Positions 1-64,000 are shown, counted from the stretch's first letter. The stretch: 64,000 nucleotides of DNA from Candidatus Multivorans sp. (GCA_965247095.1 OZ251997.1:3456001-3520000); one strand, 5' to 3'. Numbers and translations are program-made. Notes: generated by a model not told the origin, from the sequence alone.

Positions 1-57
1 ACCGCTGCGCCGTTGATGGCGCCGAGAGCCACGTGAGTGTCAGCGTCGCGGGCTGTT

Positions 58-1197
58 CTAGTTCGCGACGTACTTCGTGATGCCGCCGCCGGCGGTGGGA
101 CGGGAATCCGGCCCTTCCGCCGCATAGATGTTGCCGTCCTCATCCACGGCGACACCCTCACCGGCGACCCCTTGCACGCGATCGTCGTGAGGGTGCGGCG
201 GCACAAAGCCGGTCAGCCGGTCCTCGCCGGCCGGTCCGATCCGTACACCGTTCCTCCAGGCGGGGCGGTTGTTGGGGCCCGAGTCCGAATCGATCGCATA
301 GAGCGTGTCGTCGGCGGTGATGAACAGCCCACTGACCTTGCTGTACTGCATGTAGGTGTCGAGGAGGTTGCCGTCCTGGTCGAAGATTTGGATCCGGCTA
401 TTGCCACGGTCCGCGACATACAGACGGCCTTGCGAGTCGAACGCCAGTCCGTGCGGCGTGCGAAACTGCCCGGGACGGAAGCCGATTTCACCCCACTCCT
501 TGATGAAGTTGCCCTCGCTGTCGAACTTGAGGATCCGTCCGGTCGCGCCCGGAGGCGGATCAGGCGCCTGGCCGCTATGTCCGTCAGACACGAAGATGTC
601 GCCGTTGGGCGCCGTAATGACATCGCACGGCTGGTAGAGCTGGCCAGGGCCGCTTCCGGGCACCCCCGCCTCGCCGAGTCGCAGCAGGATCTCGCCCTCC
701 GGGCTGAACTTGATCACCTGATGCCCCTTGGTCGCGGCCTCGTTCCCTGCGAAGTCGGTCACCCAGACGTTGCCGTCGCTGTCCACGTGGAGACCGTGCG
801 GTACCACGAACAGTCCGGCCCCGAAGCTGGTCAGGATCTCACCAGTGTTCCTGTCGAACTTGAAGATCGGATCGAGCTCCGGGTTGGACTCGCACCCACC
901 GTCCAGACCGCCACCGCACCGGTCATAGGCCCAGACATGCCCGTCGGGACCGATATCGATGCCCGCGGTCGAACCCCAAACCCGCCCGTCGGGGAGCGAC
1001 GCCCAGTTCAAGATCACCTCGCCGGTCGGATTCGGCAGCGACCGATCCACCCGGTCGCTCATCTTCCCGTCGTCCATCGCGCCCGTCTCCTCCTCCACCG
1101 CCGGAGCGCCACCGCCACAGGCCACGAGAGCCACCAGCGGTAGGGACAGGAGCGCCAGCCCGCCTCGGCTCGCCAGGATCGATCGGAATTTACGCAT
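58..1197 (-). CDS. NHL-repeat lipoprotein, peptidyl-alpha-hydroxyglycine amidating lyase (PAL)-like beta-propeller
   Basis: Repeated NHL motifs (PHGLHVDSDGNVWVTD, PHGLAFDSQGRLYVADRGNSRIQIFD); lipobox LVAC; start moved to ATG at 1197. Confidence 0.8.
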   Translation of the reverse strand: MRKFRSILASRGGLALLSLPLVALVACGGGAPAVEEETGAMDDGKMSDRVDRSLPNPTGEVILNWASLPDGRVWGSTAGIDIGPDGHVWAYDRCGGGLDGGCESNPELDPIFKFDRNTGEILTSFGAGLFVVPHGLHVDSDGNVWVTDFAGNEAATKGHQVIKFSPEGEILLRLGEAGVPGSGPGQLYQPCDVITAPNGDIFVSDGHSGQAPDPPPGATGRILKFDSEGNFIKEWGEIGFRPGQFRTPHGLAFDSQGRLYVADRGNSRIQIFDQDGNLLDTYMQYSKVSGLFITADDTLYAIDSDSGPNNRPAWRNGVRIGPAGEDRLTGFVPPHPHDDRVQGVAGEGVAVDEDGNIYAAEGPDSRPTAGGGITKYVAN

Positions 1198-1280
1198 GTT
1201 GCCCACCTTTCTCTGGGTGACGCCAGGAAGTAAAAAGATAGCTCTAGCGGCTCGCGTGATGAGCATCGCGCTCCTCCTTA

Positions 1281-2003
1281 GTTTACTCGGAACTGCCGCC
1301 CGAACGCTTCCCCGCCATGCTGCAGCTCCTGCAGGAAGGGCTGGAGGAGAGCGCCCTGGGGATCGGCCTCGCCGTCCAGTACTACCCCGGGGCGACCCGC
1401 CGGGAGATCGTCGAAGTGTTCCGATTCGCCGGCGAGAAGCGGGCCACCATCCACACGCACGTCCGTTCGATGACGATCGATGCGATGCAGGAAGTCTTGG
1501 CCAACGCGGTCGCTACTGGGGCGCCCCTGCACATCGTGCACGTGAACAGCATGGCCCTCGGCGAGATCGACACGGTGCTGGACCTGATCGGCGGCGCGCG
1601 CCGCCTGGGGCTCGACGTGACGACGGAGGCCTACCCCTACACGGCCGGCTCGACCAGTCTCCACAGCTCGATCTTCGATGAAGGGTGGCAGGACCGCCTG
1701 GGCATCGGCTACGGCGACCTCCAGTGGGAAGCAACGGGGGAGAGGCTGACCAAGGAGACCATCGAGCGGTACCGCCGCGAGCGGGGAACGGTGATCCTGC
1801 ACTTCATGAAGGAGGAGTGGATCGAGATGGCGCTCGCGAACGACTGGGTGATCGACACCGCCACCTTCGAAGACGGGCTCTCCTTCTCAGAGGGAATCCA
1901 CCACACGATGGTGAACGGCGTGTTCGTCGTCCGCGACGGCGAGACTGTCGAGGGGGTTGCTCCAGGCCGGGCGATCGTCGGGCGTTTCGCGGCCGAGCCC
2001 TAA
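1281..2003 (+). pseudogene. D-aminoacylase/D-glutamate deacylase (amidohydrolase) remnant, N-terminus missing and internal in-frame deletion
   Basis: Motifs HTHVRS, HIVHVNS, TTEAYPYTAGST, GIHHTMVNG present; no N-terminal HxH region; WVI runs directly into DTATFE at ~1848-1853, skipping the SDG...HPR...GADAD segment. Confidence 0.7.
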
Positions 2004-2066
2004 CTCGCCTGGGTCACGCGGACGCCTTGGGCGTGCTCCACGTCCCGCGACCGCGCAGTCATCCGC

Positions 2067-2969
2067 CTACAGCTTCCCCGTCGCTCGCGCCCGGTCCAGC
2101 ACCGGCTGGTAGATCCGCACCGTCGCCGCGTCGACGAGCTGGCCGCCCTTGCCGCCGGCGCCGGCGCCAGCCTTGAGCGATTCGTTGTAGAGATCGACCA
2201 TCTTCTGCGCCTGCGCGATCTCCCTCGGCGAGGGCGCGAACACATCGTTGGCAAGCGGGATCTGGTTGGGGTGAATGCACCACTTGCCGACGGCGCCGAG
2301 GGAGGCGGCCCAGGTGGCCTGCTGCATGTAGGCGCTGTCGTTCCGGAAGTCGCCGAAGGGGCCGTCGATGGCGTCGATGCCGGCGGCCCGGCAGGCGGCG
2401 ATCATGCGGACCCGGTGGGCGGACCACATGTCGCCGGGGTAGCGATAGTCCTTGTCGAGTTCGTGGCCGAAGCGCATGCCCATGCTCGCCGAAAGGTCGC
2501 CGAAGCCGAGGATGAGCGCCTCGAGGCGGGGCGAGGAGGTGGCGATCGCTTCGACGTTGGCGAGGGCCTCGGCTTCCTCGATCAGTGCCTCCAGGCCGAT
2601 CTTGCGTGTGAGCCCGAGCTTCTGTTCGAGGCCGTCGAGCATGGTCTCGAAGAACCAGATGTCGCGGGGCTGCTTGACCTTGGGCAGGATGATGATGTCG
2701 AGGTTCTCGCCGGCGCCCTCGACGACGCTGATCACGTCGTCGACGGCCCAGCGGGTGGTGTGGTCGTTGACGCGCACGGAGCGCACCTTGTTGCCCCAGT
2801 CGAGTTCGTTCAGACCGTCGATGGCGATCTGGCGCGCGCCCTCCTTCTTCTCGGGGGAGACGGCGTCTTCCAGGTCGAGGAAGACGAGGTCGGCGTCGCT
2901 CCCGGCCGACTTCTCGACCATCCTGGGGTTGCTGGCCGGCACCGCCAGTTCGGAACGTCTCAGTCGCAT
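2067..2969 (-). CDS. CitE/HpcH-HpaI family acyl-CoA lyase (malyl-/citramalyl-CoA lyase-like)
   Basis: RRSELAVP, FLDLEDAV, ILPKV, GFGDLSASMG, GKWCIHP motifs. Confidence 0.9.
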   Translation of the reverse strand: MRLRRSELAVPASNPRMVEKSAGSDADLVFLDLEDAVSPEKKEGARQIAIDGLNELDWGNKVRSVRVNDHTTRWAVDDVISVVEGAGENLDIIILPKVKQPRDIWFFETMLDGLEQKLGLTRKIGLEALIEEAEALANVEAIATSSPRLEALILGFGDLSASMGMRFGHELDKDYRYPGDMWSAHRVRMIAACRAAGIDAIDGPFGDFRNDSAYMQQATWAASLGAVGKWCIHPNQIPLANDVFAPSPREIAQAQKMVDLYNESLKAGAGAGGKGGQLVDAATVRIYQPVLDRARATGKL

Positions 2970-2974
2970 GGGGG

Positions 2975-4234
2975 CTACTCCTTGGGTGGGTCTTCCGGGT
3001 CCAGCCCGGCGTTGATCCCGAACTCGGCGAGGATCTCGTCGCGGTGCTCGTCGAGCAGGGGCGCTCTGCTGCGCACGCCGGTCTTCGTTTCGGTGTACTT
3101 GATCGGGCTGCCGACGATCTTGACCGGCTCGTTGTCGCCCGGCAGCTCGACTTCGGCGACCATCTCGCGGACCGCGGTGTGGGGGCTTTCGAAGATGTCG
3201 GCGGCGGTCTGGACCGGGCCGCAGGGCACCTTGCCGCCGAGCGTTTCGACGACCTGGTCGCGGGTGAGCGAGCCGGTCCACTCCGAGACGACGCCTTCCA
3301 CGAACTCGCGGTTCTTGCGGCGGGCCGCGAAGTCCTTCGTGCGTTCGTCGTCGACGAGTTCCGGCCGCCCCATCTCGTGGCAGAGGATCTCCCACTGGGC
3401 CGGCATCGGCGCGGCGATGGCCACGCCGCCGTCCTTCGCGTCGAAGATGCCGAACGGGCACAGGCTGTGGTGGTGCTTGCCGCGCGGCCCGAGTTGGTTG
3501 CTCTTGGCGGCGCCGTAGTTCGCGAACACCGATTCGCACAGGAAGTTCACCCCGTCGACCATGGCGACGTCCATGAACTGGCCCTTGCCGGTGCGCCGCG
3601 CGTGGTGGACCCCGGCGACGACGCCGAGCGCCATCAGCGTCCCGGGAAACAGGTCGCCGACGGAGGCGCCCCCGGGGTAGCCCCCTCCGGACCCGCCGTC
3701 GCCCGCGGGGCCGTTGATGTGGGCGAAACCGCCCATCGCCTGCGCCACGATGTCGAAGGCCGGCCAGTCGGCGTAGGGGCTCTCGCCGGTCCGCGGGTCG
3801 CCGAAGCCGCGCAGCGCCGCGTAGACGATCCGCGGATTGCGCTCCCGGATCACCTCGTAGCTCAGCCCGAGCCGGTCCATCACGCCGGCGCGCATGTTCT
3901 CGAGCACGGCGTCGGCCTGCTCGCACAGGCGGAGGAAGGTCTCGCGGTCGGCCTCGTCCTTCAGGTCGAGCGAGATGCTGCGCTTGTTCCGGTTGATGCT
4001 GCCGAAGTAGCCGCCGAAGTCGCAGCCGCCGTCGACGCCGGCCTTGCCCTGGGCGGGGTGGATGAAGTCCGGCGGCGTCGGCGGCGAGGGGCGGGACATG
4101 TCGCCGGTCGGCGGCTCCACCTTGATCACGTCGGCGCCGAGGTCGGCGAGGATCGCCGAGCCGAAGGGCCCGGCGAGGGCCATCGTACAGTCGATGATGA
4201 CGAGGTCGCTGAGGGGGCCTGACCCTCCGCCCAC
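2975..4234 (-). CDS. CaiB/BaiF family III CoA-transferase
   Basis: LAGPFG, LGADVIKVEPP, NRNKRSISLDLK, ENMRAG motifs. Confidence 0.92.
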   Translation of the reverse strand: MGGGSGPLSDLVIIDCTMALAGPFGSAILADLGADVIKVEPPTGDMSRPSPPTPPDFIHPAQGKAGVDGGCDFGGYFGSINRNKRSISLDLKDEADRETFLRLCEQADAVLENMRAGVMDRLGLSYEVIRERNPRIVYAALRGFGDPRTGESPYADWPAFDIVAQAMGGFAHINGPAGDGGSGGGYPGGASVGDLFPGTLMALGVVAGVHHARRTGKGQFMDVAMVDGVNFLCESVFANYGAAKSNQLGPRGKHHHSLCPFGIFDAKDGGVAIAAPMPAQWEILCHEMGRPELVDDERTKDFAARRKNREFVEGVVSEWTGSLTRDQVVETLGGKVPCGPVQTAADIFESPHTAVREMVAEVELPGDNEPVKIVGSPIKYTETKTGVRSRAPLLDEHRDEILAEFGINAGLDPEDPPKE

Positions 4235-4707
4235 TACGACCCCCAGTGCGAGCGGCGCTTGATGAGGACCTCGCGCTCGCCCTCGAAGACGATCGTGCCG
4301 TCCTGCTTCGTGCCCCAGTGCTTGAAGCGGACGACGCCGGCGTCGTCGCGGTCGGCGTCGCGGACCTCAAGCACCTCGGTGTAGGCGGTCAGCGAGTCGC
4401 CGAGGAAGACGGGCGCGCGGAAGCGCATCTTGTCGAGGCCGAGTTCGGCGAGGGCGTTCTCGGCCGTGTCCTGGGTTGCCAGGCCGATGACCGTCGAGCC
4501 GGTGACCAGGCCGAACACGAGCCGCTGCCCGAAGGGCGACGCCTTCATCTTGTGCTCGTCGAAGTGGCCGTCGGCGGTGTTCAGGACGAGCTTGGTGAGG
4601 AGCTGGCTTTCGACCTCCTCGATCGTGGTGCCGCGGGCGTGGCGCATCTTCTGGCCGGCGGCGAACTCTTCGAAGTAGGTGGAGGGGGAGGTGAGCGCTG
4701 CGGTCAT
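4234..4707 (-). CDS. MaoC-family (hotdog) dehydratase
   Basis: YFEEF, HFDEH, RFRAPVFLGDSL; abuts the CaiB start. Confidence 0.85.
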   Translation of the reverse strand: MTAALTSPSTYFEEFAAGQKMRHARGTTIEEVESQLLTKLVLNTADGHFDEHKMKASPFGQRLVFGLVTGSTVIGLATQDTAENALAELGLDKMRFRAPVFLGDSLTAYTEVLEVRDADRDDAGVVRFKHWGTKQDGTIVFEGEREVLIKRRSHWGS

Positions 4708-4751
4708 GGCGCTGCCTCCTGCCCAGCCGCGGTGGCGGCCCGGTTCCCAGA

Positions 4752-4776
4752 GCGGGCAGGATGCCCGCGTTCCCAG
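4752..4776 (-). repeat. REP-like palindrome CTGGGAACGCGGGCATCCTGCCCGC, copy 1
   Basis: Exact reverse complement of 24636-24660; GCGGGC/GCCCGC stem; intergenic. Confidence 0.75.
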
Positions 4777-4795
4777 GGCGGAGAGCTGTGGGCCG

Positions 4796-5290
4796 TCATG
4801 ACGCCGCCTCGCGCCGCTTGGCGACCAGGTTGGTGCGCTGGTAGCTCAGCACGACCTCTCCCTTCTGGTTGCGGGCCTCCGTTTCCCAGGTGACGATGCC
4901 GAAGTGCGGCCGCGACCCGGACTCGCGGCGGCCGACGACCCGGCTCTTCCCCGTGATCGTGTCGCCGGGGTAGACGGGCCGGTGGAACTTCACGTCGTTC
5001 ACGCCGAGGAATGGCCCGCCGCCCTCGGAGAGGTCTTCGACGGACATGCCGACCACGGTGCAGAGCACGAGCAGCGGGTCGATGACCACCGAGTCGTGCC
5101 CGTGAGCGCGCGCGTACTCGGCGTTGAAGTAGAGCGGCGTGAACCGCATCGTGGCGGTGGCGAAGAGCGCGTTGTCGGCTTCGCTCAGCGTGCGGCCCCA
5201 GTGGTGCTCGAAGACCCGGCCTTCCTCGAAGTCCTGGTAGCGGTTGCCCTTCTTCTGGAGCGGGAAGGTGGAGAAGTCCGGATCGGCCAT
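4796..5290 (-). CDS. MaoC-family dehydratase
   Basis: GNRYQDFEEG, PLYFNAEYA, FHRPVYPGDTI; start at ATG 5290. Confidence 0.85.
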   Translation of the reverse strand: MADPDFSTFPLQKKGNRYQDFEEGRVFEHHWGRTLSEADNALFATATMRFTPLYFNAEYARAHGHDSVVIDPLLVLCTVVGMSVEDLSEGGGPFLGVNDVKFHRPVYPGDTITGKSRVVGRRESGSRPHFGIVTWETEARNQKGEVVLSYQRTNLVAKRREAAS

Positions 5291-5355
5291 GCGGCGAAAC
5301 CCTCTTGGCTTGATGCTGAAGGCGGTTGGGAGATCTACCACGGTACGATTTGCGG

Positions 5356-5769
5356 ATGATTCCCTGGAACGACCTGAAAACGACCCTTGAGCAGGATCCC
5401 GAGTTCTGGTACACCACGCGGTACTGGACGGCCAACGTCCGGCTGAGCGTGGGCGACCGGCACCATGCGATCCGCTTCCAGGACGGCGCGTTGGCCGCGC
5501 TCGAGCCGTGCGAAGCCGACAGCCCGTGCGACGTCTTCCTGGCCGGCCCCGAAGACGAGTGGCGCGAACTCCTGCGCGCGGAGCCGCGGCCGTTCTATCA
5601 GGATCCGTTCTTCGCCAGCGTGCATCACGGCATCGAGATCAACCGCAATCAGCTCGCGTACGCCGCCTACTACCCGGCGCTGCGGCGCCTGGTCGAGGTG
5701 TTGCGGGAGATCGCCGCAGGTGGCGACGCAAAGAGGATGCTCCTCGGAGAGAAGCGGGCGAATGCCTAG
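5356..5769 (+). CDS. Hypothetical protein, possibly SCP2-like
   Basis: Coding-like composition; overlaps the start of the downstream hydrolase. Confidence 0.55.
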   Translation: MIPWNDLKTTLEQDPEFWYTTRYWTANVRLSVGDRHHAIRFQDGALAALEPCEADSPCDVFLAGPEDEWRELLRAEPRPFYQDPFFASVHHGIEINRNQLAYAAYYPALRRLVEVLREIAAGGDAKRMLLGEKRANA

Positions 5770-6655
5770 CTTCGCGCGGCGCGTCGGCCGCTACCTGGAC
5801 CTCGAAGTCCAGGGCGTTTCCTACGAGGTCTACTTCGAATCGGCGGGCAACCCGGACGGCATTCCGCTGGTGCTCCAGCACACCGCCGGCTCCGACGGTC
5901 GCCAGTGGCGCCACCTGCTCGAAGACGAGCGGGTCGGCCGGGACTTCCACATGCTGGCCTACGACCTGCCCTACCACGCCAAGTCCGTGCCGCCCACGGG
6001 CATCGAGTGGTGGAAGCAGGAGTACAAGCTGACCAAGAGCTTCCTGCTCGACTTCGTGACCGCCTTCGTTGGCGAACTCGAACTCGAAGACCCGGTCTAC
6101 ATGGGCAGCTCCATCGGCGGCCACCTGGCCCTCGACCTCGCCTTGCACCGTCCGGGCCTGTTCCAGGCCGTGATCGGGCTCGAAGCCGCGATCAAGTCGG
6201 ATCCCGGCAACATCGACGTGCTCGACCACCCCGAGGTCAGCAACAGCTTCAAGGGCCACCTGATGGTCGGCCTCACCTCGCCCCTGGCGCCCGAGGCGCT
6301 GCGCCGCGAGGTCGGCTGGTGCTACAGCCAGGGCGCGCCGCGGGTGTTCCGGGGCGACCTCTTCTACTGGGGAACCGACCACGACCTGGGCGACCGGGCC
6401 TCGGAGATCGACACCTCGCAGGCCCGCGTCTTCCTGCTGACCGGCGAGTACGACGCCGCCACGACGCCGGAGATGTCCAAGGCGGTCGCCGCCCAGATCA
6501 AGGGCGCGACGTACCGGACGATGGAGGGGCTAGGGCACTTCCCGATGTCGGAGGACCCGGAGCGGTTCTTCGGCTACATCGAGCCGGTGCTGGGGGAGAT
6601 TGTGGGCGATCAGACGCGGCTGGGGGCGCCGGAGTGGCGTCCGGGCGCCCGATGA
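5762..6655 (+). CDS. Alpha/beta hydrolase
   Basis: LQHTAGSDG, GSSIGG nucleophile elbow, C-terminal GHFPM. Confidence 0.85.
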   Translation: MPSFARRVGRYLDLEVQGVSYEVYFESAGNPDGIPLVLQHTAGSDGRQWRHLLEDERVGRDFHMLAYDLPYHAKSVPPTGIEWWKQEYKLTKSFLLDFVTAFVGELELEDPVYMGSSIGGHLALDLALHRPGLFQAVIGLEAAIKSDPGNIDVLDHPEVSNSFKGHLMVGLTSPLAPEALRREVGWCYSQGAPRVFRGDLFYWGTDHDLGDRASEIDTSQARVFLLTGEYDAATTPEMSKAVAAQIKGATYRTMEGLGHFPMSEDPERFFGYIEPVLGEIVGDQTRLGAPEWRPGAR

Positions 6656-6699
6656 CGGACGCACGGACTGCTTCACGGTTGGCGCGAATCGCGCCACGC
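6640..6699. repeat. 60-bp double-hairpin element, degenerate copy
   Basis: 53/60 identical to 29627-29686 by manual alignment. Confidence 0.8.
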
Positions 6700-6819
6700 C
6701 GAGCGGTATCGACGCGCCTCTTCGCCCGAGTGATACCGTCTTGGTTCGCACGGTATTGCTCCAAGATCTTCTGTACTCGGCCTCGGCACGCGCCCCCCGC
6801 AACGCTCGTCATCTGAACT

Positions 6820-7638
6820 GTGACCAAGGGCCGGCCTCCCGGACTACCTGACTTCCGCAAGCCGCCGCTTGTGGAGGTCGCGCTATCGGTACAGTTCGAA
6901 CCACTGCCCGGACTGACAACGGCTCACGTCGGGCTCCTGTGGCAGAGCAACTACCGGCACCAACTGCCTCTCATCGAAGAACATCCCCCGCTCGAGCCGG
7001 CCACAGAGGATTTCGGCCCGCCTGGTCCCCAGGGAGTCACGATCGCCTTCGGCAACAAACCGCCTGCACCGCGTGTGTGGTTTCTGAACGAGGAGAAGAC
7101 AGAGCTTCTCCAGATTCAGCCTGACCGATTCGCCCACAACTGGCGCAAGACGGGCGAACAGGACCGCTATCCGCGGTACGAGACGATCCGGGACCAGTTC
7201 AGGGATGAAGTCCGTGCGTTTGCCGGGTTCCTCAACGAGGAACGCCTGGACGGCCTATCGATCAACCAGTGTGAGGTCACCTATGTGAACCACGTCGATC
7301 TGGACGAGCCGGAGTTCAGTCGCTTGGAGAAGCTGGTCGCGAACTGGCAGCCGCTTCGCGAGTCCGCCTTCCTGCCCGTTCCCGAGGACCTGTCGTTGAG
7401 CTGGCGATTCCGAATGCCGAATGAGGCCGGCCGCTTACACGTCTTCGTCCAGCCCGCTTGGGATTCGAGCGGAAAACGCCTCTGGGCGTTCCGGCTCATG
7501 GCGCGAGGTCGTCCGGCCGGGGAAGGATTGGAAGGCGCCTTTGGGTTCCTGGATTTGGGCCGAGAGTGGGTCGTCCGCGGATTCGCGGATCTGACGACTG
7601 GCTTGATGCATCGTTTATGGGAGAGAACAGATGTTTGA
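6820..7638 (+). CDS. TIGR04255 family protein
   Basis: PPLVEVALSVQF, RVWFLN, LLQIQPDRFAHNWRK, YPRY, CEVTYVN pattern typical of the family. Confidence 0.8.
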   Translation: MTKGRPPGLPDFRKPPLVEVALSVQFEPLPGLTTAHVGLLWQSNYRHQLPLIEEHPPLEPATEDFGPPGPQGVTIAFGNKPPAPRVWFLNEEKTELLQIQPDRFAHNWRKTGEQDRYPRYETIRDQFRDEVRAFAGFLNEERLDGLSINQCEVTYVNHVDLDEPEFSRLEKLVANWQPLRESAFLPVPEDLSLSWRFRMPNEAGRLHVFVQPAWDSSGKRLWAFRLMARGRPAGEGLEGAFGFLDLGREWVVRGFADLTTGLMHRLWERTDV

Positions 7639-8167
7639 CACAGCCCAATCGGGCCACATGGTTCTTTCTGAACCCCTCGGCTCGCCGGACGAGCACACGA
7701 CATCGTCGAGCGCGTCCAGCCAGCTTGCGAGCGGTCCTGCTCCGCCCGGGGTGCAGTTCCGGGTTGTTAGTGGACCGTATCGCGTCTTGATCGACGCGCC
7801 TCGACTCCCGTCGAAGTCGGTACTGGAGGCGATCCGTCGGGCAGCCGAGCTACTGCAACTCCCTCGGGGCTGGAACTCATACGATGCCGCGCCAGTCTCT
7901 CAGGAGTCCCTTAGAGAGGCACTCACGTTCCTCCTCGAGGCCGCAACAACCATCCCGAACTTGGCGTCACCCGCCGTCGTGCCGACGGCTCCGGGGGGAA
8001 TCCAGCTCGAATGGCACCAAGGCGGAGTGGACATCGAAGTCGAGTTCAACCCCGACGACCCACCGTCTTGGTATGCCGAAGATGTGGCAAGCGGCGAGAC
8101 AGCAGAAGAGGTCCTTGCCCCGAACGACGCCACCCTTCGCGTGTGGTTGGCTCGGGCTTCAGACTGA
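7631..8167 (+). CDS. Hypothetical protein (LxxLxxGWNSYDAxP ... GGIQLEW domain)
   Basis: Overlaps the TIGR04255 stop; low-complexity N-terminus then compact domain. Confidence 0.7.
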   Translation: MFDTAQSGHMVLSEPLGSPDEHTTSSSASSQLASGPAPPGVQFRVVSGPYRVLIDAPRLPSKSVLEAIRRAAELLQLPRGWNSYDAAPVSQESLREALTFLLEAATTIPNLASPAVVPTAPGGIQLEWHQGGVDIEVEFNPDDPPSWYAEDVASGETAEEVLAPNDATLRVWLARASD

Positions 8168-8171
8168 CTTC

Positions 8172-8585
8172 GTGACATCGCCCGAAGAGTGCCGGGCGCG
8201 GTTCCCCGACGATCCAGAGATCGAAGACCATGTGGGCCTGCTGCGGCGGATTCCACGAAGGCACTTCGTGCCCGACAAGAACGGCGGAGGTCGTCGGCTT
8301 TCTTCCGCAGCCTTCTACGACGACCGCGGCGGGGATCCCATGTCTGTCTATCGCACGGACGTCATCGCGTCGGAAGGCGACCGCCCGGACCGGGTGATGG
8401 CCGGGCATACGGGTTTCGGTCTGGTGTCGATCACTGCCGAGAGGTGCCGCCAGAAACAGCAGACAGTTCATGCCGATCCGCTTCCTGACGAGACTGCCCA
8501 CGCCTTGGTCTGCGGCCCGAAGACGAGGAGCCGCCGGAGGTGTTTTGCGAAGCACTCGCAATGGGTCATCGTCCCTCCGGCTTAG
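8172..8585 (+). CDS. Small hypothetical protein, possible ADP-ribosyltransferase/RES-like toxin fold
   Basis: GTG 4 nt after upstream stop; LLRRIP...SSAAF...MSVY...AHALV gives an R-S-H pattern; fold assignment is inference. Confidence 0.55.
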   Translation: MTSPEECRARFPDDPEIEDHVGLLRRIPRRHFVPDKNGGGRRLSSAAFYDDRGGDPMSVYRTDVIASEGDRPDRVMAGHTGFGLVSITAERCRQKQQTVHADPLPDETAHALVCGPKTRSRRRCFAKHSQWVIVPPA

Positions 8586-8657
8586 CAAGGACCGAGTTTC
8601 TCTGGGAAGTGTCCACGAAACCGGGGCAAGCTCACCCCGGCGCGTTTCCGGAAGCGG

Positions 8658-11600
8658 CTACTTCGGGCGGAAGCGAGTAGCGACATACGTTTCGGCGTCC
8701 CTTTCGCCAAGCCGCACCGTGCCCGGCCCGCTCCGAACGTAGAAATCGCCGTCAGGCCGCTTCTCCAGCACCTTCCACCGCAAGTACACCGGCTCGGGAC
8801 TTCGCTGGCAACTCACGAGACAGACCGTCTTTCCCTCCACGATCTGCGTCTCAGGATCGATGCACGTGCCGGCCCGATCGCCCAAACCGTTGCGTACAAC
8901 CTGCGCCAAGTGCCGCATGAACTTGTCGTCGCTCTCCAGGCGGTCGTGGTCGATGCCGAGCACGTTGCGGTCGTCGTCGACGCCGATGAGGAGGTCCCCG
9001 CCATCGGTGTTGAGGAAGGCGGCGATGGTCTTGAGGGCCGCGTGGGTCACGTGCCGGTCGTCCTTGCGGCCCTCCTTCAGGTTCCAGCGCAGGCTCGACT
9101 TGAACTCGAGCGTCTTCGATTCCTGGAGCTTGAGCAGTTCTTCGGCTCGGCGGTGTCGCTTGATGTAGTCCTCGAACAGGTAGTCCTTGAGGGTCCGGCC
9201 GAAGTCGGGATCGTCGGTGATGCGCTTGTAGAAGTCGAAGTTGGTCTCGACGATTTCCTGGATCTTGTCCTCGACCTTGGGATCGAAGGTGAGCCGCACG
9301 TTCTCGCGGGTGTTCACCCTGGCACTCGCGGTGAGGCCGGCGTCGTGGTCGAGGGCGGATCGGATCTGTTCGAGGGTGACGCGGTGCTCGTCGGTGAGGT
9401 TCAGACCGAAGCGCTCGTTCAGGCCCTCGATGATCCGGGACAGGGCTTCCAACTCCTCGCCGCCGGCGCCGCCTGCAGGCTTGCTCCCGGCGGGCTCGAG
9501 CGGCCGGACTTGCCGTTCGAGCGCAATCCGGCCGCGGCTTGTCGGCTGGATGCGGAAGGACTCCATGTCGATGTTCTGCTGCACCTCGAGGGGCAGGGCC
9601 TCTCGGCCGACGGATAGCAGGCGGCGGAGGTGTCTGGCGAACTGGTAGAGCTTCTCGAGATCGGTATCGGCAAAGGTCAGAACCTGGGAGAGGAAGGCGT
9701 AGAGGCGGGTGTAGTCGGTGAGTTGGCCGAGAAAGTCCTGCGCTTCTTCGTCGACCAGCTCGGCGAAGCGCTGGCGGGCGGGTTCGAGGGCGGCGTAGAT
9801 TCGGTCCTGGGTGGCCTCGGGACCGAAGTACGCCCGCGCGAACGTCTCGATGTCGGCGGTCGCGAACACGCCGAAGTCGACCAGCCGTCCCTGGACTTCG
9901 TACAGCAGGTTGGGGTCGGTCTCTTCGGAGAGGAGGGTGGTCTCGTAGTACGGCTCGAAGGCCTTCTGGATCTCGTCCGGCTCGTTGGCGAAGTCGAGGA
10001 CCATCGTGCCGCCCTTGGCGGGGTGGGTGCGGTTCAGGCGAGACAGCGTCTGGACCGCGTTCACGCCGCCGAGTTTCTTGTCCACGTACATCGTGTGGAG
10101 CAACGGCTGGTCGAAGCCGGTCTGGAACTTGTTGGCGACGATCAGGAAGCGGTACTCGGGCTTGTCGAACGCGGCGGCCGTCTGCCGCTCGCCGATCACC
10201 CGATCCTGCCCGGCCGAGTTCATGCCGGACTCCGTGTAGGACTGGCCGCCGTCCTTGACCGTTCCGGAGAAGGCGACGAGCGCCTTCCAGGGGTGGCCCT
10301 TCTCCTCCACGTAGCGATCCAGGGCGAGCCTGGTGCGCACCGCGTGCAGGCGGGAGCGGGTGACGATCATTGCCTTGGCGCGGCCGCCGATCTCAGGCGC
10401 GACCAACTCGGCGAAGTGCTCCACGCAGATGGCGATCTTCTCTCGGATGGCATGCGAGTGGAGCTCGACGAAGGACTTGAGGAGATGCTCCGCCTTCCGT
10501 TTGTCGTAGCGCGGGTCGCCCTCGATCTTCTTCTTCAGGCGCCAGTACGCCTTGTAGGTCGTGTAACTGCCGAGCACGTCGAGAATGAACCCCTCCTCGA
10601 TCGCCTGGCGCATGCTGTAGAGGTGGAAGGGCTTGAACCTGCCGTCCGGCTGCTTCTCGCCGAAGAGCTCGAGGGTCTTGGGCTTCGGCGTGGCCGTGAA
10701 AGCGAACGTCGAAAGGTTCGGCAGTGGCCCGCGGAGGCGGATCTCCTCGTGGACGCGGTCTTCGAGCTCCTCCTCGGGAGTCAATGCGCCCGCCTCTGCC
10801 TGCTCGGCCTCCTCCAGGCTCTGCGCGTCGAGGACGGCCTTGAGGCTCTTGGTGCTCTCACCGGACTGCGAGGAGTGCGCTTCGTCCGCGATCACCGCGA
10901 AGCGCTTGCCGGGGAGCTGGCCGATCTCATCGGCGATGACCGGGAACTTCTGCAACGTGGTGACGATGATCGTCCGGCCGGCTTCCAGGGCCTCGCGGAG
11001 TTGGCGCGAGGTGTGGTCGATGTTTTCGACCACGCCGAGGGTCTGCTCGAACTGCCGGACGGTCTGCTGGAGCTGGCGGTCGAGCAGTCGACGGTCGGTC
11101 ACCACGACCACCGAATCGAAGACGCGCCGGTCGTCGAGGTCATGCAGCACCGAGAGCTGGTGGGCGAGCCAGGCGATCGTGTAGCTCTTGCCGCTGCCGG
11201 CCGAATGCTGGATCAGGTAACGCTCGCCCGGGCCGTGGTTGCGCGCGTGGCTGACGAGCCGGCGCACACAGTCGAGCTGCTGGTAGCGCGGGAAGATGAG
11301 GAAACGCTTGCCAGTCCTGCGCCCGCGATCATCTTCCTCCGTGACCTCCTGGATGAACTGGCGAAGGAGGTCGAGGATGCTGTCGCGGGCCCAGATCCGC
11401 TCCCACAGGTAGTCGGTGGGGTAGCCCTGGCGGGTGAGCGGGACGGCCGGGTTTCCCGCGCCGCCGTAGCGGCCCTGGTTGAAGGGCAGAAACCGGGTCT
11501 TGGGCCCCGCGAGGTGCGTGGTCACGAACACCTGTTCCGGGTCCACGGCGAAGTGGGCAAGGCAGCGTCCGTAGCCGAACAGCGGTTCCCGCGGATCCCG

Positions 11601-12194
11601 ATCGTTCTTGTACTGCCGGATGGCGTCGTCGACGGTCTGTCCAGTGAGTGGGTTCTTGAGTTCGGCCGTGAAGATGGGAATGCCGTTCAGGAAAAGCCCC
11701 AGGTCGACGCTCTCCTCGTTCTTCTCGCTGAAGTGGAGCTGGCGTACGACGGCGAAGAGGTTGGCGGCGTGCAGGCGCTGGAGTTCCTCGTTGAGGCCGC
11801 TTGCCGGTTGGAAGTACGCGAGCCGGAACTTGCAGCCCGAGTCTCTGACGCCGTTCCGCAGCACGTCGAGGGCGCCGCGGCGGGCGATCTCGCGTGACAG
11901 GCGGCCCAGGAAGCGCGGCTTCAGGTCGGCGCCGTAGTGCTGCTTGAGCTTCGTCCACTCCTTTGGCTGGGTGGCCAGGAGGAAGTCGAGGACATCGGGC
12001 GGGACCAGGCAGAGGGCGCGGTCGTAGTCCTTGGGCCGGCGCTTGTGGAAGCCGCCGGGCAGCGGGTCGTGGCCGTATGACGCGGCGGACTCGCGCAGTT
12101 CGGTGACGTCGTCCGGGTGGGCGTCGGGGCCGTGCTGGAGGAGGGCGCGCTCGATGGCCTGCTCGAAGCCGCGTTCTGAGATCTCGGGAGTCAT
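8658..12194 (-). CDS. hsdR: Type I restriction endonuclease subunit R with C-terminal Schlafen/AlbA_2 domain
   Basis: DLGLFLNGIPIFTAELKN nuclease motif, SAGSGKS, DEAH, FTATPK, QTLSRLNR; last ~160 aa ESKTLEFKSS...IAAFLNTDGGDLLIGVDD. Confidence 0.92.
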   Translation of the reverse strand: MTPEISERGFEQAIERALLQHGPDAHPDDVTELRESAASYGHDPLPGGFHKRRPKDYDRALCLVPPDVLDFLLATQPKEWTKLKQHYGADLKPRFLGRLSREIARRGALDVLRNGVRDSGCKFRLAYFQPASGLNEELQRLHAANLFAVVRQLHFSEKNEESVDLGLFLNGIPIFTAELKNPLTGQTVDDAIRQYKNDRDPREPLFGYGRCLAHFAVDPEQVFVTTHLAGPKTRFLPFNQGRYGGAGNPAVPLTRQGYPTDYLWERIWARDSILDLLRQFIQEVTEEDDRGRRTGKRFLIFPRYQQLDCVRRLVSHARNHGPGERYLIQHSAGSGKSYTIAWLAHQLSVLHDLDDRRVFDSVVVVTDRRLLDRQLQQTVRQFEQTLGVVENIDHTSRQLREALEAGRTIIVTTLQKFPVIADEIGQLPGKRFAVIADEAHSSQSGESTKSLKAVLDAQSLEEAEQAEAGALTPEEELEDRVHEEIRLRGPLPNLSTFAFTATPKPKTLELFGEKQPDGRFKPFHLYSMRQAIEEGFILDVLGSYTTYKAYWRLKKKIEGDPRYDKRKAEHLLKSFVELHSHAIREKIAICVEHFAELVAPEIGGRAKAMIVTRSRLHAVRTRLALDRYVEEKGHPWKALVAFSGTVKDGGQSYTESGMNSAGQDRVIGERQTAAAFDKPEYRFLIVANKFQTGFDQPLLHTMYVDKKLGGVNAVQTLSRLNRTHPAKGGTMVLDFANEPDEIQKAFEPYYETTLLSEETDPNLLYEVQGRLVDFGVFATADIETFARAYFGPEATQDRIYAALEPARQRFAELVDEEAQDFLGQLTDYTRLYAFLSQVLTFADTDLEKLYQFARHLRRLLSVGREALPLEVQQNIDMESFRIQPTSRGRIALERQVRPLEPAGSKPAGGAGGEELEALSRIIEGLNERFGLNLTDEHRVTLEQIRSALDHDAGLTASARVNTRENVRLTFDPKVEDKIQEIVETNFDFYKRITDDPDFGRTLKDYLFEDYIKRHRRAEELLKLQESKTLEFKSSLRWNLKEGRKDDRHVTHAALKTIAAFLNTDGGDLLIGVDDDRNVLGIDHDRLESDDKFMRHLAQVVRNGLGDRAGTCIDPETQIVEGKTVCLVSCQRSPEPVYLRWKVLEKRPDGDFYVRSGPGTVRLGERDAETYVATRFRPK

Positions 12195-12257
12195 GGGACG
12201 TTCAGAGCGCAGCCGGACACGGCGCCGGTTGGGTTGTGCGATACTATGAGTGGTACT

Positions 12258-12512
12258 ATGCGTGGGAAGCACCGGCGAACCCTGGAGAGAATGCGCACGC
12301 GGCCAACGCCGGCGGACATCCGCTGGACGGACCTCGTAGCCATGCTCCAGGCCGCTGGTGTCCAGGTCTCGGAGCGCTCCGGGTCGAGAGTGCTCCTGAA
12401 GCAGGACGCGGAGCGGATGATTGTGCATCGGCCGCATCCAACACGGGTACTGGGCCGCGGGGCGGTGCGCGCCATCGTCGCCTTTCTCGATGCTGGAGGA
12501 GTGGAACCATGA
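12258..12512 (+). CDS. hicA: HicA family toxin
   Basis: IRWTDL, ERSGSRV, HRPHP motif; 84 aa; overlaps hicB. Confidence 0.88.
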   Translation: MRGKHRRTLERMRTRPTPADIRWTDLVAMLQAAGVQVSERSGSRVLLKQDAERMIVHRPHPTRVLGRGAVRAIVAFLDAGGVEP

Positions 12513-12841
12513 TGAAGTACAAGGACTACGTTGCTGCCGTCGAATTCGACGATTCGGTGGGCCGTCTGCACGGCTGGGTCGTCAACAGCGGCCCCTATCC
12601 CATCGCGACGTTCGAAGCGATCGATGTTGACGGGCTTCGACGGGAGTTCGAGCGCTCCGTCGACGAGTACTTGGCGTCGTGCGCGGAGGATGGCGTCGAG
12701 CCGCGAAAGCCGTTCTCCGGCGTCCTCAACCTGCGGCTTGGACCCGACCTGCATCAACGAGCCGCCCTTTCCGCCGGCGCTCTCGGTGTGAGCCTGAACA
12801 GTTGGATCAAGCAGGCCGTCGAGGAGAAGGCTCTTCACTGA
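12509..12841 (+). CDS. hicB: HicB family antitoxin
   Basis: MKYKDY, FERSVDEYL, PRKPFSGVLNLRL, SLNSWI (RHH). Confidence 0.9.
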   Translation: MMKYKDYVAAVEFDDSVGRLHGWVVNSGPYPIATFEAIDVDGLRREFERSVDEYLASCAEDGVEPRKPFSGVLNLRLGPDLHQRAALSAGALGVSLNSWIKQAVEEKALH

Positions 12842-12888
12842 CTGCGCGGGATAGCGGAACCGGAAGGCGAGGGCCAAGAGTCGTGTCG

Positions 12889-12943
12889 TGTCACAGCTCA
12901 ATGTCACAGCTTGTCGCAGCTCATGTCACACCTTGTCGCAGCT
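12889..12943. repeat. Five imperfect direct repeats of TGTC(A/G)CA(G/C)CT
   Basis: Units start at 12889, 12902, 12912, 12924, 12934. Confidence 0.65.
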
Positions 12944-13111
12944 TTGACCTCGGCCCCGCGAACCTCTCCGTCAACCCGCCACGACGCGCCCAGCTTCTGA
13001 TCAGATGGGTCCAGCCCTCCGCGAATGTCGCCTGTTCCAGCACTGTTGCGCCCGCTTGGTCCGCGAGAGGTTGGCGGTGATCGCGGGGGTTGACTGTGCG
13101 CGACTGGAAGC

Positions 13112-14488
13112 TCATCGAGGTGCTGCCTCACGCACGTCGATCTTGCCGGTGACCGCGGCGGAGATGAGAGCGGTGCGGAGTTCCTTGAAGTGGCGGATTG
13201 CTTCCTCAACCTTGGCAACTAGGAGATGGACGCGGAGACACTCCTTCTGGATGTGAGCGACGATGTTGCCTTGCTCATCAACTCGTGGCACAGGCGTCGT
13301 GAGTGTCTTCACTTCGGGCATCCCGATCGTACGCAGTGTGGCGCCCATCGTTAGTCGCTCAAGCTCGCTCCGCATGGCGTCGAAGACGCGCAGCAGGTAC
13401 TCGGGACTCACGGCCTCGCTGCAAAGCCAAGCTATGAAGTGCTGCGACACGGCCGTCGAGCGCTCGGTTATCGCACAGAGGCCAATCGTTGCGTCGCGCG
13501 AGAAGACGACCGACCGTGGCGGAAGCAGGCGGGCCGACGAGTTGGCTAGCCCGAGTTCGTTCGTGTAGTACGCCGTGTCGCCGATGTAATCGTGATTCTT
13601 GAGGTAGCCAGTATCGTTCAGCGAAACCCAGGGAATGTCCCCGTCGTTCCAGTAGGCGTCGACTTTCTTGTCTGGAGTATGGCCGCTCTCCATTCGAGCG
13701 ACCCATTTCACACGCTTCACATCCCAGTGCATCGGGATCTCGCCCAGCCACTCGACGCCGGAGTCCTTCATGGGGACTTTGGGGTCGAGGCCCCGGGTGA
13801 CGACGCGGGTGATGAGGGCGGTCCGTTTCTCCTTAAGCAGCTCGATCAGCCGCTCCTTCTTCGCCACTAGCGCATCGATCTTCGCTGTCTCGCGGTCGAG
13901 GAAATCAGCGATTGCTTGTTGCTCGGAGAAGGAGGGTAGAGGATGGCGGAAGTTGCGAACAAAGTTACCGGAGATTCGCTTCTGGCCGCCCGCGCCATAC
14001 ATGGAGGCTTCTCCGATGAGGCGGAAGTGGTTGCCGAAAGTCAGGTAGAGAAGGAAACGAGCTTCCACCTCGGAAGACGGACGTAGCACGTGGAGCTCGG
14101 TCGTTCCGAAGCCGACGCTACTGGAGAGGCCTTTGGCTAGAGCGCCCTTACCGTTCTCGAAGCACGGCGTGATCTTGGCAACGATGACGTCTCCGTCGCG
14201 GAAGTACGTGTAGCCGTCGAGGACCTCTGAGAGCGGTTTGGTCGAATCGAGGCTCAGGCCGCCGTACTCGCGGATCGCTTCCATCGGAACAAAAGAAACC
14301 TCGGTCTCGGGATTGAAGGTGCTTACCTCTTTCTTGCTGAGTCTCGTTTCAACGACGAACCGGAGCCGCGTAGAGTCCCAGTGCGCCGGAATCTCCGGCA
14401 GCCACTCGATGTCGGGGTCCCTGTATTCTGGGTACCGCTGAAAGCGTCGCCGGGCCTCCTCCTCGGTCCAGTGGGTAATCTCGGTCAT
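13112..14488 (-). CDS. hsdS: Type I R-M specificity subunit S
   Basis: Two TRDs with conserved EWLPEIPAHW / DSGVEWLGEIPMHW, EQQAIADFLDRETAKID, LISAAVTGKIDVR. Confidence 0.93.
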   Translation of the reverse strand: MTEITHWTEEEARRRFQRYPEYRDPDIEWLPEIPAHWDSTRLRFVVETRLSKKEVSTFNPETEVSFVPMEAIREYGGLSLDSTKPLSEVLDGYTYFRDGDVIVAKITPCFENGKGALAKGLSSSVGFGTTELHVLRPSSEVEARFLLYLTFGNHFRLIGEASMYGAGGQKRISGNFVRNFRHPLPSFSEQQAIADFLDRETAKIDALVAKKERLIELLKEKRTALITRVVTRGLDPKVPMKDSGVEWLGEIPMHWDVKRVKWVARMESGHTPDKKVDAYWNDGDIPWVSLNDTGYLKNHDYIGDTAYYTNELGLANSSARLLPPRSVVFSRDATIGLCAITERSTAVSQHFIAWLCSEAVSPEYLLRVFDAMRSELERLTMGATLRTIGMPEVKTLTTPVPRVDEQGNIVAHIQKECLRVHLLVAKVEEAIRHFKELRTALISAAVTGKIDVREAAPR

Positions 14489-15444
14489 GGCTCTTCGCCT
14501 CCGGTCAGAGCCTGAAGTCCCGCTCGCCATGGCCCGCGGGGGGGCCAGACCTGCGTGAACGGCCTCCCCCCAATGAGGCTGTCGCAGACCGGACCCAGAA
14601 AGGTCCGCAACTCCTCGCCAGCGTCAACGAGGTGAGCCGGCCCATCGGCCTTTGGCCCTATCCGCCTCCGCAGCACCTGCCACCTCTGGTCTCGCTCGGT
14701 GTCCTCGTAGTACTCAGGCAGCAGAGCCACCGGCCTCTCACTGGCGAACGATGTTCGCCGGCGCCGGAAGGTCTCCTCAACCGCGGTTCGCACCGTCTCG
14801 CCGTCGAACGCGAAGAGGCGAGCGAGACAGGCGATGTCCCAGAGATCCTTCACGCGGGTGTTCGTCGTACCGAGGCGCACCATCGCGTCGAGCTTCTCGG
14901 CCAGAAGAGTCTCCCGCGGGTAGGTCCAGAGGCGCGGGGCGGGCAGGTCGAGAAGGGTGGGATAGTCCCGCTCCTGACGCTCGGGCGTGATGACGTCACC
15001 AAAGCCGATGTCCGCCTGGAGGTGGAGTCGCGCCTGGCCGAGCCCGCCCTCCATCCGCACGCGCACACCGCCGTGGGGCTGGTCGTCACGGATGTCGTGC
15101 ATACGGATCGTCGCCGGGTCGAAGACGACGCCGTCCTGGGGGCATGGCGCTGCGCAGATCGCTTCAAAGGAGGTCCGCAAGGCCGCATGGTCTTCGGGCC
15201 CGGACGAGAGAAAGTCGATGTCCCGGGTGGGTCGCAGTTCCTGTCCGGTCCATACCCGGAAGAGAGCCGCCCCCTTCAGGGTGAATCGATCCACCTCATG
15301 GGAGGTGGCGAGGCGGTACAGGAAGCGCTCCATCGCGTAGCGCTGGAGCAGGAGATTGAAGCGAGTCCCCTGGCGGTGGGCAAGGTTCAGCAGGCGCTGG
15401 TGAATGGATGCGGGAACGTTGCGGATCTCCCTCTTGCGGGTCAT
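14485..15444 (-). CDS. abiEii: AbiEii type IV toxin (nucleotidyltransferase)
   Basis: ASIHQRL, YAMERFLYRL, LKGAAL, RPTRDIDF, AEKLDA, RVKDLWD. Confidence 0.9.
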   Translation of the reverse strand: MTRKREIRNVPASIHQRLLNLAHRQGTRFNLLLQRYAMERFLYRLATSHEVDRFTLKGAALFRVWTGQELRPTRDIDFLSSGPEDHAALRTSFEAICAAPCPQDGVVFDPATIRMHDIRDDQPHGGVRVRMEGGLGQARLHLQADIGFGDVITPERQERDYPTLLDLPAPRLWTYPRETLLAEKLDAMVRLGTTNTRVKDLWDIACLARLFAFDGETVRTAVEETFRRRRTSFASERPVALLPEYYEDTERDQRWQVLRRRIGPKADGPAHLVDAGEELRTFLGPVCDSLIGGRPFTQVWPPRGPWRAGLQALTGGEEP

Positions 15445-16097
15445 GCCGACAGAGCCTCCAGCACCGGACCGACCAGCGACTTGGCGCGGCAGACCTCCGC
15501 AGCCCGCCAGATCTCGTCGGCGGTTGCCTTGCGGTCGCCCAGGGCGTCGCGAAGTGCCTCCAGCGCCACGTCTTTCCCGACTAGCCTGCGGAAGCGAAAG
15601 CAGTCCACGACCGTTCGGGCCGGGCTCGTGATGCGCGTCGGAACCCCCTCGAAGGTTGCCCTCACGACCCCGTAGTGGAGCGAAGCGCCGGAGAAGCGAA
15701 CGATCTTGACCGGTAGCTCGCCAAGTTGAGGGGCTCTGGCCTTGTGCGGAATGGCGATCCACTCCTGCCACGGGAGCTGGGTCCCAAGGCCGTGGACGCT
15801 GAGCGCGGACAGCAGGCAGACAATGGCGCCCGGGACCCGCGCGCAAACTGCGGCCAGGGTGTAGTGCTCGGTGGGTTCCATGTCGGCGAGCCGGTAGAGA
15901 CCACGGGCAACTCTCTCGACCGAACCGGCATCCACGAGTTGCCGCAGTTGGCGGGAGTGGACGCCCAGTTGGGCTGCATCGCGCTGGCGGAAGAAGCCCC
16001 TGGCGCCGAGGCTCTGCCGGGCGGTGCCGCTCAGCCGGGTACGCCGGTCGGAAGTGTCGGCAACTGTGGATAGTTGCCTGCTGTTCTCAACGGCCAT
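15441..16097 (-). CDS. abiEi: AbiEi type IV antitoxin
   Basis: VERVARGLY, VCLLSALSVHGL, TSPARTVVDCFRFR; ATGA overlap with abiEii. Confidence 0.88.
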   Translation of the reverse strand: MAVENSRQLSTVADTSDRRTRLSGTARQSLGARGFFRQRDAAQLGVHSRQLRQLVDAGSVERVARGLYRLADMEPTEHYTLAAVCARVPGAIVCLLSALSVHGLGTQLPWQEWIAIPHKARAPQLGELPVKIVRFSGASLHYGVVRATFEGVPTRITSPARTVVDCFRFRRLVGKDVALEALRDALGDRKATADEIWRAAEVCRAKSLVGPVLEALSA

Positions 16098-16103
16098 GCC
16101 GAG

Positions 16104-16163
16104 AGCCTAGGCCGCCGTGCTCCAGCGTGTCAAGTTGTCGGCAGATATCCGTGAGTGCCGACA
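16104..16163 (-). promoter_or_regulatory. Sigma70-like promoter (TTGACA-N18-TAGGCT) with adjacent inverted repeat TGTCGGCA-N12-TGCCGACA
   Basis: -35 at 16133-16128, -10 at 16109-16104, perfect 8-bp IR at 16136-16163; second partial IR at 16055-16082. Confidence 0.6.
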
Positions 16164-16173
16164 TTTCGATGCT

Positions 16174-18288
16174 TCAGCTTGCCATCTCTTGCAACATCTC
16201 GGCGATCTCGCTCTCCACCCGCTGGATATCGGCTTCGATCTCCTCCAGCGGCCGCGGCGGACGGTACTCGTAGAAGTAGCGGTTGAAGTTGATCTCGTAG
16301 CCGACCATGCCGACCTTCCCGTCCTTGTCATCCTGGCGGTTTGTGTCGATCCAGGCGTCGGGAACGTGGGGCTTGACCTCGCGCTCGAAGAACGACTCGA
16401 CGCTCTCCGAAAGGGGCACGTTCTCGGTGTCGCGGAGGGCCGGGTCGGGCTCGGGGCGGCCTTTCCGGTCGCGGCAGATCTTCGCCTTCTCGTTGCGCTC
16501 GGAGAGGGCGGCGAGAACGGCTTTCCTGATGGGTGCGGTGAGTTTCAGATCGGCTGCTTGGATTGCCCGGTCGAGTTCGGCTTCGAAGACCGCCCTGTCC
16601 AGGAACTGCCGATCGGGCAGCGTCTCCAGCAGAGCGCGAATCGCTGACTGCTTCTGTCTTCCGGCTTGCTCGTCCTTCGCCTTGGCTTCGGGGTCCCTCT
16701 TGCGGGAAACCGCCAGGTTGGCGAAGGCGCGCTGGTTGTCCAGCAGAGGAATCCGCTCGGGGCTGGCCTGGAAGTCGAGCCGGAGCGGCCGTTCGACGGT
16801 GATTTTGCGGAAGCCGAAGTGCGTGGTCGGATAAATGCGGCTGACGACGACTTCCCGCTCCTCGCCATTCTCGACGACCGTTCGGGTGGCGCCGTCCTCG
16901 TAGTCCCGGAGCAGCCGCAGGATGTCTTCCTTCCGCTCGAACGGGATCTCGCGGCGCTTCGCGCCCAGGCTCTTGCGCAGCAGCACCCAGAACGAGGTGG
17001 CGTCGATGAGTTGGACCTTGCCGCGGCGCTCGGAGCGCTTCCGGTTTGTCAGCACCCAGATGTAGGTGGCGATGCCCGTGTTGTAGAAGAGCTGCTCGGG
17101 GAGCGCGATGAGCGCCTCAAGCAGGTCGTTCTCGAGGATGAAGCGGCGGATCTCGCTCTCGCCGCTGCCGGCGTCGCCGGTGAAGAGGGGGGAGCCATTC
17201 ATGATGATCGCGATCCGCGATCCGCCCTGGTCCGGCGCCTTCGCGTGCGCCAGCATGTGGAGCAGGAACAGGAGTTGCCCGTCGCTGATCCGCGGCAGGC
17301 CCGGCGCAAAGCGGCCGGCGGCGCCCCGGTCGTGTTCGGTCCGCACCGCGTCCTGGTCGCGCTTCCAGTCCTTGCCGTAGGGCGGATTGGCGATCATGTA
17401 GTCGAAGCCGCTTCCGGCGTGCCGGTCGTTCGAGAGCGTGCTCCCGAACAGGATGTTGTTCGCGTCGCCGCCGTCCTCCGACTTCATGAAGAGGTCCGAC
17501 TTGCAGAGGGCGAAGGTCTCGGGGTTCACTTCCTGGCCGAACAGGTGGATGTCGGCGTCCGGGTTCACGGGGTCGCCCAGGTGCTTGCCGTCTCGTAGTT
17601 CGCCCTGGGTCGTGTGCTCCTTGGCGATGGTGAGCATGCCGCCGGAGCCGCAGCAAGGGTCGTAGATGCTGCGCGCAGCGCCCTCAGTCCGCAGCCCCTC
17701 TTCGTCGCCGGCGAGCATCAGGTCCACCATGAGATGGACCACGTCGCGGGGCGTGAAGTGCTCGCCGGGGTTCTCGTTCAGCGCCTCGTTGAACTTGCGG
17801 ATGAGCTCCTCGAAGATCGTGCCCATCGTGAAGTTGTCGATCTCGTCCGGGTGCAGATTGACCCTGGGGTCGCCGAACCGCTGCATGACCTGGAACAGCA
17901 GGCCCGACTCGTCGAGCTTGGAAATCGTGTTGTCGAAGTCGAACTTCTCCAGTACCTCGCGCATGTTGGGGCTGAAGCCGGCGATGTAGGCGCGCAGGTT
18001 CTTCGCGATATCGGGCGCGTCGGCGAGGAGCTTCCCGAAGTCGTACCGGGACGTGTTGTAGAACGCGTATCCGGAGGCGCGGCGGAGCAGCCGTTCGGGA
18101 TTGTCGAGCTTGCCCCGGTACTGGGCTTGGACCTCCATCACCCTCGCCTTGGTGGGCGCCAGCACGCAGTCGAGCCGGCGCAGCACGGTGAGCGGCAGGA
18201 TCACGTCCTGGTACTTGCCGCGCTTGAAGGTGTCGCGGATCAGGTCCGCGACGCCCCAAAGGAAGCTGACGATCTGGCTGTGGTTCAT
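16174..18288 (-). CDS. hsdM: Type I R-M N6-adenine methyltransferase subunit M
   Basis: GEHFTPRDVV, YDPCCGSGGML, GQEVN, NPPY, GYEINFNRYFY. Confidence 0.95.
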   Translation of the reverse strand: MNHSQIVSFLWGVADLIRDTFKRGKYQDVILPLTVLRRLDCVLAPTKARVMEVQAQYRGKLDNPERLLRRASGYAFYNTSRYDFGKLLADAPDIAKNLRAYIAGFSPNMREVLEKFDFDNTISKLDESGLLFQVMQRFGDPRVNLHPDEIDNFTMGTIFEELIRKFNEALNENPGEHFTPRDVVHLMVDLMLAGDEEGLRTEGAARSIYDPCCGSGGMLTIAKEHTTQGELRDGKHLGDPVNPDADIHLFGQEVNPETFALCKSDLFMKSEDGGDANNILFGSTLSNDRHAGSGFDYMIANPPYGKDWKRDQDAVRTEHDRGAAGRFAPGLPRISDGQLLFLLHMLAHAKAPDQGGSRIAIIMNGSPLFTGDAGSGESEIRRFILENDLLEALIALPEQLFYNTGIATYIWVLTNRKRSERRGKVQLIDATSFWVLLRKSLGAKRREIPFERKEDILRLLRDYEDGATRTVVENGEEREVVVSRIYPTTHFGFRKITVERPLRLDFQASPERIPLLDNQRAFANLAVSRKRDPEAKAKDEQAGRQKQSAIRALLETLPDRQFLDRAVFEAELDRAIQAADLKLTAPIRKAVLAALSERNEKAKICRDRKGRPEPDPALRDTENVPLSESVESFFEREVKPHVPDAWIDTNRQDDKDGKVGMVGYEINFNRYFYEYRPPRPLEEIEADIQRVESEIAEMLQEMAS

Positions 18289-18435
18289 GGTTGACGGGTC
18301 GGAATGTAGCGGATCGGCGTACGCCGGTCACTCCCGCCATTGCGCTGTACGGCCTGTCTCCGCACCAACGTCGTCGGCGGCTAGGCCGGTGTCCGTTCGA
18401 ACGGCTGCTCCTCTGCGAGCGTGCTGGCGCCGTCC

Positions 18436-18600
18436 TCAGTCAGCTTGGTAGCGCTTCCGGAGCCGCGCGAACACATCGGCCGCCGGCTGGACCTGACCAG
18501 CTTCGATCTGACGGTCGCCCAGTGCGAGTATCTTGAGCAGAGCCAGCGTTTCAGGTCGCGGCTTGGGCTCTGTCGGCTTGTGCGGTTTCGGCTTTGACAT
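18436..18600 (-). pseudogene. Phd/YefM-type antitoxin C-terminal part only
   Basis: ETLALLKILALGDRQIEAGQVQPAADVFARLR; strong RBS GAGGAGGAG; DNA-binding N-terminus absent. Confidence 0.5.
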
Positions 18601-18666
18601 GGTCTCCTCCTCGCGGGCCAAACATAGCCCATGCCGTGTGCGTATTGCGGGTAGGGAAGCCGGAGG

Positions 18667-18927
18667 ATGAAGAGGAAGCTGACGATCAGGGTAGACGGCG
18701 AGCTGATTCGCCGAGCCAGGCACTGCGCTCAGGCTCGCGGCGTCTCGCTGTCTTCCCTTGTAGAGACATCGCTCAGAGAGGTGGTGCGGGAAAGCGATCC
18801 CTCGTTCGCGTCCCGGTGGAGGGGCAAGTTCGAAGAGGCACGACGAGACGATGTCCGGTACAAGGCGCTCGCCCGCAAGTACCTTGACGGTGCCGGACAG
18901 GGGTGCTCGACAGAGGCTGCCGTATGA
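18667..18927 (+). CDS. DUF6364-like RHH antitoxin, orphan
   Basis: MKRKLTIRVDGELIRRAR...GVSLSSLVE...RWRGKF...LARKYL. Confidence 0.65.
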   Translation: MKRKLTIRVDGELIRRARHCAQARGVSLSSLVETSLREVVRESDPSFASRWRGKFEEARRDDVRYKALARKYLDGAGQGCSTEAAV

Positions 18928-18992
18928 AGCACAAGGGCTATATCGCCGCCGTCGAGTACGACGATTCGGTAGGTCGTCTACACGGCTGGGTC
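18924..18992 (+). pseudogene. HicB N-terminal fragment
   Basis: MKHKGYIAAVEYDDSVGRLHGWV nearly matches HicB at 12512 (MKYKDYVAAVEFDDSVGRLHGWV), then similarity stops. Confidence 0.8.
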
Positions 18993-19175
18993 GAGATCGC
19001 AGCCGTCGTCGCCGACGATCCGGCGGATCATCGCGCCGACCGGTTCCTCGTCCACAACCGCGCTACGGAGGATGCGCCGAACGGTCTCCTCCAGAGACAG
19101 GGACTCCCGCTCCGCACGAATCTTCAGGCGACGGACGACCTCACTGTCTAGGCGACGTACACTCAGGCTTGCCAT
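18978..19175 (-). pseudogene. FitA-like RHH antitoxin, orphan and probably 3'-clipped
   Basis: MASLSVRRLDSEVVRRLKIRAERESLSLEETVRRIL; collides with the HicB fragment; no PIN toxin follows. Confidence 0.7.
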
Positions 19176-19252
19176 TGGCTCCGCTCCGTGGGCTTCGCGG
19201 TTCGCGACGCTAGCAGGAGGCGCCGAAGTGCTGGTAGTCAGTTGAGCACGCC

Positions 19253-20446
19253 ATGAACGACACTGCACCGGCCGCCGTCGGCTACATGACCCCGGAGCGC
19301 GAGATGCTGAGGCGAATCGCGCGCGAGTTCACGGACAAGGAGGTCCTGCCGGCGGCCAACGAGCTCGACCCGAAGAAGGAGCCGATCCCGCAGTCGCTGA
19401 TCGACCAGATGGGGGAGCTGGGCTTCTTCGGCATCACGATTCCGGAGGAGTACGGGGGTGCCGGGCTCGGCGCGTTCGAGTACTGCCTCGTGGCCGAGGA
19501 ACTGGCGCGGGGCTGGATGAGCGTGGCGAGCATCATCGCCCGGGGCAACGGGTTCTACCGCTCGATCCCGTTCGAGGGCGAAGAGCGGCGGAAGCGGATC
19601 GAGCTGATGGCGCAGGGCAAGTACCTCGGCGCGCTCGCCATGTCGGAGCCCGAGGTCGGCTCGGACATCTCGTCGATCACGTGCCGGGCGCGGGTCGAGG
19701 ACGACCACTGGGTGATCACCGGCAACAAGTACTGGTGCACCTTCGCCGACGGCGCCAACTTCATCCAGGTCATCGCGCGGACTGACAGCGATGAGTCCGG
19801 CAAGCGCCATCGCGGCCTGACCGGGATCGGGATCGAGAAGCCGCCCGGCGAGCTGCCCGAGGGCGTCACCGGCTCGCCGATCCCCAAGATCGGCTACCAC
19901 GGGTGGAAGACCTGGGAGCTGCACTTCGACAACGTGCGGGTGCCGATCACCAAGCGCCAGAAGGAGGCCAAGGGCCAGGCGTTCTACGGCATGGCGCGCG
20001 GGCTGGAGAGCGCCCGGGCTCACACCGCGGCGCGCTCGATCGGTCTCGCGCAGGGCGCGCTGGAGCAGGCGATCGCGTACTCCAAGGAACGGATTCAGTT
20101 CCGGCGGCCGATCGCCGACTTCCAGGCGATCCGCTTCAAGATCGCCAACATGGCGACCCAGGTCGAGGCGGCTCGCCAGTTGAACTACTCGGTCTGCGCC
20201 AAGATCGACACCGGGGTGTCGTGCGCCAAGGAAGCGGCGATGGTCAAGTACTACGCCTCCGAGATGTCGGAGCGGGTGGCTTCGGACGCCCTGCAGGTCC
20301 TGGCTGGCGCCGGCTACACCACGGACTACCCGGTCGAGCGCTACTGGCGCGATGCGAGACTGACCAAGATCTTCGAGGGGACGTCGGAGATCATGCTCAA
20401 GATCGTCTCCGACGCGTTGCTCGGGAAGCCGTCGAGGAGGAGTTAG
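19253..20446 (+). CDS. Acyl-CoA dehydrogenase
   Basis: IPEEYGGAG, AMSEPEVGSD, ITGNKYW, RIQFRRPI, RDARLTKIFEGTSEI. Confidence 0.95.
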   Translation: MNDTAPAAVGYMTPEREMLRRIAREFTDKEVLPAANELDPKKEPIPQSLIDQMGELGFFGITIPEEYGGAGLGAFEYCLVAEELARGWMSVASIIARGNGFYRSIPFEGEERRKRIELMAQGKYLGALAMSEPEVGSDISSITCRARVEDDHWVITGNKYWCTFADGANFIQVIARTDSDESGKRHRGLTGIGIEKPPGELPEGVTGSPIPKIGYHGWKTWELHFDNVRVPITKRQKEAKGQAFYGMARGLESARAHTAARSIGLAQGALEQAIAYSKERIQFRRPIADFQAIRFKIANMATQVEAARQLNYSVCAKIDTGVSCAKEAAMVKYYASEMSERVASDALQVLAGAGYTTDYPVERYWRDARLTKIFEGTSEIMLKIVSDALLGKPSRRS

Positions 20447-20463
20447 TGACGCGGGTTCCGCCC

Positions 20464-20497
20464 CTGGGACCGCGGGCGTCTCGCCCGCATCCGGCGC
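20464..20497 (+). repeat. REP-like palindrome, variant copy
   Basis: CTGGGACCGCGGGCGTCTCGCCCGCATCCGGCGC versus 24636-24669. Confidence 0.7.
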
Positions 20498-20519
20498 CAG
20501 CAGTTGAGGAGGAAACGCC

Positions 20520-21848
20520 ATGAGACTCGCCAACCACCTCTGGAACCGCTTCGGCACCTTGGCCCTCGACGACATGCCGCGGTCCGCCCGCACCGTCGCC
20601 GGCCAGTGCGTGCTCGACTGGTACGGCTGCGCGCTGGTCGGCAGCCGCGAACCGCTGTCCGAGATCCTGCGTGCGGAACTGGGCGCCCAGGCCGGCCCGT
20701 GCTCCATTGTGGGCACGGACCTCCACTGCGCGCCGGGCGTCGCCGCGCTGCTCAATGGCACGGCCGGCCATGCGCTCGACTTCGACGACACACACAGCAT
20801 GATGGGCGGTCATCCCACGGTGCCGGTGTTCCCGGCCGCCCTGGCCCAGGCCCAGGAGATGGGGACCAGCGGCGAGCGGTTGCTTGTCGCCTTCATCGTC
20901 GGCGTCGAGGTGGAGTCGAGGATCGGCGCCCTCGTCGGGCCGGCGGCCTACGTCAAGGGCTGGCATTCGACGTCGACGATCGGGATCCACGGCGCCACTG
21001 CCGCCGCCTGCCATCTGCTGGGCGCCAGCAACGAGCAGTTCGGGCACGCGCTCGGTCTCGCCGCTTCCCAGTCGAGCGGTCTCAAGGCGAACTTCGGCAC
21101 CATGACCAAGCCGTTCCACGCCGGTCACGCCGCCGAACGCGGCCTGCTCTCGGCGCGGCTCGCGATGAGGGGCTTCACCTCGAACCCCGAGGCGGTCGAC
21201 GGCAGGCAGGGCTACGCCGATGCGGCGGGCTCGGGCAGCGAAGAAGTCAACTGGCAGCGGCTCGAGGACCAGGGCGACCGCTTCCTGATCGAGGACACGC
21301 TCTTCAAGTACCACGCCGCCTGCTACCTGACCCACGCCGCGATCGAGTCGGTGGGTTCACTGCGAGCCGAGCTGGCGTCCCGGGGCATCCGGCCGGAAGA
21401 GGTGGAGAAGGCCATCGTCAGCGTCCATCCGGGCTTGCTCGATGTCTGCGGCATCCCGGCGCCCAAGACCGGCCTGGAAGCGAAGTTCAGCCTCGTCGCC
21501 ACGACCTCCCTGGCGATGCTCGGCATCGACACGACGGACGCGGCCACGTTCGTCGACGAGGCGCTCGACAACCCGGCGTTCGCGCTCATGGTCGACAAGA
21601 TCGAGGTGCGGACCGACCGCAACCTCGGCCACACCCAGGCCCGGGTCGAACTCAGGGCGAACGGCAGCAGGCTCGAGCAGTTCCACGACACCGGCATCCC
21701 GGCCACGGACCTGGAGGCGCAGGGAGCGAAGCTGACCGCGAAGATGACGAGTTTGACGGCGCCGCTGCTCGGCAGCGAGGCGAGCGAACGGCTGCGGCAG
21801 TTGTCGCTCCACCTGGAAGCGGTGGACGACGTCCGCGAGTTGTTCTGA
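20520..21848 (+). CDS. MmgE/PrpD family protein
   Basis: NGTAGHALDFDDTH, GWHSTST, TKPFHAG, FKYHAACYLTH, EAKFSL. Confidence 0.92.
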   Translation: MRLANHLWNRFGTLALDDMPRSARTVAGQCVLDWYGCALVGSREPLSEILRAELGAQAGPCSIVGTDLHCAPGVAALLNGTAGHALDFDDTHSMMGGHPTVPVFPAALAQAQEMGTSGERLLVAFIVGVEVESRIGALVGPAAYVKGWHSTSTIGIHGATAAACHLLGASNEQFGHALGLAASQSSGLKANFGTMTKPFHAGHAAERGLLSARLAMRGFTSNPEAVDGRQGYADAAGSGSEEVNWQRLEDQGDRFLIEDTLFKYHAACYLTHAAIESVGSLRAELASRGIRPEEVEKAIVSVHPGLLDVCGIPAPKTGLEAKFSLVATTSLAMLGIDTTDAATFVDEALDNPAFALMVDKIEVRTDRNLGHTQARVELRANGSRLEQFHDTGIPATDLEAQGAKLTAKMTSLTAPLLGSEASERLRQLSLHLEAVDDVRELF

Positions 21849-21858
21849 GTCGGGGCCG

Positions 21859-23361
21859 CTACCCGTCAATCCCCCCGAGGCACATGTACTTGAGCTCAAG
21901 GTAGTCGTCCAGGCCGTACTTGGAGCCTTCGCGGCCCTGGCCGGACTCCTTGACGCCGCCGAAGGGGGCCATCTCGTTGGAGATGATGCCCTCGTTGATC
22001 CCCACAATGCCGTACTCCAGGGCCTCGCTGACGCGCCAGATGCGGCCGATGTCGCGGGAGTAGAAGTAGCTGGCCAGGCCGAACTCCGTGTCGTTCGCCA
22101 TGGCGATGGCTTCTTCCTCGGTGCTGAACTTCAGCAGCGGCGCCACGGGGCCGAAGATCTCTTCGCGGAAGACGCGCATGTCGTCGGTCACGCCGGTGAG
22201 GATCGTGGGCTCCACGAAGCGCTCGCCCAGGTCTGAACGCCTGCCGCCGAGCTCGATCGTGGCGCCGCGGTCGACTGCGTCGGTGATGCGACTGGTCACC
22301 TTCTCCGCGGCCTCGGTGCTGATCAGTGGGCCCACGGTCACGCCTTCTTCGGCGCCGTCGCCCATCTTGATTCCGCGCACCGCGGCGGCGAATTTCTCGG
22401 CGAAGGCGTCGTAGATGCCTTCCTGGACCAGGATGCGGTTCGCGCAGACGCAGGTCTGGCCCGCGTTGCGGAACTTGCAGATCATCGCGCCCTCAACGGC
22501 CGCGTCCAGGTCGGCGTCGTCGAAGACGATGAAGGGCGCGTTGCCGCCCAGTTCCATGGACATGCGCTTCATCGTGCCGGCGCATTGGGCCATGAGCAGC
22601 TTGCCCACCGCGGTGGAGCCGGTGAAGGTGAGCTTGCGGACCGTGGGATTGGAGGTCAGTTCCCCGCCGATCTCGACGGTTTGGCCGCAGAGGATGTTGA
22701 TCGCTCCCGGCGGGATGCCCGCGCGCGTGGCCAGCTCGGCCAGTGCATGGGCCGACAGGGGCGTCTCGTTGGCGGGCTTGCACACCACCGTGCAGCCGGC
22801 GGCGAGGGCCGGACCGATCTTCCGCGCCAGCATGGCGTTGGGGAAGTTCCACGGGGTGATGCAGGCCACCACGCCGACCGGCTGCTTGATGCAGACGATG
22901 CGCTTGTCGTTGGACGGTCCGGGGATCGTGTCGCCGTACACCCGCTTGGCCTCTTCCGAGAACCACTCGACGTAGTTGGCGCCGTAGGCGATCTCCCCGC
23001 GGGCCTCGGCCAGGGGCTTGCCCTGCTCCGCGGTCAGAATCCGGGCCAGGTCTTCCTGGTTCTCCATCATCAGGTCGAACCAGCGCCGCAGCAGCGCGGC
23101 GCGCTCCTTGACCGTGGTGTGCCGCCAGGTCTCGAAGGCCCTCGCGGCGGCCTTGATCGCGCGACGGGTTTCGGCCGCGCCGCAACAGGCGACGTCGGCG
23201 ACGGTTTCGCCGGATGCCGGGTTCTCGACGGCGAAGGTCTCGCCCGAATCAGCGTCGACCCACTGGCCGTCGATGAACGCCTGAGACCTCAGCAGACCGG
23301 GGTCAGCCAGGGGCGGCTGGGAAGTCGAGGTGCGAGGGGCAACGGAGGTGGCAATGCTCAT
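21859..23361 (-). CDS. gabD: NAD(P)-dependent succinate-semialdehyde dehydrogenase
   Basis: ITPWNFP, FTGSTAVG, MELGGNAP, NAGQTCVCANR, EEIFGP, PFGGVKESGQGREGS. Confidence 0.92.
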   Translation of the reverse strand: MSIATSVAPRTSTSQPPLADPGLLRSQAFIDGQWVDADSGETFAVENPASGETVADVACCGAAETRRAIKAAARAFETWRHTTVKERAALLRRWFDLMMENQEDLARILTAEQGKPLAEARGEIAYGANYVEWFSEEAKRVYGDTIPGPSNDKRIVCIKQPVGVVACITPWNFPNAMLARKIGPALAAGCTVVCKPANETPLSAHALAELATRAGIPPGAINILCGQTVEIGGELTSNPTVRKLTFTGSTAVGKLLMAQCAGTMKRMSMELGGNAPFIVFDDADLDAAVEGAMICKFRNAGQTCVCANRILVQEGIYDAFAEKFAAAVRGIKMGDGAEEGVTVGPLISTEAAEKVTSRITDAVDRGATIELGGRRSDLGERFVEPTILTGVTDDMRVFREEIFGPVAPLLKFSTEEEAIAMANDTEFGLASYFYSRDIGRIWRVSEALEYGIVGINEGIISNEMAPFGGVKESGQGREGSKYGLDDYLELKYMCLGGIDG

Positions 23362-23368
23362 GGAACGA

Positions 23369-24559
23369 CTAGCCCTCCAGCAACGTGATGATCTCGTCGA
23401 TGTCCTGGAGCGTCTCGGCCAGTTGGGTCCGGTAGTCCTCGTCGTCGACGTCTTCGAGCCGTTTCAGCGCTCTCGGCCGCCGGTCGCGGACGATGTCGAG
23501 CGCGGTCTGGCCCTGCAGCGTTTTCGCGCCGGTGTCGATCCCGCGTTCCACGAGCAGGCGGGCGCCGTCGACCATGTCGTACCGGCTGGCCCAGTGGAGC
23601 GCGTTGTAGCCTTCGTCGTTCGTCGACTCGGGATCCATGCCCCGGTCGAGGAGCTCGCGCAGCAGCTCGACGTCCTCCTGCAGGACCACCGGGCGGGCGA
23701 GGTGGTACCGATCCGCTTGTTCCATCGACGGATCGGCGCCGGCATCCAGCAGGGTGCGGAGGCAGCTACGGTCTTCGAGCCGGTGCGAGCGCATCAGAGC
23801 CACCCACAACGGGGCAGCGCCGTCCGGGTCGGGCCGGCTGGCCGCCTCGGGATCGTCGGCCAGGGCGGCCTGCAACTCCTCGCAGCGGCCCAGGCCGACG
23901 AGGTCGGCCGTGGAGATGGCCGGCGCCTGCGTCAGCGCGAGGTCGATCTGAGCGTTCTGCTTCACACTGGGCGAGAGCAGGATCAGCGACAGCGGCGTCT
24001 GGCCGTTCTCGAACGGTTCGAGGAGCAGATCCGGCCGGTCCGGGAGCGCCTTCTCCAGGTGCTCGACGGGCCTTGAGACCACGAAGTGGCGGCGGAACGC
24101 GTCGTCGTCGAGGAACGCCAGCGAGGCGTCGAACGCCGACTTCCCTGCGATCATCGCTTCGAGGTACTCGACGTAAGTCTCGCGGCTCTGGACGCCCACG
24201 ATCCGGTCCTGCTCCTCGCCGTCCTTGAAGAAGAGGATGTGCGGTACGCCGTTGACCCGCAAGCCGCGGTAGATGTCCGGCGATTCGTCGATGTCGAGCT
24301 TGCCGATCTTCGCCCGTCCTGCCATCTCCGGCGCCAGGCTCTCGACGATCGGGTCCACGACCTTGCAGGGGACGCACCACGTGGCGGTGAAGTCCACCAG
24401 CACCGGAACGTCGGCCTGGTAGACCTCGGCGTCGAAGTTGTCGCTGTTCAGGAAGACGACCTGAGCGAGCGGATCGGTCGGCTGCTGCGCGTCCTCGCCC
24501 GCGGTGCAGGCTGCGAGAACAGCTACAAGGCACAGGCAGAGGGCGAAACGAACTCTCAT
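23369..24559 (-). CDS. Lipoprotein with thioredoxin domain and ankyrin repeats
   Basis: Lipobox LAAC; VLVDFTATWCVPC; GQTPL, LLDAGADP, GYNALHWA, GQTALD repeats. Confidence 0.8.
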   Translation of the reverse strand: MRVRFALCLCLVAVLAACTAGEDAQQPTDPLAQVVFLNSDNFDAEVYQADVPVLVDFTATWCVPCKVVDPIVESLAPEMAGRAKIGKLDIDESPDIYRGLRVNGVPHILFFKDGEEQDRIVGVQSRETYVEYLEAMIAGKSAFDASLAFLDDDAFRRHFVVSRPVEHLEKALPDRPDLLLEPFENGQTPLSLILLSPSVKQNAQIDLALTQAPAISTADLVGLGRCEELQAALADDPEAASRPDPDGAAPLWVALMRSHRLEDRSCLRTLLDAGADPSMEQADRYHLARPVVLQEDVELLRELLDRGMDPESTNDEGYNALHWASRYDMVDGARLLVERGIDTGAKTLQGQTALDIVRDRRPRALKRLEDVDDEDYRTQLAETLQDIDEIITLLEG

Positions 24560-24635
24560 CGGGGCTACCTCCGGTTGGGGCGGGCTGGCGGCTGGTGGCT
24601 GGTGGCTAGGAGCTGGCGCGGTAGAACGATCTGAC

Positions 24636-24669
24636 CTGGGAACGCGGGCATCCTGCCCGCATCCGGCGC
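24636..24669 (+). repeat. REP-like palindrome, copy 3
   Basis: 24636-24660 identical to the reverse complement of 4752-4776. Confidence 0.75.
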
Positions 24670-24713
24670 GGAGCGCCGGCCTCTGGGAGTTCTGCCGCGC
24701 TAGCGGCTAGTGG

Positions 24714-26006
24714 CTACTCGCCGCCGGTGGTCTCGATCGCTCTCCCCGGCGTTCTCGCCTTCGGCGCCTCTTCGTCGTTGTACACGCAGGAGATGAAGCC
24801 CATCAGCATCTCGTCGGTCGACATCGGGCCGAACACCACGTCGCGATCGGGGTTGAAGCCCCAGCGTTCGGCCTCCTCGGGAGAGTTGTCGAACCACATG
24901 TCGATGCGCAGGCGGGTGCCCTTGGGCAGCACCTTCGGCTCGGAATACCAGTAGATCTCCTGCCAGTCGAAGTCCCAGTCCGGCACGTGAAGGATGAGCT
25001 CTTCCGTGCCGTCCGGGAAGAAGGCCGTGTACTTCGACTCGCGGCCGCGCATGTGCATGTGGGGGAGCATCCCGAGGATCGTGATGTCCCGCTCGAAGGT
25101 GCGCTCGGCGGAGTCGTGCCAGTAGTCGTGGCGTGCCGGAATCTCGAACTCGAAGTTGCTGATCGGGAAGAAGTGGATCGGGTGTTCGACCGTTTCGGTC
25201 GCGAACTTGAGGGCGATCGACGACTGATCCCAGCCGCCGCTGCCGGGCCCCGGCTCCTTGTGGTAGTGAAGATCGAAGGTGAGCGTGGCGCCGGCCTCAA
25301 GAAGCGAGCCGAAGCCCTCCGGCCACACATGGGGCGGCGACCCCGAGGTGGCGCCGCCGAGGTAGCTGCCGTCACCGCGGGTTTCCTCGTCGTTCGGCCC
25401 CTTGACGAAGATGTTGAAGTGGTGGACGAGTTCGCTGCCGCGGCGGAACTCGATCTCCTGCACCCACTTGTCGTCCGGCAGGATGTCCTCGGTCAGGACC
25501 AGGCGGTGCTTGGTGTAGATGTCCCTGATGTCGTCCTCGACGTAGTAGGGCGCCGGCATCTTGAGCACCAGGTCGGGATCGGTGAACAGCCAGCCCTCGT
25601 CGTCGGCCCAGTCGATGGGCGCCGGTCCGTTCTCCGGCCGGCCGGGCAGGGCGCCCGCTTCCACCCAGCGCTGCAGCGTGGCGATTTCGGCGTCGGCCAG
25701 GCCGCGCTCGTTCTTGAACACGCCGTCGAAGTGCTCGGAGGCGTCCCAGGGCGGCATCTCCTTCGAGGCCGTCATGCGCACGATGGCGCGCGCCCACGGG
25801 CGTGCCTCTTCGAACGTGGTGAGCGACATCGGCACGCCGCCACGGTAGATCTTGCCGCCTGACGGGCGGTGACACTCCTGGCAGTTCTCCTGCAGGATGG
25901 GCAGGACGTGTTCGTAGAATGTCGGACTCGTGGCGTCGGCGGCGCCGTGCGCCGCCGCGGCAAAGACCAGGCAGAGAGCAAGACCAACCAGGCGCCGACT
26001 CGTCAT
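24714..26006 (-). CDS. Secreted cytochrome c / copper monooxygenase (PHM-like) domain protein
   Basis: Signal peptide, CQECH, MPPW, LVHH, PHMHMRG, DEML. Confidence 0.75.
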   Translation of the reverse strand: MTSRRLVGLALCLVFAAAAHGAADATSPTFYEHVLPILQENCQECHRPSGGKIYRGGVPMSLTTFEEARPWARAIVRMTASKEMPPWDASEHFDGVFKNERGLADAEIATLQRWVEAGALPGRPENGPAPIDWADDEGWLFTDPDLVLKMPAPYYVEDDIRDIYTKHRLVLTEDILPDDKWVQEIEFRRGSELVHHFNIFVKGPNDEETRGDGSYLGGATSGSPPHVWPEGFGSLLEAGATLTFDLHYHKEPGPGSGGWDQSSIALKFATETVEHPIHFFPISNFEFEIPARHDYWHDSAERTFERDITILGMLPHMHMRGRESKYTAFFPDGTEELILHVPDWDFDWQEIYWYSEPKVLPKGTRLRIDMWFDNSPEEAERWGFNPDRDVVFGPMSTDEMLMGFISCVYNDEEAPKARTPGRAIETTGGE

Positions 26007-26081
26007 CGCTACGTCCCCGTGGAAGAGTTCGGAATGAGTCAGTGTACAGGAGGCAAGTGGCGCCGCTCTCCCGACCCTCGG

Positions 26082-26326
26082 TCAGGCCGCGAGTGGGTAG
26101 TGGCAGCGCACTCCTTGGAAGCGCCGGAAGTCGTGGTCCGCGGTATGCACTTCGCCTCGATGGGCGCGAGCGAGCGCCGCGATCTGGGCGTCTGTGACGA
26201 GGTCGCCGCCCGCCGATCCCGCGGCGGCGAGCAACTCCACGACATGTCTCACGTGGTCTTCGCCCGGTAGCAGGAGCCGCGTGACCGGATGGGCGGTCCA
26301 CTCGGCCACCAAGTCGCCCGCGACAA
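26082..26326 (-). pseudogene. VapC (PIN) toxin C-terminal half
   Basis: GDLVTDAQIAALA...VHTADHDFRRF; N-terminal Asp motif and antitoxin absent. Confidence 0.75.
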
Positions 26327-27325
26327 CTAACCCGGCAAAGCTGCCGCCTGGCGCCTGACGAGTCCGCGTACGTACTCGAATGCGTCGCGACGCTTGAGTT
26401 CCGGACGCGCGTTGATCCATCCGAGAATGGCCAGCGAGCGCATCAGCAGGAAGGCGGGCAGCAGGTCCAGCGCCGCGTCGCTCAATGACCGCTGCGAGCG
26501 ATACCCGGCGACCAGGGCATCCCGGATCATCCCGAAGTGCGGATTCGACTGGTAGTGGAAGAGCGCGACGGCAAGCTCGTACAAGTGCCATCCGAACCCT
26601 GCGTCGTCGAAGTCGATGACCTGCAGGCCGTTCTCGGTCTTCAGGATGTTGCCGGGATGGAGGTCGCCGTGAATCAGGCTGTACGTCTGCGGATCCTGGC
26701 CGTAGTCCGTGAAGAGCTCCCTCAGTTGTTCGCGGGCCTTTGAGAGCAGCCGACGGTCCGAAGCCTCAAGCCCCGAGGCTTCCCAGAAACGGCCCCAGAA
26801 GGGCGATTCGCCGAGGAGTCCGTCGACGTCGAACGAGTGCCTTCGAAAGCGGGGCGGCAGCTCCCAACCGACCGCCTGGTTGTGGATGCGCGCCGCGATG
26901 CGCCCCAGATCGTCGAAGTACCGCGCCAGGCGCTCGCCGGTCGCCGCGTTGACGAGATCCGACAAGACCTCCCCTTCCACCCACTCGGAGACCCCCACGA
27001 GACGCGACTCGGTCGTTCTCACCCGTACCGGCACGTAGCGATGGCCGTCCAGTGAGCGAACCGGTACCGGCGCGCCGACTCCGGCGGCGTTCAGGGCCGC
27101 CGTCCAGAGTTGCTCGGAGACGAGCTCCTCGAGGTCGTGGTAACCCGGCCGATGGAGGCGCAGGACGAAACTCCCGCCCGGCTCCGAATGGACCCGGAAG
27201 ACGACGTTCTCCTGGTGCGCGACCAGCTCGATGCGCGCGGGAGATTCGTCCCACTCTCGCCAGGCCGCGGTCGCTGCCTTGTGGAACTCCGCGTCTTCGA
27301 TCTCAGTTGCGGTGGCCGAGTTCAC
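26327..27325 (-). CDS. APH-family phosphotransferase (homoserine/hydroxylysine kinase-like)
   Basis: ENVVFRV, VLRLHRPGY, LIHGDLHPGN, VIDFDD; start uncertain (GTG 27325). Confidence 0.85.
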   Translation of the reverse strand: MNSATATEIEDAEFHKAATAAWREWDESPARIELVAHQENVVFRVHSEPGGSFVLRLHRPGYHDLEELVSEQLWTAALNAAGVGAPVPVRSLDGHRYVPVRVRTTESRLVGVSEWVEGEVLSDLVNAATGERLARYFDDLGRIAARIHNQAVGWELPPRFRRHSFDVDGLLGESPFWGRFWEASGLEASDRRLLSKAREQLRELFTDYGQDPQTYSLIHGDLHPGNILKTENGLQVIDFDDAGFGWHLYELAVALFHYQSNPHFGMIRDALVAGYRSQRSLSDAALDLLPAFLLMRSLAILGWINARPELKRRDAFEYVRGLVRRQAAALPG

Positions 27326-28589
27326 GAAGCGTCTCCCCAAACGCGTCCAGGAAACCGTCGGCATGCTCCCGGCTGAAGCAGAGTGGAGGCCGGATCTTGA
27401 GCACGTTGCGCAACGCACCGGCATTGCTGGTCAAGAAGCCCTTGTCCTTCAACCGGTTCACGACGGCGACGACCCCGTCCAGGTCCGCCGTCTTCGCTTC
27501 TCGATCGCTCACCCATTCGACACCGAGGAAGAGCCCGTGGCCGCGAACCTCCGCCATCGGCTCGCAGGTCTCCTGGAATGCCTCCAGACCGCGACGGAGA
27601 TAGGCGCCTACGTCGACGACGTTCCGCCGCAGGTCTTCCGACTCGATGACGTCGAGCACCGCCGACCCCACGGCAGCCTGAAGGGGGCTGGAGGCGAAGG
27701 TGTTGAAGTACCGCGAGCGCCGACGGAACTCGTCGACGAGGACCTTGGAAGCGACGACAGCCGAGATGGGCAGTCCATTGCCCATGGGCTTTCCCATCGT
27801 CACGATGTCGGGCACGAACTCGTTTCTTTCGTAGCCCCACCAGCGACCCGTCCGGCAGAAGCCCGCCTGGACCTCGTCCGCGATGAAGAGGCCCCCGGCC
27901 TTGTGCACGAGCTCGACAGCTCGCGGCATGAAGTCCTCCGGGATGTTCGGAAGGCCCTCGTTGGCGAGGATCGGGCATACGAGCATGCCGGCCAGGGAGA
28001 TGCCGTTGTTCGCGAAGTCCTCGATCGCCCGCCGGATCTCGTCGAGGTACAGGTCCGTCAGTTCCTTCCCGGAAACACCTGGGCGCAACGGACGGTAGGT
28101 CTGCGGAAACGGGATACTCCGAATCTCGCTCCCGGGCGGAAGGTTCCGCGCAAAGGTCAGACGACGGACCTCTGCACTGTTGCCGTGGTAGGCCGAGTCG
28201 GTACAGAGGATGCCTCGATTCCCGGTGGCGAGGCGCGCCATCAAGAGAGCGACCTCGTTGGCCTCCGTGCCCGTGCAGGCGAAGACGGCGCTCGTCAACG
28301 ACTCGTGGTGGCGGTCGAGCAGCTTCTCCGCGTAGTCCAGGACACCCGGGTGCAGGTAGCGACTATGGACGTTCAGTGTCGCCGCCTGCTTGGCCATCGC
28401 CTCGACGACGCGTGGATGCGCGTGCCCCACGCAGGGCACGTTGTTGTACATGTCGACGAAGCGCCGGCCGCCCTCGTCGAAGAGGTAGACACCCTCGCCG
28501 CGGACGATCGTCAGGGGTTCCTCGTAGAAGAGGTGCGCGCCGGCGCCCAACAGTTGGTCTCGCCGCGCGATCAGATCGGCCGTTGTCAA
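27303..28589 (-). CDS. Class III PLP aminotransferase (phospho-lyase-like subfamily)
   Basis: DMYNNVPCVGH, AYHG, DEVQAGF, TMGKPMGNG, YFNTF, LKIRPPL. Confidence 0.9.
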   Translation of the reverse strand: MTTADLIARRDQLLGAGAHLFYEEPLTIVRGEGVYLFDEGGRRFVDMYNNVPCVGHAHPRVVEAMAKQAATLNVHSRYLHPGVLDYAEKLLDRHHESLTSAVFACTGTEANEVALLMARLATGNRGILCTDSAYHGNSAEVRRLTFARNLPPGSEIRSIPFPQTYRPLRPGVSGKELTDLYLDEIRRAIEDFANNGISLAGMLVCPILANEGLPNIPEDFMPRAVELVHKAGGLFIADEVQAGFCRTGRWWGYERNEFVPDIVTMGKPMGNGLPISAVVASKVLVDEFRRRSRYFNTFASSPLQAAVGSAVLDVIESEDLRRNVVDVGAYLRRGLEAFQETCEPMAEVRGHGLFLGVEWVSDREAKTADLDGVVAVVNRLKDKGFLTSNAGALRNVLKIRPPLCFSREHADGFLDAFGETLRELGHRN

Positions 28590-28689
28590 GCGTTGACCTC
28601 CTCCTGTCGAGGCAGCCCCTGAGCCTCAGTTGCGACTCCCGACGGGGAGCGGCATCCTACTCTGGAGACGCCGCGAGGCGCGGTGAGCC

Positions 28690-29604
28690 CTACATCTCCA
28701 GCGCGACTTCCTTCTTGGCGTTCGACTCGAGCGACTGGACGTTGCGCTTCAGGTACTTGTTGAGCTGGCGGTCGTAGCGGCTGGTGGCGCCGGCGTGGCG
28801 AGCTCGCACGTAGGGCGCCCAACGCGGCTCGCTCGCCCCTTCGACCTGGTCGCCCATCACGGTCACGCGCTGGATGATGCGCTCCTCGTTGAAGTCGTTG
28901 AGCACGAAGTGCTGGGTGCATCGGTTGTCCCACATGGCGAGGGTGCCCTGGTTCCAGCGGTAGCGGACGGTGAAGCGCGTGTTCGACGCCCAGCGGGTCA
29001 GGTAGTTGAGCAGGTGGTCGCTCTCCTCGTGGCTGAGTTCGACGAGGCGGCGCGTGAAGTGCTCGTTGACGAAGAGGGACTTGCGGCCCGTCTCCGGGTG
29101 CACCCGGACCACCGGGTGGATCGTCATCTTCTCCGGCTTGCCGTGCGGCGTGGCGTCGTGGAGCGCCGTGAGACCCTCGCAGAGCTCCTGCAGCGGCGGC
29201 GACAGCTCCTCGTAGGCCTTGTACATGTTCGCCCACATCGTGTCGCCGCCGACCGCGGGGCACTTGACCATGTTCAGGATCGCCATCACCGAGGGACTCT
29301 GCTGGAAGCTGATGTCGCTGTGCCACTCGTCGGCGACCCCGCCGCGCGTGGCCACCAGCTCGAAGACCTCGGGGTGGTCCGTGAACGGGTTGTTGAGGTG
29401 CGGGTGCCCCTCGAGTTCGCCGAAGTGGCGGCCGAAGACAACGTGCTGCTCCACCGTCAGGTGCTGGTCGGGAAAGAAGAGGACCTGGTGCTCGAGCAGC
29501 AGGCCGCGGATCGTTGCGGCCCCCTCGGGGCCGGCGTCCGCCAGCGGCAAATCGTGGATCTCGGCACCCAGGGATCCGGAGAGACGGACGACGCGATGGC
29601 TCAT
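28690..29604 (-). CDS. TauD/TfdA family 2-oxoglutarate-dependent dioxygenase
   Basis: WHSD, GGDTMWA, HPVVRVHPETGRKSL, WDNRCTQH. Confidence 0.92.
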   Translation of the reverse strand: MSHRVVRLSGSLGAEIHDLPLADAGPEGAATIRGLLLEHQVLFFPDQHLTVEQHVVFGRHFGELEGHPHLNNPFTDHPEVFELVATRGGVADEWHSDISFQQSPSVMAILNMVKCPAVGGDTMWANMYKAYEELSPPLQELCEGLTALHDATPHGKPEKMTIHPVVRVHPETGRKSLFVNEHFTRRLVELSHEESDHLLNYLTRWASNTRFTVRYRWNQGTLAMWDNRCTQHFVLNDFNEERIIQRVTVMGDQVEGASEPRWAPYVRARHAGATSRYDRQLNKYLKRNVQSLESNAKKEVALEM

Positions 29605-29626
29605 GAGAATTCTCCTAGCGGTGCCA

Positions 29627-29686
29627 TCCGTGCGCCCGCTGACGGGCGCACGGACTGGTTCACGGGTGGCGCGGATCGCGCCACCC
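29627..29686. repeat. 60-bp double-hairpin element, perfect copy
   Basis: 12-bp stem TCCGTGCGCCCG/CGGGCGCACGGA and 10-bp stem GGGTGGCGCG/CGCGCCACCC. Confidence 0.8.
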
Positions 29687-29724
29687 GGGTTGGAGGAACG
29701 AGGCTATCTCTAACGCCAGTCCTC

Positions 29725-30572
29725 GTGTCGTCCGAGGAGAGGCTGGAGTACGTGCGGAGCACGAGCTACGCGACCTTCCTGTCGGAACGGGTCGGCCTCT
29801 CCCGAGCCGCCGCGACGGTGTTCGAGCCGACGCGGCGGGCGCTCTTTGGCGTTGGCCTCGAGAGCGTCTCCGTGAGGGAGGCGGTCCTGACCGGAACCCC
29901 CGGCCCGAACCCGCTGACCGGCCAACCCGCCGGCGCCTACGAGCCGGGCCAGTACCCGGCCCCGCGGTACCCCATGTTTCCGGATGGCAATGCGTCCGTG
30001 GCGAGGTTGTTCGTGCGAAAGCTGATCCCGGCCGTCGCGCCTGGCAACTCGATGCAGGACGTGGTCACCGCGCGCTTCGACTACTCCGCCCTCGATCGAG
30101 AAGACTTAGCCGTACGGATTCGCCTGAACAGCACGGTGGTGACTATGGCGTCTCGGCGGATCCCGACGGGCCGCTCGTCGTCTTCATGGGGCACGTACCG
30201 GCGCCGGAGAACAGCGGCGGCCAGACAGGGAGGGACCTCTACCGCATCGGCCGCCGCAAGCTGTTCGAAACACCCTTCTCGACGTACGAGACGCAGATCG
30301 AAAGGCAGCTCACATCGATGTTCGGCGACTTCGGCTTCGACGCCGACCGGCACGTCGAAGCGATCACCGTCAACCGCTGGCCCCACGGCTATGCCTACGG
30401 CTACATGGACCTGTACGACCCCGACTGGCCGGCGGGAGAAGCGCCCCACGAACTGGGGCGCAGGTCGTTCGGTCGCGTCAGCATCGCGAACTCGGACGCG
30501 GAGGCTTTGGCCTACGTTCAAGGCGCGATCGATGCCGCCTGGCGCGCGGTGGAGGAGCGGCTGAGTCTGTAG
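29725..30572 (+). pseudogene. Spermidine dehydrogenase (SpdH)-like flavoprotein remnant
   Basis: FPDGNASVARL, RIRLNSTVV, then frame change at ~30140 into AITVNRWPHGYAY...IANSDA; N-terminus and middle missing. Confidence 0.75.
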
Positions 30573-30651
30573 CAGCCCGTGGCGGAACTCGCGTTGCGCG
30601 TGGCCGCGTGTCATTTCGATGATGCGATCACCGATTTGACATGCACGGCGC

Positions 30652-30834
30652 AGCTACCTGCTTGGGATTCGGGACGGCGTGACGCTCGAGGACCATCCGC
30701 TGCGCGGCCCGATCTTCGAGTCACTCGTCGTAGCGGAGCTCGTCAAGGCCTTCTCGGCGACGGGCCGCGATTCGCCGCTGTTCTTCTGGCGAGATGCCGC
30801 CGGGCACGAGATCGATATTCTCCTCGAACGCGGG
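30652..30834 (+). pseudogene. AAA/DUF4143 ATP-binding protein fragment
   Basis: YLLGIR...HPLRGPIFESLVVAELVK...FFWRDAAGHEIDILLE. Confidence 0.75.
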
Positions 30835-30869
30835 CCTTGGGACCCGTGCGAGCGATCCGTCCCGCCGGT

Positions 30870-31120
30870 AGGCTCTTTCACCGAGAAGGTCAGGAGCTTG
30901 AGTTCAAGGAGCAGTTCAACCTTGCTGGTCTGGCCGATTACTTTGGTGACTTCGCTACTACCGGTACGGTGGCCGAACTCAGCGAATTCAGTTCGCGGAA
31001 CTCGAGAGCATCATCAATCGGCGGATCGAGCGGAACAACCAAGAGTGGCTCGACCTAGTCCAGAAGATCGGAGCCGCGGGCCCAAGTAACGCGGCCGTTC
31101 TCGATACCGAGCGGGCTTTG
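30870..31120 (+). pseudogene. Schlafen/AlbA_2 protein remnant with internal deletion
   Basis: REGQELEFKEQFNLAGLADYFGDFA then, in another frame from 30956, YYRYGGRTQRIQFAELESIINRRIE...GPSNAAVLDT. Confidence 0.65.
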
Positions 31121-31239
31121 GACCAGGCAGCCTCCGGCTGCCAGAGGTGCTGCCACCCGCTTTGAGCTGCGTCAGGGGCGCGGTATCCTCGTTGGCGATG
31201 AACAACACACGAAGGCCGCTGACATGGTCCATCAGGATC

Positions 31240-31320
31240 TGTGCCTTCTGTTTTGGGCGGCCGCTGCCTCGGCCGAGAGCGTCGACTGGCCCCGTTTCGG
31301 TAACGATCCCGGCTCGACCC
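31240..31320 (+). pseudogene. N-terminal stub of a PQQ dehydrogenase paralogue
   Basis: AAASAESVDWPRFGNDPGST resembles AATAADTDWPNFGNDAGNS of the next gene. Confidence 0.5.
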
Positions 31321-31343
31321 CGAGAGCGGCAGGATCTACCGTG

Positions 31344-33332
31344 ATGGAAGTGGCGCCCTCTACGAACGTGGCCAAGACCCTGCTCCTCTCCTGTTGCGCG
31401 GCGCCGCTGCTCGTCGCCGCTGTCGCGACTGCCGCCGACACCGACTGGCCTAACTTCGGCAACGACGCCGGCAATTCGAAGTACTCGCCGCTGGCCAAGA
31501 TAGACGCCGACAACTTCGATCGTGTGCGGGTGGTCTGGACCTGGGAGTCGGTCGACACCCGGATCCCGAACCTGCCCGACTCGATCAGGCCGCGGTCTTT
31601 CAAGGCCATTCCGGTGGTCATCGACGGCCGTATGTACGTGAGCACCTCCCTCGGCCAGGTGGCGGCGATCGACGCCGCCTCGGGCAAGCCGTTGTGGAGC
31701 TACGACCCCCAGAGCTGGGAGGCGGGGCGGCCGACGAACATGGGGTTCCAACACCGCGGAGTGGCGATCTGGGGCAAGGGGGAGAAGCAACGAGTGATGA
31801 TGGCCACCCACGACCGGCGCCTGCTCTCGCTCGACGCCACAACCGGCAGGCCCGATCCCGCCTTCGGGAATCGGGGCGCACTGGGGATGACCAAGGATCT
31901 GGGCCGCAAGGTCCTCGAGTCGCGAACCACACACAGCTCGCCGCCGGCGATCTGTCGCGACACCGTGATCGTGGGCTCGATCGTGGCCGATATAGCCACA
32001 CATCAAGAGGCGCCGCCGGGCTTCGTGCGCGCCTATGACGCCGAGAGCGGCGCCCTGGCGTGGGTCTTTCACACCATACCCCAGCAGGGAGAGGAGGGCA
32101 CAGAGACCTGGGAGAACGAGTCGTGGCGCTACAGCGGCAATACCAATGTGTGGTCGATGATCACCGTCGACGAAGAGCTCGGCCTCGCCTATCTTCCGAT
32201 CGGCACACCGACGAGTGACCTCTACGGTGGTCATCGCCTTGGCGACAACCTCTACGCCGAGAGCCTGGTGGCGGTCGACTGCGAGACCGGCCAAAAACGC
32301 TGGCACTTCCAGATCGTGCACCACGGCCTCTGGGACTACGACCTGCCACCGCCGCCGAACAGGATCGATCTGATGGTGGATGGCAAGCCCCGGAAGGTGG
32401 TGGCGCAAGCCAGCAAGCAGGCCTTCCTCTTCGTCCTCGACGCGGTGACGGGAGAGCCGCTGTGGCCGGTCGAAGAGCGTCCTGTGCCTCCGAGCCAGGT
32501 GCCTGGAGAGAGCGCCTCGCCGACCCAGCCTTTCCCCACCAAGCCCGCCGCCTACGATCGCCAGGGCATCAGCGTAGACGACCTGATCGACTTCACCCCC
32601 CAGCTTCGGGAAGAAGCCCTCGAGATCGCGAGCGCGTACGAGCTGGCGCCTCTCTACACGCCGCCTCGGGTCGCGGGCGAGGGTAAGCCGGTGATCCAGC
32701 AGCCCGGTCCGGGTGGAGGCACCAACTGGACCGGCACCGCGGTGGACCCCGAAAGCGGCATGATCTACGTGCCTTCCTACGCCACCCCGAGATCCGTTTC
32801 TCTCACCTCGCCCGACCCCAATCGATCGAATCTGCGTTACGTACCCGACGGCTGGTACGAGCACGTCGAGGGTCCTCGAGGTCTGCCGCTGGTCAAGCCG
32901 CCATACGGACGCGTCACCGCGATCGATCTCGCTACCGGCGAGCACGTCTGGGTCGCGGCCCACGGTGAGGGGCCGCGCAACCACCCGGCGATCAAGCACC
33001 TGGGCCTGGATCGCCTGGGCTCCCCGAACCGGTTTGCAGCGCCGCTGGTGACCAGGACTCTGTTGTTCGTCACCCATCGTGCCGAGAGCACCACCGGCGC
33101 CGATCCTCCCACCACGGATCGACCCGCCGAGATCAGCGTTTACGACAAGAAGACCGGGGCCTACCTGGGCGGCATCGAGCTCCCCGCCTTGCCCAACTCG
33201 AACCTCATCACCTACGAAGTGGGGGGTCGTCAGTATCTCGCGCTAAGCGTCGGTGGCGGAAGAGAGGCTACCGAGACCGACCCTCCTGCCGGTGTGGTCG
33301 CACTCGCGCTCGCCGGAGAGGAGGCAGAGTAG
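31344..33332 (+). CDS. PQQ-dependent dehydrogenase (glucose/quinate DH-like, secreted)
   Basis: KYSPLAKID, WVFHTIPQQGE, HHGLWDYDLP, PTQPFPTKP, KPPYGRVTAIDL. Confidence 0.9.
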   Translation: MEVAPSTNVAKTLLLSCCAAPLLVAAVATAADTDWPNFGNDAGNSKYSPLAKIDADNFDRVRVVWTWESVDTRIPNLPDSIRPRSFKAIPVVIDGRMYVSTSLGQVAAIDAASGKPLWSYDPQSWEAGRPTNMGFQHRGVAIWGKGEKQRVMMATHDRRLLSLDATTGRPDPAFGNRGALGMTKDLGRKVLESRTTHSSPPAICRDTVIVGSIVADIATHQEAPPGFVRAYDAESGALAWVFHTIPQQGEEGTETWENESWRYSGNTNVWSMITVDEELGLAYLPIGTPTSDLYGGHRLGDNLYAESLVAVDCETGQKRWHFQIVHHGLWDYDLPPPPNRIDLMVDGKPRKVVAQASKQAFLFVLDAVTGEPLWPVEERPVPPSQVPGESASPTQPFPTKPAAYDRQGISVDDLIDFTPQLREEALEIASAYELAPLYTPPRVAGEGKPVIQQPGPGGGTNWTGTAVDPESGMIYVPSYATPRSVSLTSPDPNRSNLRYVPDGWYEHVEGPRGLPLVKPPYGRVTAIDLATGEHVWVAAHGEGPRNHPAIKHLGLDRLGSPNRFAAPLVTRTLLFVTHRAESTTGADPPTTDRPAEISVYDKKTGAYLGGIELPALPNSNLITYEVGGRQYLALSVGGGREATETDPPAGVVALALAGEEAE

Positions 33333-34840
33333 TGATGGCATTTCGATTCAGAGACTGTGCGCTCGCCGTGGGACTGATCGCCGCGTTCGGCTGTCAATCT
33401 TCTGAGCCGCCACCGGAGACCTCGATTCCCCCACCGGCGCCAGCACCGCCGCCGAACATCGTCGTCATCGTCGGTGACGACCTGGGCTACGGCGACATCG
33501 GGGTGTACGGCTCGCAGATCCCCACGCCTCACATCGACCAGTTGGCACGCGACGGCGTGCGCCTGACCGACGGCCATGTGTCCGCAGCCGTCTGCAGTCC
33601 GATGCGAGCGGGTTTCCACACCGGGCGGTATCAGAATCGCTTCGGCTGGGAGTACAACCCCACCGACCACAACCTCGGGCTTCCGTTGGATCAGAAAACG
33701 GTCGCCAACCACTTTCAGGACGCCGGCTATGTCACCGGCCTGATCGGTAAGTGGCACCTGGGCGTGGCCGAGCCGCACCATCCACTCCACCGCGGCTTCG
33801 ACGAGTTCTACGGAATGCTGGGAGGCGCCTCCAGCTACATCGACTCCCGACTTCCAGGCACCCACGAGTGGCCCGCCGAGGGAGCCCCCACCACCCGCAC
33901 CAGCGACTCGCGTGTCATCCGCGACGGCTTCGAGGTGATCGAGGTCGAGGAGTATCTGACTGACGTCTTTGCCGAGAAGGCGGTCGAGTTCATCGATCGC
34001 CACGCCGACGAGCGCTTCCTCCTGATGCTGACTCCCAACACTCCGCACACCCCGCTGCAGGCGACCGACGAGTACATGGAGCGGGTGCAGCACATCGAAG
34101 GCGATGGAGCGCGCGTCTACGCTGCGATGGTCGTCTCGCTCGACGACTACGTCGGCGACGTCGTCGCGGCTCTACGCAAGCACGACCTCGAGCGCGACAC
34201 GCTGGTCGTCTTTCTCTCCGACAATGGGTGCATCAACTACATGACCGAGCCGATCTGCACCAACGCGCCGCTGGCGGGGAACAAGCGCTACCACCTGGAA
34301 GGCGGTCATCGTGTTCCCTTCATCCTCAAGTGGCCGGCGGGCCTTCCTCAGGGCGAGGTTTACGGCGAGCTTGCCAGCGCACTCGATCTCTACGCCACTT
34401 TCACTGCCGCGAGCGGTCTCGAAGCGGATAGCCCGGACAGCGTCAATCTGCTTCCGCATCTACGCGGCGAGATCAGCGAGCCGCCGCACGAGTTCCTCTA
34501 TTGGCGGGCGGCGCCGAACATCGCCATCCGCTGGGGCAAGTGGAAGATGTGGAGAGTGAACAACACCGACATGGAGGTCCCTGACGGGCGACCGGGCCAG
34601 ACGACCCCGCTGAGGGAATACCCACCCGACGACTCACCCATGGGTCAGACCACCGTTCTCTACGATCTGGAGGCTGACATCGGCGAAACCAACAACATCG
34701 CAGATCAGCACCCCGAGATCGTCGAGCGCCTGGAGAGCGAGCTCGCCGCCTGGGAGGCCGAGCTCGCCGAACCACTCTGGGTCAACCATCGCGGGACTCT
34801 TCACTCGCTTCACGGTCAGACGGTTCAGCTCTTCTTTTGA
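33332..34840 (+). CDS. Sulfatase (lipoprotein)
   Basis: PNIVVIVGDDLGYGD, CSPMR (CxPxR), GKWHLG, FLSDNG. Confidence 0.92.
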   Translation: MMAFRFRDCALAVGLIAAFGCQSSEPPPETSIPPPAPAPPPNIVVIVGDDLGYGDIGVYGSQIPTPHIDQLARDGVRLTDGHVSAAVCSPMRAGFHTGRYQNRFGWEYNPTDHNLGLPLDQKTVANHFQDAGYVTGLIGKWHLGVAEPHHPLHRGFDEFYGMLGGASSYIDSRLPGTHEWPAEGAPTTRTSDSRVIRDGFEVIEVEEYLTDVFAEKAVEFIDRHADERFLLMLTPNTPHTPLQATDEYMERVQHIEGDGARVYAAMVVSLDDYVGDVVAALRKHDLERDTLVVFLSDNGCINYMTEPICTNAPLAGNKRYHLEGGHRVPFILKWPAGLPQGEVYGELASALDLYATFTAASGLEADSPDSVNLLPHLRGEISEPPHEFLYWRAAPNIAIRWGKWKMWRVNNTDMEVPDGRPGQTTPLREYPPDDSPMGQTTVLYDLEADIGETNNIADQHPEIVERLESELAAWEAELAEPLWVNHRGTLHSLHGQTVQLFF

Positions 34841-34906
34841 GGCTCCGCGTCCTACAATTCCAGAGAGCGTTGTCGCGGCCTCCGAGACACGACTCAGCCG
34901 CTCGCC

Positions 34907-34950
34907 ATGAAGCCTGGCCGGGCGATTGTCGATACAAACGTCGTCGTCTC
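34907..34950 (+). pseudogene. PIN-domain toxin N-terminal stub
   Basis: MKPGRAIVDTNVVVS then loss of coding character. Confidence 0.45.
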
Positions 34951-35123
34951 CCGACAGGCGGCGGCTGATCCTGGAATCGCTACCCGTCCGAGCTCACTGG
35001 CGTCCCGGTATGATTCTTGCAGCCATTTGCGCATTAGGGTCATTTTTGACATAGTAGCCCGCTTCGAGCCGAACCCGGTCTCAAGCGGGACTCAAACATA
35101 AGGGCTCCTTCTGGAGGACAGCA

Positions 35124-37829
35124 ATGCTGCGAGCGAAAGCTGCCACTGTCAGGTCAGTTCTCTGTGTCTTCGCCATCGCCTGTGTGGTTCAGGCGCCGCT
35201 CTTGGCCGATGGTCCGCAGACATCGACCATTGACGGCACCATTACCGATGCCCAGGGTGCCGGCCTGCCCGGCGTCACGGTGACCCTGGCCGGCCCTCAG
35301 AACACCAGGAGGGAGATCACCAACGCCGAGGGCGACTATCGCTTCGCCCTGCTGCAGCCCGGCAACTATAAGGTGACCGCCAACCTCGAGGGTCTCGGCT
35401 CCGCCGAGCGCGATGTAAAGCTAGATCCCGGCCAGCGCCAGGACGTCGACCTCACCCTCCAGGCGGCCACCTCCGAGACCATCACCGTCACCTCCGAGGC
35501 GGCGCTGATCTCGAAGTACGACACCGGTGCCGCTTCTGCCATCCCGGAAGAGGCGCTCGAGAACGTCACCTACTCCTCGCGCAACTACAATTCGAGCGTC
35601 AGGCAGATGCCGACTCTGGTGACGCGCAGACAGGAGAATGATTTCCAACCCTCGGTCAACGGTGGCATCCGCACCGAGCTGGGTGTTTTCATCGACGGCG
35701 TCGACGTGGGCATGCCTCTTCGCGGCGGCGAGCTGCGCTTCCAGCTCCCGTCGAGCGCGATCACCGAGACCAAGATGGAAACGGCCGGTTTCGGCGCCGA
35801 GTACGGCCGCGCGACGAACGGAGTGATGAACTCGACGATCAAGACCGGCACCAACAAGTTCCACGGCGACTTCCTCTATATCGGCCAGAACCCGAGTTGG
35901 CGTGACGAGGACTGGCTCGGAATCGAGCGCCCCGATGAGATGATCAACAGCTTCGAGACCTCGCTCGGTGGCCCGATCTGGCCCGACAAGGCCTGGTTCT
36001 TCGCCTCCTACAACGAGATGAGTGACAACCGGCTCGACCAGACTCGTACCGCCGTGGTGACCCCCACCTCGCGCGAAGCGGAGCCGCTCATCGCCAAGGT
36101 GAACGCCCAGCCCGGCAACCGCCACCAGCTTTCGCTAACCGCCATCGACTCCCCGTCCGTGGCGATCGCCGGGTCCGGCATTGTGCTAGCCGGCGACCAG
36201 TACTCCCTCATGAGCTTTCCGCTCAATAACCGGATTCAGACCCTGACCTGGAGCTTCGCCATGACCAGCTCGGCGTTCCTCGAGGTCAAGGGCGCCAACC
36301 GCGAAGAGTTTATTGCACGCGTTGCTTTCCCGCCAGCTCCGATCGTTCCCCGCGCCTCGGTCGACTCTCCCAACGGCAACGACTTCCGCTACATCGATCT
36401 CAACAACGCTTTGCGCTACAACGGTCCCCTAATAGGCCTGGGGTCTGGGTTCAACGACCTTCCGCGCGATCAGGCGAATGGCTCGGTGACTCTCTTCGAG
36501 GGCAATCACGAGATCAAGGTCGGCGTCGACATCCAGGACATCACCTTCAACAACCTGACCGACATCGGTACCGAGTATCGTGGCCGCGGTTTCTGCCGCG
36601 AGTGCCCTTCTGGCTACGACAGGCCGGCCAACAAGCGGGTCTACGACCCCGCCGCCCCGATCTCGATGGATACTCTGATGAGTGCTGCCTATGCCCAGGA
36701 CCGGATCGAGGTCGGTGACCACCTGACCTTCCACCTCGGCGTGCGCTACGACGAGCAGTGGATCGAGAACGACATTGGGGAGCGGGTCAACGACTACGGC
36801 GAGTGGGCGCCGCGTGCATCGGTGGTCTACGACATCAACGCCGACGGCAAGATGCTGGTGCGGGGAAGCGCCGGCCGCTACTTCCGCAACATCGGCCTCA
36901 CTGTCATCTTCCAGGAGTTCACCCGTGGCAACAACGGCGCGAACGTCTACAACCAGTTCCTGTGGAATCCCGCGACGGAGCTCTACGATCGCTTTCAGCG
37001 CCGCATCGAGCCCTCCCCGAGTAATGACGTCGCCGGCATCGAGCCCTACTACAAGGACGAGGTGTCGGTGGGCTTCGACTGGCAGTTCGCCAAGAACTGG
37101 GTCTTCACTTCGCACGCCGTCGTGCACGAGTCGGATGACATCTTCTCGGCCAGCCTGCAGTACGACGAGGACGGCGAGGTCTTCCGCGACCTGCGCAACT
37201 GGTCCAACAACTACCGCGAGTACGAGGGCCTCTCGTTCCAGGTCAACCGTGCGTTTCGCAACAACTGGTCGCTGCAGTCTAACTTGTCGATCGGTAACGC
37301 CGACGGCACCATCGAGTCCTCCAGCGACAACGACAACCACAACGAAGGCTTCGGCGGCATCGAGGTATCGACGGGCGATCTCAACACCACCAGTAGCCCC
37401 TTCTGGGACGGGCCCATGACCCACGACCGGGAGTTCATGGTCAACATCGTCGGCCTCAAGCGCTTCGTGTTCGGCAAGCATGACCTCATGACCAGTGCTT
37501 TCTTGAAGTATTCCGCCGGCGAGCCCTGGGCATTGCACCCCTCCACCAGGGTGGCGCACCCGGTGTCCGGCCAGACCATCAGAACCTCGACCTTCCGCGA
37601 GCCGAGAGGCTCTCAGCAAATGGAGGACTTCTGGAACCTCAACCTGAGTGTCACCTACCAGTTCCCGATTGCGGGCTCGGTGCAGGGCAGTATCGGCGGT
37701 GAGGTTGCCAACGCCACCAACGAGCAGGCTGTGGTCCGGATCAACGAGAGGACCGGCAGACCGCATTCCTCGGTCGCGTCTCACCAGTACCCGCGGGAGT
37801 ATCGCCTCAAGGTCGGTTTCCGCTTCTAA
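35124..37829 (+). CDS. TonB-dependent receptor with N-terminal carboxypeptidase-regulatory-like domain
   Basis: GLPGVTVTL, FGAEYGRATNGVMN, TGTNKFHG, C-terminal VGFRF. Confidence 0.9.
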   Translation: MLRAKAATVRSVLCVFAIACVVQAPLLADGPQTSTIDGTITDAQGAGLPGVTVTLAGPQNTRREITNAEGDYRFALLQPGNYKVTANLEGLGSAERDVKLDPGQRQDVDLTLQAATSETITVTSEAALISKYDTGAASAIPEEALENVTYSSRNYNSSVRQMPTLVTRRQENDFQPSVNGGIRTELGVFIDGVDVGMPLRGGELRFQLPSSAITETKMETAGFGAEYGRATNGVMNSTIKTGTNKFHGDFLYIGQNPSWRDEDWLGIERPDEMINSFETSLGGPIWPDKAWFFASYNEMSDNRLDQTRTAVVTPTSREAEPLIAKVNAQPGNRHQLSLTAIDSPSVAIAGSGIVLAGDQYSLMSFPLNNRIQTLTWSFAMTSSAFLEVKGANREEFIARVAFPPAPIVPRASVDSPNGNDFRYIDLNNALRYNGPLIGLGSGFNDLPRDQANGSVTLFEGNHEIKVGVDIQDITFNNLTDIGTEYRGRGFCRECPSGYDRPANKRVYDPAAPISMDTLMSAAYAQDRIEVGDHLTFHLGVRYDEQWIENDIGERVNDYGEWAPRASVVYDINADGKMLVRGSAGRYFRNIGLTVIFQEFTRGNNGANVYNQFLWNPATELYDRFQRRIEPSPSNDVAGIEPYYKDEVSVGFDWQFAKNWVFTSHAVVHESDDIFSASLQYDEDGEVFRDLRNWSNNYREYEGLSFQVNRAFRNNWSLQSNLSIGNADGTIESSSDNDNHNEGFGGIEVSTGDLNTTSSPFWDGPMTHDREFMVNIVGLKRFVFGKHDLMTSAFLKYSAGEPWALHPSTRVAHPVSGQTIRTSTFREPRGSQQMEDFWNLNLSVTYQFPIAGSVQGSIGGEVANATNEQAVVRINERTGRPHSSVASHQYPREYRLKVGFRF

Positions 37830-37865
37830 GCAACGTCGGGACACGATCGGCTTGCCTGAGATTCC

Positions 37866-37900
37866 AAGACACCGGCGGCCGCCGCCGGTGTCTTTTTCTT
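37866..37900 (+). terminator. Rho-independent terminator
   Basis: AAGACACCGGCGG-ccg-CCGCCGGTGTCTT followed by T tract. Confidence 0.85.
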
Positions 37901-37997
37901 ATGTCTGAAAGTCGCTCGACGGTCTCGACGACCGGCCTGCGCTGCTCATCAAACTGTGCATCCGACAGCTGGGACTTCTGAAGGCAACAAAGGAGAC

Positions 37998-39605
37998 ATG
38001 ATGAAGCGCACGTGCAAGAGATTCGCGTTGGGTTTGGCAGTCGGCGCGATGTGGGTCGGGGCGGGCAGCAGTTTGAGCGCCGCGACGCCCCCGGGCGTCG
38101 ATGACTGCGAGGCCTTGCCGGCGATGGACTTCACAAGCATTCAGGATGCGCCGACGCAGGCGACGGCGACCCGAATGGTGGAGGCCACCGGCGAGGTGCC
38201 CGCCCATTGCCGGATGGATGGGTATGTCACGCCCAATGTCCGGATCGTGCTAGACCTGCCCAACAGCGCCTCGTGGAACGGCAAGTATCTGCAGGCGAGC
38301 CCTGGTGGCCAGGGCGGCTCGACGGAACAGGAGGCCGGCTGGTGCGATGAGGCCTTGCGGAGAGGCTATGCCTGTCTCACACACGATACGGGGCATTTCG
38401 GCATAACAAGAAGGTCCTCGTGGGCCTACAACAATCTCCAGGCGGAGCTCGATTACGGCATCCGCGGTCACCATGTCGCCGCTCTGGCGGGCAAGGCCAT
38501 CACCGAGCACTACTACGGCCGGGCGCCGGCGTTCTCCTATCATGTGGGCTGTTCCGGCGGCGGGAAGCAGGGAATGGTCCAAGCGAGTCGCTTTCCCTGG
38601 AACTTCGACGGCATTCTCGCCCAGGAGCCCGCGAACGTAACGGCCGTGGGCGTGATGATCCTGTGGAACGCCCTGGCATCGTACGACGCGGACGGCCAGC
38701 CGCTGTTCACACCCGCCGATCTGGACGTGCTGCACGCGGGGGCCATTGCCGCCTGCGATGCGGACGATGGCCTCGAGGATGGGATCATCGGTGGCGATCC
38801 GCGCACTTGCCAATTCGATCCGGCCGACCTCGCCTGCGCGTCGGGGCAGACATCGGGCTGTCTATCGCCGGTCCAGGTGGAGGCGGCCAAAAAAAAGTAC
38901 ACCGGGCCGCTGACATCGACCGGAGAGAAGCTCAGCAAATACTTCCCGTTCTATCCTGCCTTGCCCGGTTCGGAGAAGGGCAACTACTTCTCCATGGATC
39001 TCGAGTCAAGGACCTCGTGGGGGCGGTTCAAGGGGTTCAACCCGGATCCGGGACCGAGCTGGAAGGCGTCCGACTTCGATTGGGACCACGATTACAAGCG
39101 CATGGGGATTTCAGATGCGCTGGTGAATGGTTTCAGCAATCCCGATCTGCGCAATTTCAAGGCTGCGGGCGGCAAGCTGCTGATCATCCAGGGTTGGGAA
39201 GACTCTGGTTTGCCCAGCCCACGAGTCAGCATCGACTACTATGAGATGGCGGAACGCATCATGGGGGGACGAGCCAGCGCCCAAGAGTCGGTTCGCCTGT
39301 TCATGATTCCGGGCCGTACCCATTGCTATGGTGGCGTTGGCGCGACCAGCGGCGATTATCTCAGCGCTCTCGAAGCCTGGGTCGAAGAGGGGAAGGCACC
39401 CGACATGATCGTCGGCTACCGTCCAGAAGAAGACCCCTCCGGCAGACGGACTGTGAGAGCTTATGTTGAAGCGAATACCGCGGTCCCTGAGAGCTACACA
39501 TTCACGCGGCCCCATTATCCCTACCCGCTGCAAGCGCGATACAAGGGCAGCGGTGATCCGAACGACTATCGGAGCTTCGAGCCTGTCGATCCGGAGGATC
39601 GCTGA
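37998..39605 (+). CDS. Tannase/feruloyl esterase family hydrolase
   Basis: HDTGH, GCSGGG, CDADDGLEDG, GGKLLIIQGWED, PGRTHC; AGGAG RBS. Confidence 0.9.
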   Translation: MMKRTCKRFALGLAVGAMWVGAGSSLSAATPPGVDDCEALPAMDFTSIQDAPTQATATRMVEATGEVPAHCRMDGYVTPNVRIVLDLPNSASWNGKYLQASPGGQGGSTEQEAGWCDEALRRGYACLTHDTGHFGITRRSSWAYNNLQAELDYGIRGHHVAALAGKAITEHYYGRAPAFSYHVGCSGGGKQGMVQASRFPWNFDGILAQEPANVTAVGVMILWNALASYDADGQPLFTPADLDVLHAGAIAACDADDGLEDGIIGGDPRTCQFDPADLACASGQTSGCLSPVQVEAAKKKYTGPLTSTGEKLSKYFPFYPALPGSEKGNYFSMDLESRTSWGRFKGFNPDPGPSWKASDFDWDHDYKRMGISDALVNGFSNPDLRNFKAAGGKLLIIQGWEDSGLPSPRVSIDYYEMAERIMGGRASAQESVRLFMIPGRTHCYGGVGATSGDYLSALEAWVEEGKAPDMIVGYRPEEDPSGRRTVRAYVEANTAVPESYTFTRPHYPYPLQARYKGSGDPNDYRSFEPVDPEDR

Positions 39606-39631
39606 GGACCGGGGCTAGGGAGGAGTGGGTC

Positions 39632-40804
39632 ATGACCCAAGGAGGGCACTTCAACGCCATTGCGCTCGAACGTGTGGTATTCGGTCGGCCGGCCGCCGAG
39701 GCCGTGCCTGGCGAGCTCGAGCGCCTGGGCCGCTCGCGGGCCTGCCTTCTGGTGAGCCACAGCTTGCGCACGGGCACCTCCGCGGTGTCGAATCTGGAAG
39801 AAGCGCTGGGAGATGCGGCGGTAGGGACCTACTCCGGGATGCCGCCACATACCCCCCGCGAGGCGGTGATCGAATGTGCGGCGCTTGCCCGCGAAAGCAG
39901 AGCCGACATCATCGTCACTCTAGGGGGAGGGTCGCTTACCGATGCCGGCAAGGTGGTTCAGCTTTGCCTGGAACATGACGTCACCGAGCCCGAGGGGCTC
40001 GAGCCATTCATCACCCGTACAGGGTCGGACGGCCGCGTGGAGAGCCCCGCGATCCGGGCGCCACGGGTGCGGCAGCTCACCTTGCCGACCACGCTCTCCG
40101 GGGGAGAGTTCGGAACCGTTGCAGGCTGCACCGACAGTGCGCGGCAGATAAAGCAAACGGTCCGGCACCCGTTGTTCGTGCCGCAGGTCGTGGTGCTCGA
40201 TCCGGCGCTGACCTTGCACACGCCCGAGTGGTTGTGGCTCTCGACAGGTATTCGCGCGGTCGACCATGCGGTGGAGGCGCTGTGCTCGCCGAGCGCGACC
40301 GCGCACTCCGACGGGCCCGCCCTGCATGCGCTGCGTCTGCTCGGCGCGGGCTTGCCGCGTTCCAAGGCGGACCCTGCGGACGTCGATGCCCGGCTGGATT
40401 GTCAGCTCGGGGTCTGGGCCTCGATGTCGCCCAACCAGGATGCCATCCCGATGGGCGCGAGCCACGGCATCGGTCATGTCCTCGGCGGCACCTTCGGGGT
40501 ACCTCACGGGCACACGTCGTGCGTCATGCTACCCGCGGTCCTCGAGTGGAACGCCGAGGCGAATCCCCAGGCGCAAGCGCGGGTCAGCGAAGCATTGGGG
40601 CGCCCGGGCGAGCCCGCGTCTCAGGTGGTGGACGAGCTCGTGCGAGAGCTCGGTCTGCCCCGGAGTCTGACCGAGGTTGGCGTCTCGAGGGAGCAGTTCG
40701 ACTTGTTGGCGAGGAACGCGATGCACGATCGCTTCATTCACACCAATCCTCGGGTTATCCACGGTCCCGAGGACGTCCTCGAGATTCTCGAACTTGCCGT
40801 TTGA
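39632..40804 (+). CDS. Iron-containing alcohol dehydrogenase / maleylacetate reductase-like, copy 1
   Basis: LGGGSLTDAGK, PTTLSGGE, DHAVE, SHGIGH, PHG. Confidence 0.9.
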   Translation: MTQGGHFNAIALERVVFGRPAAEAVPGELERLGRSRACLLVSHSLRTGTSAVSNLEEALGDAAVGTYSGMPPHTPREAVIECAALARESRADIIVTLGGGSLTDAGKVVQLCLEHDVTEPEGLEPFITRTGSDGRVESPAIRAPRVRQLTLPTTLSGGEFGTVAGCTDSARQIKQTVRHPLFVPQVVVLDPALTLHTPEWLWLSTGIRAVDHAVEALCSPSATAHSDGPALHALRLLGAGLPRSKADPADVDARLDCQLGVWASMSPNQDAIPMGASHGIGHVLGGTFGVPHGHTSCVMLPAVLEWNAEANPQAQARVSEALGRPGEPASQVVDELVRELGLPRSLTEVGVSREQFDLLARNAMHDRFIHTNPRVIHGPEDVLEILELAV

Positions 40805-40820
40805 GGTGAACGATGCGCAT

Positions 40821-41070
40821 CGACGCCGACGTAGTCGTCTTGGCTCTGCCGGATCCGATGCGGGCGGAGGAACTTCCAGCTCAACGGACGGGCGTGAGGG
40901 TAGTTGAGCGAGCTCGCATAGGCCTCGGGAGCGCTGGCGTTCCAGGTCTCCATCAACTTCTGGGTGGCGCGCAGACCCGGGGAGTCAGACGCCGCTGGGG
41001 CTGCTTTCGCGGCCGGCTCGGGCGGCGGGGGTGCGTCGGAGGTGCAGCCGGCGGTGGTCAGTGCGATGGC
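40821..41070 (-). pseudogene. Remnant of a lipoprotein paralogous to the C-terminal half of 43173-45080
   Basis: AIALTTAGC...APAASDSPGLRATQKLMETWN...QDDYV; ~185 nt closely similar to 43783-43978. Confidence 0.8.
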
Positions 41071-41137
41071 GTGACTGTACTATCCAGTGTAGGCGGCGTC
41101 TCCAGACGCCTTTGCCTCGGTTTGCGAAGGGAACCAA

Positions 41138-41913
41138 ATGCGTTTGCAGGACCAAGTCGCCTTCGTCACTGGCAGCGGACGGGGGATTGGCCGAGCGATT
41201 GCCCTGGCTTTGGCACGGGAAGGGGCCGACGTGGTCGTGACCGCGCGCACCAAGAGCGAGATCGACGAGGTCGCCGCAGAGGTCAAAGCCCTGGGCCGTA
41301 CCGGCTTTGCGCTCCCGGTGGACCTCAGCCAACGTGAGGCCATTCAGCCCTGTGTGCAAGAGATCTTCTCGCGCTTTCCCACCGTAGACATTTTGGTGAA
41401 CAACGCCGCCATTGGGGGCATGCCAGACCCCAAACTGCTCGCCGAGTACGATGACGACTCTTGGGACCTGAGCCTCTTGGTGAATCTCACGGTACCTTAT
41501 CTGCTCACGAAGGCTTTTCTACCCCCGATGATTGCGCAGGGGTGGGGACGGATCATCAATATCTCGTCGGGCTCCGGGAAGCGGGGGGCGGTGCGCCGGG
41601 GAGCCTATAGCGCCACCAAACATGGATTGCTTGGTCTCACCCAAACCGCCGCCCTGGAAGTCGCGACCACCGGGGTCACGGTCAATGCGATCTGTCCCGG
41701 CCCTATCCGCACGGTGATGCTCACCCGGCTCCTCCAGCACAAAGCCGAGAGCGAGGGGCAAACGCTCGCCGAGGTGGAAAAGTCAACGAATCCGATGCAG
41801 CGAGTTTGGAGCCGGAAGAGATTGCTGATCTGGCCGTCTACCTGGCTTCGGATGCTGCGCACGGCATTACGGGGCAGTCGTTGAACGTCAATGGCGGCAC
41901 CGTTATGCACTAG
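41138..41913 (+). pseudogene. SDR oxidoreductase with a 1-nt frameshift near the 3' end
   Basis: TGSGRGIG, NNAA, YSATK; adding one T at ~41804-41806 restores LEPEEIADLAVYLASD...ITGQSLNVNGG to stop at 41913. Confidence 0.8.
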
Positions 41914-42076
41914 ACCAGTGTTTCCAAAGTTCGCGCACATATCTCGGACCCTTCAGCATGGACCTCATCGGTCGATCACCCCAACTCGCACAACATCTCT
42001 TTCGTGTGCTCGCCATGGGCCGGCGGGTGCCCGCGAATTTTGGCCGGGCGATAGAAGAAAGTCCAAAGGAGAAGAG

Positions 42077-42955
42077 ATGACGATCGAGATCCGAGATCCA
42101 CGCTTTCTGGACATCGTCGACGACGGCCTGGAGCTCGAGACCCTGGCCGACGGCTTTCGCTTCACCGAGGGACCGATCTGGCATCCACGAGAAAAGCACC
42201 TCATCTTCAGCGACATTCCGTCCAATCGAACGCACCGCTGGAGCGAGAGTGAAGGGCTCTCCGTCCATCGCGAGCCGAGCGAGCGGAGCAACGGCAACAC
42301 CTACGATCGCCAGGGAAGGATGCTCTCTTGCGAGCACGGCACCTCAAGCGTCACTCGGGAAGACGCGGACGGCTCACGAAGCATCCTCGCCTCCCACTAT
42401 CAGGGTAAGGAGCTCAACAGCCCCAACGACATCGTGGTCCGAGAGAACGGAGACATCTTCTTCACCGACCCGACCTACGGCCGTCGGGCGAAGGGGGATC
42501 CCGAGCTCGACTTCCAAGGTGTGTACAAGATCGACGGGGCAAATGGGGCCCTGACGCTACTGCGAAGCGACTTCGAGCAACCGAACGGGCTCGCCTTCAC
42601 CGTCGATGATCACGAGCTCTACGTCGCCGACTCGCCCCGCATGCACATTCGAAAGTTCCAGGTCGCCGACGACGGCTCACTCTCCGGCGGCGAGGTCTTC
42701 GCTGAATCGACCGGTGAGGGTACCGGTGCGCCCGACGGTCTCAAGGTGGCCTCGACCGGGCACGTCTTCTGTGCCGGCCCCGGTGGCGTCCACGTCTACG
42801 ATCCAGATGACGGCATCTGTCTCGGCGTCATCCGCACCCCCGCCTTCTGCGCCAACTTCACCTGGGGCGGGGACGACTTTCTGACCTTCTTTCTGACCTC
42901 CTCGCAGCATCTCTACCGTACGCGAGTGAAGGTGGCCGGCATCCCTCTGTTCTGA
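42077..42955 (+). CDS. SMP-30/gluconolactonase family protein
   Basis: FTEGPIW, LNSPND, FFTDP, PNGLAF, PDGLKV. Confidence 0.92.
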   Translation: MTIEIRDPRFLDIVDDGLELETLADGFRFTEGPIWHPREKHLIFSDIPSNRTHRWSESEGLSVHREPSERSNGNTYDRQGRMLSCEHGTSSVTREDADGSRSILASHYQGKELNSPNDIVVRENGDIFFTDPTYGRRAKGDPELDFQGVYKIDGANGALTLLRSDFEQPNGLAFTVDDHELYVADSPRMHIRKFQVADDGSLSGGEVFAESTGEGTGAPDGLKVASTGHVFCAGPGGVHVYDPDDGICLGVIRTPAFCANFTWGGDDFLTFFLTSSQHLYRTRVKVAGIPLF

Positions 42956-43172
42956 CCTGCGAGTGGGATCATGCGGGCTCGGCGAAGCACGTACTCCTCG
43001 GAGTATTTGATCCGCTTGCCTTTGCGTCCGGGGACCTTGAAAGCGTGGATATTCGTCGTTTCTGCGCCGATGGCGGAGCTGCGCCTGTGGAAGCCGAGTT
43101 GTACATGAAGTCGGCGGTCGAGGCTTGTCTAGTGGCGTCGCCGCCGTTGGGGACGATGGAACGGGACGGCCA

Positions 43173-45080
43173 TTACGGCGCGAAGCTCGAACGGCCGCTA
43201 ATTCCCCACTCTTCGTTCTCTTTCGTCACCAGGTACAGGGTATTGAAGGTCGAGATCACTTCGCCGGCGGCGTTGTAGCGACTGAAGGTGAGCGCCACGT
43301 TGGCGGCGTTCTCGGCGACCTGGATGGCCTCGATCTCATCCCAGGCGCTGTGGTCCCAGCCGAAGCGCTCGGCGAAGGCGTCGAAGTCCATGTTGGCGAC
43401 GAACTCTTCTTCGGTTTCGGTCACGACCACTTCGCCGCTCGCGAGGCGAAGGTGGGGGAAGTGGAGGGTCGATGCCCAGGCTTGCGGGTCGCGTGCGTTG
43501 AACGCCGTCATGTACTCCTCGACCTTGGCGATGGCGATGGCGGCGTTCGATTCCTGGAGCTCCGCCTCGACCGGTGTACCGGCGTGGAAGCGAGCTTGGA
43601 CGCCCCAGTGGCCGTCAACCTGGGTAGCGACGTAGGTGACGAGGTTGCGGTGTGTCTTGTTGCCCTCCGCATCGACCCGGGCCCAGCGACCGGCGATGTG
43701 CGCTTTGCTGTCGCCCTGGTGGATCGTCCGCAGCTCTTCGACCTCGGTTCGCTCCCAGCCGGTGGCGATGACTCTCGCGTAGTCGACGCCGGCGACGTAG
43801 TCGTCTTGGGTCTGCCAGATCCGATGCGGGCGCAGTTCGTCAAACTTCCAGCTCGACGGACGGGTGTGAGGGTAATTGAGCGAGCTCGCATAGGCGTCGG
43901 GATCGCGGGCGTTCCAGGTCTCCATGAACTTCTCGGTGGCGCGCAGACCCGGGGAGTCAGACGCCGCTGGGGCGGCTTGCACGGGCGGCTCGAGCGCCGG
44001 GGGCGCGCTTCCGGAGTTCCCCAGCGCGTCCGCCTCGAGCACGCGAGCGCCGCGCAGGATGTTCCCCATGGAGTAGTTCCCCTCGTGGCAGGCGTACTCG
44101 AAGACCCGGTCGGTCGTCGAACGCAACACGTACTCGCCGGTCCAGGGCGCTGTCCACGATGAGGGATCGTCCACCGTGAAGCGGTAGAGCACGTCGCCGT
44201 CCTCGAGCTTGGTAAAGCGCTCGACAACGTGCATCTCCGTGGAGCCGCCACGGAGAAACGCCTCGGGATGGAAGTTCGTGGTGTCGACGACCAACGTGTC
44301 GCCCTCCCACCACCCGATCGAATCGCCGGTCCACTTCTTGATCTCTGACGGCAGATGCGCCACGGCGCGCCCCTCGGACTTCATCCGCACCACCCGCGCC
44401 TCGTGGACCATCTCGATCAGGATCATGACGTGGTCCTCGGTCTGGACGATGGTCTTGTAGTTGTTGTACCCGCTGGGGAGCGTCGGCGTGGCGCCGGTGA
44501 ACCCCACGATGCAACGCTCCTGGGCCAGCAGCGACTCCGGACCATCGAAGGGCCCGGGCTCGTCGCTGTCGAGCCAGAATGCTGTGCCGTCGTTGTCGCC
44601 GCGCACGATGTTGGCTTCGAACGCGGCCTTACGCTTGGCCGCGCTCTCGGTCATCGGTGGAAAACGACCGTTCGGTGGATCGATCAGAATCGAAGTACGA
44701 AACCTGCCGTCCACCGCGAAGGCCTCGGTGCCCGGGTCGAGCCAGAAGAAGTTGTAGCCGCCGACGTTGCCAGCACCGCCGTCCGATCCGTCGCCACCCT
44801 CGGGCGGCGCCTCGCGATCCGGATCGCTGGCCTGGGATGTCTCCTCGATTCGCGCAGCCATGTTGCCCTCGGTCCGCGCGGCCTCCTCCCTGCTGAGATA
44901 GAGGTTGTCGCCGAAGCGTTCGGGGCGCTGGAGCGGGGTCACGGTCGCGGCGTTGTAGTTACCCGTGAGATCGGGACGGCCACTGGCCGTGCGCGGCACC
45001 CCGTCGCCGGCGGCGGCGATTCCGGGATTGAGGCCGAGCGTGAGCGCGACGATCGACAGGGATCGGATGACTCTCTTCAA
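43173..45080 (-). CDS. Secreted protein: EYACHEGNY-motif domain fused to two NTF2/SnoaL-like domains
   Basis: Signal peptide, GRPDLTG, GDSIGWWEGDTLVVDTTNF, EYACHEGNY, then two repeats (FMETWNARD / YMTAFNARD). Confidence 0.75.
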   Translation of the reverse strand: MKRVIRSLSIVALTLGLNPGIAAAGDGVPRTASGRPDLTGNYNAATVTPLQRPERFGDNLYLSREEAARTEGNMAARIEETSQASDPDREAPPEGGDGSDGGAGNVGGYNFFWLDPGTEAFAVDGRFRTSILIDPPNGRFPPMTESAAKRKAAFEANIVRGDNDGTAFWLDSDEPGPFDGPESLLAQERCIVGFTGATPTLPSGYNNYKTIVQTEDHVMILIEMVHEARVVRMKSEGRAVAHLPSEIKKWTGDSIGWWEGDTLVVDTTNFHPEAFLRGGSTEMHVVERFTKLEDGDVLYRFTVDDPSSWTAPWTGEYVLRSTTDRVFEYACHEGNYSMGNILRGARVLEADALGNSGSAPPALEPPVQAAPAASDSPGLRATEKFMETWNARDPDAYASSLNYPHTRPSSWKFDELRPHRIWQTQDDYVAGVDYARVIATGWERTEVEELRTIHQGDSKAHIAGRWARVDAEGNKTHRNLVTYVATQVDGHWGVQARFHAGTPVEAELQESNAAIAIAKVEEYMTAFNARDPQAWASTLHFPHLRLASGEVVVTETEEEFVANMDFDAFAERFGWDHSAWDEIEAIQVAENAANVALTFSRYNAAGEVISTFNTLYLVTKENEEWGISGRSSFAP

Positions 45081-45183
45081 ACGCCTACCATGGTATCAAC
45101 CAAATCGGCGACGACCAGGCGCGCGGCGGGCCTTGAAGGCATCGAGCAGAAATTGGCACCTAGCGAAGTGCGGTAGCATGCCC

Positions 45184-45207
45184 ACCAATCCTTAGACCAA
45201 TCCTTAG
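45184..45207. repeat. Perfect 12-bp tandem duplication ACCAATCCTTAG in a divergent intergenic region
   Basis: 45184-45195 equals 45196-45207. Confidence 0.8.
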
Positions 45208-45245
45208 TCTGGAACTGGAGGAGAGAGCCAAATGGCAATCTCGGG

Positions 45246-47228
45246 ATGACAGTGTCGATGCGACATCGTGTTCGAACCCTGGCCTCCCTAACCCTGACCG
45301 CAAGCTGTCTGGCGACCGGCGCCGCGGGCCAGTACGGGGCCGCAGACGGTGAATGGCGAGAGTTCGGTGGCGACAAGGGATCGTCGAAGTACTCGCCGCT
45401 GAGCCAGATCGACGCCTCCAACTTCGCCCAGCTCGAGGTAGCTTGGCGCTGGGAGTCGGCGGATCTTCTCGTTGACGATAAGTCTCCCTACCCGCGACAG
45501 AAGTTTCGCTCGACGCCGCTGATGGTGAACGGGGTCGTCTATGTTCCCACCGAGCTCAGCCAGTTGGCGGCGCTCGATGCGGGCACCGGCGAGCAGCTCT
45601 GGCTCTACGATCCGAAGAGCTACGAGCGGGGCAAGCCGGCACTGCCCGACTACTACACGCGCTCAGTCGTCTACTGGACGGACGGAGCGATCGAGCGCAT
45701 CATCATGGCGACGATCGGCAAACAGCTGGTTTCGATCGACGCTCGAACCGGGCGACCCGATCGTGCCTTCGGCGAGGACGGAATCGTCGATCTGTCGCGC
45801 GATCTGGGGCGCGAGAACGTCGCGGTGCGCAACATCAGTCACGGTGTGCCGGCGATCTTGGTTCGCGACACCCTTGTCCTGGGGTCGAGGATCTTCGATC
45901 TGCCGCCGCGCGACAACAGCCCCCCGGGGCATATCCGTGCCTACGACGTGCGGACAGGCGAGCTCAAATGGCGCTTTCACACCATTCCGCAGGAAGGAGA
46001 GGATTTCGTCGAGACTTGGGAGGCCGGGGCTTGGCGAACGGCGGGCAACACCAACGCCTGGGCACCGCTGAGTGCCGACGAGGAGCTCGGCTACGTCTAC
46101 GTCGCAACCTCGACCCCGACCAACGACTTTTACGGCGGCCATCGTCATGGGGACAATGTCTACGCCGAGAGCTTGATCTGCATCGATGTCACCACCGGTA
46201 AGCGCGTCTGGCACTTCCAGACCGTGCATCACGGGATCTGGGACTACGACATCGCGTCGGCGCCGAACCTGATCGATGTGGTGGTCGAGGGCCGCCTGGT
46301 CAAGGCGGTGGCCCAGGTATCGAAGACGGCCTTCACCTATGTCTTCGACCGTGCCACCGGCGAGCCGATATGGCCGATCGAAGAGCGGCCGGTCAATCAC
46401 GACTCTCCGATTCCCGGGGAGAAGCTGTCACCGACACAGCCCTTTCCGACCAAGCCGCCGGCCTTCGACCGCCAAGGGGTCGTGCTCGACGATCTCATCG
46501 ACTTCACTCCGGAGCTCCATCGAGAGGCTCTCGAGATCGCCGAGGATTACGTGCTTGGACCGATGTTCACGCCGGTCATCGTCAGCGGCGAGAAGGGCAA
46601 GATCGCGGTGGCGGCCGTGCCCAGCGCCGCCGGCGGCGCCAACCATCCGGGCGCTTCGATCGATCCCGATACCGGTTTTCTCTATGTCCCTTCGGTGACG
46701 CTCATCTCGTCGATGGCGGTAGTGAAGCCGGATCCCGCGCGCTCCGACTGGCGCTACGTCCTCGACTCTTTCCGTGGCGTTCCCGGCCCTCAGGGGCTAC
46801 CGCTGGTGAAGCCGCCTTACGGCCGCATCACCGCCATCGATCTCCGGATCGGAGAGCACGCTTGGCAGATCCCCTTCGGTGAAGGGCCGCGGCGGCATCC
46901 GGCAATCAGCCATCTCGACCTCGGCCCGCTGGGTCAGAACCGGGTTGCCAACGAAGGCGGCCTCCTGGTGACCAAGACTCTCCTTATCGGTTACTTCCAC
47001 AAGATGGATGACCGTGGGAAGGAGCTCATCGGCGGCACCGTCCTCCAGGCCTACGACAAGGCCACCGGCGAGCTCCTGGCCGAACTCGAGCTCGACGCCA
47101 CGTTGCACAGTGCGCCGATGACCTATCTGCACCAGGGCCGCCAGTACATCGTCATTGCCGGTGGTGACGCCAAGGGAAGGGAGAGTCCGGTCGAGCAGGC
47201 GCAGCTGCTCGCGCTGGCGCTCCCCTAG
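45246..47228 (+). CDS. PQQ-dependent dehydrogenase (paralogue of 31344-33332)
   Basis: KYSPLSQID, FHTIPQEGE, HHGIWDYD, PTQPFPTKPP, KPPYGRITAIDL; exact start uncertain. Confidence 0.9.
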   Translation: MTVSMRHRVRTLASLTLTASCLATGAAGQYGAADGEWREFGGDKGSSKYSPLSQIDASNFAQLEVAWRWESADLLVDDKSPYPRQKFRSTPLMVNGVVYVPTELSQLAALDAGTGEQLWLYDPKSYERGKPALPDYYTRSVVYWTDGAIERIIMATIGKQLVSIDARTGRPDRAFGEDGIVDLSRDLGRENVAVRNISHGVPAILVRDTLVLGSRIFDLPPRDNSPPGHIRAYDVRTGELKWRFHTIPQEGEDFVETWEAGAWRTAGNTNAWAPLSADEELGYVYVATSTPTNDFYGGHRHGDNVYAESLICIDVTTGKRVWHFQTVHHGIWDYDIASAPNLIDVVVEGRLVKAVAQVSKTAFTYVFDRATGEPIWPIEERPVNHDSPIPGEKLSPTQPFPTKPPAFDRQGVVLDDLIDFTPELHREALEIAEDYVLGPMFTPVIVSGEKGKIAVAAVPSAAGGANHPGASIDPDTGFLYVPSVTLISSMAVVKPDPARSDWRYVLDSFRGVPGPQGLPLVKPPYGRITAIDLRIGEHAWQIPFGEGPRRHPAISHLDLGPLGQNRVANEGGLLVTKTLLIGYFHKMDDRGKELIGGTVLQAYDKATGELLAELELDATLHSAPMTYLHQGRQYIVIAGGDAKGRESPVEQAQLLALALP

Positions 47229-47345
47229 CGGCAGAAAGGATCCGAATAAAATGCTTTCTGGCGGCCTTCTGCTTCGCACCAATTGTCATCGGCCTGCCGA
47301 TCTCTGCCTCGGAAGAGGTCGTCGGCTCGGCACAGGAGAATCGCC

Positions 47346-48950
47346 ATGAAAGAGAACTTGACCCGCTCGGGCATCAACCTGTCACCCGTCTACGGGCCCT
47401 CCGATTCGAACGGGGACTACAGCAAGCGCTTCGGAAATCCGGGCGAGTACCCGTTTACCCGCGGAACCCGTGCCTATTCCGGGCGGGGCTGGATTCAGCG
47501 CGAGTTGTCAGGTGAGGGCGATCCCAAACGCTCGAACGAGCAGTTCAAGTACCTGATGACTCTCGGCCAGACCGGTCTCGATGTGATCGGTGACAGTCCC
47601 ACCATGTCGCTGATGGATCCCGATCATCCACTCGCGCGATATACCGTTGGCACGCAGGGCGTCTCGCTCTGTCGTCATGATGATTACCGCGAATTGCTCG
47701 ACGATATCCCGCTCGACCAGATGTCGATTTCGAGTTCCGGTCCGTCGATGTTCACGGTGGCGAGCCTCTATCTGCTCGCGAAGGAACGCGGTGTCTCGCC
47801 AGGCGTGCTCCGCGGCTCCGTGATCGAGTGGCCGTTCTATTCCGAACATTGCTCCTATGCGTACAAGATGCCCTTCGATCTCCACCTGCGGATGTCCTGC
47901 GACGTCATCGAGTTCTGCAGCAAAGAGATGCCGAGGTTCCACGGATATCTCGAAGACACCTACTTCTTCAGTGAAGCGGGCCTGAACGCAGTCGAGGAGG
48001 CGGCCCTCGGCTTTGTCGAAATCCGCCACATCGTGCGGACGCTTCTCGCACGCGGCCTCGACGTCGACAGCTTCGCCCCGCGCATCGCCATCCTCACGAA
48101 CTGCTCGATGGACTTCTACGAGGAGATCGCGAAAATTCGCGCCATGCGTCGCATCTTCGCGCGCATGATGAAAGAAGAGTTCGGCTCCAGGGACCCGCGC
48201 TCGCAGGCGGTCAACATCGCAGTGCACACCTCGGGACTTTCGCTGACGACCGAGCAGCCGGCCAACAACATCGTGCGTGGCGCGGTGCAGACGGTCGCAC
48301 TCGGACTGGCCGGGGTCAGCGCGCTCGAGATCTCGACCTTTGATGAGGGCTATCGAACCCCCAGCAAGGAGGCGCATCTGGTCGGGCTGCGCACGCAGCA
48401 GGTGATTGACCTCGAGACGAACATCAATAGCGTGCAGGATCCCTTCGGTGGATCGTGGTTCATGGAGTCGCTCACCGACGAGGTGGAGGCCAGGATTCTG
48501 GATATGGTCAACGACATCGAGGCGCGCGGCGATCCGGCCGAGCTGGTCAGCAGTGGTTACTTCAAACAGTTTTTCCACGGCACGATGGGCCGCTACCACC
48601 ACCAGGTGCGCGACGGGGAAGTGTTGAAGGTCGGAATGAATGTGCACCAGATGCCCGCGGAGCAGGACACGCTGCTGCGCGATATCAGCGAAGAGAAGAT
48701 CGAACCGCTGTTCGATCGAGTCAAGGAGATAGCGGCTTACCGCAACAAGCGCGATCAGAAACCGTTGCTGGACTCGTTTCAGCGATTGCACGACGTCGTG
48801 CAGACCGACGAGAACATGCTTGAAGCGGTGCTCGAATGCACGCTGGCCGGGGCAACCATGGGTGAGATTGCCGGCATTCTCCGTCAGGCCTGGGGCACAC
48901 CGTATGACCCCTACGGTCATCTCGAGTCGCCCATCGGAAGTGCGCCATGA
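47346..48950 (+). CDS. Methylmalonyl-CoA mutase family large subunit, divergent active site
   Basis: PGEYPFTRG, GLDVDSFAPR, EEIAKIRA, LRTQQ, DPFGGSW, ATMGEI; AGGAG RBS. Confidence 0.9.
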   Translation: MKENLTRSGINLSPVYGPSDSNGDYSKRFGNPGEYPFTRGTRAYSGRGWIQRELSGEGDPKRSNEQFKYLMTLGQTGLDVIGDSPTMSLMDPDHPLARYTVGTQGVSLCRHDDYRELLDDIPLDQMSISSSGPSMFTVASLYLLAKERGVSPGVLRGSVIEWPFYSEHCSYAYKMPFDLHLRMSCDVIEFCSKEMPRFHGYLEDTYFFSEAGLNAVEEAALGFVEIRHIVRTLLARGLDVDSFAPRIAILTNCSMDFYEEIAKIRAMRRIFARMMKEEFGSRDPRSQAVNIAVHTSGLSLTTEQPANNIVRGAVQTVALGLAGVSALEISTFDEGYRTPSKEAHLVGLRTQQVIDLETNINSVQDPFGGSWFMESLTDEVEARILDMVNDIEARGDPAELVSSGYFKQFFHGTMGRYHHQVRDGEVLKVGMNVHQMPAEQDTLLRDISEEKIEPLFDRVKEIAAYRNKRDQKPLLDSFQRLHDVVQTDENMLEAVLECTLAGATMGEIAGILRQAWGTPYDPYGHLESPIGSAP

Positions 48951-49351
48951 GCCCGATTCGTGTGCTGGTTGGCGTGCTGGGCATGGACCAGCACGAACTC
49001 GGCGCAGTCGGCATCGCCAGGATGCTTCGCGACCAGGGTATGGAGGTGATCTATACCGGTTGCTTCAATACCCCGGAGACCATCGTGCAGACTGCCATTG
49101 AAGAAGACGCGGATGTCATCGGCATCAGCTCTCATTCCTGGGAGTATCTGTACTACACACCCGAACTACTCGAGCTGCTGAAACAGAACGACCTCGATGT
49201 GCCCGTGGTCCTCGGTGGTTCGGTCATTACCGAGGAGGACGCCGGGAAGATGCTCGACAAGGGTGTCGCAGCAGTATTCGGATCCGGTAGCGTAGTGACC
49301 GACATGATCGATACCGTCAGAAACCTGGCGGCCAGTGCCGCGACATCCTGA
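48947..49351 (+). CDS. Cobalamin-binding small subunit of the mutase
   Basis: DQHELG (DxHxxG), GMEVIYTG, IGISS, VLGG; ATGA overlap. Confidence 0.92.
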   Translation: MSPIRVLVGVLGMDQHELGAVGIARMLRDQGMEVIYTGCFNTPETIVQTAIEEDADVIGISSHSWEYLYYTPELLELLKQNDLDVPVVLGGSVITEEDAGKMLDKGVAAVFGSGSVVTDMIDTVRNLAASAATS

Positions 49352-50306
49352 GCCCACAGTCGACGAACTGGTTGCCGGCACGATTCGCGGCGACCTTCGT
49401 TCGGCGTCGCGGCTCATCCGGATCATTGACGACGGCAGCGCGCTCGCGTGGGACGCGCTGAAGCGACTGTTCCCGCATTCCGGGTCGGCGCTCGTCCTTG
49501 GTATCACTGGTCCTCCCGGTGCAGGCAAGAGCACCCTTGCTGATTGCCTGATCCGAAATGCGCGGCAGTCCGGGAAGACCGTCGGCGTGCTCGCTGTCGA
49601 TCCCAGCAGCCCCATTTCCGGCGGCGCGATTCTGGGCGATCGCATTCGCATGAATCGCTTTGCGCTGGATCAGGACGTGTTTATCCGCTCGCTCGCCAGC
49701 CGGGGTCATTTTGGCGGGATCACACCCGCGACTCGCGGCGCCATACGCGTCATGGATGCGATGGGTAAGGACGTAGTTCTGGTCGAGACAGTCGGCGTCG
49801 GGCAAGACGAGGTCGACATCGCCCGCCTTGCGCACACGACGCTCGTAGTCACAGTTCCGGGGCTCGGCGACGAGATCCAGGCAATGAAGGCCGGCATCCT
49901 CGAAGTCGGCGACGTCTTTATCGTGAACAAGGCGGACCGTCCAGACGCGGACAAAACGGTCGCCTATCTCGAGAACGTCTTCCGTCGGATCCCGGCAGGT
50001 CATTGGCGCCCCCCGGTGATCGAGGCCCAGGCGTTGCACAACAAGGGCATCGAGGACATCTGGCAGGCGATCGTTCAACATCAGAACCACCGCGAGGAAG
50101 CCGGCCCGGCACAGCGCGCGCGCGAGCGCGCCAACTGCGAGGTTGAGTTAAGGGCCTTTCTTCAACAAGGGCTTCAGCGCGAACTGGCAAGACAACTCGA
50201 CAACGAGCCCGAGATCCAGAAGTCGGTGCAGAGCATCCTCGATGGACAGGCCGACATCTATGCGGCCACGGACGACATCCTCGGCAAACTCGGGTTGTTA
50301 CCTTGA
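49335..50306 (+). CDS. meaB: MeaB/ArgK G-protein chaperone
   Basis: GITGPPGAGKST, AVDPSSP, GDRIRM, ETVGVGQ, NKAD. Confidence 0.93.
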   Translation: MPRHPEPTVDELVAGTIRGDLRSASRLIRIIDDGSALAWDALKRLFPHSGSALVLGITGPPGAGKSTLADCLIRNARQSGKTVGVLAVDPSSPISGGAILGDRIRMNRFALDQDVFIRSLASRGHFGGITPATRGAIRVMDAMGKDVVLVETVGVGQDEVDIARLAHTTLVVTVPGLGDEIQAMKAGILEVGDVFIVNKADRPDADKTVAYLENVFRRIPAGHWRPPVIEAQALHNKGIEDIWQAIVQHQNHREEAGPAQRARERANCEVELRAFLQQGLQRELARQLDNEPEIQKSVQSILDGQADIYAATDDILGKLGLLP

Positions 50307-51332
50307 TGCCGCCAACGCCGCCTCTTCTGCCCGCGCCCCGGCGAGGATCCCCTCCAGGCCGTAGTTGCCCTCGTGACAGGCGAACTCGAAGAGATCGTCG
50401 GGCGACTTCTTGAGCGGGATCATCACGGTCCACGGCTCCGTCCAGGTCTTTGGATCGTCGAGCGTGACCACGTACTCCAGGGTCTCGGGCCCCACCCGAG
50501 TCAGCCGTTCCACAAGCTGCAAGTTGCCGGTCGCTCCCCGGTAGCCACCGGCGTCCGAGAAGTTGCGGGTCTCGATGACCAGAGTCTCACCTTCCCAGTG
50601 ACCCCTCGAGTCGCCGTGCCAAAGCCGGACGTCCTCCGGCAGGTGGGGCCTGCCGTCGATCGGGACGACGCGCGCGTCGTGAATCATCTCCATGAGCAGG
50701 ACGACATGGTCCTCGCCCTGAAAAATCTGGGTGTAGCTGTTGTAGGCGGCGCGGAGCCGAGGTACGCCGAAGGAGATGCAGCGCTCGGTGAGGCTGCGAT
50801 CCTCCGGACCCGCTGCCGGTTGATTCCTGGCCGCACGGAACCCGGCGGCACGCTTCTCGCCTTCGTCCGTCAGGGCGGGCAGGCGGCCGTTTGGAGGGTC
50901 GACGATCAGCGACGTGCGATTGTCCCAGTCGCGCTCGGCCACCCAAAACTGGTTGTAGTTGCCTGTGGCGGCGTCCGTCGACGTGAACGACTCTGTTCCG
51001 TTCAGAGCGGCGTTGAAGACGCTGTCGCCAAACGCGGCATCGTCACTATCGAGAGCGAAGAGCGACTCCGCCGTCTGCCGGATCGCGGCCAGCTCGGCGT
51101 CGGTGAGGGTCTCCCGACCGGCTAAGGCCTCGGGCCGCTCGAGCGGAGTCGCGATGTTGTTGGCCCAGACCCCCTGGAGATCAGGCTGACCGAAGACGTT
51201 GCGCGGCGCCTTCCAGCCGCTGTCGGCGGCCGCCCCGGCTGCGGCGACGGCCGGCACGACCCCAACGATTCCTACGAGAGCCAGGGCGAACGGCAGCCGG
51301 GTCAGCGGCGTGCCTGCGCTGCGGCAAGTCAT
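50298..51332 (-). CDS. Secreted hypothetical protein, EFACHEGNY-motif family
   Basis: GQPDLQGVW, RTSLIVDPPNGRLP, GDSRGHWEGETLV, EFACHEGNY; paralogue of the 43173 N-terminal domain. Confidence 0.8.
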   Translation of the reverse strand: MTCRSAGTPLTRLPFALALVGIVGVVPAVAAAGAAADSGWKAPRNVFGQPDLQGVWANNIATPLERPEALAGRETLTDAELAAIRQTAESLFALDSDDAAFGDSVFNAALNGTESFTSTDAATGNYNQFWVAERDWDNRTSLIVDPPNGRLPALTDEGEKRAAGFRAARNQPAAGPEDRSLTERCISFGVPRLRAAYNSYTQIFQGEDHVVLLMEMIHDARVVPIDGRPHLPEDVRLWHGDSRGHWEGETLVIETRNFSDAGGYRGATGNLQLVERLTRVGPETLEYVVTLDDPKTWTEPWTVMIPLKKSPDDLFEFACHEGNYGLEGILAGARAEEAALAASR

Positions 51333-51422
51333 CGCGATCTCCTTTCGCGGCCAGCTCCGGCCATGACGGTCTTTCTTCGCATCTCGCCAACCAGATCGAA
51401 CTGATAATGACACGAGAGGAGC

Positions 51423-51479
51423 CTACTTCACCACGAACTTCTGGATCCGGTTCCCCGTATTGACCTCACCCGTGTGGGC
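51423..51479 (-). pseudogene. C-terminal stub of an NHL-repeat protein
   Basis: TGEVNTGNRIQKFVVK-stop with no upstream body. Confidence 0.45.
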
Positions 51480-51538
51480 GCTTGTCGCGCCGACGGCCTG
51501 GGATGTCGCGACGACATCTACCTGGAGCATCCGACTTC

Positions 51539-52462
51539 CTAGTCGGCGATAACGTGCGCCAGAAAGCCGCGGATTACCTCGTAGGCCGCCCGCGTCTGCT
51601 CGGCGCTGAAACGGCCGTGGCCGCCTCCGGGGATGGTGTGCAGCTTGTTCGCGACTCCGGCTTCCTTGAGCTTTGCGTGCAGCCGGACGGCGTGGTCGTA
51701 AGGCACGTTCGGGTCGGCGTCGCCGTGAATGGTGAGGATCGGCGGCAGGTCGTCGCGCACCATGTTGAGCGGCGAGAGCTGTTTGCCGAGCTCGCTTCTG
51801 TTCGGCAGGCTTCCCATCCACGCCACTGCGTAGGTCTTGGCGTTCTCCCCCTCGACCAGGTCCGGTACGTCGGTGATGCCGTACCAATTGACGATCGCCG
51901 CGACAGGCATCTCCTCCACCACCGCGTCGGCGGAGGTGGGGGAGCGCTGCGGACACCGATTGTCGAAGCCGTCGCCGGCAGTCAGCATGCCGGTGGTCAG
52001 CGATAGATGGCCTCCTGCCGAGTGACCGGTAACGACGAGCCGATCGACGTCGAGGTCGTACTGCTCGGCGTTATTGCGGATCCATCGCAGCGCGCAGCGG
52101 CAGTCCTCTACCGCACCGGGGGCGAGAGCGACGCGGCCAAGCCGGTACTCGACGTTGACCACGGCCCACCCCATGCTGAGATAGGGCATGAGACGCATGA
52201 GGTTGCTCTCCTTCGTGCCGCTGACCCAGCCACCGCCGTGGATGTATACCAACGTCGGGGTGAGCGACGGGTCTTCTCCCTGAAGCGGCAGGATCAGGTC
52301 GAGCTTCGACTCGTAGCCGTCGGCAACCAGGTAGGTCTGGTTCGGGATCACTCGGAAGTAACTCTCGGCCTCCGCCGCCCAGTTGGCGGGAACGCTCGGC
52401 TGCGCCGTTGTACCTCCGGCCGCAAGAGCCAAGACAAGTAGTGGCAGAGAGACGCTTCGCAT
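51539..52462 (-). CDS. Secreted alpha/beta hydrolase (HGGG esterase)
   Basis: IHGGGW, GHSAGG, HGDADPNVP, GGGH. Confidence 0.9.
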   Translation of the reverse strand: MRSVSLPLLVLALAAGGTTAQPSVPANWAAEAESYFRVIPNQTYLVADGYESKLDLILPLQGEDPSLTPTLVYIHGGGWVSGTKESNLMRLMPYLSMGWAVVNVEYRLGRVALAPGAVEDCRCALRWIRNNAEQYDLDVDRLVVTGHSAGGHLSLTTGMLTAGDGFDNRCPQRSPTSADAVVEEMPVAAIVNWYGITDVPDLVEGENAKTYAVAWMGSLPNRSELGKQLSPLNMVRDDLPPILTIHGDADPNVPYDHAVRLHAKLKEAGVANKLHTIPGGGHGRFSAEQTRAAYEVIRGFLAHVIAD

Positions 52463-52689
52463 GGGTCCTCCCTTCGCTGCTGCGGCAGCGGTTCTCGATC
52501 GTGCTTTCTACGAGAATGCGTAGCCTATACCTCTCAGGGTCAGCCTACGGCCGACGTAAGGCCGTAGCCAGCCAATATCGTGCGCGGAGTTCCAGCCCGA
52601 CTTCGCCAAGCTGGCCGAGGCCTGCGGCTGCCATGGTGAGACGGTCTTGGATCCTGGCGAGGTCGGCGACGAAGCCCTTCGGCCGAAGG

Positions 52690-52810
52690 GCTCGCCAGGC
52701 GCAACTCGCCAGCTCTCCGAGCAGCTTGCTGTCGTAGCGGCAGAAGATGCGGAGCCGTTTGGGGATCGTGAAGACGACCTGGCGGTGAGGCACGTCCTCG
52801 AGCAGCTCTT
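52690..52810 (-). mobile_element. IS91-like transposase fragment
   Basis: LLEDVPHRQVVFTIPKRLRIFCRYDSKLLGEL. Confidence 0.6.
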
Positions 52811-52855
52811 CACGCGTTAGAATGGCGTCGAAACGACACTACGGAGGAGTGGGCC

Positions 52856-54028
52856 ATGAGCCAAGGAGGGCGTTTCAACGCCATTGCGCTCGAACGTGTG
52901 GTATTCGGTCGCCCGGCCGCCGAGGTCGTACCCGGCGAGCTCGAGCGGCTGGGCCGCTCGCGGGCCTGCCTGCTGGTGAGCGACAGCTTGCGGACGGGCA
53001 CCTCCGAGGTCTCGGATTTGGAGGAAGCGCTGGGAGGCGCGGCGGTGGGGACCTACTCCGGGATGCCGCCGCACACCCCCCGCGAGGCGGTCATCGAATG
53101 TGCGGCGCTTGCCCGCGAAAGCAGAGCCGACATCATCGTCACTTTAGGGGGAGGGTCGCTTACTGATGCCGGCAAGGTGGTTCAGCTTTGCCTGGAACAT
53201 GACGTCACCGAGCCCGAGGGGCTCGAGCCATTCATCACCCGTACCGCGGCGGACGGCCGCGTGGAGAGCCCCGCGATCCGGGCGCCGCGGGTGCGGCAGC
53301 TCACCTTGCCGACCACGCTCTCCGGGGGGGAGTTCGGATTCGGTGCAGGCTGCACCGACAGCGCGCGGCGGATAAAGCAAACGTACCGGCACGCGTTGTT
53401 CGTGCCGCAGGTCGTGGTGCTCGACCCGGCGCTGACCTTGCACACGCCCGAGTCGTTGTGGCTCTCGACAGGTATTCGCGCGGTCGACCATGCGGTGGAG
53501 ACGCTGTGCTCGCCGCGCGCGACCGCGCACTCCGACGGCCCCGCCCTGCATGCGCTGCGTCTGCTCGGCGCGGGCTTGCGGCGTTCCAAGGCGGACCCCG
53601 CAGACCTCGATGCCCGGCTGGATTGTCAGCTCGGGGTATGGGCTTCGATGGAGCACAACCAGGATGGCATCCCGATGGGCGCGAGCCACGGGATCGGTCA
53701 TGTCCTCGGCGGCACCTGCGGGGTGCCTCACGGGCACACGTCGTGCGTCATGCTGCCCGCGGTCCTCGACTGGAACGCCGAGGCGAATCCCCAGGCGCAA
53801 GCGCGGGTCAGCGAAGCACTGGGGCGCCCGGGCGAGCCCGCGTCGCAGGTGGCGGACGAGCTCGTGCGAGAGCTCGGTCTGCCCCGGAGTTTGACCGAGG
53901 TTGGCGTCTCGAGGGAGCAGTTCGACTTGGTGGCGAGGAACGCGATGCACGATCGATGCATTCACACCAATCCTCGGGCGATCCACGGTCCCGAGGACGT
54001 TCTCGAAATTCTCGAACTTGCCGCTTGA
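52856..54028 (+). CDS. Iron-containing alcohol dehydrogenase / maleylacetate reductase-like, copy 2
   Basis: Same length as copy 1; about 29 amino-acid differences by manual count. Confidence 0.9.
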   Translation: MSQGGRFNAIALERVVFGRPAAEVVPGELERLGRSRACLLVSDSLRTGTSEVSDLEEALGGAAVGTYSGMPPHTPREAVIECAALARESRADIIVTLGGGSLTDAGKVVQLCLEHDVTEPEGLEPFITRTAADGRVESPAIRAPRVRQLTLPTTLSGGEFGFGAGCTDSARRIKQTYRHALFVPQVVVLDPALTLHTPESLWLSTGIRAVDHAVETLCSPRATAHSDGPALHALRLLGAGLRRSKADPADLDARLDCQLGVWASMEHNQDGIPMGASHGIGHVLGGTCGVPHGHTSCVMLPAVLDWNAEANPQAQARVSEALGRPGEPASQVADELVRELGLPRSLTEVGVSREQFDLVARNAMHDRCIHTNPRAIHGPEDVLEILELAA

Positions 54029-54036
54029 GGTTAACG

Positions 54037-54075
54037 ATGCGCATCTGGATCGCTCAGATCAGTCACGAGACCAAC
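54037..54075 (+). pseudogene. M81/MlrC peptidase N-terminal stub
   Basis: MRIWIAQISHETN after RBS GAGG; matches the typical MlrC start xHETN. Confidence 0.65.
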
Positions 54076-54104
54076 TACGCCGATTCTTACAGCGCGCAAA
54101 GTTG

Positions 54105-55130
54105 TTATGAAACTGGACGATACAAGGTCGCCGGCGCCAACACTTTCCGATCTTGTCCTGTCATCGGACTTGGACCGAAGTCTATTTCGATGATTATGTA
54201 ACGAACTAGCTCAAGCCCCAGATCAATTTCATCAGGAGGTCGGCTCGGGCGGTATAGGTGCAACGTCATCGCGGTACATGTTTCCGTTTTGACTCCTTGC
54301 GCATCCGAGACCATTTCGACATGGAACATATCTTCGAAATGATGTTCAAGGTAATACTCAAGAGGGATGAATCCACAGGGTACTTCTACAAAGGCAAGAC
54401 TGTACCCAGTATCCATCCCGATAAGGTGACACATCCCCATTGAGTCCGCATTTCCTTGAAATAGTTGCCGCAAGACACCAAGGTAAAGTGGCAGTTTATC
54501 AGGACTGTACTGACGTGCCCCCTGCTGTTCAAACCAGAAAACCGGTTGGGTGATTCGTTCGAGGATGAGTGCATTGCTCAACACATCTTCGGCCATACCA
54601 TGTGGTAGAAAGGCAAGTCCGTTCATCAGGCAGGCCATGATCTGCGCGAGTACCGCGCGATCCGTTGCATTGTGTTGCAGATCCAAAGCCTCACACAAGG
54701 CACTTCGAACCCGCTCGTCGACGGCTACTCCCTGGCGTGATAAATCACGAAACACCTGATGCATATGGTCTTGAGCATCTAGGGCCAAATAGTGAATGAC
54801 ACCAGGACCCTGCACCATATGTTGTTTTTTTATGCCAAGTGCTCCGATGCCTACACCACACCCTGTTTCGATAATGACGGTACCAGGCGGTGCCGTCAAG
54901 ACCCTTTCGAAGTCAGGACCAAGGTTCCGGCGGTAGAGGCTCACCGGGCGGATGACCATGCACTGAGCACGGTATTGCCGATAATCTGCTGCGAAACCGA
55001 CATTGTCGTTCCCATAGGTGTTGGTGCTTTGAGGGTTTTCGTCGAGGACTCTGAATAGCACGCCTGCTTCTGATTCTTGTGGTGGATACCAGGTTGTTTG
55101 AACGAGATCAGTATAATTCTCTAAGACCAT
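54105..55130 (-). CDS. Low-GC hypothetical protein, possible SAM-dependent methyltransferase fold
   Basis: 341 aa ORF, visibly AT-richer than flanks; VIIETGCGVGIG followed by YLALD. Confidence 0.6.
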   Translation of the reverse strand: MVLENYTDLVQTTWYPPQESEAGVLFRVLDENPQSTNTYGNDNVGFAADYRQYRAQCMVIRPVSLYRRNLGPDFERVLTAPPGTVIIETGCGVGIGALGIKKQHMVQGPGVIHYLALDAQDHMHQVFRDLSRQGVAVDERVRSALCEALDLQHNATDRAVLAQIMACLMNGLAFLPHGMAEDVLSNALILERITQPVFWFEQQGARQYSPDKLPLYLGVLRQLFQGNADSMGMCHLIGMDTGYSLAFVEVPCGFIPLEYYLEHHFEDMFHVEMVSDAQGVKTETCTAMTLHLYRPSRPPDEIDLGLELVRYIIIEIDFGPSPMTGQDRKVLAPATLYRPVS

Positions 55131-55286
55131 GCCCTTCTCCTGGGTTGAATGAGGTGCAGAAACAACTGAATAGCGGACCGTTTCGCACCAGTGGGGGTGG
55201 TGGTGAGGGCGTCGTTCACGGCGCGACCATCGCGTCCGCAACCGGAGTCACCATGGCGAGTGTAGAGTTCATCGTTGGAGGTTGAC

Positions 55287-56990
55287 ATGAAGTGTCGCGC
55301 ATTACTCACAGCCTACGTATGCGCCGCCGTCGCCATGGCGACGGGGTCTCTCGGCCAGGCGCAAGTCCAAGACTTCACCCCGGTCACCGATGCGATGCTG
55401 CAGAATCCCGACCCGGCCGACTGGTTGAGCTGGCGGCGCACCCTGAATGGATGGGGGTATAGCCCGCTTGAACAGATCGACCGGAGCAATGTCGATGAGC
55501 TCCGGCTCGCCTGGTCCTGGGGCCTCGAACCCGGAGTGTCGCAGACGACGCCGATCGTGCACGACGGCGTCATGTATGTCGCGAACCCAGGCAATGTGGT
55601 CCAGGCGCTCGACGCGCGCACCGGCGACTTCATGTGGGAGTACCGCCGTGAGATGGACGTGCGACGCCGAAGCGCGGCGCAGACGCGCAGCATTGCCGTC
55701 TACCAGGATCTGGTGATCCTGAACACTGTCGATGCGCACATCGTCGGGCTGGATGCCCGGACGGGCGAGGCGCGCTGGGATACGCCGGTCGGGGGCGATC
55801 AGGAAGGCTACACCTTTTCGAACGGACCGATCGTCGTCGATGGGACGATCGTCGCCGGGATGACAGGCTGCGGGCGTTACCGTGACGACACCTGCTACAT
55901 CGTCGGCGTCGACGGCCGCACCGGCCGGTTGCTCTGGCGAACCTCGACCATCGCCCGGCCCGGCGAGAGCGGCGGCGACACCTGGGGCGATTTGCCGCTC
56001 ATGTTTCGCGCGGGGAGCGACGCCTGGATGACTGGAAGCTATGACCCGGTCACCGGGCTCGTCTACTGGGGTACGTCGCAGCCCAAGCCGCATAACCGCG
56101 ACGCACGCGGCACCGACGGTGACGCCCTCTACAGCAACTCGACGCTCGCGCTCGACCCTGCGACCGGTGAGATGAGGTGGTACTACCAGCACATCCCGGG
56201 CGATGCGCACGACATGGACGAGTCGTTCGAGCGCATCCTGATCGACTACGACGGCAAGCGTTCGCTGTTCACTATGGGCAAGCTCGGGATTCTCTGGGAA
56301 CTCGACCGCTTCACGGGCGAGTTCCGGCGCGCGATCGACCTCGGCTATCAGAACATCCTGGATGTCGACTCGCAGACCGGTGAGGTGACTTACCGGGACG
56401 GGATGCTAACCGACGTCGGCGAAGAGCTCTCCTTCTGCCCCAGTACTGGTGGCTTCAAGAGCCTGCGGGCGATGGCGTATCACCCCGGGACCGAGGCGTT
56501 GTACGTGCCGCTCAGTCTCAGCTGTCAGACCGTCACATTCGGCCCGGTCGAGCGACGCGCCGGGGGCGGCGGCGGGGGCAGCAGGCCCGGACGGACGAAT
56601 CACTTTCATCCGCAGGCGCCGAACCAACTGGGCGAGTTTCAAGCGCTGGACCTGCGGACCGGCGAGACCCTCTGGCGCCAGCGCCGCCGGGTGCCCTACA
56701 ACACGGCGGCGCTGACGACCGGCGGGGACCTGGTGTTCATCGGCGACTGGGGCCGGCACGTCTTCGCCTACGACGTGCGGAACGGCGAGCCGCTCTGGCA
56801 GAGCCGGCTCTCGACGATGGCGAACGGGTTCCCGATCACTTATGCCGTCGACGGCAAGCAGTTCGTCGCGTTCGTGGCCGGCCCGTCGATCAGCCGCTCG
56901 AGCTGGGCGACAATTCTCCCGGCCGACCTCATACCCGAAGAGCACAACCCGCGGGGCGGTAGCGGCGTCTTCGTGTTCGCGTTGCCCTAG
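55287..56990 (+). CDS. PQQ-dependent dehydrogenase (alcohol DH-like)
   Basis: DWLSWRRT, YSPLEQID, AWMTGSYDP, WYYQHIPGD, FPITYAVDGKQF. Confidence 0.9.
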   Translation: MKCRALLTAYVCAAVAMATGSLGQAQVQDFTPVTDAMLQNPDPADWLSWRRTLNGWGYSPLEQIDRSNVDELRLAWSWGLEPGVSQTTPIVHDGVMYVANPGNVVQALDARTGDFMWEYRREMDVRRRSAAQTRSIAVYQDLVILNTVDAHIVGLDARTGEARWDTPVGGDQEGYTFSNGPIVVDGTIVAGMTGCGRYRDDTCYIVGVDGRTGRLLWRTSTIARPGESGGDTWGDLPLMFRAGSDAWMTGSYDPVTGLVYWGTSQPKPHNRDARGTDGDALYSNSTLALDPATGEMRWYYQHIPGDAHDMDESFERILIDYDGKRSLFTMGKLGILWELDRFTGEFRRAIDLGYQNILDVDSQTGEVTYRDGMLTDVGEELSFCPSTGGFKSLRAMAYHPGTEALYVPLSLSCQTVTFGPVERRAGGGGGGSRPGRTNHFHPQAPNQLGEFQALDLRTGETLWRQRRRVPYNTAALTTGGDLVFIGDWGRHVFAYDVRNGEPLWQSRLSTMANGFPITYAVDGKQFVAFVAGPSISRSSWATILPADLIPEEHNPRGGSGVFVFALP

Positions 56991-57003
56991 GGAGGATGAC
57001 GGC

Positions 57004-58914
57004 ATGCTGAGACTCCTGAGTATTTCGTTGATGATGGCTGTGATCCTGACGCCCGTGACTGGATGGGCCCAGCCAGGCGGCTCATTGTTCGAGCAGCACT
57101 GCGCGGCCTGTCATGGAAGCCCGGAGCCCGGCTCCCGAGCCCCAGATCGGGAGGCGCTGCGGCAGTTCACTCCCGAGCGGGTGCTCGAGTCGCTGACGAC
57201 CGGCGCGATGGCAGTGGAGGTGCCCGGGCTGACCGACGACGAGAGGCGTGAGGTGGCTCAGTGGGCCGCGGGCCGTGCGCTTGGGACGGCTGGTGGGGAT
57301 GCCTCATCGATGCCCAATCAGTGTCCGAGCAAACCGTTCGGCGACCCGTTCGCTGGCGCGGGGTGGAACGGCTGGAGCCCGGATGTTGGCAACTCGCGCT
57401 TCCAGCCGGCCGCGGCCGCCGGGTTGACCCCGGACCAGGTGCCGCGCCTGACGTTGAAGTGGGCGTTCGGATACCCGGGCGGGGTCAGAGCCGCCGCTGG
57501 TTCGCAAACGGTCGTGGGGGGAAGGCTCTACGCGGGATCCGACACGGGCTATGTCTACTCGTTGGATGCGGCGAGCGGCTGTGTCTACTGGTCGTTCGAG
57601 TCGCAATGGGTCGTCCGCTCCTCCGTCACCATTGGACCCGTCACGGGTGCGGGGACGGCGCGCTACGCCGCGTACTTCGGGGACGCCAGGGCGAACGTGT
57701 ATGCCGTCAATGCCGAAACCGGTGAGCTGCTGTGGACGCAACGTGCCGACACCCATCCGATCGCGCGCATCACCGCCGCCCCCAAGCTTCACGCCGGCCG
57801 GCTCTACGTGCCCGTTTCCTCACTGGAAGAATTGGCAGGCCGCCACGTCTGGTATGAGTGCTGTACGTTCCGGGGCAGCGTGGTGGCGTATGACGCGAAC
57901 ACGGGCGAGCAGATCTGGAAGAGTTATGCGATTGCCGAAGAGCCCAAGCCCACGACGAAGAACGCGCAGGGCACCCAACAGTGGGCCCCGGCCGGGGGGG
58001 CGGTCTGGAACTCGCCGGTCATCGATGCTGCTCGAGGGGCCTTGTATATCGGTAGTGGAAACGGATATACCGCGCCCGCGGCCAATGACACCGACGCCGT
58101 CATCGCCTTCGATCTCGAGACCGGGAAGCGGCTGTGGTGGCACCAGCTGACGGCCATGGATGCCTACCTCAGTAGGTGTCCCGGCCGGATAGATGTGCAA
58201 GGCCGCCCGAGGAATCCCAAGCGAGCGGATCCCCAGCGCATCGCGTACCTCAACTGCCCCGACCCCGAGAAGCTTGCCGAAAACGTCGATGTCGATGTGG
58301 AGGCGGTCATGCTTCACACGCTGCCGGACGGGCGGACGATTCTCGTCGTTGGGCAGCAAAATGGCCGGGTCTATGCGCTCGACCCTGACCGCGAACGGGC
58401 GGTGCTGTGGGAACTCTACGCGGGCGCGGACACGGAGAATCGCGCAAACATCACGTTTGGCGGCGCCACCGACGGGCGGCTAGCCTACTTCCCCCTCCTG
58501 TACCAACCGTCGGACCACCGCGGGATCACTACGCCGTCGCGGTCGAAGGGCGCCCTGGCCGCGATCCGCGTGGAGACGGGCGAGCTGGTGTGGTACACGC
58601 CGACGCCGGCGGCCAACTGTCCCGACCCCTCCCCGCAACGGTGCAGCTCTGGGCAGGACGGGGCGGCGACGGTGATCCCGGGCGTGGTCTTCGCCGGCGC
58701 GATGGACGGCATGCTTCGCGCGTACTCGACCACCGACGGCCGCATCATCTGGGAATACGACACGGCCCAGGAGTTCGAGACCGTCAATGATGTGCCGGCC
58801 AAGGGTGGCATGCTGAACGGCCCGGGGCCAACCGTCGTCGATGGCATGCTGTTCATGGGGTCGGGCTACGCGTCAGGGCCGGGCAACGTGCTGCTGGCGT
58901 TCGGACTCGAATAG
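57004..58914 (+). CDS. Quinohemoprotein, polyvinyl-alcohol dehydrogenase-like
   Basis: CAACH heme site, LKWAFG, YECCTFRGS, GGAVWNSP. Confidence 0.85.
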   Translation: MLRLLSISLMMAVILTPVTGWAQPGGSLFEQHCAACHGSPEPGSRAPDREALRQFTPERVLESLTTGAMAVEVPGLTDDERREVAQWAAGRALGTAGGDASSMPNQCPSKPFGDPFAGAGWNGWSPDVGNSRFQPAAAAGLTPDQVPRLTLKWAFGYPGGVRAAAGSQTVVGGRLYAGSDTGYVYSLDAASGCVYWSFESQWVVRSSVTIGPVTGAGTARYAAYFGDARANVYAVNAETGELLWTQRADTHPIARITAAPKLHAGRLYVPVSSLEELAGRHVWYECCTFRGSVVAYDANTGEQIWKSYAIAEEPKPTTKNAQGTQQWAPAGGAVWNSPVIDAARGALYIGSGNGYTAPAANDTDAVIAFDLETGKRLWWHQLTAMDAYLSRCPGRIDVQGRPRNPKRADPQRIAYLNCPDPEKLAENVDVDVEAVMLHTLPDGRTILVVGQQNGRVYALDPDRERAVLWELYAGADTENRANITFGGATDGRLAYFPLLYQPSDHRGITTPSRSKGALAAIRVETGELVWYTPTPAANCPDPSPQRCSSGQDGAATVIPGVVFAGAMDGMLRAYSTTDGRIIWEYDTAQEFETVNDVPAKGGMLNGPGPTVVDGMLFMGSGYASGPGNVLLAFGLE

Positions 58915-58996
58915 GGTGATGCGAGCGAGGCGCCATGCGTTGTGCAACTGATAGTGCACGCCGGAGGCGTAGCGGTGATGGCGTTCAACTCGTAGG

Positions 58997-60853
58997 CTAA
59001 GGGACGTACCAGATGGGCGACGACCAGGCACGCTCCTGGATGGTGGGAGGCAGGCCGGATTTCGGCGGCGTTCCCGCCCGGATCGCATCCCATGTCGACC
59101 AGCGACAAGTGGGATTCTGCAGCACGCGAACGTAGTAGAACGCGCGTTGCCCAGGGTCGAAGTCCGGGTCCTGCCACAACGCCTCGAGCTCTGAAGCACC
59201 CTGACCTTCAGTCGTCGCGCAGGTGCTCAGATCGACCTTGGCCCCGTTGTCGGGGCAGCGGTGGGTGTCGTCGGGGGTCGAGCCATCGGAACAGGCTGCG
59301 TCGTAGACCCGCTCCTGCTTCCCGCCGTCTGCTGTCCATCCCTTGATCACTTGCAGTCGAGCAAGGGGAGCGGCGGTCGGATCCCTGGTAGCCCACAAAA
59401 GAAAGCGCGGAGCTCGTTGCTCGCCATTGGCCATCAGGTCTCCTCCCATGGAGACGCCGTCGGCGTAGGCCTTGGTGAGGCCGTCTGATCCAGCCAGCGT
59501 CGTCTGGTCGAGGTCGTAGCCGGCGAAGAAGCGGACCCGCATGCGAGGGCCGGTGGTGGCAAAGGTCTCCTTCCGTTGGAGGGCGCGAAAGATGTCCTCT
59601 CTGGTGTTGGATTCGGCCCACACGGCGGCCAGGCCCGAGGCACCCCAGTACTGACTGGACCCGTCGTCGTACTCGCCGGTTTCGGCCCGAGGAACCGACC
59701 CTCGCTGCTCCGGCGTTATGTCCAACAGGCCGGCCTTGCTCCAGTAATCCTCTTCCCGAAACGATCCGGCTGCATTGTGGGTATCCGAGGAGCCGATGAG
59801 GCCGAAGCGAAAGGGATTGAAGCCCTGCTCCTCTTCCATGGCCAGGCCGTTCAGGTAGGCATCGCGTACGTAGCTGCCCTGGGGCTTGCTCGGAGAGTCA
59901 TTGCCGATGGTCCCTTCCATGATCCCGAAGTCAGCCCACTCGTCGTTCGGAGACAAGAGCGGATGCGTGTCAGAGGTGCCCTTGACCTGGGTTACCTCGA
60001 CCAGCGGCTCGTTTCGCATCCGCTGCTCGGCGTAGGCCTGGTCGATTGCATTGCCTTCTCTGTCGGTCAACTGGAACATCCATCCGTCTGAGCCGTTGGA
60101 GTTGTGGGGGATCGCCAGAGAGTCGATGCCCTGCTCGCGCTGCTGGTCCATCCAGTCCCACAGCTTCTCCGGGTTGTTCCTGGCGTCCAATCGACTGAAA
60201 GGAATGCTCGGCACATTCGAGCCAGGGAAGATCACGTTTCGATGTAGGTTCTCCCCACTGGGACCGCTGCCAGTGAACTCGTAGGCGATGAGGGTGGTGA
60301 AAGTGCCTGGATCGTTGTGGCGCTCAGCGGCCGCGATGATCTCCCGCCATGCGCTCCCTACGATGCCGAGATCGAGCAGGTCGTCCGGATCGACATATCC
60401 TCTCTGACGCGGCAGCACTTCTCGAAAAACGGCGCTGCGATCGTCGGGCGTTTCGGCGCTTCGGAGTGCGATCGACAGCGGATGTCGGCCAACCTCGGAA
60501 TCGGGGTTGTCCATCTGCTCGAACATGCCCAGGTAGGTGGCATGGTCGGCGACCGCGAGGAAGTCGAGCGGGGCCTCGAGGCGCATCTCGATTCCGGCTG
60601 CGTGGGTCAGCGCTTCGCCCTTGGCGTACCTGTAGGCGTCGTCCGGATCGTTGCGGGTGCCGAAGATGTAGGCGTCGAAGGAGTACTTGGTGTGGACGTG
60701 AAGGTCGCCGAAGTAGGCGTCTCGGGTCGATGATCTCTGCTCCATCGGAGCGCCCTCTTCGCTGGCTCGAGCCGGGACCTCGGTAGGTTCATCCGCACAA
60801 CCGAGAGACAGGAGAAGAAAAGCTGTCAGCCAGACACCGCTACGCGCACACAT
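58997..60853 (-). CDS. DUF3604 family lipoprotein (PHP-like metallohydrolase)
   Basis: FGDLHVHTKYSFDA, LHRNV, IPHNSNGS, GSSDTH, QERAWSSPIWY. Confidence 0.9.
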   Translation of the reverse strand: MCARSGVWLTAFLLLSLGCADEPTEVPARASEEGAPMEQRSSTRDAYFGDLHVHTKYSFDAYIFGTRNDPDDAYRYAKGEALTHAAGIEMRLEAPLDFLAVADHATYLGMFEQMDNPDSEVGRHPLSIALRSAETPDDRSAVFREVLPRQRGYVDPDDLLDLGIVGSAWREIIAAAERHNDPGTFTTLIAYEFTGSGPSGENLHRNVIFPGSNVPSIPFSRLDARNNPEKLWDWMDQQREQGIDSLAIPHNSNGSDGWMFQLTDREGNAIDQAYAEQRMRNEPLVEVTQVKGTSDTHPLLSPNDEWADFGIMEGTIGNDSPSKPQGSYVRDAYLNGLAMEEEQGFNPFRFGLIGSSDTHNAAGSFREEDYWSKAGLLDITPEQRGSVPRAETGEYDDGSSQYWGASGLAAVWAESNTREDIFRALQRKETFATTGPRMRVRFFAGYDLDQTTLAGSDGLTKAYADGVSMGGDLMANGEQRAPRFLLWATRDPTAAPLARLQVIKGWTADGGKQERVYDAACSDGSTPDDTHRCPDNGAKVDLSTCATTEGQGASELEALWQDPDFDPGQRAFYYVRVLQNPTCRWSTWDAIRAGTPPKSGLPPTIQERAWSSPIWYVP

Positions 60854-60939
60854 AGTCTTCTCGTTTCTCTTCGGTTCTATGACCGGAGTGGATGCGATCT
60901 GTTCTCGGAGCCCCCATCCTAACGCGGTCTGCACGCTAC

Positions 60940-62215
60940 CAGTGCTGTCCCACAAACGGGGAGGAAGGATGGGTCTGAACCGTGCCTTGTCGCATGATTG
61001 GTGTTCAAGCAAAGCCAATGACGGCAAGGAGATCCAGACCCATGGCGCACAATAGTACCGTACTTGGCCAGTTCCTCAAGCTGGTGTCGAGACATGAGTT
61101 CGAGCGGGAGGCCCGGCGGCATCACAGGGGACGCAAGCTGCGCTCGATGAGCCGCTGGGGCCAGTTCGTAGCGATGGCGATGGCGCAGCTTTCCGGGCGG
61201 CGCAGTCTGCGAGACATCGTGTCGAACCTGGATGCGCAGGCTCACAAGCTGTACCATCTCGGCGTTGGCCGGGTAGCCCGATCTTCGCTGGCGCGGGTGA
61301 ACAGAGAGCAGCCTCACGAACTGTACGAGGCGCTGTTCGGTCGCCTTCTGAGCCGTTGTCAGGCGGCGGCGCCGGGGCATGGGTTCCGTTTCCGGAACAA
61401 GCTGTTGTCGCTCGACGCCACGTACGTGGACCTGTGCCTGAAGGTGTTTCCCTGGGCGCGGTACCGCAAGACCAAGGGTGCGTTGAAGCTGCACGTGGGT
61501 CTCGACCACGAGGGCTGTCTGCCGTCGTTCCTGCACGTCACCGACGGCAAGGGCTCGGACCTCGAGGTGGCCCGGTCGCTTCGTCTTCCGAAGGGGAGCA
61601 TCGTGGCGGCGGACCGTCTGTACCTCGACTTCGGATGGCTAAAGGACCTTGATGCACAAGGGGTTTTCCTGGTCACCCGCCTGAAGCGCAAGGTCAAGTA
61701 CGCGGTTCGGGAGCGGCGCTCGTTCGCTCGCGGCCGGGGCGTGACGTCGGACCAGACCATCGAGCTGACCAGCGTCAAGGGGCGCAAGCGGTGCCCGATT
61801 CCGTTGCGTCGGGTCGGCTATCGCGACCCGGAGACGGGCCGGCACTACAAGTTCCTGACCAACAACTTCAGCCTCGCCCCGAAGACCATCGCGGACATCT
61901 ACAAGGCGCGCTGGCAGGTCGAGCTCTTCTTCAAGTGGATCAAACAGAACCTGCGCATCAAGAGTTTCGTCGGCGCCTCGCCCAACGCGGTCATGACGCA
62001 GATCTGGATCGCCGTGTGCGTCCATCTCCTGCTCGCCTACCTGAAGTTCGTCAACAAGATGTCCTGGAGCATGAGCCGGATCCTGCGCCTTCTGCAACTC
62101 AACCTGTTCGACCGAAGATCGCTGCTGGACCTCTTCGAACCTCCGAGCGGACCACCCGACCCGAACAACACGCGAACTCAACTCGCTCTACTCTGAAGTT
62201 TGTGGGACAGCAATG
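60940..62215 (+). mobile_element. IS4-family insertion sequence, 1276 bp
   Basis: Terminal IRs CAGTGCTGTCCCACAAAC / GTTTGTGGGACAGCAATG (17/18); no flanking direct repeat visible. Confidence 0.9.
61042..62196 (+). CDS. IS4-family DDE transposase with DUF4372 N-terminus
   Basis: LDAT, KLH, ADRLY, YKARWQVELFFKWIKQ. Confidence 0.93.
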   Translation: MAHNSTVLGQFLKLVSRHEFEREARRHHRGRKLRSMSRWGQFVAMAMAQLSGRRSLRDIVSNLDAQAHKLYHLGVGRVARSSLARVNREQPHELYEALFGRLLSRCQAAAPGHGFRFRNKLLSLDATYVDLCLKVFPWARYRKTKGALKLHVGLDHEGCLPSFLHVTDGKGSDLEVARSLRLPKGSIVAADRLYLDFGWLKDLDAQGVFLVTRLKRKVKYAVRERRSFARGRGVTSDQTIELTSVKGRKRCPIPLRRVGYRDPETGRHYKFLTNNFSLAPKTIADIYKARWQVELFFKWIKQNLRIKSFVGASPNAVMTQIWIAVCVHLLLAYLKFVNKMSWSMSRILRLLQLNLFDRRSLLDLFEPPSGPPDPNNTRTQLALL

Positions 62216-62625
62216 ACGAAAACTGGGCTGTTGCCTCGGGCCCGCAGCAAGAGCGCCTCGTCGTGGAACTTGCACCATCCTTCGACCATGGATCCTCCCT
62301 TGGAAGGGAGTTGGGCGACAGACTGCGGAGAATCCGACTAGAGGAGGATCAAGTGGGTGACTACGTCGGCCGAGGGCGAGGTGGTGTCTACTGGTCGGAG
62401 GAAGACACCCATGCTCCGAGCCCGTTGGAGCTCTTCCGGCGTGCCGCGGTCCTGGAACCTGCTATCGTCCTACCTGCGTTGAAGCGTCTTGAATCCGTTG
62501 GCGCAGAGACCTTGCGGGAACTGGTCGCAAGAGTCCCGGAGGACTGGATGAGCGGGCCGGCAAGGGACTTCGCGAGCGGGCTGATGGAGCATAGTATCGA
62601 GGAGCTCCGGAGGATCGACGTATGA
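62216..62625 (+). pseudogene. HipA-like kinase C-terminal remnant, cut by the IS at the catalytic loop
   Basis: (D)ENWAV...LAPSFDHGSSLGREL directly after the IS end. Confidence 0.75.
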
Positions 62626-63401
62626 GCGAAAGAACACTGTTCATCGCGTGGCAGGACAAAGAGACGAGCAGGGAGTGGTTTCCGGTAGGACGACTCGATG
62701 CGGATGTCCAACGCTCCAGGTATCGGTTCCGGTACACGGCCGGCGCTGAGCGCGCGAAGAGGGAACGGGGATTCCCGTTGATCACGGAATTCCCTAACCT
62801 GACCGAGGACTACGAAGCTGACAGGCTTTGGGCGCTGTTCAAGAACCGGGTGCTGACGCCACGCCGGCCGGACTTCGAGTCTTATATTCGAAACTTGGGA
62901 TTTGCCGAGAGCACCGTGGATCCCATCGAGATTCTCTCCGTCAACGGCGGACGCCGCGCGACAGATTCTTATGAAGTGTTTCCGAAGATCGACAAGAGAC
63001 CGGACGACTCCTTTTCTTGTCGGTTCTTCCTTCATGGTTGGCGCTATGTGTCAGGCGCCGCGGAGGAACGTCTCGAGTCTCTCAAGCCCGGCGAGAGACT
63101 GACCATTGCCTTGGAACTGACCAACCCCGTCACCGGGATCGCCGTGCAAGTGCAGACCAGCGACTATCTGGTGTTGGGTTGGGCGCCGCGATACCTGGTT
63201 CTCGACCTGACGTCAGCGGTTGCGGAAGCTCCTAGCGAGTACCGCGCGAGTGTCGTGCGCGTGAACCCCCAACCGGCCCCTTCGAGGCAACGTGTGTTGA
63301 TCGAAATGGCCGGGAAGTGGCGGAACCATGAGCCGATGACCGCTCCAGACTTCCTGCCACTAGTGGCTGACGGGGCTGAGTTGGTGGCCGTAGGCGAGTA
63401 G
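62622..63401 (+). CDS. HipS-like/HIRAN domain protein
   Basis: LFIAWQD, WFPVGRL, FKNRV...RPDF, ATDSYEVFP, FFLHGWRY, LGWAPRYL; ATGA overlap with kinase remnant. Confidence 0.8.
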   Translation: MSERTLFIAWQDKETSREWFPVGRLDADVQRSRYRFRYTAGAERAKRERGFPLITEFPNLTEDYEADRLWALFKNRVLTPRRPDFESYIRNLGFAESTVDPIEILSVNGGRRATDSYEVFPKIDKRPDDSFSCRFFLHGWRYVSGAAEERLESLKPGERLTIALELTNPVTGIAVQVQTSDYLVLGWAPRYLVLDLTSAVAEAPSEYRASVVRVNPQPAPSRQRVLIEMAGKWRNHEPMTAPDFLPLVADGAELVAVGE

Positions 63402-63512
63402 GTTTGCGACGCCGGCCTGTGGTCGGCGTACCCAGTGCCGATCGCCTCCCCGGATAGGCTCTCTTCGACCCGTTCCCGCGCCGCCACGTCCCCACCGCAG
63501 GAGACCTTTCCC

Positions 63513-63848
63513 ATGACCGACACCGCCGCCGCCGTCAGCGACATCTTCGCGCAGATGCCCAGCCGTCTCGACCCGGAAGCCGCCGCCGGTCTCGACGCCG
63601 TGATCCAGTTCGACCTCTCGGGCGAAGGCGGCGGCGTCTGGCACTGCGCGATCAAGGACGGCGCCTGCACCGCCGGCGAGGGCGCCCACGAGGCGCCGAC
63701 GATGACCGTGTCGATGGAAGCGGCCGACTACGTCGAGCTCACCGCCGGCAGCCTGGACGGCATGACGGCGTTCATGAGCGGCCGCCTGCGCATCGCCGGC
63801 GACATGGGTCTGGCGATGCAGATGCAGAACCTCTTCCGGATGGGTTGA
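63513..63848 (+). CDS. SCP2 sterol-binding domain protein
   Basis: IQFDLSGEGGG, AFMSGRLRIAGDMGLAM. Confidence 0.9.
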   Translation: MTDTAAAVSDIFAQMPSRLDPEAAAGLDAVIQFDLSGEGGGVWHCAIKDGACTAGEGAHEAPTMTVSMEAADYVELTAGSLDGMTAFMSGRLRIAGDMGLAMQMQNLFRMG

Positions 63849-63892
63849 CGCGGCGGCGGCACTACGGACAGCCCGGCGAAGGTTGGACTACC

Positions 63893-64000
63893 TCAGTCGC
63901 CGAACAAGTCCCGAAGCCACTTGGCGAAGTCACCCGCGAGCGGGACATCGTCCGCGTTCAGCGCTCCCGCGCTGACGGCGAGACCCATGCGTCCAGGCGT
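63893..64000 (-). CDS. Possible 3' end of a gene running off the window
   Basis: Open frame ...DFAKWLRDLFGD-stop; too short to assign. Confidence 0.3.
   Translation of the reverse strand, partial: TPGRMGLAVSAGALNADDVPLAGDFAKWLRDLFGD

Follow-up and report, generated by a model that had tools for sequence, protein, structure and literature searches.

The 64,000-nucleotide window, which is the whole stretch of Candidatus Multivorans sp. DNA analysed here, carries on its minus strand a type I restriction-modification (R-M) cassette in the conserved order hsdM-abiEi-abiEii-hsdS-hsdR::slfn, in which the last gene encodes a restriction subunit with a Schlafen/AlbA_2 (Slfn) domain at its C-terminus. 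Its features are as follows.

16174..18288, minus strand: hsdM, 704 aa (Pfam HsdM_N, N6_Mtase; PADLOC MTase_I 9.4e-268)
15441..16097, minus strand: abiEi antitoxin/regulator, 218 aa (Pfam AbiEi_4, AbiEi_1; PADLOC AbiEi 5.3e-70)
14485..15444, minus strand: abiEii, DUF1814 nucleotidyltransferase toxin, 319 aa (Pfam AbiEii 3.3e-42; PADLOC AbiEii 7.3e-95)
13112..14488, minus strand: hsdS, 458 aa (Pfam Methylase_S, two stretches; PADLOC Specificity_I 1.7e-114)
12509..12841, plus strand: hicB-family antitoxin gene between hsdS and hsdR (Pfam HicB 6.7e-19)
8658..12194, minus strand: hsdR::slfn, 1178 aa plus stop codon at 8658-8660 (ORF; Pfam HSDR_N, SWI2_SNF2, ResIII, T1R_D3-like, SLFN_AlbA_2; PADLOC REase_I 1.8e-35)
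11505..11768, minus strand: N-terminal PD-(D/E)xK nuclease region, residues 143-230 (Pfam HSDR_N 1.8e-15)
9942..11282, minus strand: SF2 translocase motor, residues 305-751 (Pfam SWI2_SNF2, ResIII, DEAD and T1R_D3-like, all above cut-off)
9150..9941, minus strand: helical C-terminal region, residues 752-1015 (without Pfam match)
8661..9149, minus strand: Schlafen/AlbA_2 domain, residues ~1016-1178; Pfam 1025-1161 = 8712-9122 (Pfam; AF2; Foldseek, VIA; dN/dS)
9099..9122, minus strand: putative active-site motif E1025-x4-E1030-x-K1032 (ESKTLEFK, residues 1025-1032), invariant in alignment A2 and aligned with ESQSIEFK of pig SLFN11
8973..8975, minus strand: D1074, putative third carboxylate (GVxD), at least 90% conserved in A2 and aligned with GVDD of SLFN11

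The open frame of the last gene spans 8658-12437 (ORF call), and we place its start at the ATG at 12194, where homologues begin (tblastn, query residue 1). That of hsdS is taken as the ATG that immediately follows the stop codon of abiEii, with the longest ORF extending to 14530. The abiEii start overlaps the abiEi stop at ATGA, as in AbiE type IV toxin-antitoxin pairs, and hsdM and hsdS lie upstream of hsdR::slfn on the same strand, as in HsdR operons; HsdS is upstream in 54 of the 59 related loci that have at least 1.6 kb of flank. The hicB gene, for which no hicA partner was found, is optional in relatives and occupies this position in some related loci only; hicB genes or hicB remnants mark the borders of the cassette. 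Limits for the island could not be drawn from the promoter scan (0 sites) or from tRNA genes (none in the window), and the terminator scan gave 4 sites where chance predicts 7.2.

The restriction subunit

Residues 1-1015 read as an ordinary type I HsdR, with a predicted DNA nuclease, an SF2 translocase and a helical C-terminal region. The HSDR_N match scores 57.8 bits against a Pfam cut-off of 25.1, as expected of the PD-(D/E)xK nuclease of an HsdR, and within the motor SWI2_SNF2 covers residues 305-541 and T1R_D3-like residues 679-727. A first-pass annotation of this DNA had described intact nuclease and helicase motifs in frame with a Schlafen part, and all of these could be located in the 1178-aa product: what we take, without tool scoring, to be the HsdR nuclease core (the D in VDLGLF, 163-168, and ELK, 178-180, within AELKN, 177-181) and the helicase motifs Walker A SAGSGKS (331-337), DEAH (437-440), TATP (500-503) and QTLSRLNR (715-722). 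Relatives without the Slfn domain stop at about query residue 1010-1019.

The NCBIfam hsdR model (TIGR00348) matches residues 143-751 with 214.2 bits (E 3.5e-63), and because this score lies under its cut-off of 284.55, the protein appears to belong to a divergent, biochemically uncharacterised HsdR family. The best PDB sequence match is the type IC HsdR of EcoR124I, in which a nuclease is likewise followed by an SF2 motor and a helical C-terminal region; it is only a distant relative (E 1.1e-11 over residues 325-453) and lacks a Slfn domain.

The in-frame fusion itself is real: 54 of 66 related whole-gene loci give one colinear tblastn match from residue 1 to at least 1170, and in none of these 54 was the Slfn part seen as a separate gene.

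The Schlafen domain

Profile searches and structural models identify the tail as a true Schlafen/AlbA_2 nuclease domain whose predicted active-site motif is intact and strongly conserved. SLFN_AlbA_2 (PF04326) reaches 69.5 bits (cut-off 25.3; E 4.6e-19) over profile positions 1-116 of 118, and a profile of the domain run against PDB sequences matched Schlafens only (14 of 14 matches). The domain span of ~8661-9150 agrees with the ~160 aa reaching to ~9140 that had been proposed from the first reading, and the strings quoted there are present, ESKTLEFK at residues 1025-1032 and GVDDD at 1071-1075. The acidic E/E/D set is likewise kept, as E1025, E1030 and D1074, and K1032 supplies the lysine of the published Ex4ExK motif.

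E1025, E1030 and K1032 are invariant down to 26% identity in the 52 aligned relatives of A2, which joins a 32-sequence close-relative alignment (A1) to 20 more distant Slfn sequences; a further 30 distant PF04326 loci (L092-L121), 16 of which match the A1 profile weakly, were kept out of the alignment. The equivalent residues of human SLFN11 (E209, E214 and K216) are essential, and D252A left activity unabolished (PMC9482658); the published prokaryotic motif is Ex4(E/D)xK (PMC13056530).

The AlphaFold (AF2) model of the domain was unusable on A1 alone (pLDDT 40.4) and reached a pLDDT of 91.5 on A2. With this model VIA found 20 Schlafen, SAMD9 or AlbA_2 entries at Z 9-14.5, led by the bacterial AlbA_2 structure 3lmm (Z 14.5) and including the SAMD9 tRNase/DNA-binding domain (Z 12.0-12.2) and SLFN5/11/12/13/14 at their residues ~170-350 (Z 9-10.7), the next unrelated entry lying at Z 5.1. 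Foldseek gave 22 matches at E<=1e-3, and the top three ESM Atlas scores (0.86), which serve as a lead only, all fell in Slfn/AlbA_2 clusters; PADLOC (2023) returned no families for the Slfn part alone and is uninformative on that domain. The domain is a single lobe of ~160 aa corresponding to the SLFN C-lobe, rather than the two-lobe core of mammalian SLFNs, and in the AF2 model the final helix of HsdR and the opening strand of Slfn lie only ~5 residues apart. Fold alone is no proof of RNase activity, since some Schlafens, such as SLFN5, bind nucleic acid but are nuclease-dead (PMC9482658), and the SAMD9 domain has also been solved as a DNA-binding domain (7ksp).

Selection, distribution and relatives

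Constraint within the protein is strongest on the Slfn domain, whose dN/dS of 0.133 is the lowest of four regions (0.178-0.266 for the others; 54 pairs). A survey for the HsdR plus AlbA_2 architecture, which had been suggested as a check on whether the fusion was peculiar to this assembly, found that it recurs in 1428 protein clusters (E<=1e-3, among 2272 candidates) and is not unique. One-genome-per-species contigs hold 109 relatives, record titles of the fusion proteins carry at least 15 phylum labels, and the 1176-1179-aa architecture is common to most of the best 120 clusters. At the same time, the domain is absent from 139 of 150 HsdR family representatives and was gained or lost at least five to six times on the HsdR core tree; within the wider family it is an optional add-on.

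Close copies turn up under many phylum labels, and 4 of 19 same-genus genomes hold the whole gene, a pattern of a mobile and patchy cassette; most of the 80 loci, and with them the strong AbiE link, come from a single lineage of at least 65% identity that has spread horizontally, and are not independent observations. The gene is broken by frameshift or truncation in 12 of the 66 related loci, and its own genome has a second, truncated copy with a stop codon.

RNA-targeting toxin genes stand between hsdM and hsdS in four of seven Slfn-less sister operons: a free Slfn-GHKL-HTH gene in one (L081, 5509-7200) and PIN toxins in three (L082, L084, L086). As sister operons equip this system with further toxins directed at RNA, it seems reasonable in general to link an RNase effector to the type I R-M complex. 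The nearest Slfn relatives found outside HsdR are GmrSD_N(DUF262)-Slfn fusions (37-40% identity), in which the domain is again C-terminal, and a weakly supported Slfn tree interleaves HsdR and GmrSD_N hosts. One such DUF262-Slfn protein lowered T7 plating ~538-fold (PMC13056530).

Discussion

We consider it probable, in general terms, that the fusion provides the R-M complex with a regulated RNase as a second effector. The more specific proposal, that hsdR::slfn is a bifunctional restriction subunit whose second effector is a latent tRNase, is the one we put forward, tentatively and at somewhat less than even chances, by analogy with characterised Schlafens. Residues 1016-1178 would form a single-lobe Schlafen nuclease with a metal-binding Ex4ExK motif, RNA-directed and most likely a tRNase, which would lie latent in the resting R2M2S1 enzyme; once switched on it would stop translation, and one complex would deliver both DNA restriction and an arrest of the abortive-infection type. 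The active form probably needs two HsdR tails, and hence two lobes, to be paired, since the prokaryotic domain matches just one of the two lobes of the mammalian core, the C-lobe, and the Schlafens characterised so far, to our knowledge, all work as dimers or larger oligomers. In SLFN11 the dimer is the active form (PMC9482658), RorSlfn5 is a hexamer (PMC13056530), and Cash switches from a dodecamer to a filament.

The likeliest switch may be the state of HsdR on DNA, whether loading, prolonged translocation, or stalling and collision on unmodified foreign DNA, and an inhibitor protein seems less likely in this role. We regard HsdR's own DNA engagement as a possible trigger, to be held with reserve, and as at least as likely as an anti-restriction trigger. 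It has a parallel in the tRNase of SLFN11, which is activated by ssDNA bound at the helicase domain (PMC13056530), and the authors of the Cash study speculated that R-M-linked Schlafens sense structures arising from DNA cleavage. Activation at each restriction event would, however, be costly to the cell, which counts against such a trigger. DUF1814/MenT relatives of AbiEii modify tRNA. In its fullest form, the proposal would have stalled or colliding HsdR motors on unmodified foreign DNA pair their Slfn lobes into an active tRNase, so that the five-gene cassette, together with AbiEii, would hit the DNA of the invader as well as the tRNA pool, and it would make this cassette, which has spread horizontally and appears under 15 or more phylum labels, a bacterial counterpart of the helicase-coupled SLFN11; taken as a whole, we hold this scenario to be doubtful.

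The first-pass annotation had instead proposed a covalent fail-safe resembling PrrC, in which the Slfn tRNase is silent in a working R-M complex and is freed when a phage anti-restriction factor, either a DNA mimic such as Ocr or ArdA or a peptide such as Stp, disables restriction. Its conserved Schlafen nuclease domain, covalently linked to the restriction subunit of a type I system, stands. There is no homology to PrrC: neither the protein nor the operon has a Pfam match to a PrrC-type ABC NTPase and nuclease, and no ABC-ATPase relay domain is present. The Slfn domain adjoins the HsdR C-terminal region, which in EcoR124I docks on the methyltransferase, so the assembly state could gate it, and type I operons of the same HsdR family embed RNA-targeting toxins. 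On the other hand, the domain sits on HsdR rather than on the M2S core, to which DNA mimics bind, and its nearest relatives are fused to GmrSD_N, a direct DNA sensor and not an inhibitor sensor. The precedent is PrrC itself, a tRNase that stays latent on EcoprrI, a type IC enzyme, until a T4 inhibitor of that enzyme activates it, and that acts as a second line (PMC1484252), and BREX studies describe Schlafens as 'backup suicidal effectors' (PMC12839542). That likeness is functional only: PrrC is a separate polypeptide with an ABC-type NTPase and an unrelated nuclease, is unrelated to Slfn in both sequence and fold, and responds to the T4 Stp peptide. Release by anti-restriction proteins is, in our view, rather unlikely, and the present data do not discriminate between it and activation through HsdR's own contact with unmodified DNA.

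Less probable still is that the domain serves restriction itself, as a nucleic-acid-binding or ssDNA nuclease module that helps HsdR to hold or process DNA, for instance at stalled forks or loops, or that recruits the enzyme. The place C-terminal to GmrSD_N, which Slfn takes in the GmrSD_N-Slfn fusions, belongs in GmrSD to the DNA nuclease domain, and AlbA_2 domains do bind DNA (human SAMD9 domain with DNA, 7ksp, Z 12.2), as do SLFN11 and SLFN5 (PMC9482658); one NCBI name for such proteins, 'putative DNA binding domain-containing protein', points the same way. Against this, HsdR already has a DNA nuclease, most of the HsdR family (139 of 150 representatives) manages without the domain, the invariant Ex4ExK favours catalysis over mere binding, and the active Schlafens characterised in the literature compared, as far as it was accessible, all cleave RNA. 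Were the domain merely to bind nucleic acid, the outcome would be a modest annotation correction.

That the Slfn nuclease and AbiEii chiefly stabilise a mobile R-M cassette through post-segregational killing we judge very improbable. The patchy distribution, the toxin-antitoxin pair aboard and the hicB genes or remnants at the borders are in keeping with addiction, but we see no antitoxin that would belong to the Slfn domain, the 12 broken copies show that the gene can be lost, and published Slfn systems act in phage defence (PMC13056530). That the fusion is an error of assembly or annotation, or the domain a relic in decay, to which those broken copies and the truncated second copy might point, is ruled out with near certainty by the recurrence of the 1176-1179-aa form, the 54 colinear loci, a dN/dS of 0.13 and the invariant motif.

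Among published systems, EcoSlfn7 (DUF262/GmrSD_N-Schlafen), which gives broad phage defence, likewise has a C-terminal Slfn domain with Ex4ExK on a restriction-type DNA-sensing NTPase, but it is a single-gene system without methyltransferase, specificity subunit, SF2 translocase or PD-(D/E)xK nuclease (PMC13056530). RorSlfn5, CbCash and SLFN-pAgo share the single-lobe Slfn nuclease and its motif, cleave tRNA, and are controlled through their oligomeric state by a fused sensor; these sensors differ (an Ig-like domain for a phage tail chaperone, Csx15 for cA4, and Argonaute with a GHKL ATPase), and none is a restriction motor subunit. In the Slfn-GHKL 'Schlatpase' genes a Schlafen is physically tied to R-M (bioRxiv 10.64898/2026.05.29.728809; clusters 3, 4 and 7 of PMC13462974), the published cases being fused to HsdS or methyltransferases and the L081 gene of a sister operon representing the free form; such genes also encode a GHKL ATPase and HTH and are either separate or fused to S or M, whereas here a bare Slfn lobe stands at the HsdR C-terminus. 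Human SLFN11 also joins an E-x4-E-x-K nuclease to a helicase-like DNA-binding domain, in a dimeric tRNase with a link to ssDNA sensing, but its two-lobe core is N-terminal, its SF1-like domain does not hydrolyse ATP alone, and it has neither DNA nuclease nor methyltransferase partners.

Bacterial Schlafen defence and its R-M link were published in 2025-26, and the HsdR-Slfn fusion is not named in the accessible parts of that literature, whose supplementary architecture tables (PMC13056530 Table 2, 55 architectures; PMC13462974 Data 3) may list it. The fusion bears on the wider question of what couples DNA-targeting defences (R-M, BREX, CRISPR) to 'suicide' RNases. In the classic pair of PrrC and EcoprrI the RNase is a protein of its own, and the system is difficult to take apart; in hsdR::slfn the candidate RNase and the restriction motor share one polypeptide chain, and close relatives occur naturally with and without the domain. 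It also extends a parallel with mammalian Schlafens, in which a nuclease is joined to a DNA-engaging, helicase-like domain. Proteins of this kind currently bear the NCBI names 'DEAD/DEAH box helicase' or 'putative DNA binding domain-containing protein'. The HsdR C-terminus carries other accessory modules besides Slfn, namely an S24 peptidase and a zinc finger, and may be viewed as a docking point for them.

Results

The hsdR::slfn gene lies in a single open frame on the minus strand, which an ORF scan of the window traced from 12437 to 8658. Translation from the ATG at 12194 gives a protein of 1178 residues, and in most loci the relatives begin at residue 1 of the tblastn query. Pfam assigns four regions to this protein:

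Residues 143-230: HSDR_N
Residues 302-541: SWI2_SNF2/ResIII/DEAD
Residues 679-727: T1R_D3-like
Residues 1025-1161: SLFN_AlbA_2 (E 4.6e-19; 69.5 bits versus a gathering score of 25.3)

The first-pass annotation had described an HsdR-Schlafen (Slfn) fusion in one frame, and its domains, its quoted strings (ESKTLEFK, residues 1025-1032; GVDDD, residues 1071-1075) and its extent are all as claimed. PADLOC places the protein in REase_I (1.8e-35), and the top solved relative by sequence is the HsdR of EcoR124I (1.1e-11). Because the NCBIfam hsdR model, over residues 143-751, scores 214 bits, below its cut-off of 284.55, we regard the protein as belonging to a divergent HsdR family.

By sequence, motif and fold, the tail is a member of the Schlafen/AlbA_2 family. 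A domain profile built from 32 relatives had 14 distinct matches among PDB sequences at E<=1, all 14 of them Schlafens, and its alignment with pig SLFN11 pairs ESKTLEFK with ESQSIEFK and LIGVxDD with FIGVDD. In human SLFN11, E209, E214 and K216 are essential and D252 is not (D252A), Mn2+ is needed, and the active species is a dimer (PMC9482658); the motif in print for prokaryotic Schlafens is Ex4(E/D)xK (PMC13056530). The acidic active-site residues are retained, as had been proposed: a 52-sequence alignment, which reached down to 26-45% identity and drew on several clades of HsdR fusions as well as GmrSD_N fusions and other proteins, shows no variation at E1025, E1030 or K1032 and conservation of at least 90% at D1074. 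Inspection by eye found E-x4-E-(F/Y)-K in all ten divergent HsdR-Slfn representatives. AlphaFold gave a pLDDT of 40.4 on the close-relative alignment alone, and a pLDDT of 91.5 with a pTM of 0.87 on a broader one. Foldseek with the Slfn-domain model returned 22 PDB matches at E<=1e-3, including the bacterial AlbA_2-GHKL protein DIP2311 (3lmm), SAMD9 (its tRNase domain, 9o0d, and its domain bound to DNA, 7ksp), 2kyy, and SLFN5/11/12/13/14. VIA on the same model gave leading Z scores of 14.5, 12.2, 12.0 and 11.0, with SLFN entries at 9-10.7 and the next unrelated entry at 5.1, and aligned the domain with SLFN residues ~170-350 (the C-lobe). The two-lobe core of mammalian Schlafens is not present in the fusion by fold and sequence comparison.

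The strongest constraint in the protein falls on the added Slfn domain.

Median dN/dS and amino-acid identity of 54 full-length relatives, each compared with the window's gene; dS, and hence dN/dS, is possibly distorted by the high G+C (~65%)
Nuclease region: dN/dS 0.207, identity 0.76
Motor: dN/dS 0.178, identity 0.82
Helical tail: dN/dS 0.266, identity 0.72
Slfn domain: dN/dS 0.133, identity 0.83

As judged from sequence, a complete HsdR here carries an intact Schlafen active site under selection.

The fusion also recurs outside the assembly from which it was first described. With residues 990-1178 as query, a search of proteins of 647-2062 aa drew 2272 candidates, and 1428 clusters among them reached E<=1e-3; the best 120 of these clusters all combine PF04326 with the HsdR family PF22679, most at 1176-1179 aa and with 82-92% identity in the Slfn domain. 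When residues 1-980 were used instead, 119 of the 120 best matches carried PF04326. A scan of one-genome-per-species contigs with the last 200 residues, which detects close relatives only, found 109 related stretches, of which 80 were kept for analysis. The nearest relatives (93-94% identity) are Acidobacteriota MAGs labelled Candidatus Multivorans. Other labels include Pseudomonadota, Chloroflexota, Actinomycetota, Gemmatimonadota, Methylomirabilota, Armatimonadota, Planctomycetota, Nitrospira, Myxococcota, Spirochaetales, Thermodesulfobacteriota, Binatia, Eisenbacteria, Fermentibacteria and Terrimicrobiaceae, as well as further Acidobacteriota, and identity of at least 65% across all of them reflects recent horizontal spread. 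Of the 66 loci that contain the whole gene, 54 gave a single colinear match running from residue 1 to residue 1170 or beyond; the other 12 carry frameshifts or truncations.

Since only 4 of 19 genomes of the same genus, the window's own counted, have the whole gene, it is accessory; the defence island that holds it is flanked by ordinary metabolic genes. PF04326 occurs in 84 of 201 genomes of the phylum, a count that includes one unpublished genome (G078). The window's own genome has a second, incomplete HsdR-Slfn copy (G000:C1:2328125-2329918, equivalent to L091:6126-7919, minus strand), covering residues 557-1175 at 67% identity (65% by tblastn) with one TAA stop and no hsdM or hsdS nearby, and a third PF04326 match ~4 kb from it (G000:C1:2324053-2324382) in a 583-aa open frame.

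Within the wider HsdR family the Slfn domain is an optional addition. A 50%-identity representative library contained 17,033 relatives of the protein at E<=1e-3; 11 of the best 150 have a Slfn domain, and most of those 150 are 960-1030 aa long and end at query residue ~1000-1019. A FastTree of 130 HsdR cores (21 shorter than 940 aa dropped, Slfn columns trimmed off), which has long branches, placed the nine Slfn-bearing rows with six state changes, five of them forced by well-supported branches, and thus indicates repeated gain or loss of the domain. A C-terminal S24 (LexA-like) peptidase is found on the HsdRs of 16 clusters (P0155, P0300-P0314), and in one of these, P0155 from Acanthopleuribacter pedis, it follows a Slfn domain. 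Other relatives have a C-terminal treble-clef zinc finger (P0238, P0287), an N-terminal EAD7 (P0211) or long unassigned C-terminal tails.

Upstream of hsdR::slfn, an abiE pair lies between hsdM and hsdS:

16174-18288, minus strand: hsdM
15441-16097, minus strand: abiEi
14485-15444, minus strand: abiEii, its start overlapping the abiEi stop
Start at 14488, minus strand: hsdS, beginning directly after the abiEii stop
Within the 917-nt hsdS-hsdR gap, plus strand: hicB-family gene

The 52 related loci whose upstream flank measures 6 kb or more stem mostly from a single spreading lineage and do not count as independent cases. AbiEi is present in 46 of them: 33 have HsdM, AbiEi, AbiEii and HsdS, seven have AbiEi, AbiEii and HsdS with HsdM out of reach, and six have HsdM, AbiEi and HsdS with no AbiEii match; three have none of the four genes and three have other combinations. 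In a more distant locus (L135, G028:C2:1378000-1388500), where the HsdR-Slfn is 61% identical, abiEi-abiEii lies upstream of hsdM, and the AbiE link therefore outlasts a changed gene order. There, an ISL3 transposase splits hsdS, and the gene between hsdS and hsdR is Peptidase_M78/IrrE-like.

Several smaller features of the cassette were noted. Just upstream of hsdM, 70 nt (18924-18993, plus strand) match the 5' end of hicB (12512-12581, plus strand) at 84% identity, and the ORF at 18924-19151 has only its first ~23 residues in common with HicB, such that the 6.4-kb hsdM-abiEi-abiEii-hsdS block is bracketed by a hicB remnant and an intact hicB; HicB matches lie at the cassette borders of seven other loci (L001, L002, L004, L016, L017, L026, L032). 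HsdM is long (704 aa), with no Pfam match over residues ~434-704, and is spanned full length by the PADLOC MTase_I model. Downstream of hsdR are three plus-strand ORFs (6820-8585) without a Pfam match, in which G+C at third positions is lower; the one at 7631-8167 matches the PADLOC candidate PDC-M32A over the latter's C-terminal part (2.2e-10). At this edge of the island they may represent what is left of further defence genes.

Sister operons were represented by ten metagenome loci with relatives of P0151, an HsdR that lacks Slfn. Both hsdM and hsdS are present in seven, and AbiE was found in none of these seven. In L081, the space between hsdM and hsdS encodes a free-standing Slfn-HATPase_c_4 protein of 563 aa, which has a weak, sub-threshold match to a MarR-type HTH; its Slfn domain retains E-x4-E-F-K and shares 31% identity with that of the window. 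PIN-domain toxin genes occupy that position in three operons (L082, L084, L086), and three of the seven have nothing there. This cargo indicates that the R-M family repeatedly hosts RNA-directed toxins, with the Slfn nuclease encoded either as a free protein or as part of HsdR. A DUF4268 protein lies between hsdS and hsdR in L081 (8073-8996), and a Uma2-family putative endonuclease adjoins the PIN_3 toxin in L086 (4582-5238).

The closest non-HsdR Slfn domains in same-genus genomes (37-40% identity) include those at the C-terminus of three proteins (L132, L133, L134; 748-792 aa) whose N-terminal domain is GmrSD_N (DUF262); two further proteins, of 330 and 575 aa, have a C-terminal Slfn and no other Pfam match. 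A quick Slfn-domain tree with many long branches is suggestive of interleaving between HsdR-linked and GmrSD_N-linked copies. DUF262-Slfn is a published architecture, and EcoSlfn7 lowers T7 plating ~538-fold (PMC13056530).

Discussion

Prokaryotic Schlafens are described as phage-defence tRNases in three reports of 2025-26, which also note Schlafen fusions to R-M methyltransferases and to a type I specificity subunit, and place more than half of defence-linked Schlafens beside R-M or other nucleases (PMC13056530, PMC13462974, bioRxiv 10.64898/2026.05.29.728809). A BREX survey calls them 'backup suicidal effectors' (PMC12839542). The word 'HsdR' is absent from the main texts of all three reports, whose supplementary tables may list the architecture, and a full-text literature search found Schlafen, HsdR and 'type I restriction' together only in a nuclease review, unconnected there. 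The Schlafen-R-M kind is therefore already known; the HsdR fusion variant was not found described in main texts. Our comparisons show the fusion to be recurrent, its cassette conserved, and equivalent trans arrangements present in sister operons.

By analogy with the active Schlafens of these reports, the substrate of the Slfn domain would be RNA, probably tRNA. The domain would be latent in the resting restriction enzyme, and the SLFN11 dimer, the Cash dodecamer-to-filament switch and the RorSlfn5 hexamer lead us to infer that two single lobes must pair for activity, with the state of the restriction complex acting as the presumed switch. A tether of a few residues joins the HsdR tail to the first Slfn strand in the AlphaFold model. 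In EcoR124I, the HsdR tail docks on the methyltransferase, and such docking probably sets the exposure of the Slfn domain here.

The authors of the Cash study state that the activation mechanism of R-M-linked Schlafens is unknown and speculate that DNA-cleavage products are sensed. We tentatively favour HsdR's own engagement with unmodified DNA as the trigger, because the Slfn domain sits on the motor subunit and not on the M2S core, because its nearest Slfn relatives are joined to a domain that senses DNA directly, and because ssDNA binding to the helicase domain of SLFN11 switches on its tRNase (PMC13056530, discussion). The first-pass annotation had proposed a PrrC-like fail-safe, in which the Slfn domain is released when anti-restriction proteins inhibit R-M; this has a true precedent (PMC1484252) and is a possible, somewhat less likely trigger. 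A nucleic-acid-binding or DNA-directed role, or a role in addiction, is less likely.

The literature search found no description of an AbiEi/AbiEii pair between hsdM and hsdS. AbiEii has DUF1814/MenT relatives that modify the acceptor stems of tRNAs (PMC7450476, PMC10435456).

What the first reader, a model, noticed from the sequence alone, without database searches (positions are those of the whole stretch)
47346..50306. B12-dependent mutase with a rewired substrate barrel: candidate new radical rearrangement
Seen versus recalled family consensus: WTMRQ(Y/F)AGFG is WIQRELSGEG, SVAFD is DVIGD, GTIQND is GSVIEW, ISGYH is EDTYF, SFFF is AILT, FHTQT is IAVHT, SLHTN is ALEIS, while scaffold motifs, the DxHxxG subunit and MeaB are intact. 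Known: the Tyr89-equivalent position sets specificity (Tyr MCM, Phe ICM, Ile HCM, Leu pivalyl-CoA mutase) and His244 is normally conserved. Inference: a new substrate, perhaps bulky or not a CoA ester.
Basis: partly seen in the sequence, partly recalled or inferred. Interest (0 to 1): 0.75.

Follow-up and report, generated by a model that had tools for sequence, protein, structure and literature searches.

The report
Uncharacterised B12 acyl-CoA mutase clade
A three-gene cassette encodes a vitamin-B12-dependent acyl-CoA mutase from a widespread, well-conserved but unstudied branch of the family whose substrate pocket is almost entirely re-lined, so it probably rearranges a CoA ester that nobody has yet identified.

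Summary
Window 47346-50306 (+) encodes a mutase large subunit (534 aa), a DxHxxG B12-binding small subunit and a MeaB GTPase. Alignments to solved MCM and HCM chains confirm the replaced pocket residues: Tyr89->Leu, Arg207->Ser, His244->Phe, Gln330->His, His364->Glu and HCM Asp117->Ile. Tyr243, Glu370, Arg87 and Arg283 are kept. This is not decay. More than 120 homologues at 58-97% identity keep the variant motifs invariant. The clade is monophyletic (support 100, stem about 1 substitution per site). It lies across a fully supported split from the MCM, HCM, PCM and IcmF anchors, and AU tests reject joining it to HCM or PCM. The host genome also has a canonical MCM and an IcmF, each with its own G-protein. 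In anaerobic relatives (53-64% identity) the mutase sits beside an orthologous FabG-like dehydrogenase (32 of 55 loci), an enoyl-CoA hydratase (17), acyl-CoA ligases and TetR. A CoA ester is therefore likely, and "not a CoA ester" is not supported. The substrate remains unknown. Such non-canonical pockets are common: only 47 of 121 family representatives keep His244. Verdict: a real member of an uncharacterised specificity clade, a new variant of a known kind, of moderate interest.

The parts
47346..48950 (+). Acyl-CoA mutase large (substrate-barrel) subunit, 534 aa. The open frame reaches back to TTG 47283, but ATG 47346 is the likely start.
   Evidence: PF01642 416 bits and TIGR00641 362 bits. 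AGGAG 8 nt upstream of the ATG. Homologues are 531-541 aa. AF2 model pLDDT 91.3; best fold matches are HCM 4r3u (TM 0.87-0.88), then MCM and IcmF.
48947..49351 (+). Small B12-binding subunit, 134 aa, with DxHxxG (D14-Q-H16-E-L-G19). Its start overlaps the large-subunit stop by 4 bp.
   Evidence: PF02310 86 bits and TIGR00640 107 bits. Found directly downstream of the large subunit in 22 of 25 subclade-A loci and 49 of 55 subclade-B loci.
49335..50306 (+). MeaB-type G-protein chaperone, 323 aa, with P-loop GPPGAGKST and NKAD. It overlaps the small-subunit end by 17 bp if the GTG start is used.
   Evidence: PF03308 286 bits; TIGR00750 308 bits, above its cut-off of 240.75. Adjacent in 17 of 25 subclade-A loci. 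One of three MeaB-type genes in the genome.
47330..47345 (+). Ribosome-binding region (AGGAG) before the large-subunit start.
   Evidence: Read directly from the sequence.
45246..47228 (+). Upstream PQQ-dependent dehydrogenase (660 aa), 117 bp before the mutase. It is a neighbour only, and a functional link is doubtful.
   Evidence: PF01011 599 bits. The gene upstream of the cassette differs among relatives whose mutase is 96-98% identical.

Best explanation
The three overlapping genes form a working split adenosylcobalamin-dependent acyl-CoA mutase. The parts are a barrel subunit, a His-on B12-binding subunit, and a dedicated MeaB GTPase that loads and repairs the cofactor.

The enzyme belongs to a conserved clade for which I found no characterised member. 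Shown: the radical-generating and CoA-holding scaffold is kept, while the residues that in MCM, ICM, HCM and PCM read the acyl group are replaced and then frozen across the clade.

Inferred mechanism. Homolysis of the AdoCbl Co-C bond gives a 5'-deoxyadenosyl radical. That radical abstracts a hydrogen atom, and the CoA-thioester group then shifts 1,2 in a short acyl-CoA that has no free carboxylate (there is no Arg207 or Tyr89). The substrate is different from those of the MCM and IcmF encoded elsewhere in the same genome. His244 is replaced by Phe, so polarisation of the thioester carbonyl must come from another residue. His315 (at the Gln330 position) and Glu349 (at the His364 position) are candidates; this is inference.

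Best guess for the substrate class is a hydroxy- or methyl-branched acyl-CoA whose rearranged product is a 3-hydroxyacyl-CoA or an acyl-CoA that beta-oxidation can handle. In the anaerobic half of the clade the mutase is coupled to an orthologous FabG/(3R)-hydroxyacyl-CoA-dehydrogenase-like SDR, a crotonase, acyl-CoA synthetases and a carboxylate-type ABC importer. The exact substrate is not known.
For: Family membership and fold.

Residue map (5req_A numbering). Kept: Arg82=R68, Arg87=R73, Tyr243=Y227, Arg283=R267, Asp369/Glu370=D354/E355. Changed: Tyr89->L75, Ser114->D100, Ala116->I102, Phe117->G103, Arg207->S191, His244->F228, Ser285->A269, Phe287->L271, His328->A313, Gln330->H315, His364->E349, Asn366->S351.

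Conservation:
- All of these are invariant in 24 members at 59-97% identity.
- More than 120 homologues lie at 58-97% identity.
- 167 of 198 pattern matches in one-genome-per-species contigs are relatives.

Distinctness:
- The nearest full-length non-clade representative is 41% identical; the one clade representative is 53%.
- The clade has support 100 and a stem of 1.01 substitutions per site. A split with support 100 separates it, with 20 unnamed representatives, from the MCM, HCM (two), PCM and IcmF anchors (FastTree agrees).
- AU tests reject clade+HCM (p 3.8e-6) and clade+PCM (p 0.0086).

Non-redundancy:
- The genome also has a canonical MCM-type large subunit (714 bits) and an IcmF.
- It has three MeaB-type G-proteins and a PduO-type adenosyltransferase.
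- D. alcoholivorax likewise has two canonical mutases plus one clade member.

CoA context, 55 subclade-B loci:
- Orthologous SDR in 32, within 500 bp in 26.
- ECH in 17.
- AMP ligase in 17.
- TetR in 10.
- ADP-forming synthetase in Chloroflexi loci, and ACAD, 3HCDH and SCP-x-type thiolase in D. alcoholivorax.
- The SDR's best solved relatives are FabG and (3R)-hydroxyacyl-CoA dehydrogenase.

Weak hint of expression. Contigs from two sponge RNA libraries cover parts of the large subunit exactly (X19). One 2332-nt contig at about 94% identity spans 47325-49281 (X20). DNA carry-over in those libraries is not excluded.
Against: - No biochemical datum exists for any clade member, so activity and substrate are inferred.
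- His244 is missing. From recall, its loss lowers kcat of MCM by two to three orders of magnitude.
- In the window's own subclade (25 loci at 71% identity or more) none of the SDR, ECH or ligase partners is adjacent (0 of 25). The genome has no close orthologue of them, 41% identity at best apart from one generic ABC-associated ligase at 46%. The pathway inference therefore rests on relatives that are only 53-64% identical.
- The flanks of the cassette differ even among near-identical relatives.
- Leu at the Tyr89 position is shared with the X. autotrophicus Xaut_5043 protein, so a known pivalyl/isovaleryl-type reaction is not excluded.
- No ECM anchor was in the trees.
Confidence: 0.5

Rival explanations
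1. Same chemistry, different pocket. The clade catalyses a reaction that is already known, using an independently evolved active site. The most plausible candidates are 2-hydroxyisobutyryl-CoA <-> (R)-3-hydroxybutyryl-CoA (HCM/RCM type) and pivalyl-/isovaleryl-CoA or isobutyryl-/butyryl-CoA.
For: - The tight pairing of a FabG-like SDR with the mutase in 26 of 55 subclade-B loci mirrors the acetone cluster of Desulfococcus/Desulfosarcina. There a '3-oxoacyl-ACP reductase' oxidises the 3-hydroxybutyryl-CoA made by a B12 mutase (PMC7888143, passages read).
- HCM is the best sequence and fold match.
- A ligase next to the mutase is also the Aquincola/Xanthobacter/ELW1 2-HIBA layout.
- Leu at the Tyr89 position is shared with Xaut_5043.
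Against: - The HCM signature is absent: Ile90 is Leu and the hydroxyl-binding Asp117 is Ile102.
- AU tests reject a clade with HCM or with PCM.
- The D. biacutus mutase is called 'RcmAB-like' in PMC7176365 (passage read), so it is not evidently of this clade.
- No ThDP enzyme lies in any of the 80 loci.
- D. alcoholivorax already has an ICM-like paralogue with the Phe/Gln signature, and the host genome has an IcmF.
Confidence: 0.3
2. New chemistry on a substrate that is not a CoA thioester, or migration of a group other than the thioester carbonyl.
For: - His244, which in the known enzymes assists migration of the thioester carbonyl, is Phe.
- Tyr75, Thr77 and Met78 of the CoA-binding N-terminal stretch are changed or deleted, and Ser114 is Asp.
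- In the window's subclade no CoA-forming enzyme is adjacent (0 of 25).
- Several acidic residues are new near the pocket: E74, E78, D100, E224, D225 and E349.
Against: - The Arg87, Arg283, Thr195(Ser) and Gln361 (Gln in most members) equivalents are kept.
- Acyl-CoA enzymes are the conserved neighbours in subclade B.
- The pocket residues are identical in both subclades, so the two probably share one substrate class.
Confidence: 0.08
3. A catalytically dead or regulatory paralogue, like the MutA beta subunit of P. shermanii MCM, or a decaying gene.
For: Many canonical active-site residues are lost. TIGR00641 scores only 362 bits, just above its cut-off of 303.8, and is the lowest of the proteins compared.
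Against: - The frame is intact, with its own B12-binding subunit and MeaB, and the genes are translationally coupled.
- The variant residues are invariant over 59-97% identity and across several phyla.
- Tyr243, Asp369 and Glu370 are kept.
- The model is confident.
- Solved MutA/beta chains match far worse (75 and 54 bits).
Confidence: 0.04

Closest known systems
2-Hydroxyisobutyryl-CoA mutase HcmAB (Aquincola tertiaricarbonis, PDB 4r3u) and the RCM of Kyrpidia tusciae
   Same: - Split architecture of large subunit, small DxHxxG subunit and MeaB-like G-protein.
- Best sequence match (278 bits) and best fold match (TM 0.87-0.88, 31% identity).
- No Arg207 or Tyr89.
- Gene neighbourhoods with an acyl-CoA ligase and a 3-hydroxyacyl-CoA dehydrogenase.
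   Different: - HCM Ile90 is Leu75, and the hydroxyl-binding Asp117 is Ile102.
- His244 is Phe, Gln330 is His, and His364 is Glu.
- AU test rejects a common exclusive clade (p 3.8e-6).
- Only about 31-35% identity.
Pivalyl-CoA/isovaleryl-CoA mutase, taken here as X. autotrophicus Py2 Xaut_5043/5044 (assignment recalled from Kitanishi et al. 2015, paper not seen)
   Same: - Leu at the Tyr89 position.
- Split subunits with an adjacent MeaB.
- A TetR, a 660-aa AMP ligase and a BCAA-type ABC transporter in the cluster, as in subclade-B loci such as L026, L029 and L033.
   Different: - Xaut_5043 keeps His244 and has Gln at the Tyr243 position, with the motifs RQLIGLG, VVGQHM and FHGQT.
- It lies on the other side of the 100-supported split.
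- AU p 0.0086 against grouping.
Methylmalonyl-CoA mutase (P. shermanii 1req, human 2xij) and IcmF (4xc6)
   Same: Same Pfam/TIGRFAM domain and same barrel fold. Tyr243, Glu370, Arg87 and Arg283 are kept.
   Different: - No Tyr89/Arg207 (MCM) and no Phe/Gln (ICM) signature.
- NF006944 scores 297 bits against a cut-off of 876, and NF045497 152 bits against 1500.
- The same genome already encodes both enzymes.
B12 mutase plus FabG-like 3-hydroxybutyryl-CoA dehydrogenase of the acetone pathway in Desulfococcus biacutus and Desulfosarcina cetonica
   Same: An SDR annotated as 3-oxoacyl-ACP reductase is encoded beside a two-subunit B12 mutase (PMC7888143). A tight SDR-mutase pair is also the hallmark of subclade B.
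   Different: - That mutase is described as RcmAB-like (PMC7176365).
- Its cluster holds a ThDP enzyme, and none was found in 80 loci here.
- I could not obtain its sequence, so membership in this clade is untested.

Membership tests
AdoCbl-dependent acyl-CoA mutase family (PF01642 / TIGR00641) | Substrate-barrel domain scoring above the curated cut-offs | tested here: met
   PF01642 416 bits (cut-off 22.1). TIGR00641 362 bits (cut-off 303.8).
AdoCbl-dependent acyl-CoA mutase family (PF01642 / TIGR00641) | Fold of the solved mutase barrels | tested here: met
   AF2 model pLDDT 91.3. Foldseek gives 4r3u TM 0.87-0.88, and MCM and IcmF TM 0.79-0.87.
AdoCbl-dependent acyl-CoA mutase family (PF01642 / TIGR00641) | Partner B12-binding domain with DxHxxG (His-on, base-off binding) | tested here: met
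   D14-Q-H16-E-L-G19 in the 134-aa subunit. PF02310 86 bits and TIGR00640 107 bits.
AdoCbl-dependent acyl-CoA mutase family (PF01642 / TIGR00641) | MeaB-type G-protein chaperone | tested here: met
   TIGR00750 308 bits, above its cut-off of 240.75. The P-loop and NKAD are present.
AdoCbl-dependent acyl-CoA mutase family (PF01642 / TIGR00641) | Adenosyl/radical scaffold residues Tyr243, Asp369 and Glu370, and CoA-phosphate arginines Arg87 and Arg283 (roles recalled from the MCM structure papers) | tested here: met
   Y227, D354, E355, R73 and R267 align to them and are invariant in the clade.
AdoCbl-dependent acyl-CoA mutase family (PF01642 / TIGR00641) | His244, present in all characterised members | tested here: not met
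   Phe228, invariant in 24 clade members. Only 47 of 121 family representatives have His here, so it defines the characterised groups rather than the family.
AdoCbl-dependent acyl-CoA mutase family (PF01642 / TIGR00641) | AdoCbl-dependent isomerisation of an acyl-CoA | not testable with these tools
   Needs an enzyme assay.
Methylmalonyl-CoA mutase | Tyr89 + Arg207 carboxylate-binding pair; NF006944 equivalog score | tested here: not met
   Leu75 and Ser191. NF006944 scores 297 bits against a cut-off of 876.
Isobutyryl-CoA mutase / IcmF | Phe at the Tyr89 position and Gln at the Arg207 position; NF045497 score | tested here: not met
   Leu75 and Ser191. NF045497 scores 152 bits against a cut-off of 1500.
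2-Hydroxyisobutyryl-CoA mutase (HCM/RCM) | Ile90 + Asp117 signature; grouping with HCM in a tree | tested here: not met
   Leu75 and Ile102. AU p 3.8e-6 against a joint clade.
Pivalyl-CoA mutase | Leu at the Tyr89 position; grouping with Xaut_5043 | tested here: inconclusive
   The Leu is shared. The other pocket residues differ, and AU p 0.0086 rejects a joint clade. The PCM identity of Xaut_5043 is recalled, not verified here.
Ethylmalonyl-CoA mutase | Grouping with a characterised ECM; Tyr/Arg pair | not tested
   No ECM anchor sequence was obtained. The Tyr/Arg pair is absent here.

The most novel reading that the evidence does not exclude
The clade catalyses a carbon-skeleton rearrangement not yet known for B12 acyl-CoA mutases, on a new acyl-CoA class. 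Examples would be a longer or differently substituted 2-hydroxy-2-methyl- or 3-hydroxy-branched acyl-CoA, or an amino-substituted acyl-CoA that the new acidic residues could hold. It would do so with a catalytic apparatus that dispenses with His244 and uses His315/Glu349 instead. Because the clade occurs in marine sponge symbionts, Gammaproteobacteria, Desulfobacterota, Chloroflexi and other lineages, it would mark an unrecognised B12-dependent route in the breakdown of branched organic acids.
Probability: 0.5. Interest if true: 0.75.

Novelty: new variant of a known kind. Interest (0 to 1): 0.55.

Why it matters
Each new specificity in this small enzyme family (MCM, ICM/IcmF, ECM, HCM/RCM, PCM) has opened a pathway or a biotechnological route, for example to 2-HIBA, to quaternary carbons, or to synthetic CO2 fixation.

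This clade is large. Thousands of metagenomic proteins match it, and 167 hits fall in species-representative genomes. It is strongly constrained, and I found no member with a name beyond 'methylmalonyl-CoA mutase family protein'. Its Phe at the His244 position would also test how essential that general acid is for thioester migration.

One cultured carrier exists (Desulfotruncus alcoholivorax DSM 16058), so the question can be addressed experimentally.

The survey also shows that most metagenomic representatives near this clade lack the canonical pocket. The family's known chemistry is therefore probably a small sample of what it does.

Tried and rejected
- The HCM structure paper PMC4392272 is not held. 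The roles of Ile90, Asp117, Tyr89, Arg207 and His244 are therefore recalled. They are supported only by PDB titles (H244A and Y89F mutant entries) and by the anchor signatures.
- Plasmid collection: 427 records hit, all below 36% identity, so there is no clade member there.
- A second homologue search from a Desulfobacteraceae member was meant to find cultured or named carriers, especially D. biacutus or D. cetonica. All 120 listed hits were MAG or metagenome proteins.
- A ThDP-enzyme probe (partial ELW1 protein) against the 80 loci gave no hit. The probe is weak, so absence is not proven.
- ESM Atlas returned only 'putative methylmalonyl-CoA mutase' clusters.
- Literature. Searches found no paper on this clade or on a family-wide survey. 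D. multivorans proteogenomics mentions only the canonical Sbm.
- The AU test under the C20 mixture model did not finish in three 300-s calls. It was replaced by LG+G4 on 29 rows.
- Tree error. In one search the row 'G000_par_canon' was a wrong-frame 615-aa ORF, with an end branch of 2.96. It was left out of the trees. The correct 569-aa frame was used only.
- Model coordinates are not exposed, so the CoA tunnel and pocket volume could not be measured.
- Complex prediction was not used. A large/small subunit pair is a textbook pair, so the result would not be informative.
- The promoter/terminator scan of 45000-51600 found nothing above shuffles.
- Parts of the stretch without cover in the RNA-library contigs (for example MeaB 49376-50245 in X19 and X20) are not evidence of anything.
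Full report
WHAT IS THERE

On the + strand of the window lie three tightly packed genes.
- A mutase large subunit. The open frame starts at TTG 47283. The likely start is ATG 47346, which gives 534 aa. An AGGAG lies 8 nt upstream, and homologues are 531-541 aa.
- A 134-aa B12-binding subunit at 48947-49351. Its ATG overlaps the preceding stop.
- A 323-aa MeaB GTPase at 49335-50306.

Family scans support all three.
- Large subunit: PF01642 scores 416 bits, and TIGR00641 scores 362 bits against a cut-off of 303.8.
- Small subunit: PF02310 scores 86 bits and TIGR00640 107 bits.
- MeaB: PF03308 scores 286 bits and TIGR00750 308 bits.

The small subunit carries D-Q-H-E-L-G, the DxHxxG motif. MeaB has GPPGAGKST and NKAD.

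THE OBSERVATION

HMMER alignments to solved chains confirm each motif replacement. The Y89F mutant chain 5req_A has Phe at chain index 88, which fixes the P. shermanii numbering as index + 1. This gives the following map (P0001 numbering; subtract 21 for the ATG-47346 protein).

Changed residues:
- Gln88->E74, Tyr89->L75, Phe92->E78
- Ser114->D100, Ala116->I102, Phe117->G103
- Gln197->I181, Arg207->S191
- His244->F228
- Ser285->A269, Phe287->L271
- His328->A313, Gln330->H315
- Ser362->A347, His364->E349, Asn366->S351

Kept residues: Arg82 (R68), Trp84, Arg87 (R73), Gly91, Asp118, Thr195 (as Ser179), Tyr243 (Y227), Arg283 (R267), Thr331, and Asp369/Glu370 (D354/E355).

In HCM numbering, Ile90 aligns to L75 and the hydroxyl-binding Asp117 to I102.

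One caveat applies to residues 177-197. The HCM alignment inserts a one-residue gap there. The Gln197 equivalent could then be residue 182, which is Glu in the window and Gln in most clade members, and the Arg207 position could be a deletion.

The functional roles of these residues are recalled from the MCM and HCM structure literature. I could not read those papers. The PDB entries for the H244A and Y89F mutants show only that these positions were studied.

| Anchor | Tyr89 position | Other signature | His244 |
|---|---|---|---|
| S. meliloti ScpA and the genome's canonical paralogue (MCM type) | Tyr | Arg at 207 | kept |
| A D. alcoholivorax paralogue and the genome's IcmF (ICM type) | Phe | Gln at 207 | kept |
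| Xaut_5021 and the ELW1 plasmid enzyme (HCM type) | Ile | Asp at 117 | kept |
| Xaut_5043 (PCM, recalled) | Leu | - | kept |
| This clade | Leu | Ser at 207, Ile at 117 | Phe |

NOT DECAY, BUT A CONSERVED CLADE

- A word-indexed search returned more than 120 proteins at 58-97% identity. They come from Actinomycetota, Gammaproteobacteria, Desulfobacterales and unclassified MAGs, including marine samples.
- In an alignment of 24 of them at 59-97% identity, the variant residues are invariant. These include W70, R73, E74, L75, S76, G77, E78, G79; D100, I102, D104; R177, G178, S179, P184, F185, E188, C190, Y192; E224, D225, Y227, F228, F229; R267-L271, N273, C274; H315, T316; and E349, S351, F353, D354, E355.
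- A scan of one genome per species found 198 pattern matches, of which 167 encode relatives. The 80 kept loci span several groups:
  - 'Candidatus Multivorans' and other Acidobacteriota MAGs, several from sponges (93-97% identity)
  - Gammaproteobacteria and Actinomycetes MAGs (71-91%)
  - Desulfobacterota, Syntrophia, Chloroflexi, Rokubacteria, Binatia, Alpha- and Betaproteobacteria, and Bacillota (53-64%)
- Only one carrier is cultured: Desulfotruncus alcoholivorax DSM 16058 (L041, 59%).

DISTANCE FROM EVERYTHING CHARACTERISED

An exhaustive phmmer search over 1.84 billion 50%-identity representatives gave 11,599 hits.
- Only one full-length representative belongs to the clade (P0125, 53%, 607 bits).
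- The next full-length hits drop to 41% (372 bits), then to 33-39%.

No plasmid record reaches 36% identity. TIGR00641 scores tell the same story.

| Group | TIGR00641 bits |
|---|---|
| Canonical MCM-type, ICM-like and HCM anchors | 684-831 |
| Xaut_5043 | 477 |
| Three unnamed neighbours (P0130, P0132, P0138) | 450-517 |
| This clade | 362-394 |

Trees:
- A FastTree of 127 rows and an IQ-TREE (LG+C20+F+G4, quick search, SH-aLRT) of 59 rows agree.
- The clade is monophyletic with support 100, on a stem of 1.01 substitutions per site.
- A split with support 100 puts the clade and 20 unnamed representatives on one side. All anchors and 26 representatives lie on the other: MCM, two HCM, Xaut_5043, and the genome's IcmF.
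- AU tests under LG+G4 on 29 rows reject an exclusive grouping with HCM (p 3.8e-6) and with Xaut_5043 plus P0213 (p 0.0086).
- The same test under the mixture model did not finish.

Limits of the trees:
- No ECM, IaaGH, RcmA or D. biacutus sequence was available.
- Xaut_5021 is labelled HCM from synteny (small subunit - ligase - MeaB - large subunit), from its Ile/Asp signature, and from recall.
- The ELW1 label rests on the locus annotation and on the title and abstract start of PMC13188929, seen only in a search listing.
- The PCM label of Xaut_5043 is recalled.
- A wrong-frame row was dropped afterwards.

FOLD

An AlphaFold2 model from a 64-sequence alignment is confident, with pLDDT 91.3 and pTM 0.92. 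Its best PDB matches are HCM 4r3u (TM 0.87-0.88, 31% identity), then human, M. tuberculosis and P. shermanii MCM, then IcmF. Glutamate mutase and the aminomutases come far behind.

GENOMIC SETTING IN THE HOST

The window lies in a single 4.62-Mb contig. That genome encodes:
- Three PF01642 genes: a canonical split large subunit (714 bits, Tyr/Arg signature), this gene, and an IcmF (NF045497 1262 bits on a partial frame).
- Three MeaB-type G-proteins, one of them about 7 kb from the canonical mutase and one inside IcmF.
- A PduO-type adenosyltransferase.

The cassette is therefore a third, separately chaperoned B12 mutase and not a replacement.

Around it lie a PQQ dehydrogenase (117 bp upstream), alpha/beta hydrolases, an SDR, a lactonase-like protein, two Fe-ADH copies and more PQQ dehydrogenases. 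I do not think these define the pathway, for three reasons.
- The upstream gene differs even among relatives whose mutase is 96-98% identical.
- In Gammaproteobacteria and Actinomycetes loci the flanks are unrelated genes.
- Across 25 subclade-A loci the only recurring partners are the small subunit (22) and MeaB (17).

CONTEXT IN THE REST OF THE CLADE

Counts for the 55 loci at 53-64% identity:

| Partner | Loci (of 55) |
|---|---|
| Small subunit following the large subunit | 49 |
| MeaB adjacent | 2 |
| Orthologous SDR (50% identity or more to the L026/L041 SDRs) | 32 (26 within 500 bp, usually directly upstream) |
| Orthologous enoyl-CoA hydratase (55% or more) | 17 |
| AMP-forming acyl-CoA ligase | 17 (8 at 60% identity or more) |
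| TetR regulator | 10 |

Many of these loci are short contigs. Among the 40 with at least 1 kb on both sides, 25 have the SDR and 27 have the SDR or the ECH.

Typical operons:
- L026, L029 and L033: TetR - ECH - SDR - large - small - ABC ATPase - 640-aa AMP ligase - BCAA-type permeases and binding protein.
- D. alcoholivorax: TetR - large - small - ECH - AMP ligase - SDR - TetR - ECH - ACAD - 3HCDH - DUF35-like OB-fold protein - SCP-x-type thiolase - two AMP ligases.
- Chloroflexi loci carry an ADP-forming acyl-CoA synthetase instead.

The best solved relatives of the partners are as follows.
- SDR: FabG, (3R)-hydroxyacyl-CoA dehydrogenase, BbsD and acetoacetyl-CoA reductases.
- ECH: crotonases, including a 3-hydroxypropionyl-CoA dehydratase.

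This is the setting of an acyl-CoA enzyme that feeds a beta-oxidation-like route for an imported carboxylic acid.

The host genome has no close orthologue of these partners. The best is 41% identity, apart from one generic ABC-associated ligase at 46%. The transfer of this inference to the window is therefore indirect. It rests on the identical pocket residues in both subclades.

MECHANISM

Shown:
- An intact AdoCbl-mutase scaffold, its B12-binding partner and a chaperone.
- Retention of the Tyr243, Glu370, Arg87 and Arg283 equivalents.
- Replacement of the acyl-reading residues.
- Conserved acyl-CoA neighbours in the anaerobic half of the clade.

Inferred:
- The usual radical 1,2-shift of the CoA-thioester group.
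- It acts on a small acyl-CoA without a free carboxylate, and different from the MCM and IcmF substrates.
- The tight pairing with a FabG-like dehydrogenase is also seen with the B12 mutase of the acetone pathway of Desulfococcus/Desulfosarcina (PMC7888143, passages). That makes a hydroxyacyl-CoA product the best single guess.
- The SCP-x thiolase with a DUF35-like partner in D. alcoholivorax points to methyl-branched intermediates.
- With Phe at the His244 position, another residue must polarise the carbonyl. His315 or Glu349 are candidates. Alternatively, the rearrangement is slower or proceeds differently.

The D. biacutus enzyme is called RcmAB-like in PMC7176365 (passage), and no ThDP enzyme lies in any of my 80 loci. 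I therefore do not equate the two systems.

HOW UNUSUAL IS IT?

I examined the 121 cluster representatives of 480 aa or more among the best 150 hits.
- Only 47 have His at the His244 column.
- Only 28 have Tyr243 and His244 together.
- The Tyr89 column reads Y 32, L 18, I 17, F 14, V 12.
- Asp118, Gly91, Asp369 and Glu370 are nearly universal.

This sample is biased towards the query's side of the family. It still shows a broad radiation of non-canonical pockets, of which this clade is one. It is the most divergent of those compared here, and a well-populated and sharply conserved one.

I found no paper on this clade or on a family-wide survey. Subscription papers and supplements were not seen.

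EXPRESSION HINT

DNA contigs from runs labelled sponge metagenome hold the stretch. Two sponge metatranscriptome libraries hold parts of it.
- X19 has contigs over 47019-47290, 47873-48054 and 48491-48692 with no differences, and over 48751-48901 with one difference.
- X20 has one 2332-nt contig at about 94% identity over 47325-49281, covering the large subunit and most of the small one.

Contigs cannot show strand or level, and DNA carry-over is possible. This is a weak hint only.

VERDICT

- A new specificity is the most likely reading: about 0.5 for a reaction not yet described, and about 0.3 for a known reaction in a new pocket.
- A non-CoA substrate is unlikely (about 0.08).
- Decay is very unlikely (about 0.04).

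It is a new variant of a known kind of enzyme, worth a biochemical screen and made practical by one cultured carrier.

Noticed in passing
window 39632-40804 (+) and 52856-54028 (+): Two 390-aa Fe-dependent alcohol dehydrogenase genes, 93% identical (361 of 389), flank the mutase region 13 kb apart. This looks like a recent duplication.
   Followed up: partly
window 31224-33332, 45246-47228, 55275-56990, 56842-58914 (all +): Four PQQ-type beta-propeller dehydrogenase genes lie within 28 kb. The last carries a cytochrome c domain. The best NCBIfam subfamily hits of the 45246 gene are below their cut-offs, including 'acido-empty-quinoprotein group A'.
   Followed up: no
L030, L031, L033, L058 (e.g. 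L033:10133-10756 +): A 207-225-aa protein with no Pfam match even at E <= 1 follows the small mutase subunit in 4 of 55 subclade-B loci, at 54-76% identity to one another. It may be an unknown accessory of the mutase.
   Followed up: partly
window 8658-18288 (-): A type I restriction-modification system (HsdR fused to a Schlafen/AlbA_2 domain, HsdS, HsdM) with an AbiEii-type nucleotidyltransferase toxin gene inserted between S and M.
   Followed up: no
window 54001-56000; ORF 54105-55241 (-): A local GC dip to 0.568, against about 0.65 elsewhere, over a 378-aa ORF with no Pfam family. The ORF is conserved in the close relatives as cluster 12.
   Followed up: no
window 60982-62196 (+): A DDE transposase (DUF4372 + DDE_Tnp_1) next to a DUF3604 gene.
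   Followed up: no
family-wide (representatives P0125-P0274): Only 47 of 121 representatives of the MM_CoA_mutase family near this query keep His244. Many form further unnamed groups with their own pocket motifs, for example INAYNL, VNMYDL and LGGYVF in place of ISGYHI.
   Followed up: partly
L001-L012 versus window 45246-47228: The gene directly upstream of the cassette differs among relatives whose mutase is 95-98% identical. It is a 918-aa protein, a PQQ dehydrogenase, or a hydrolase. The Acidobacteria MAGs L008-L012 and L024 lack the adjacent MeaB.
   Followed up: partly
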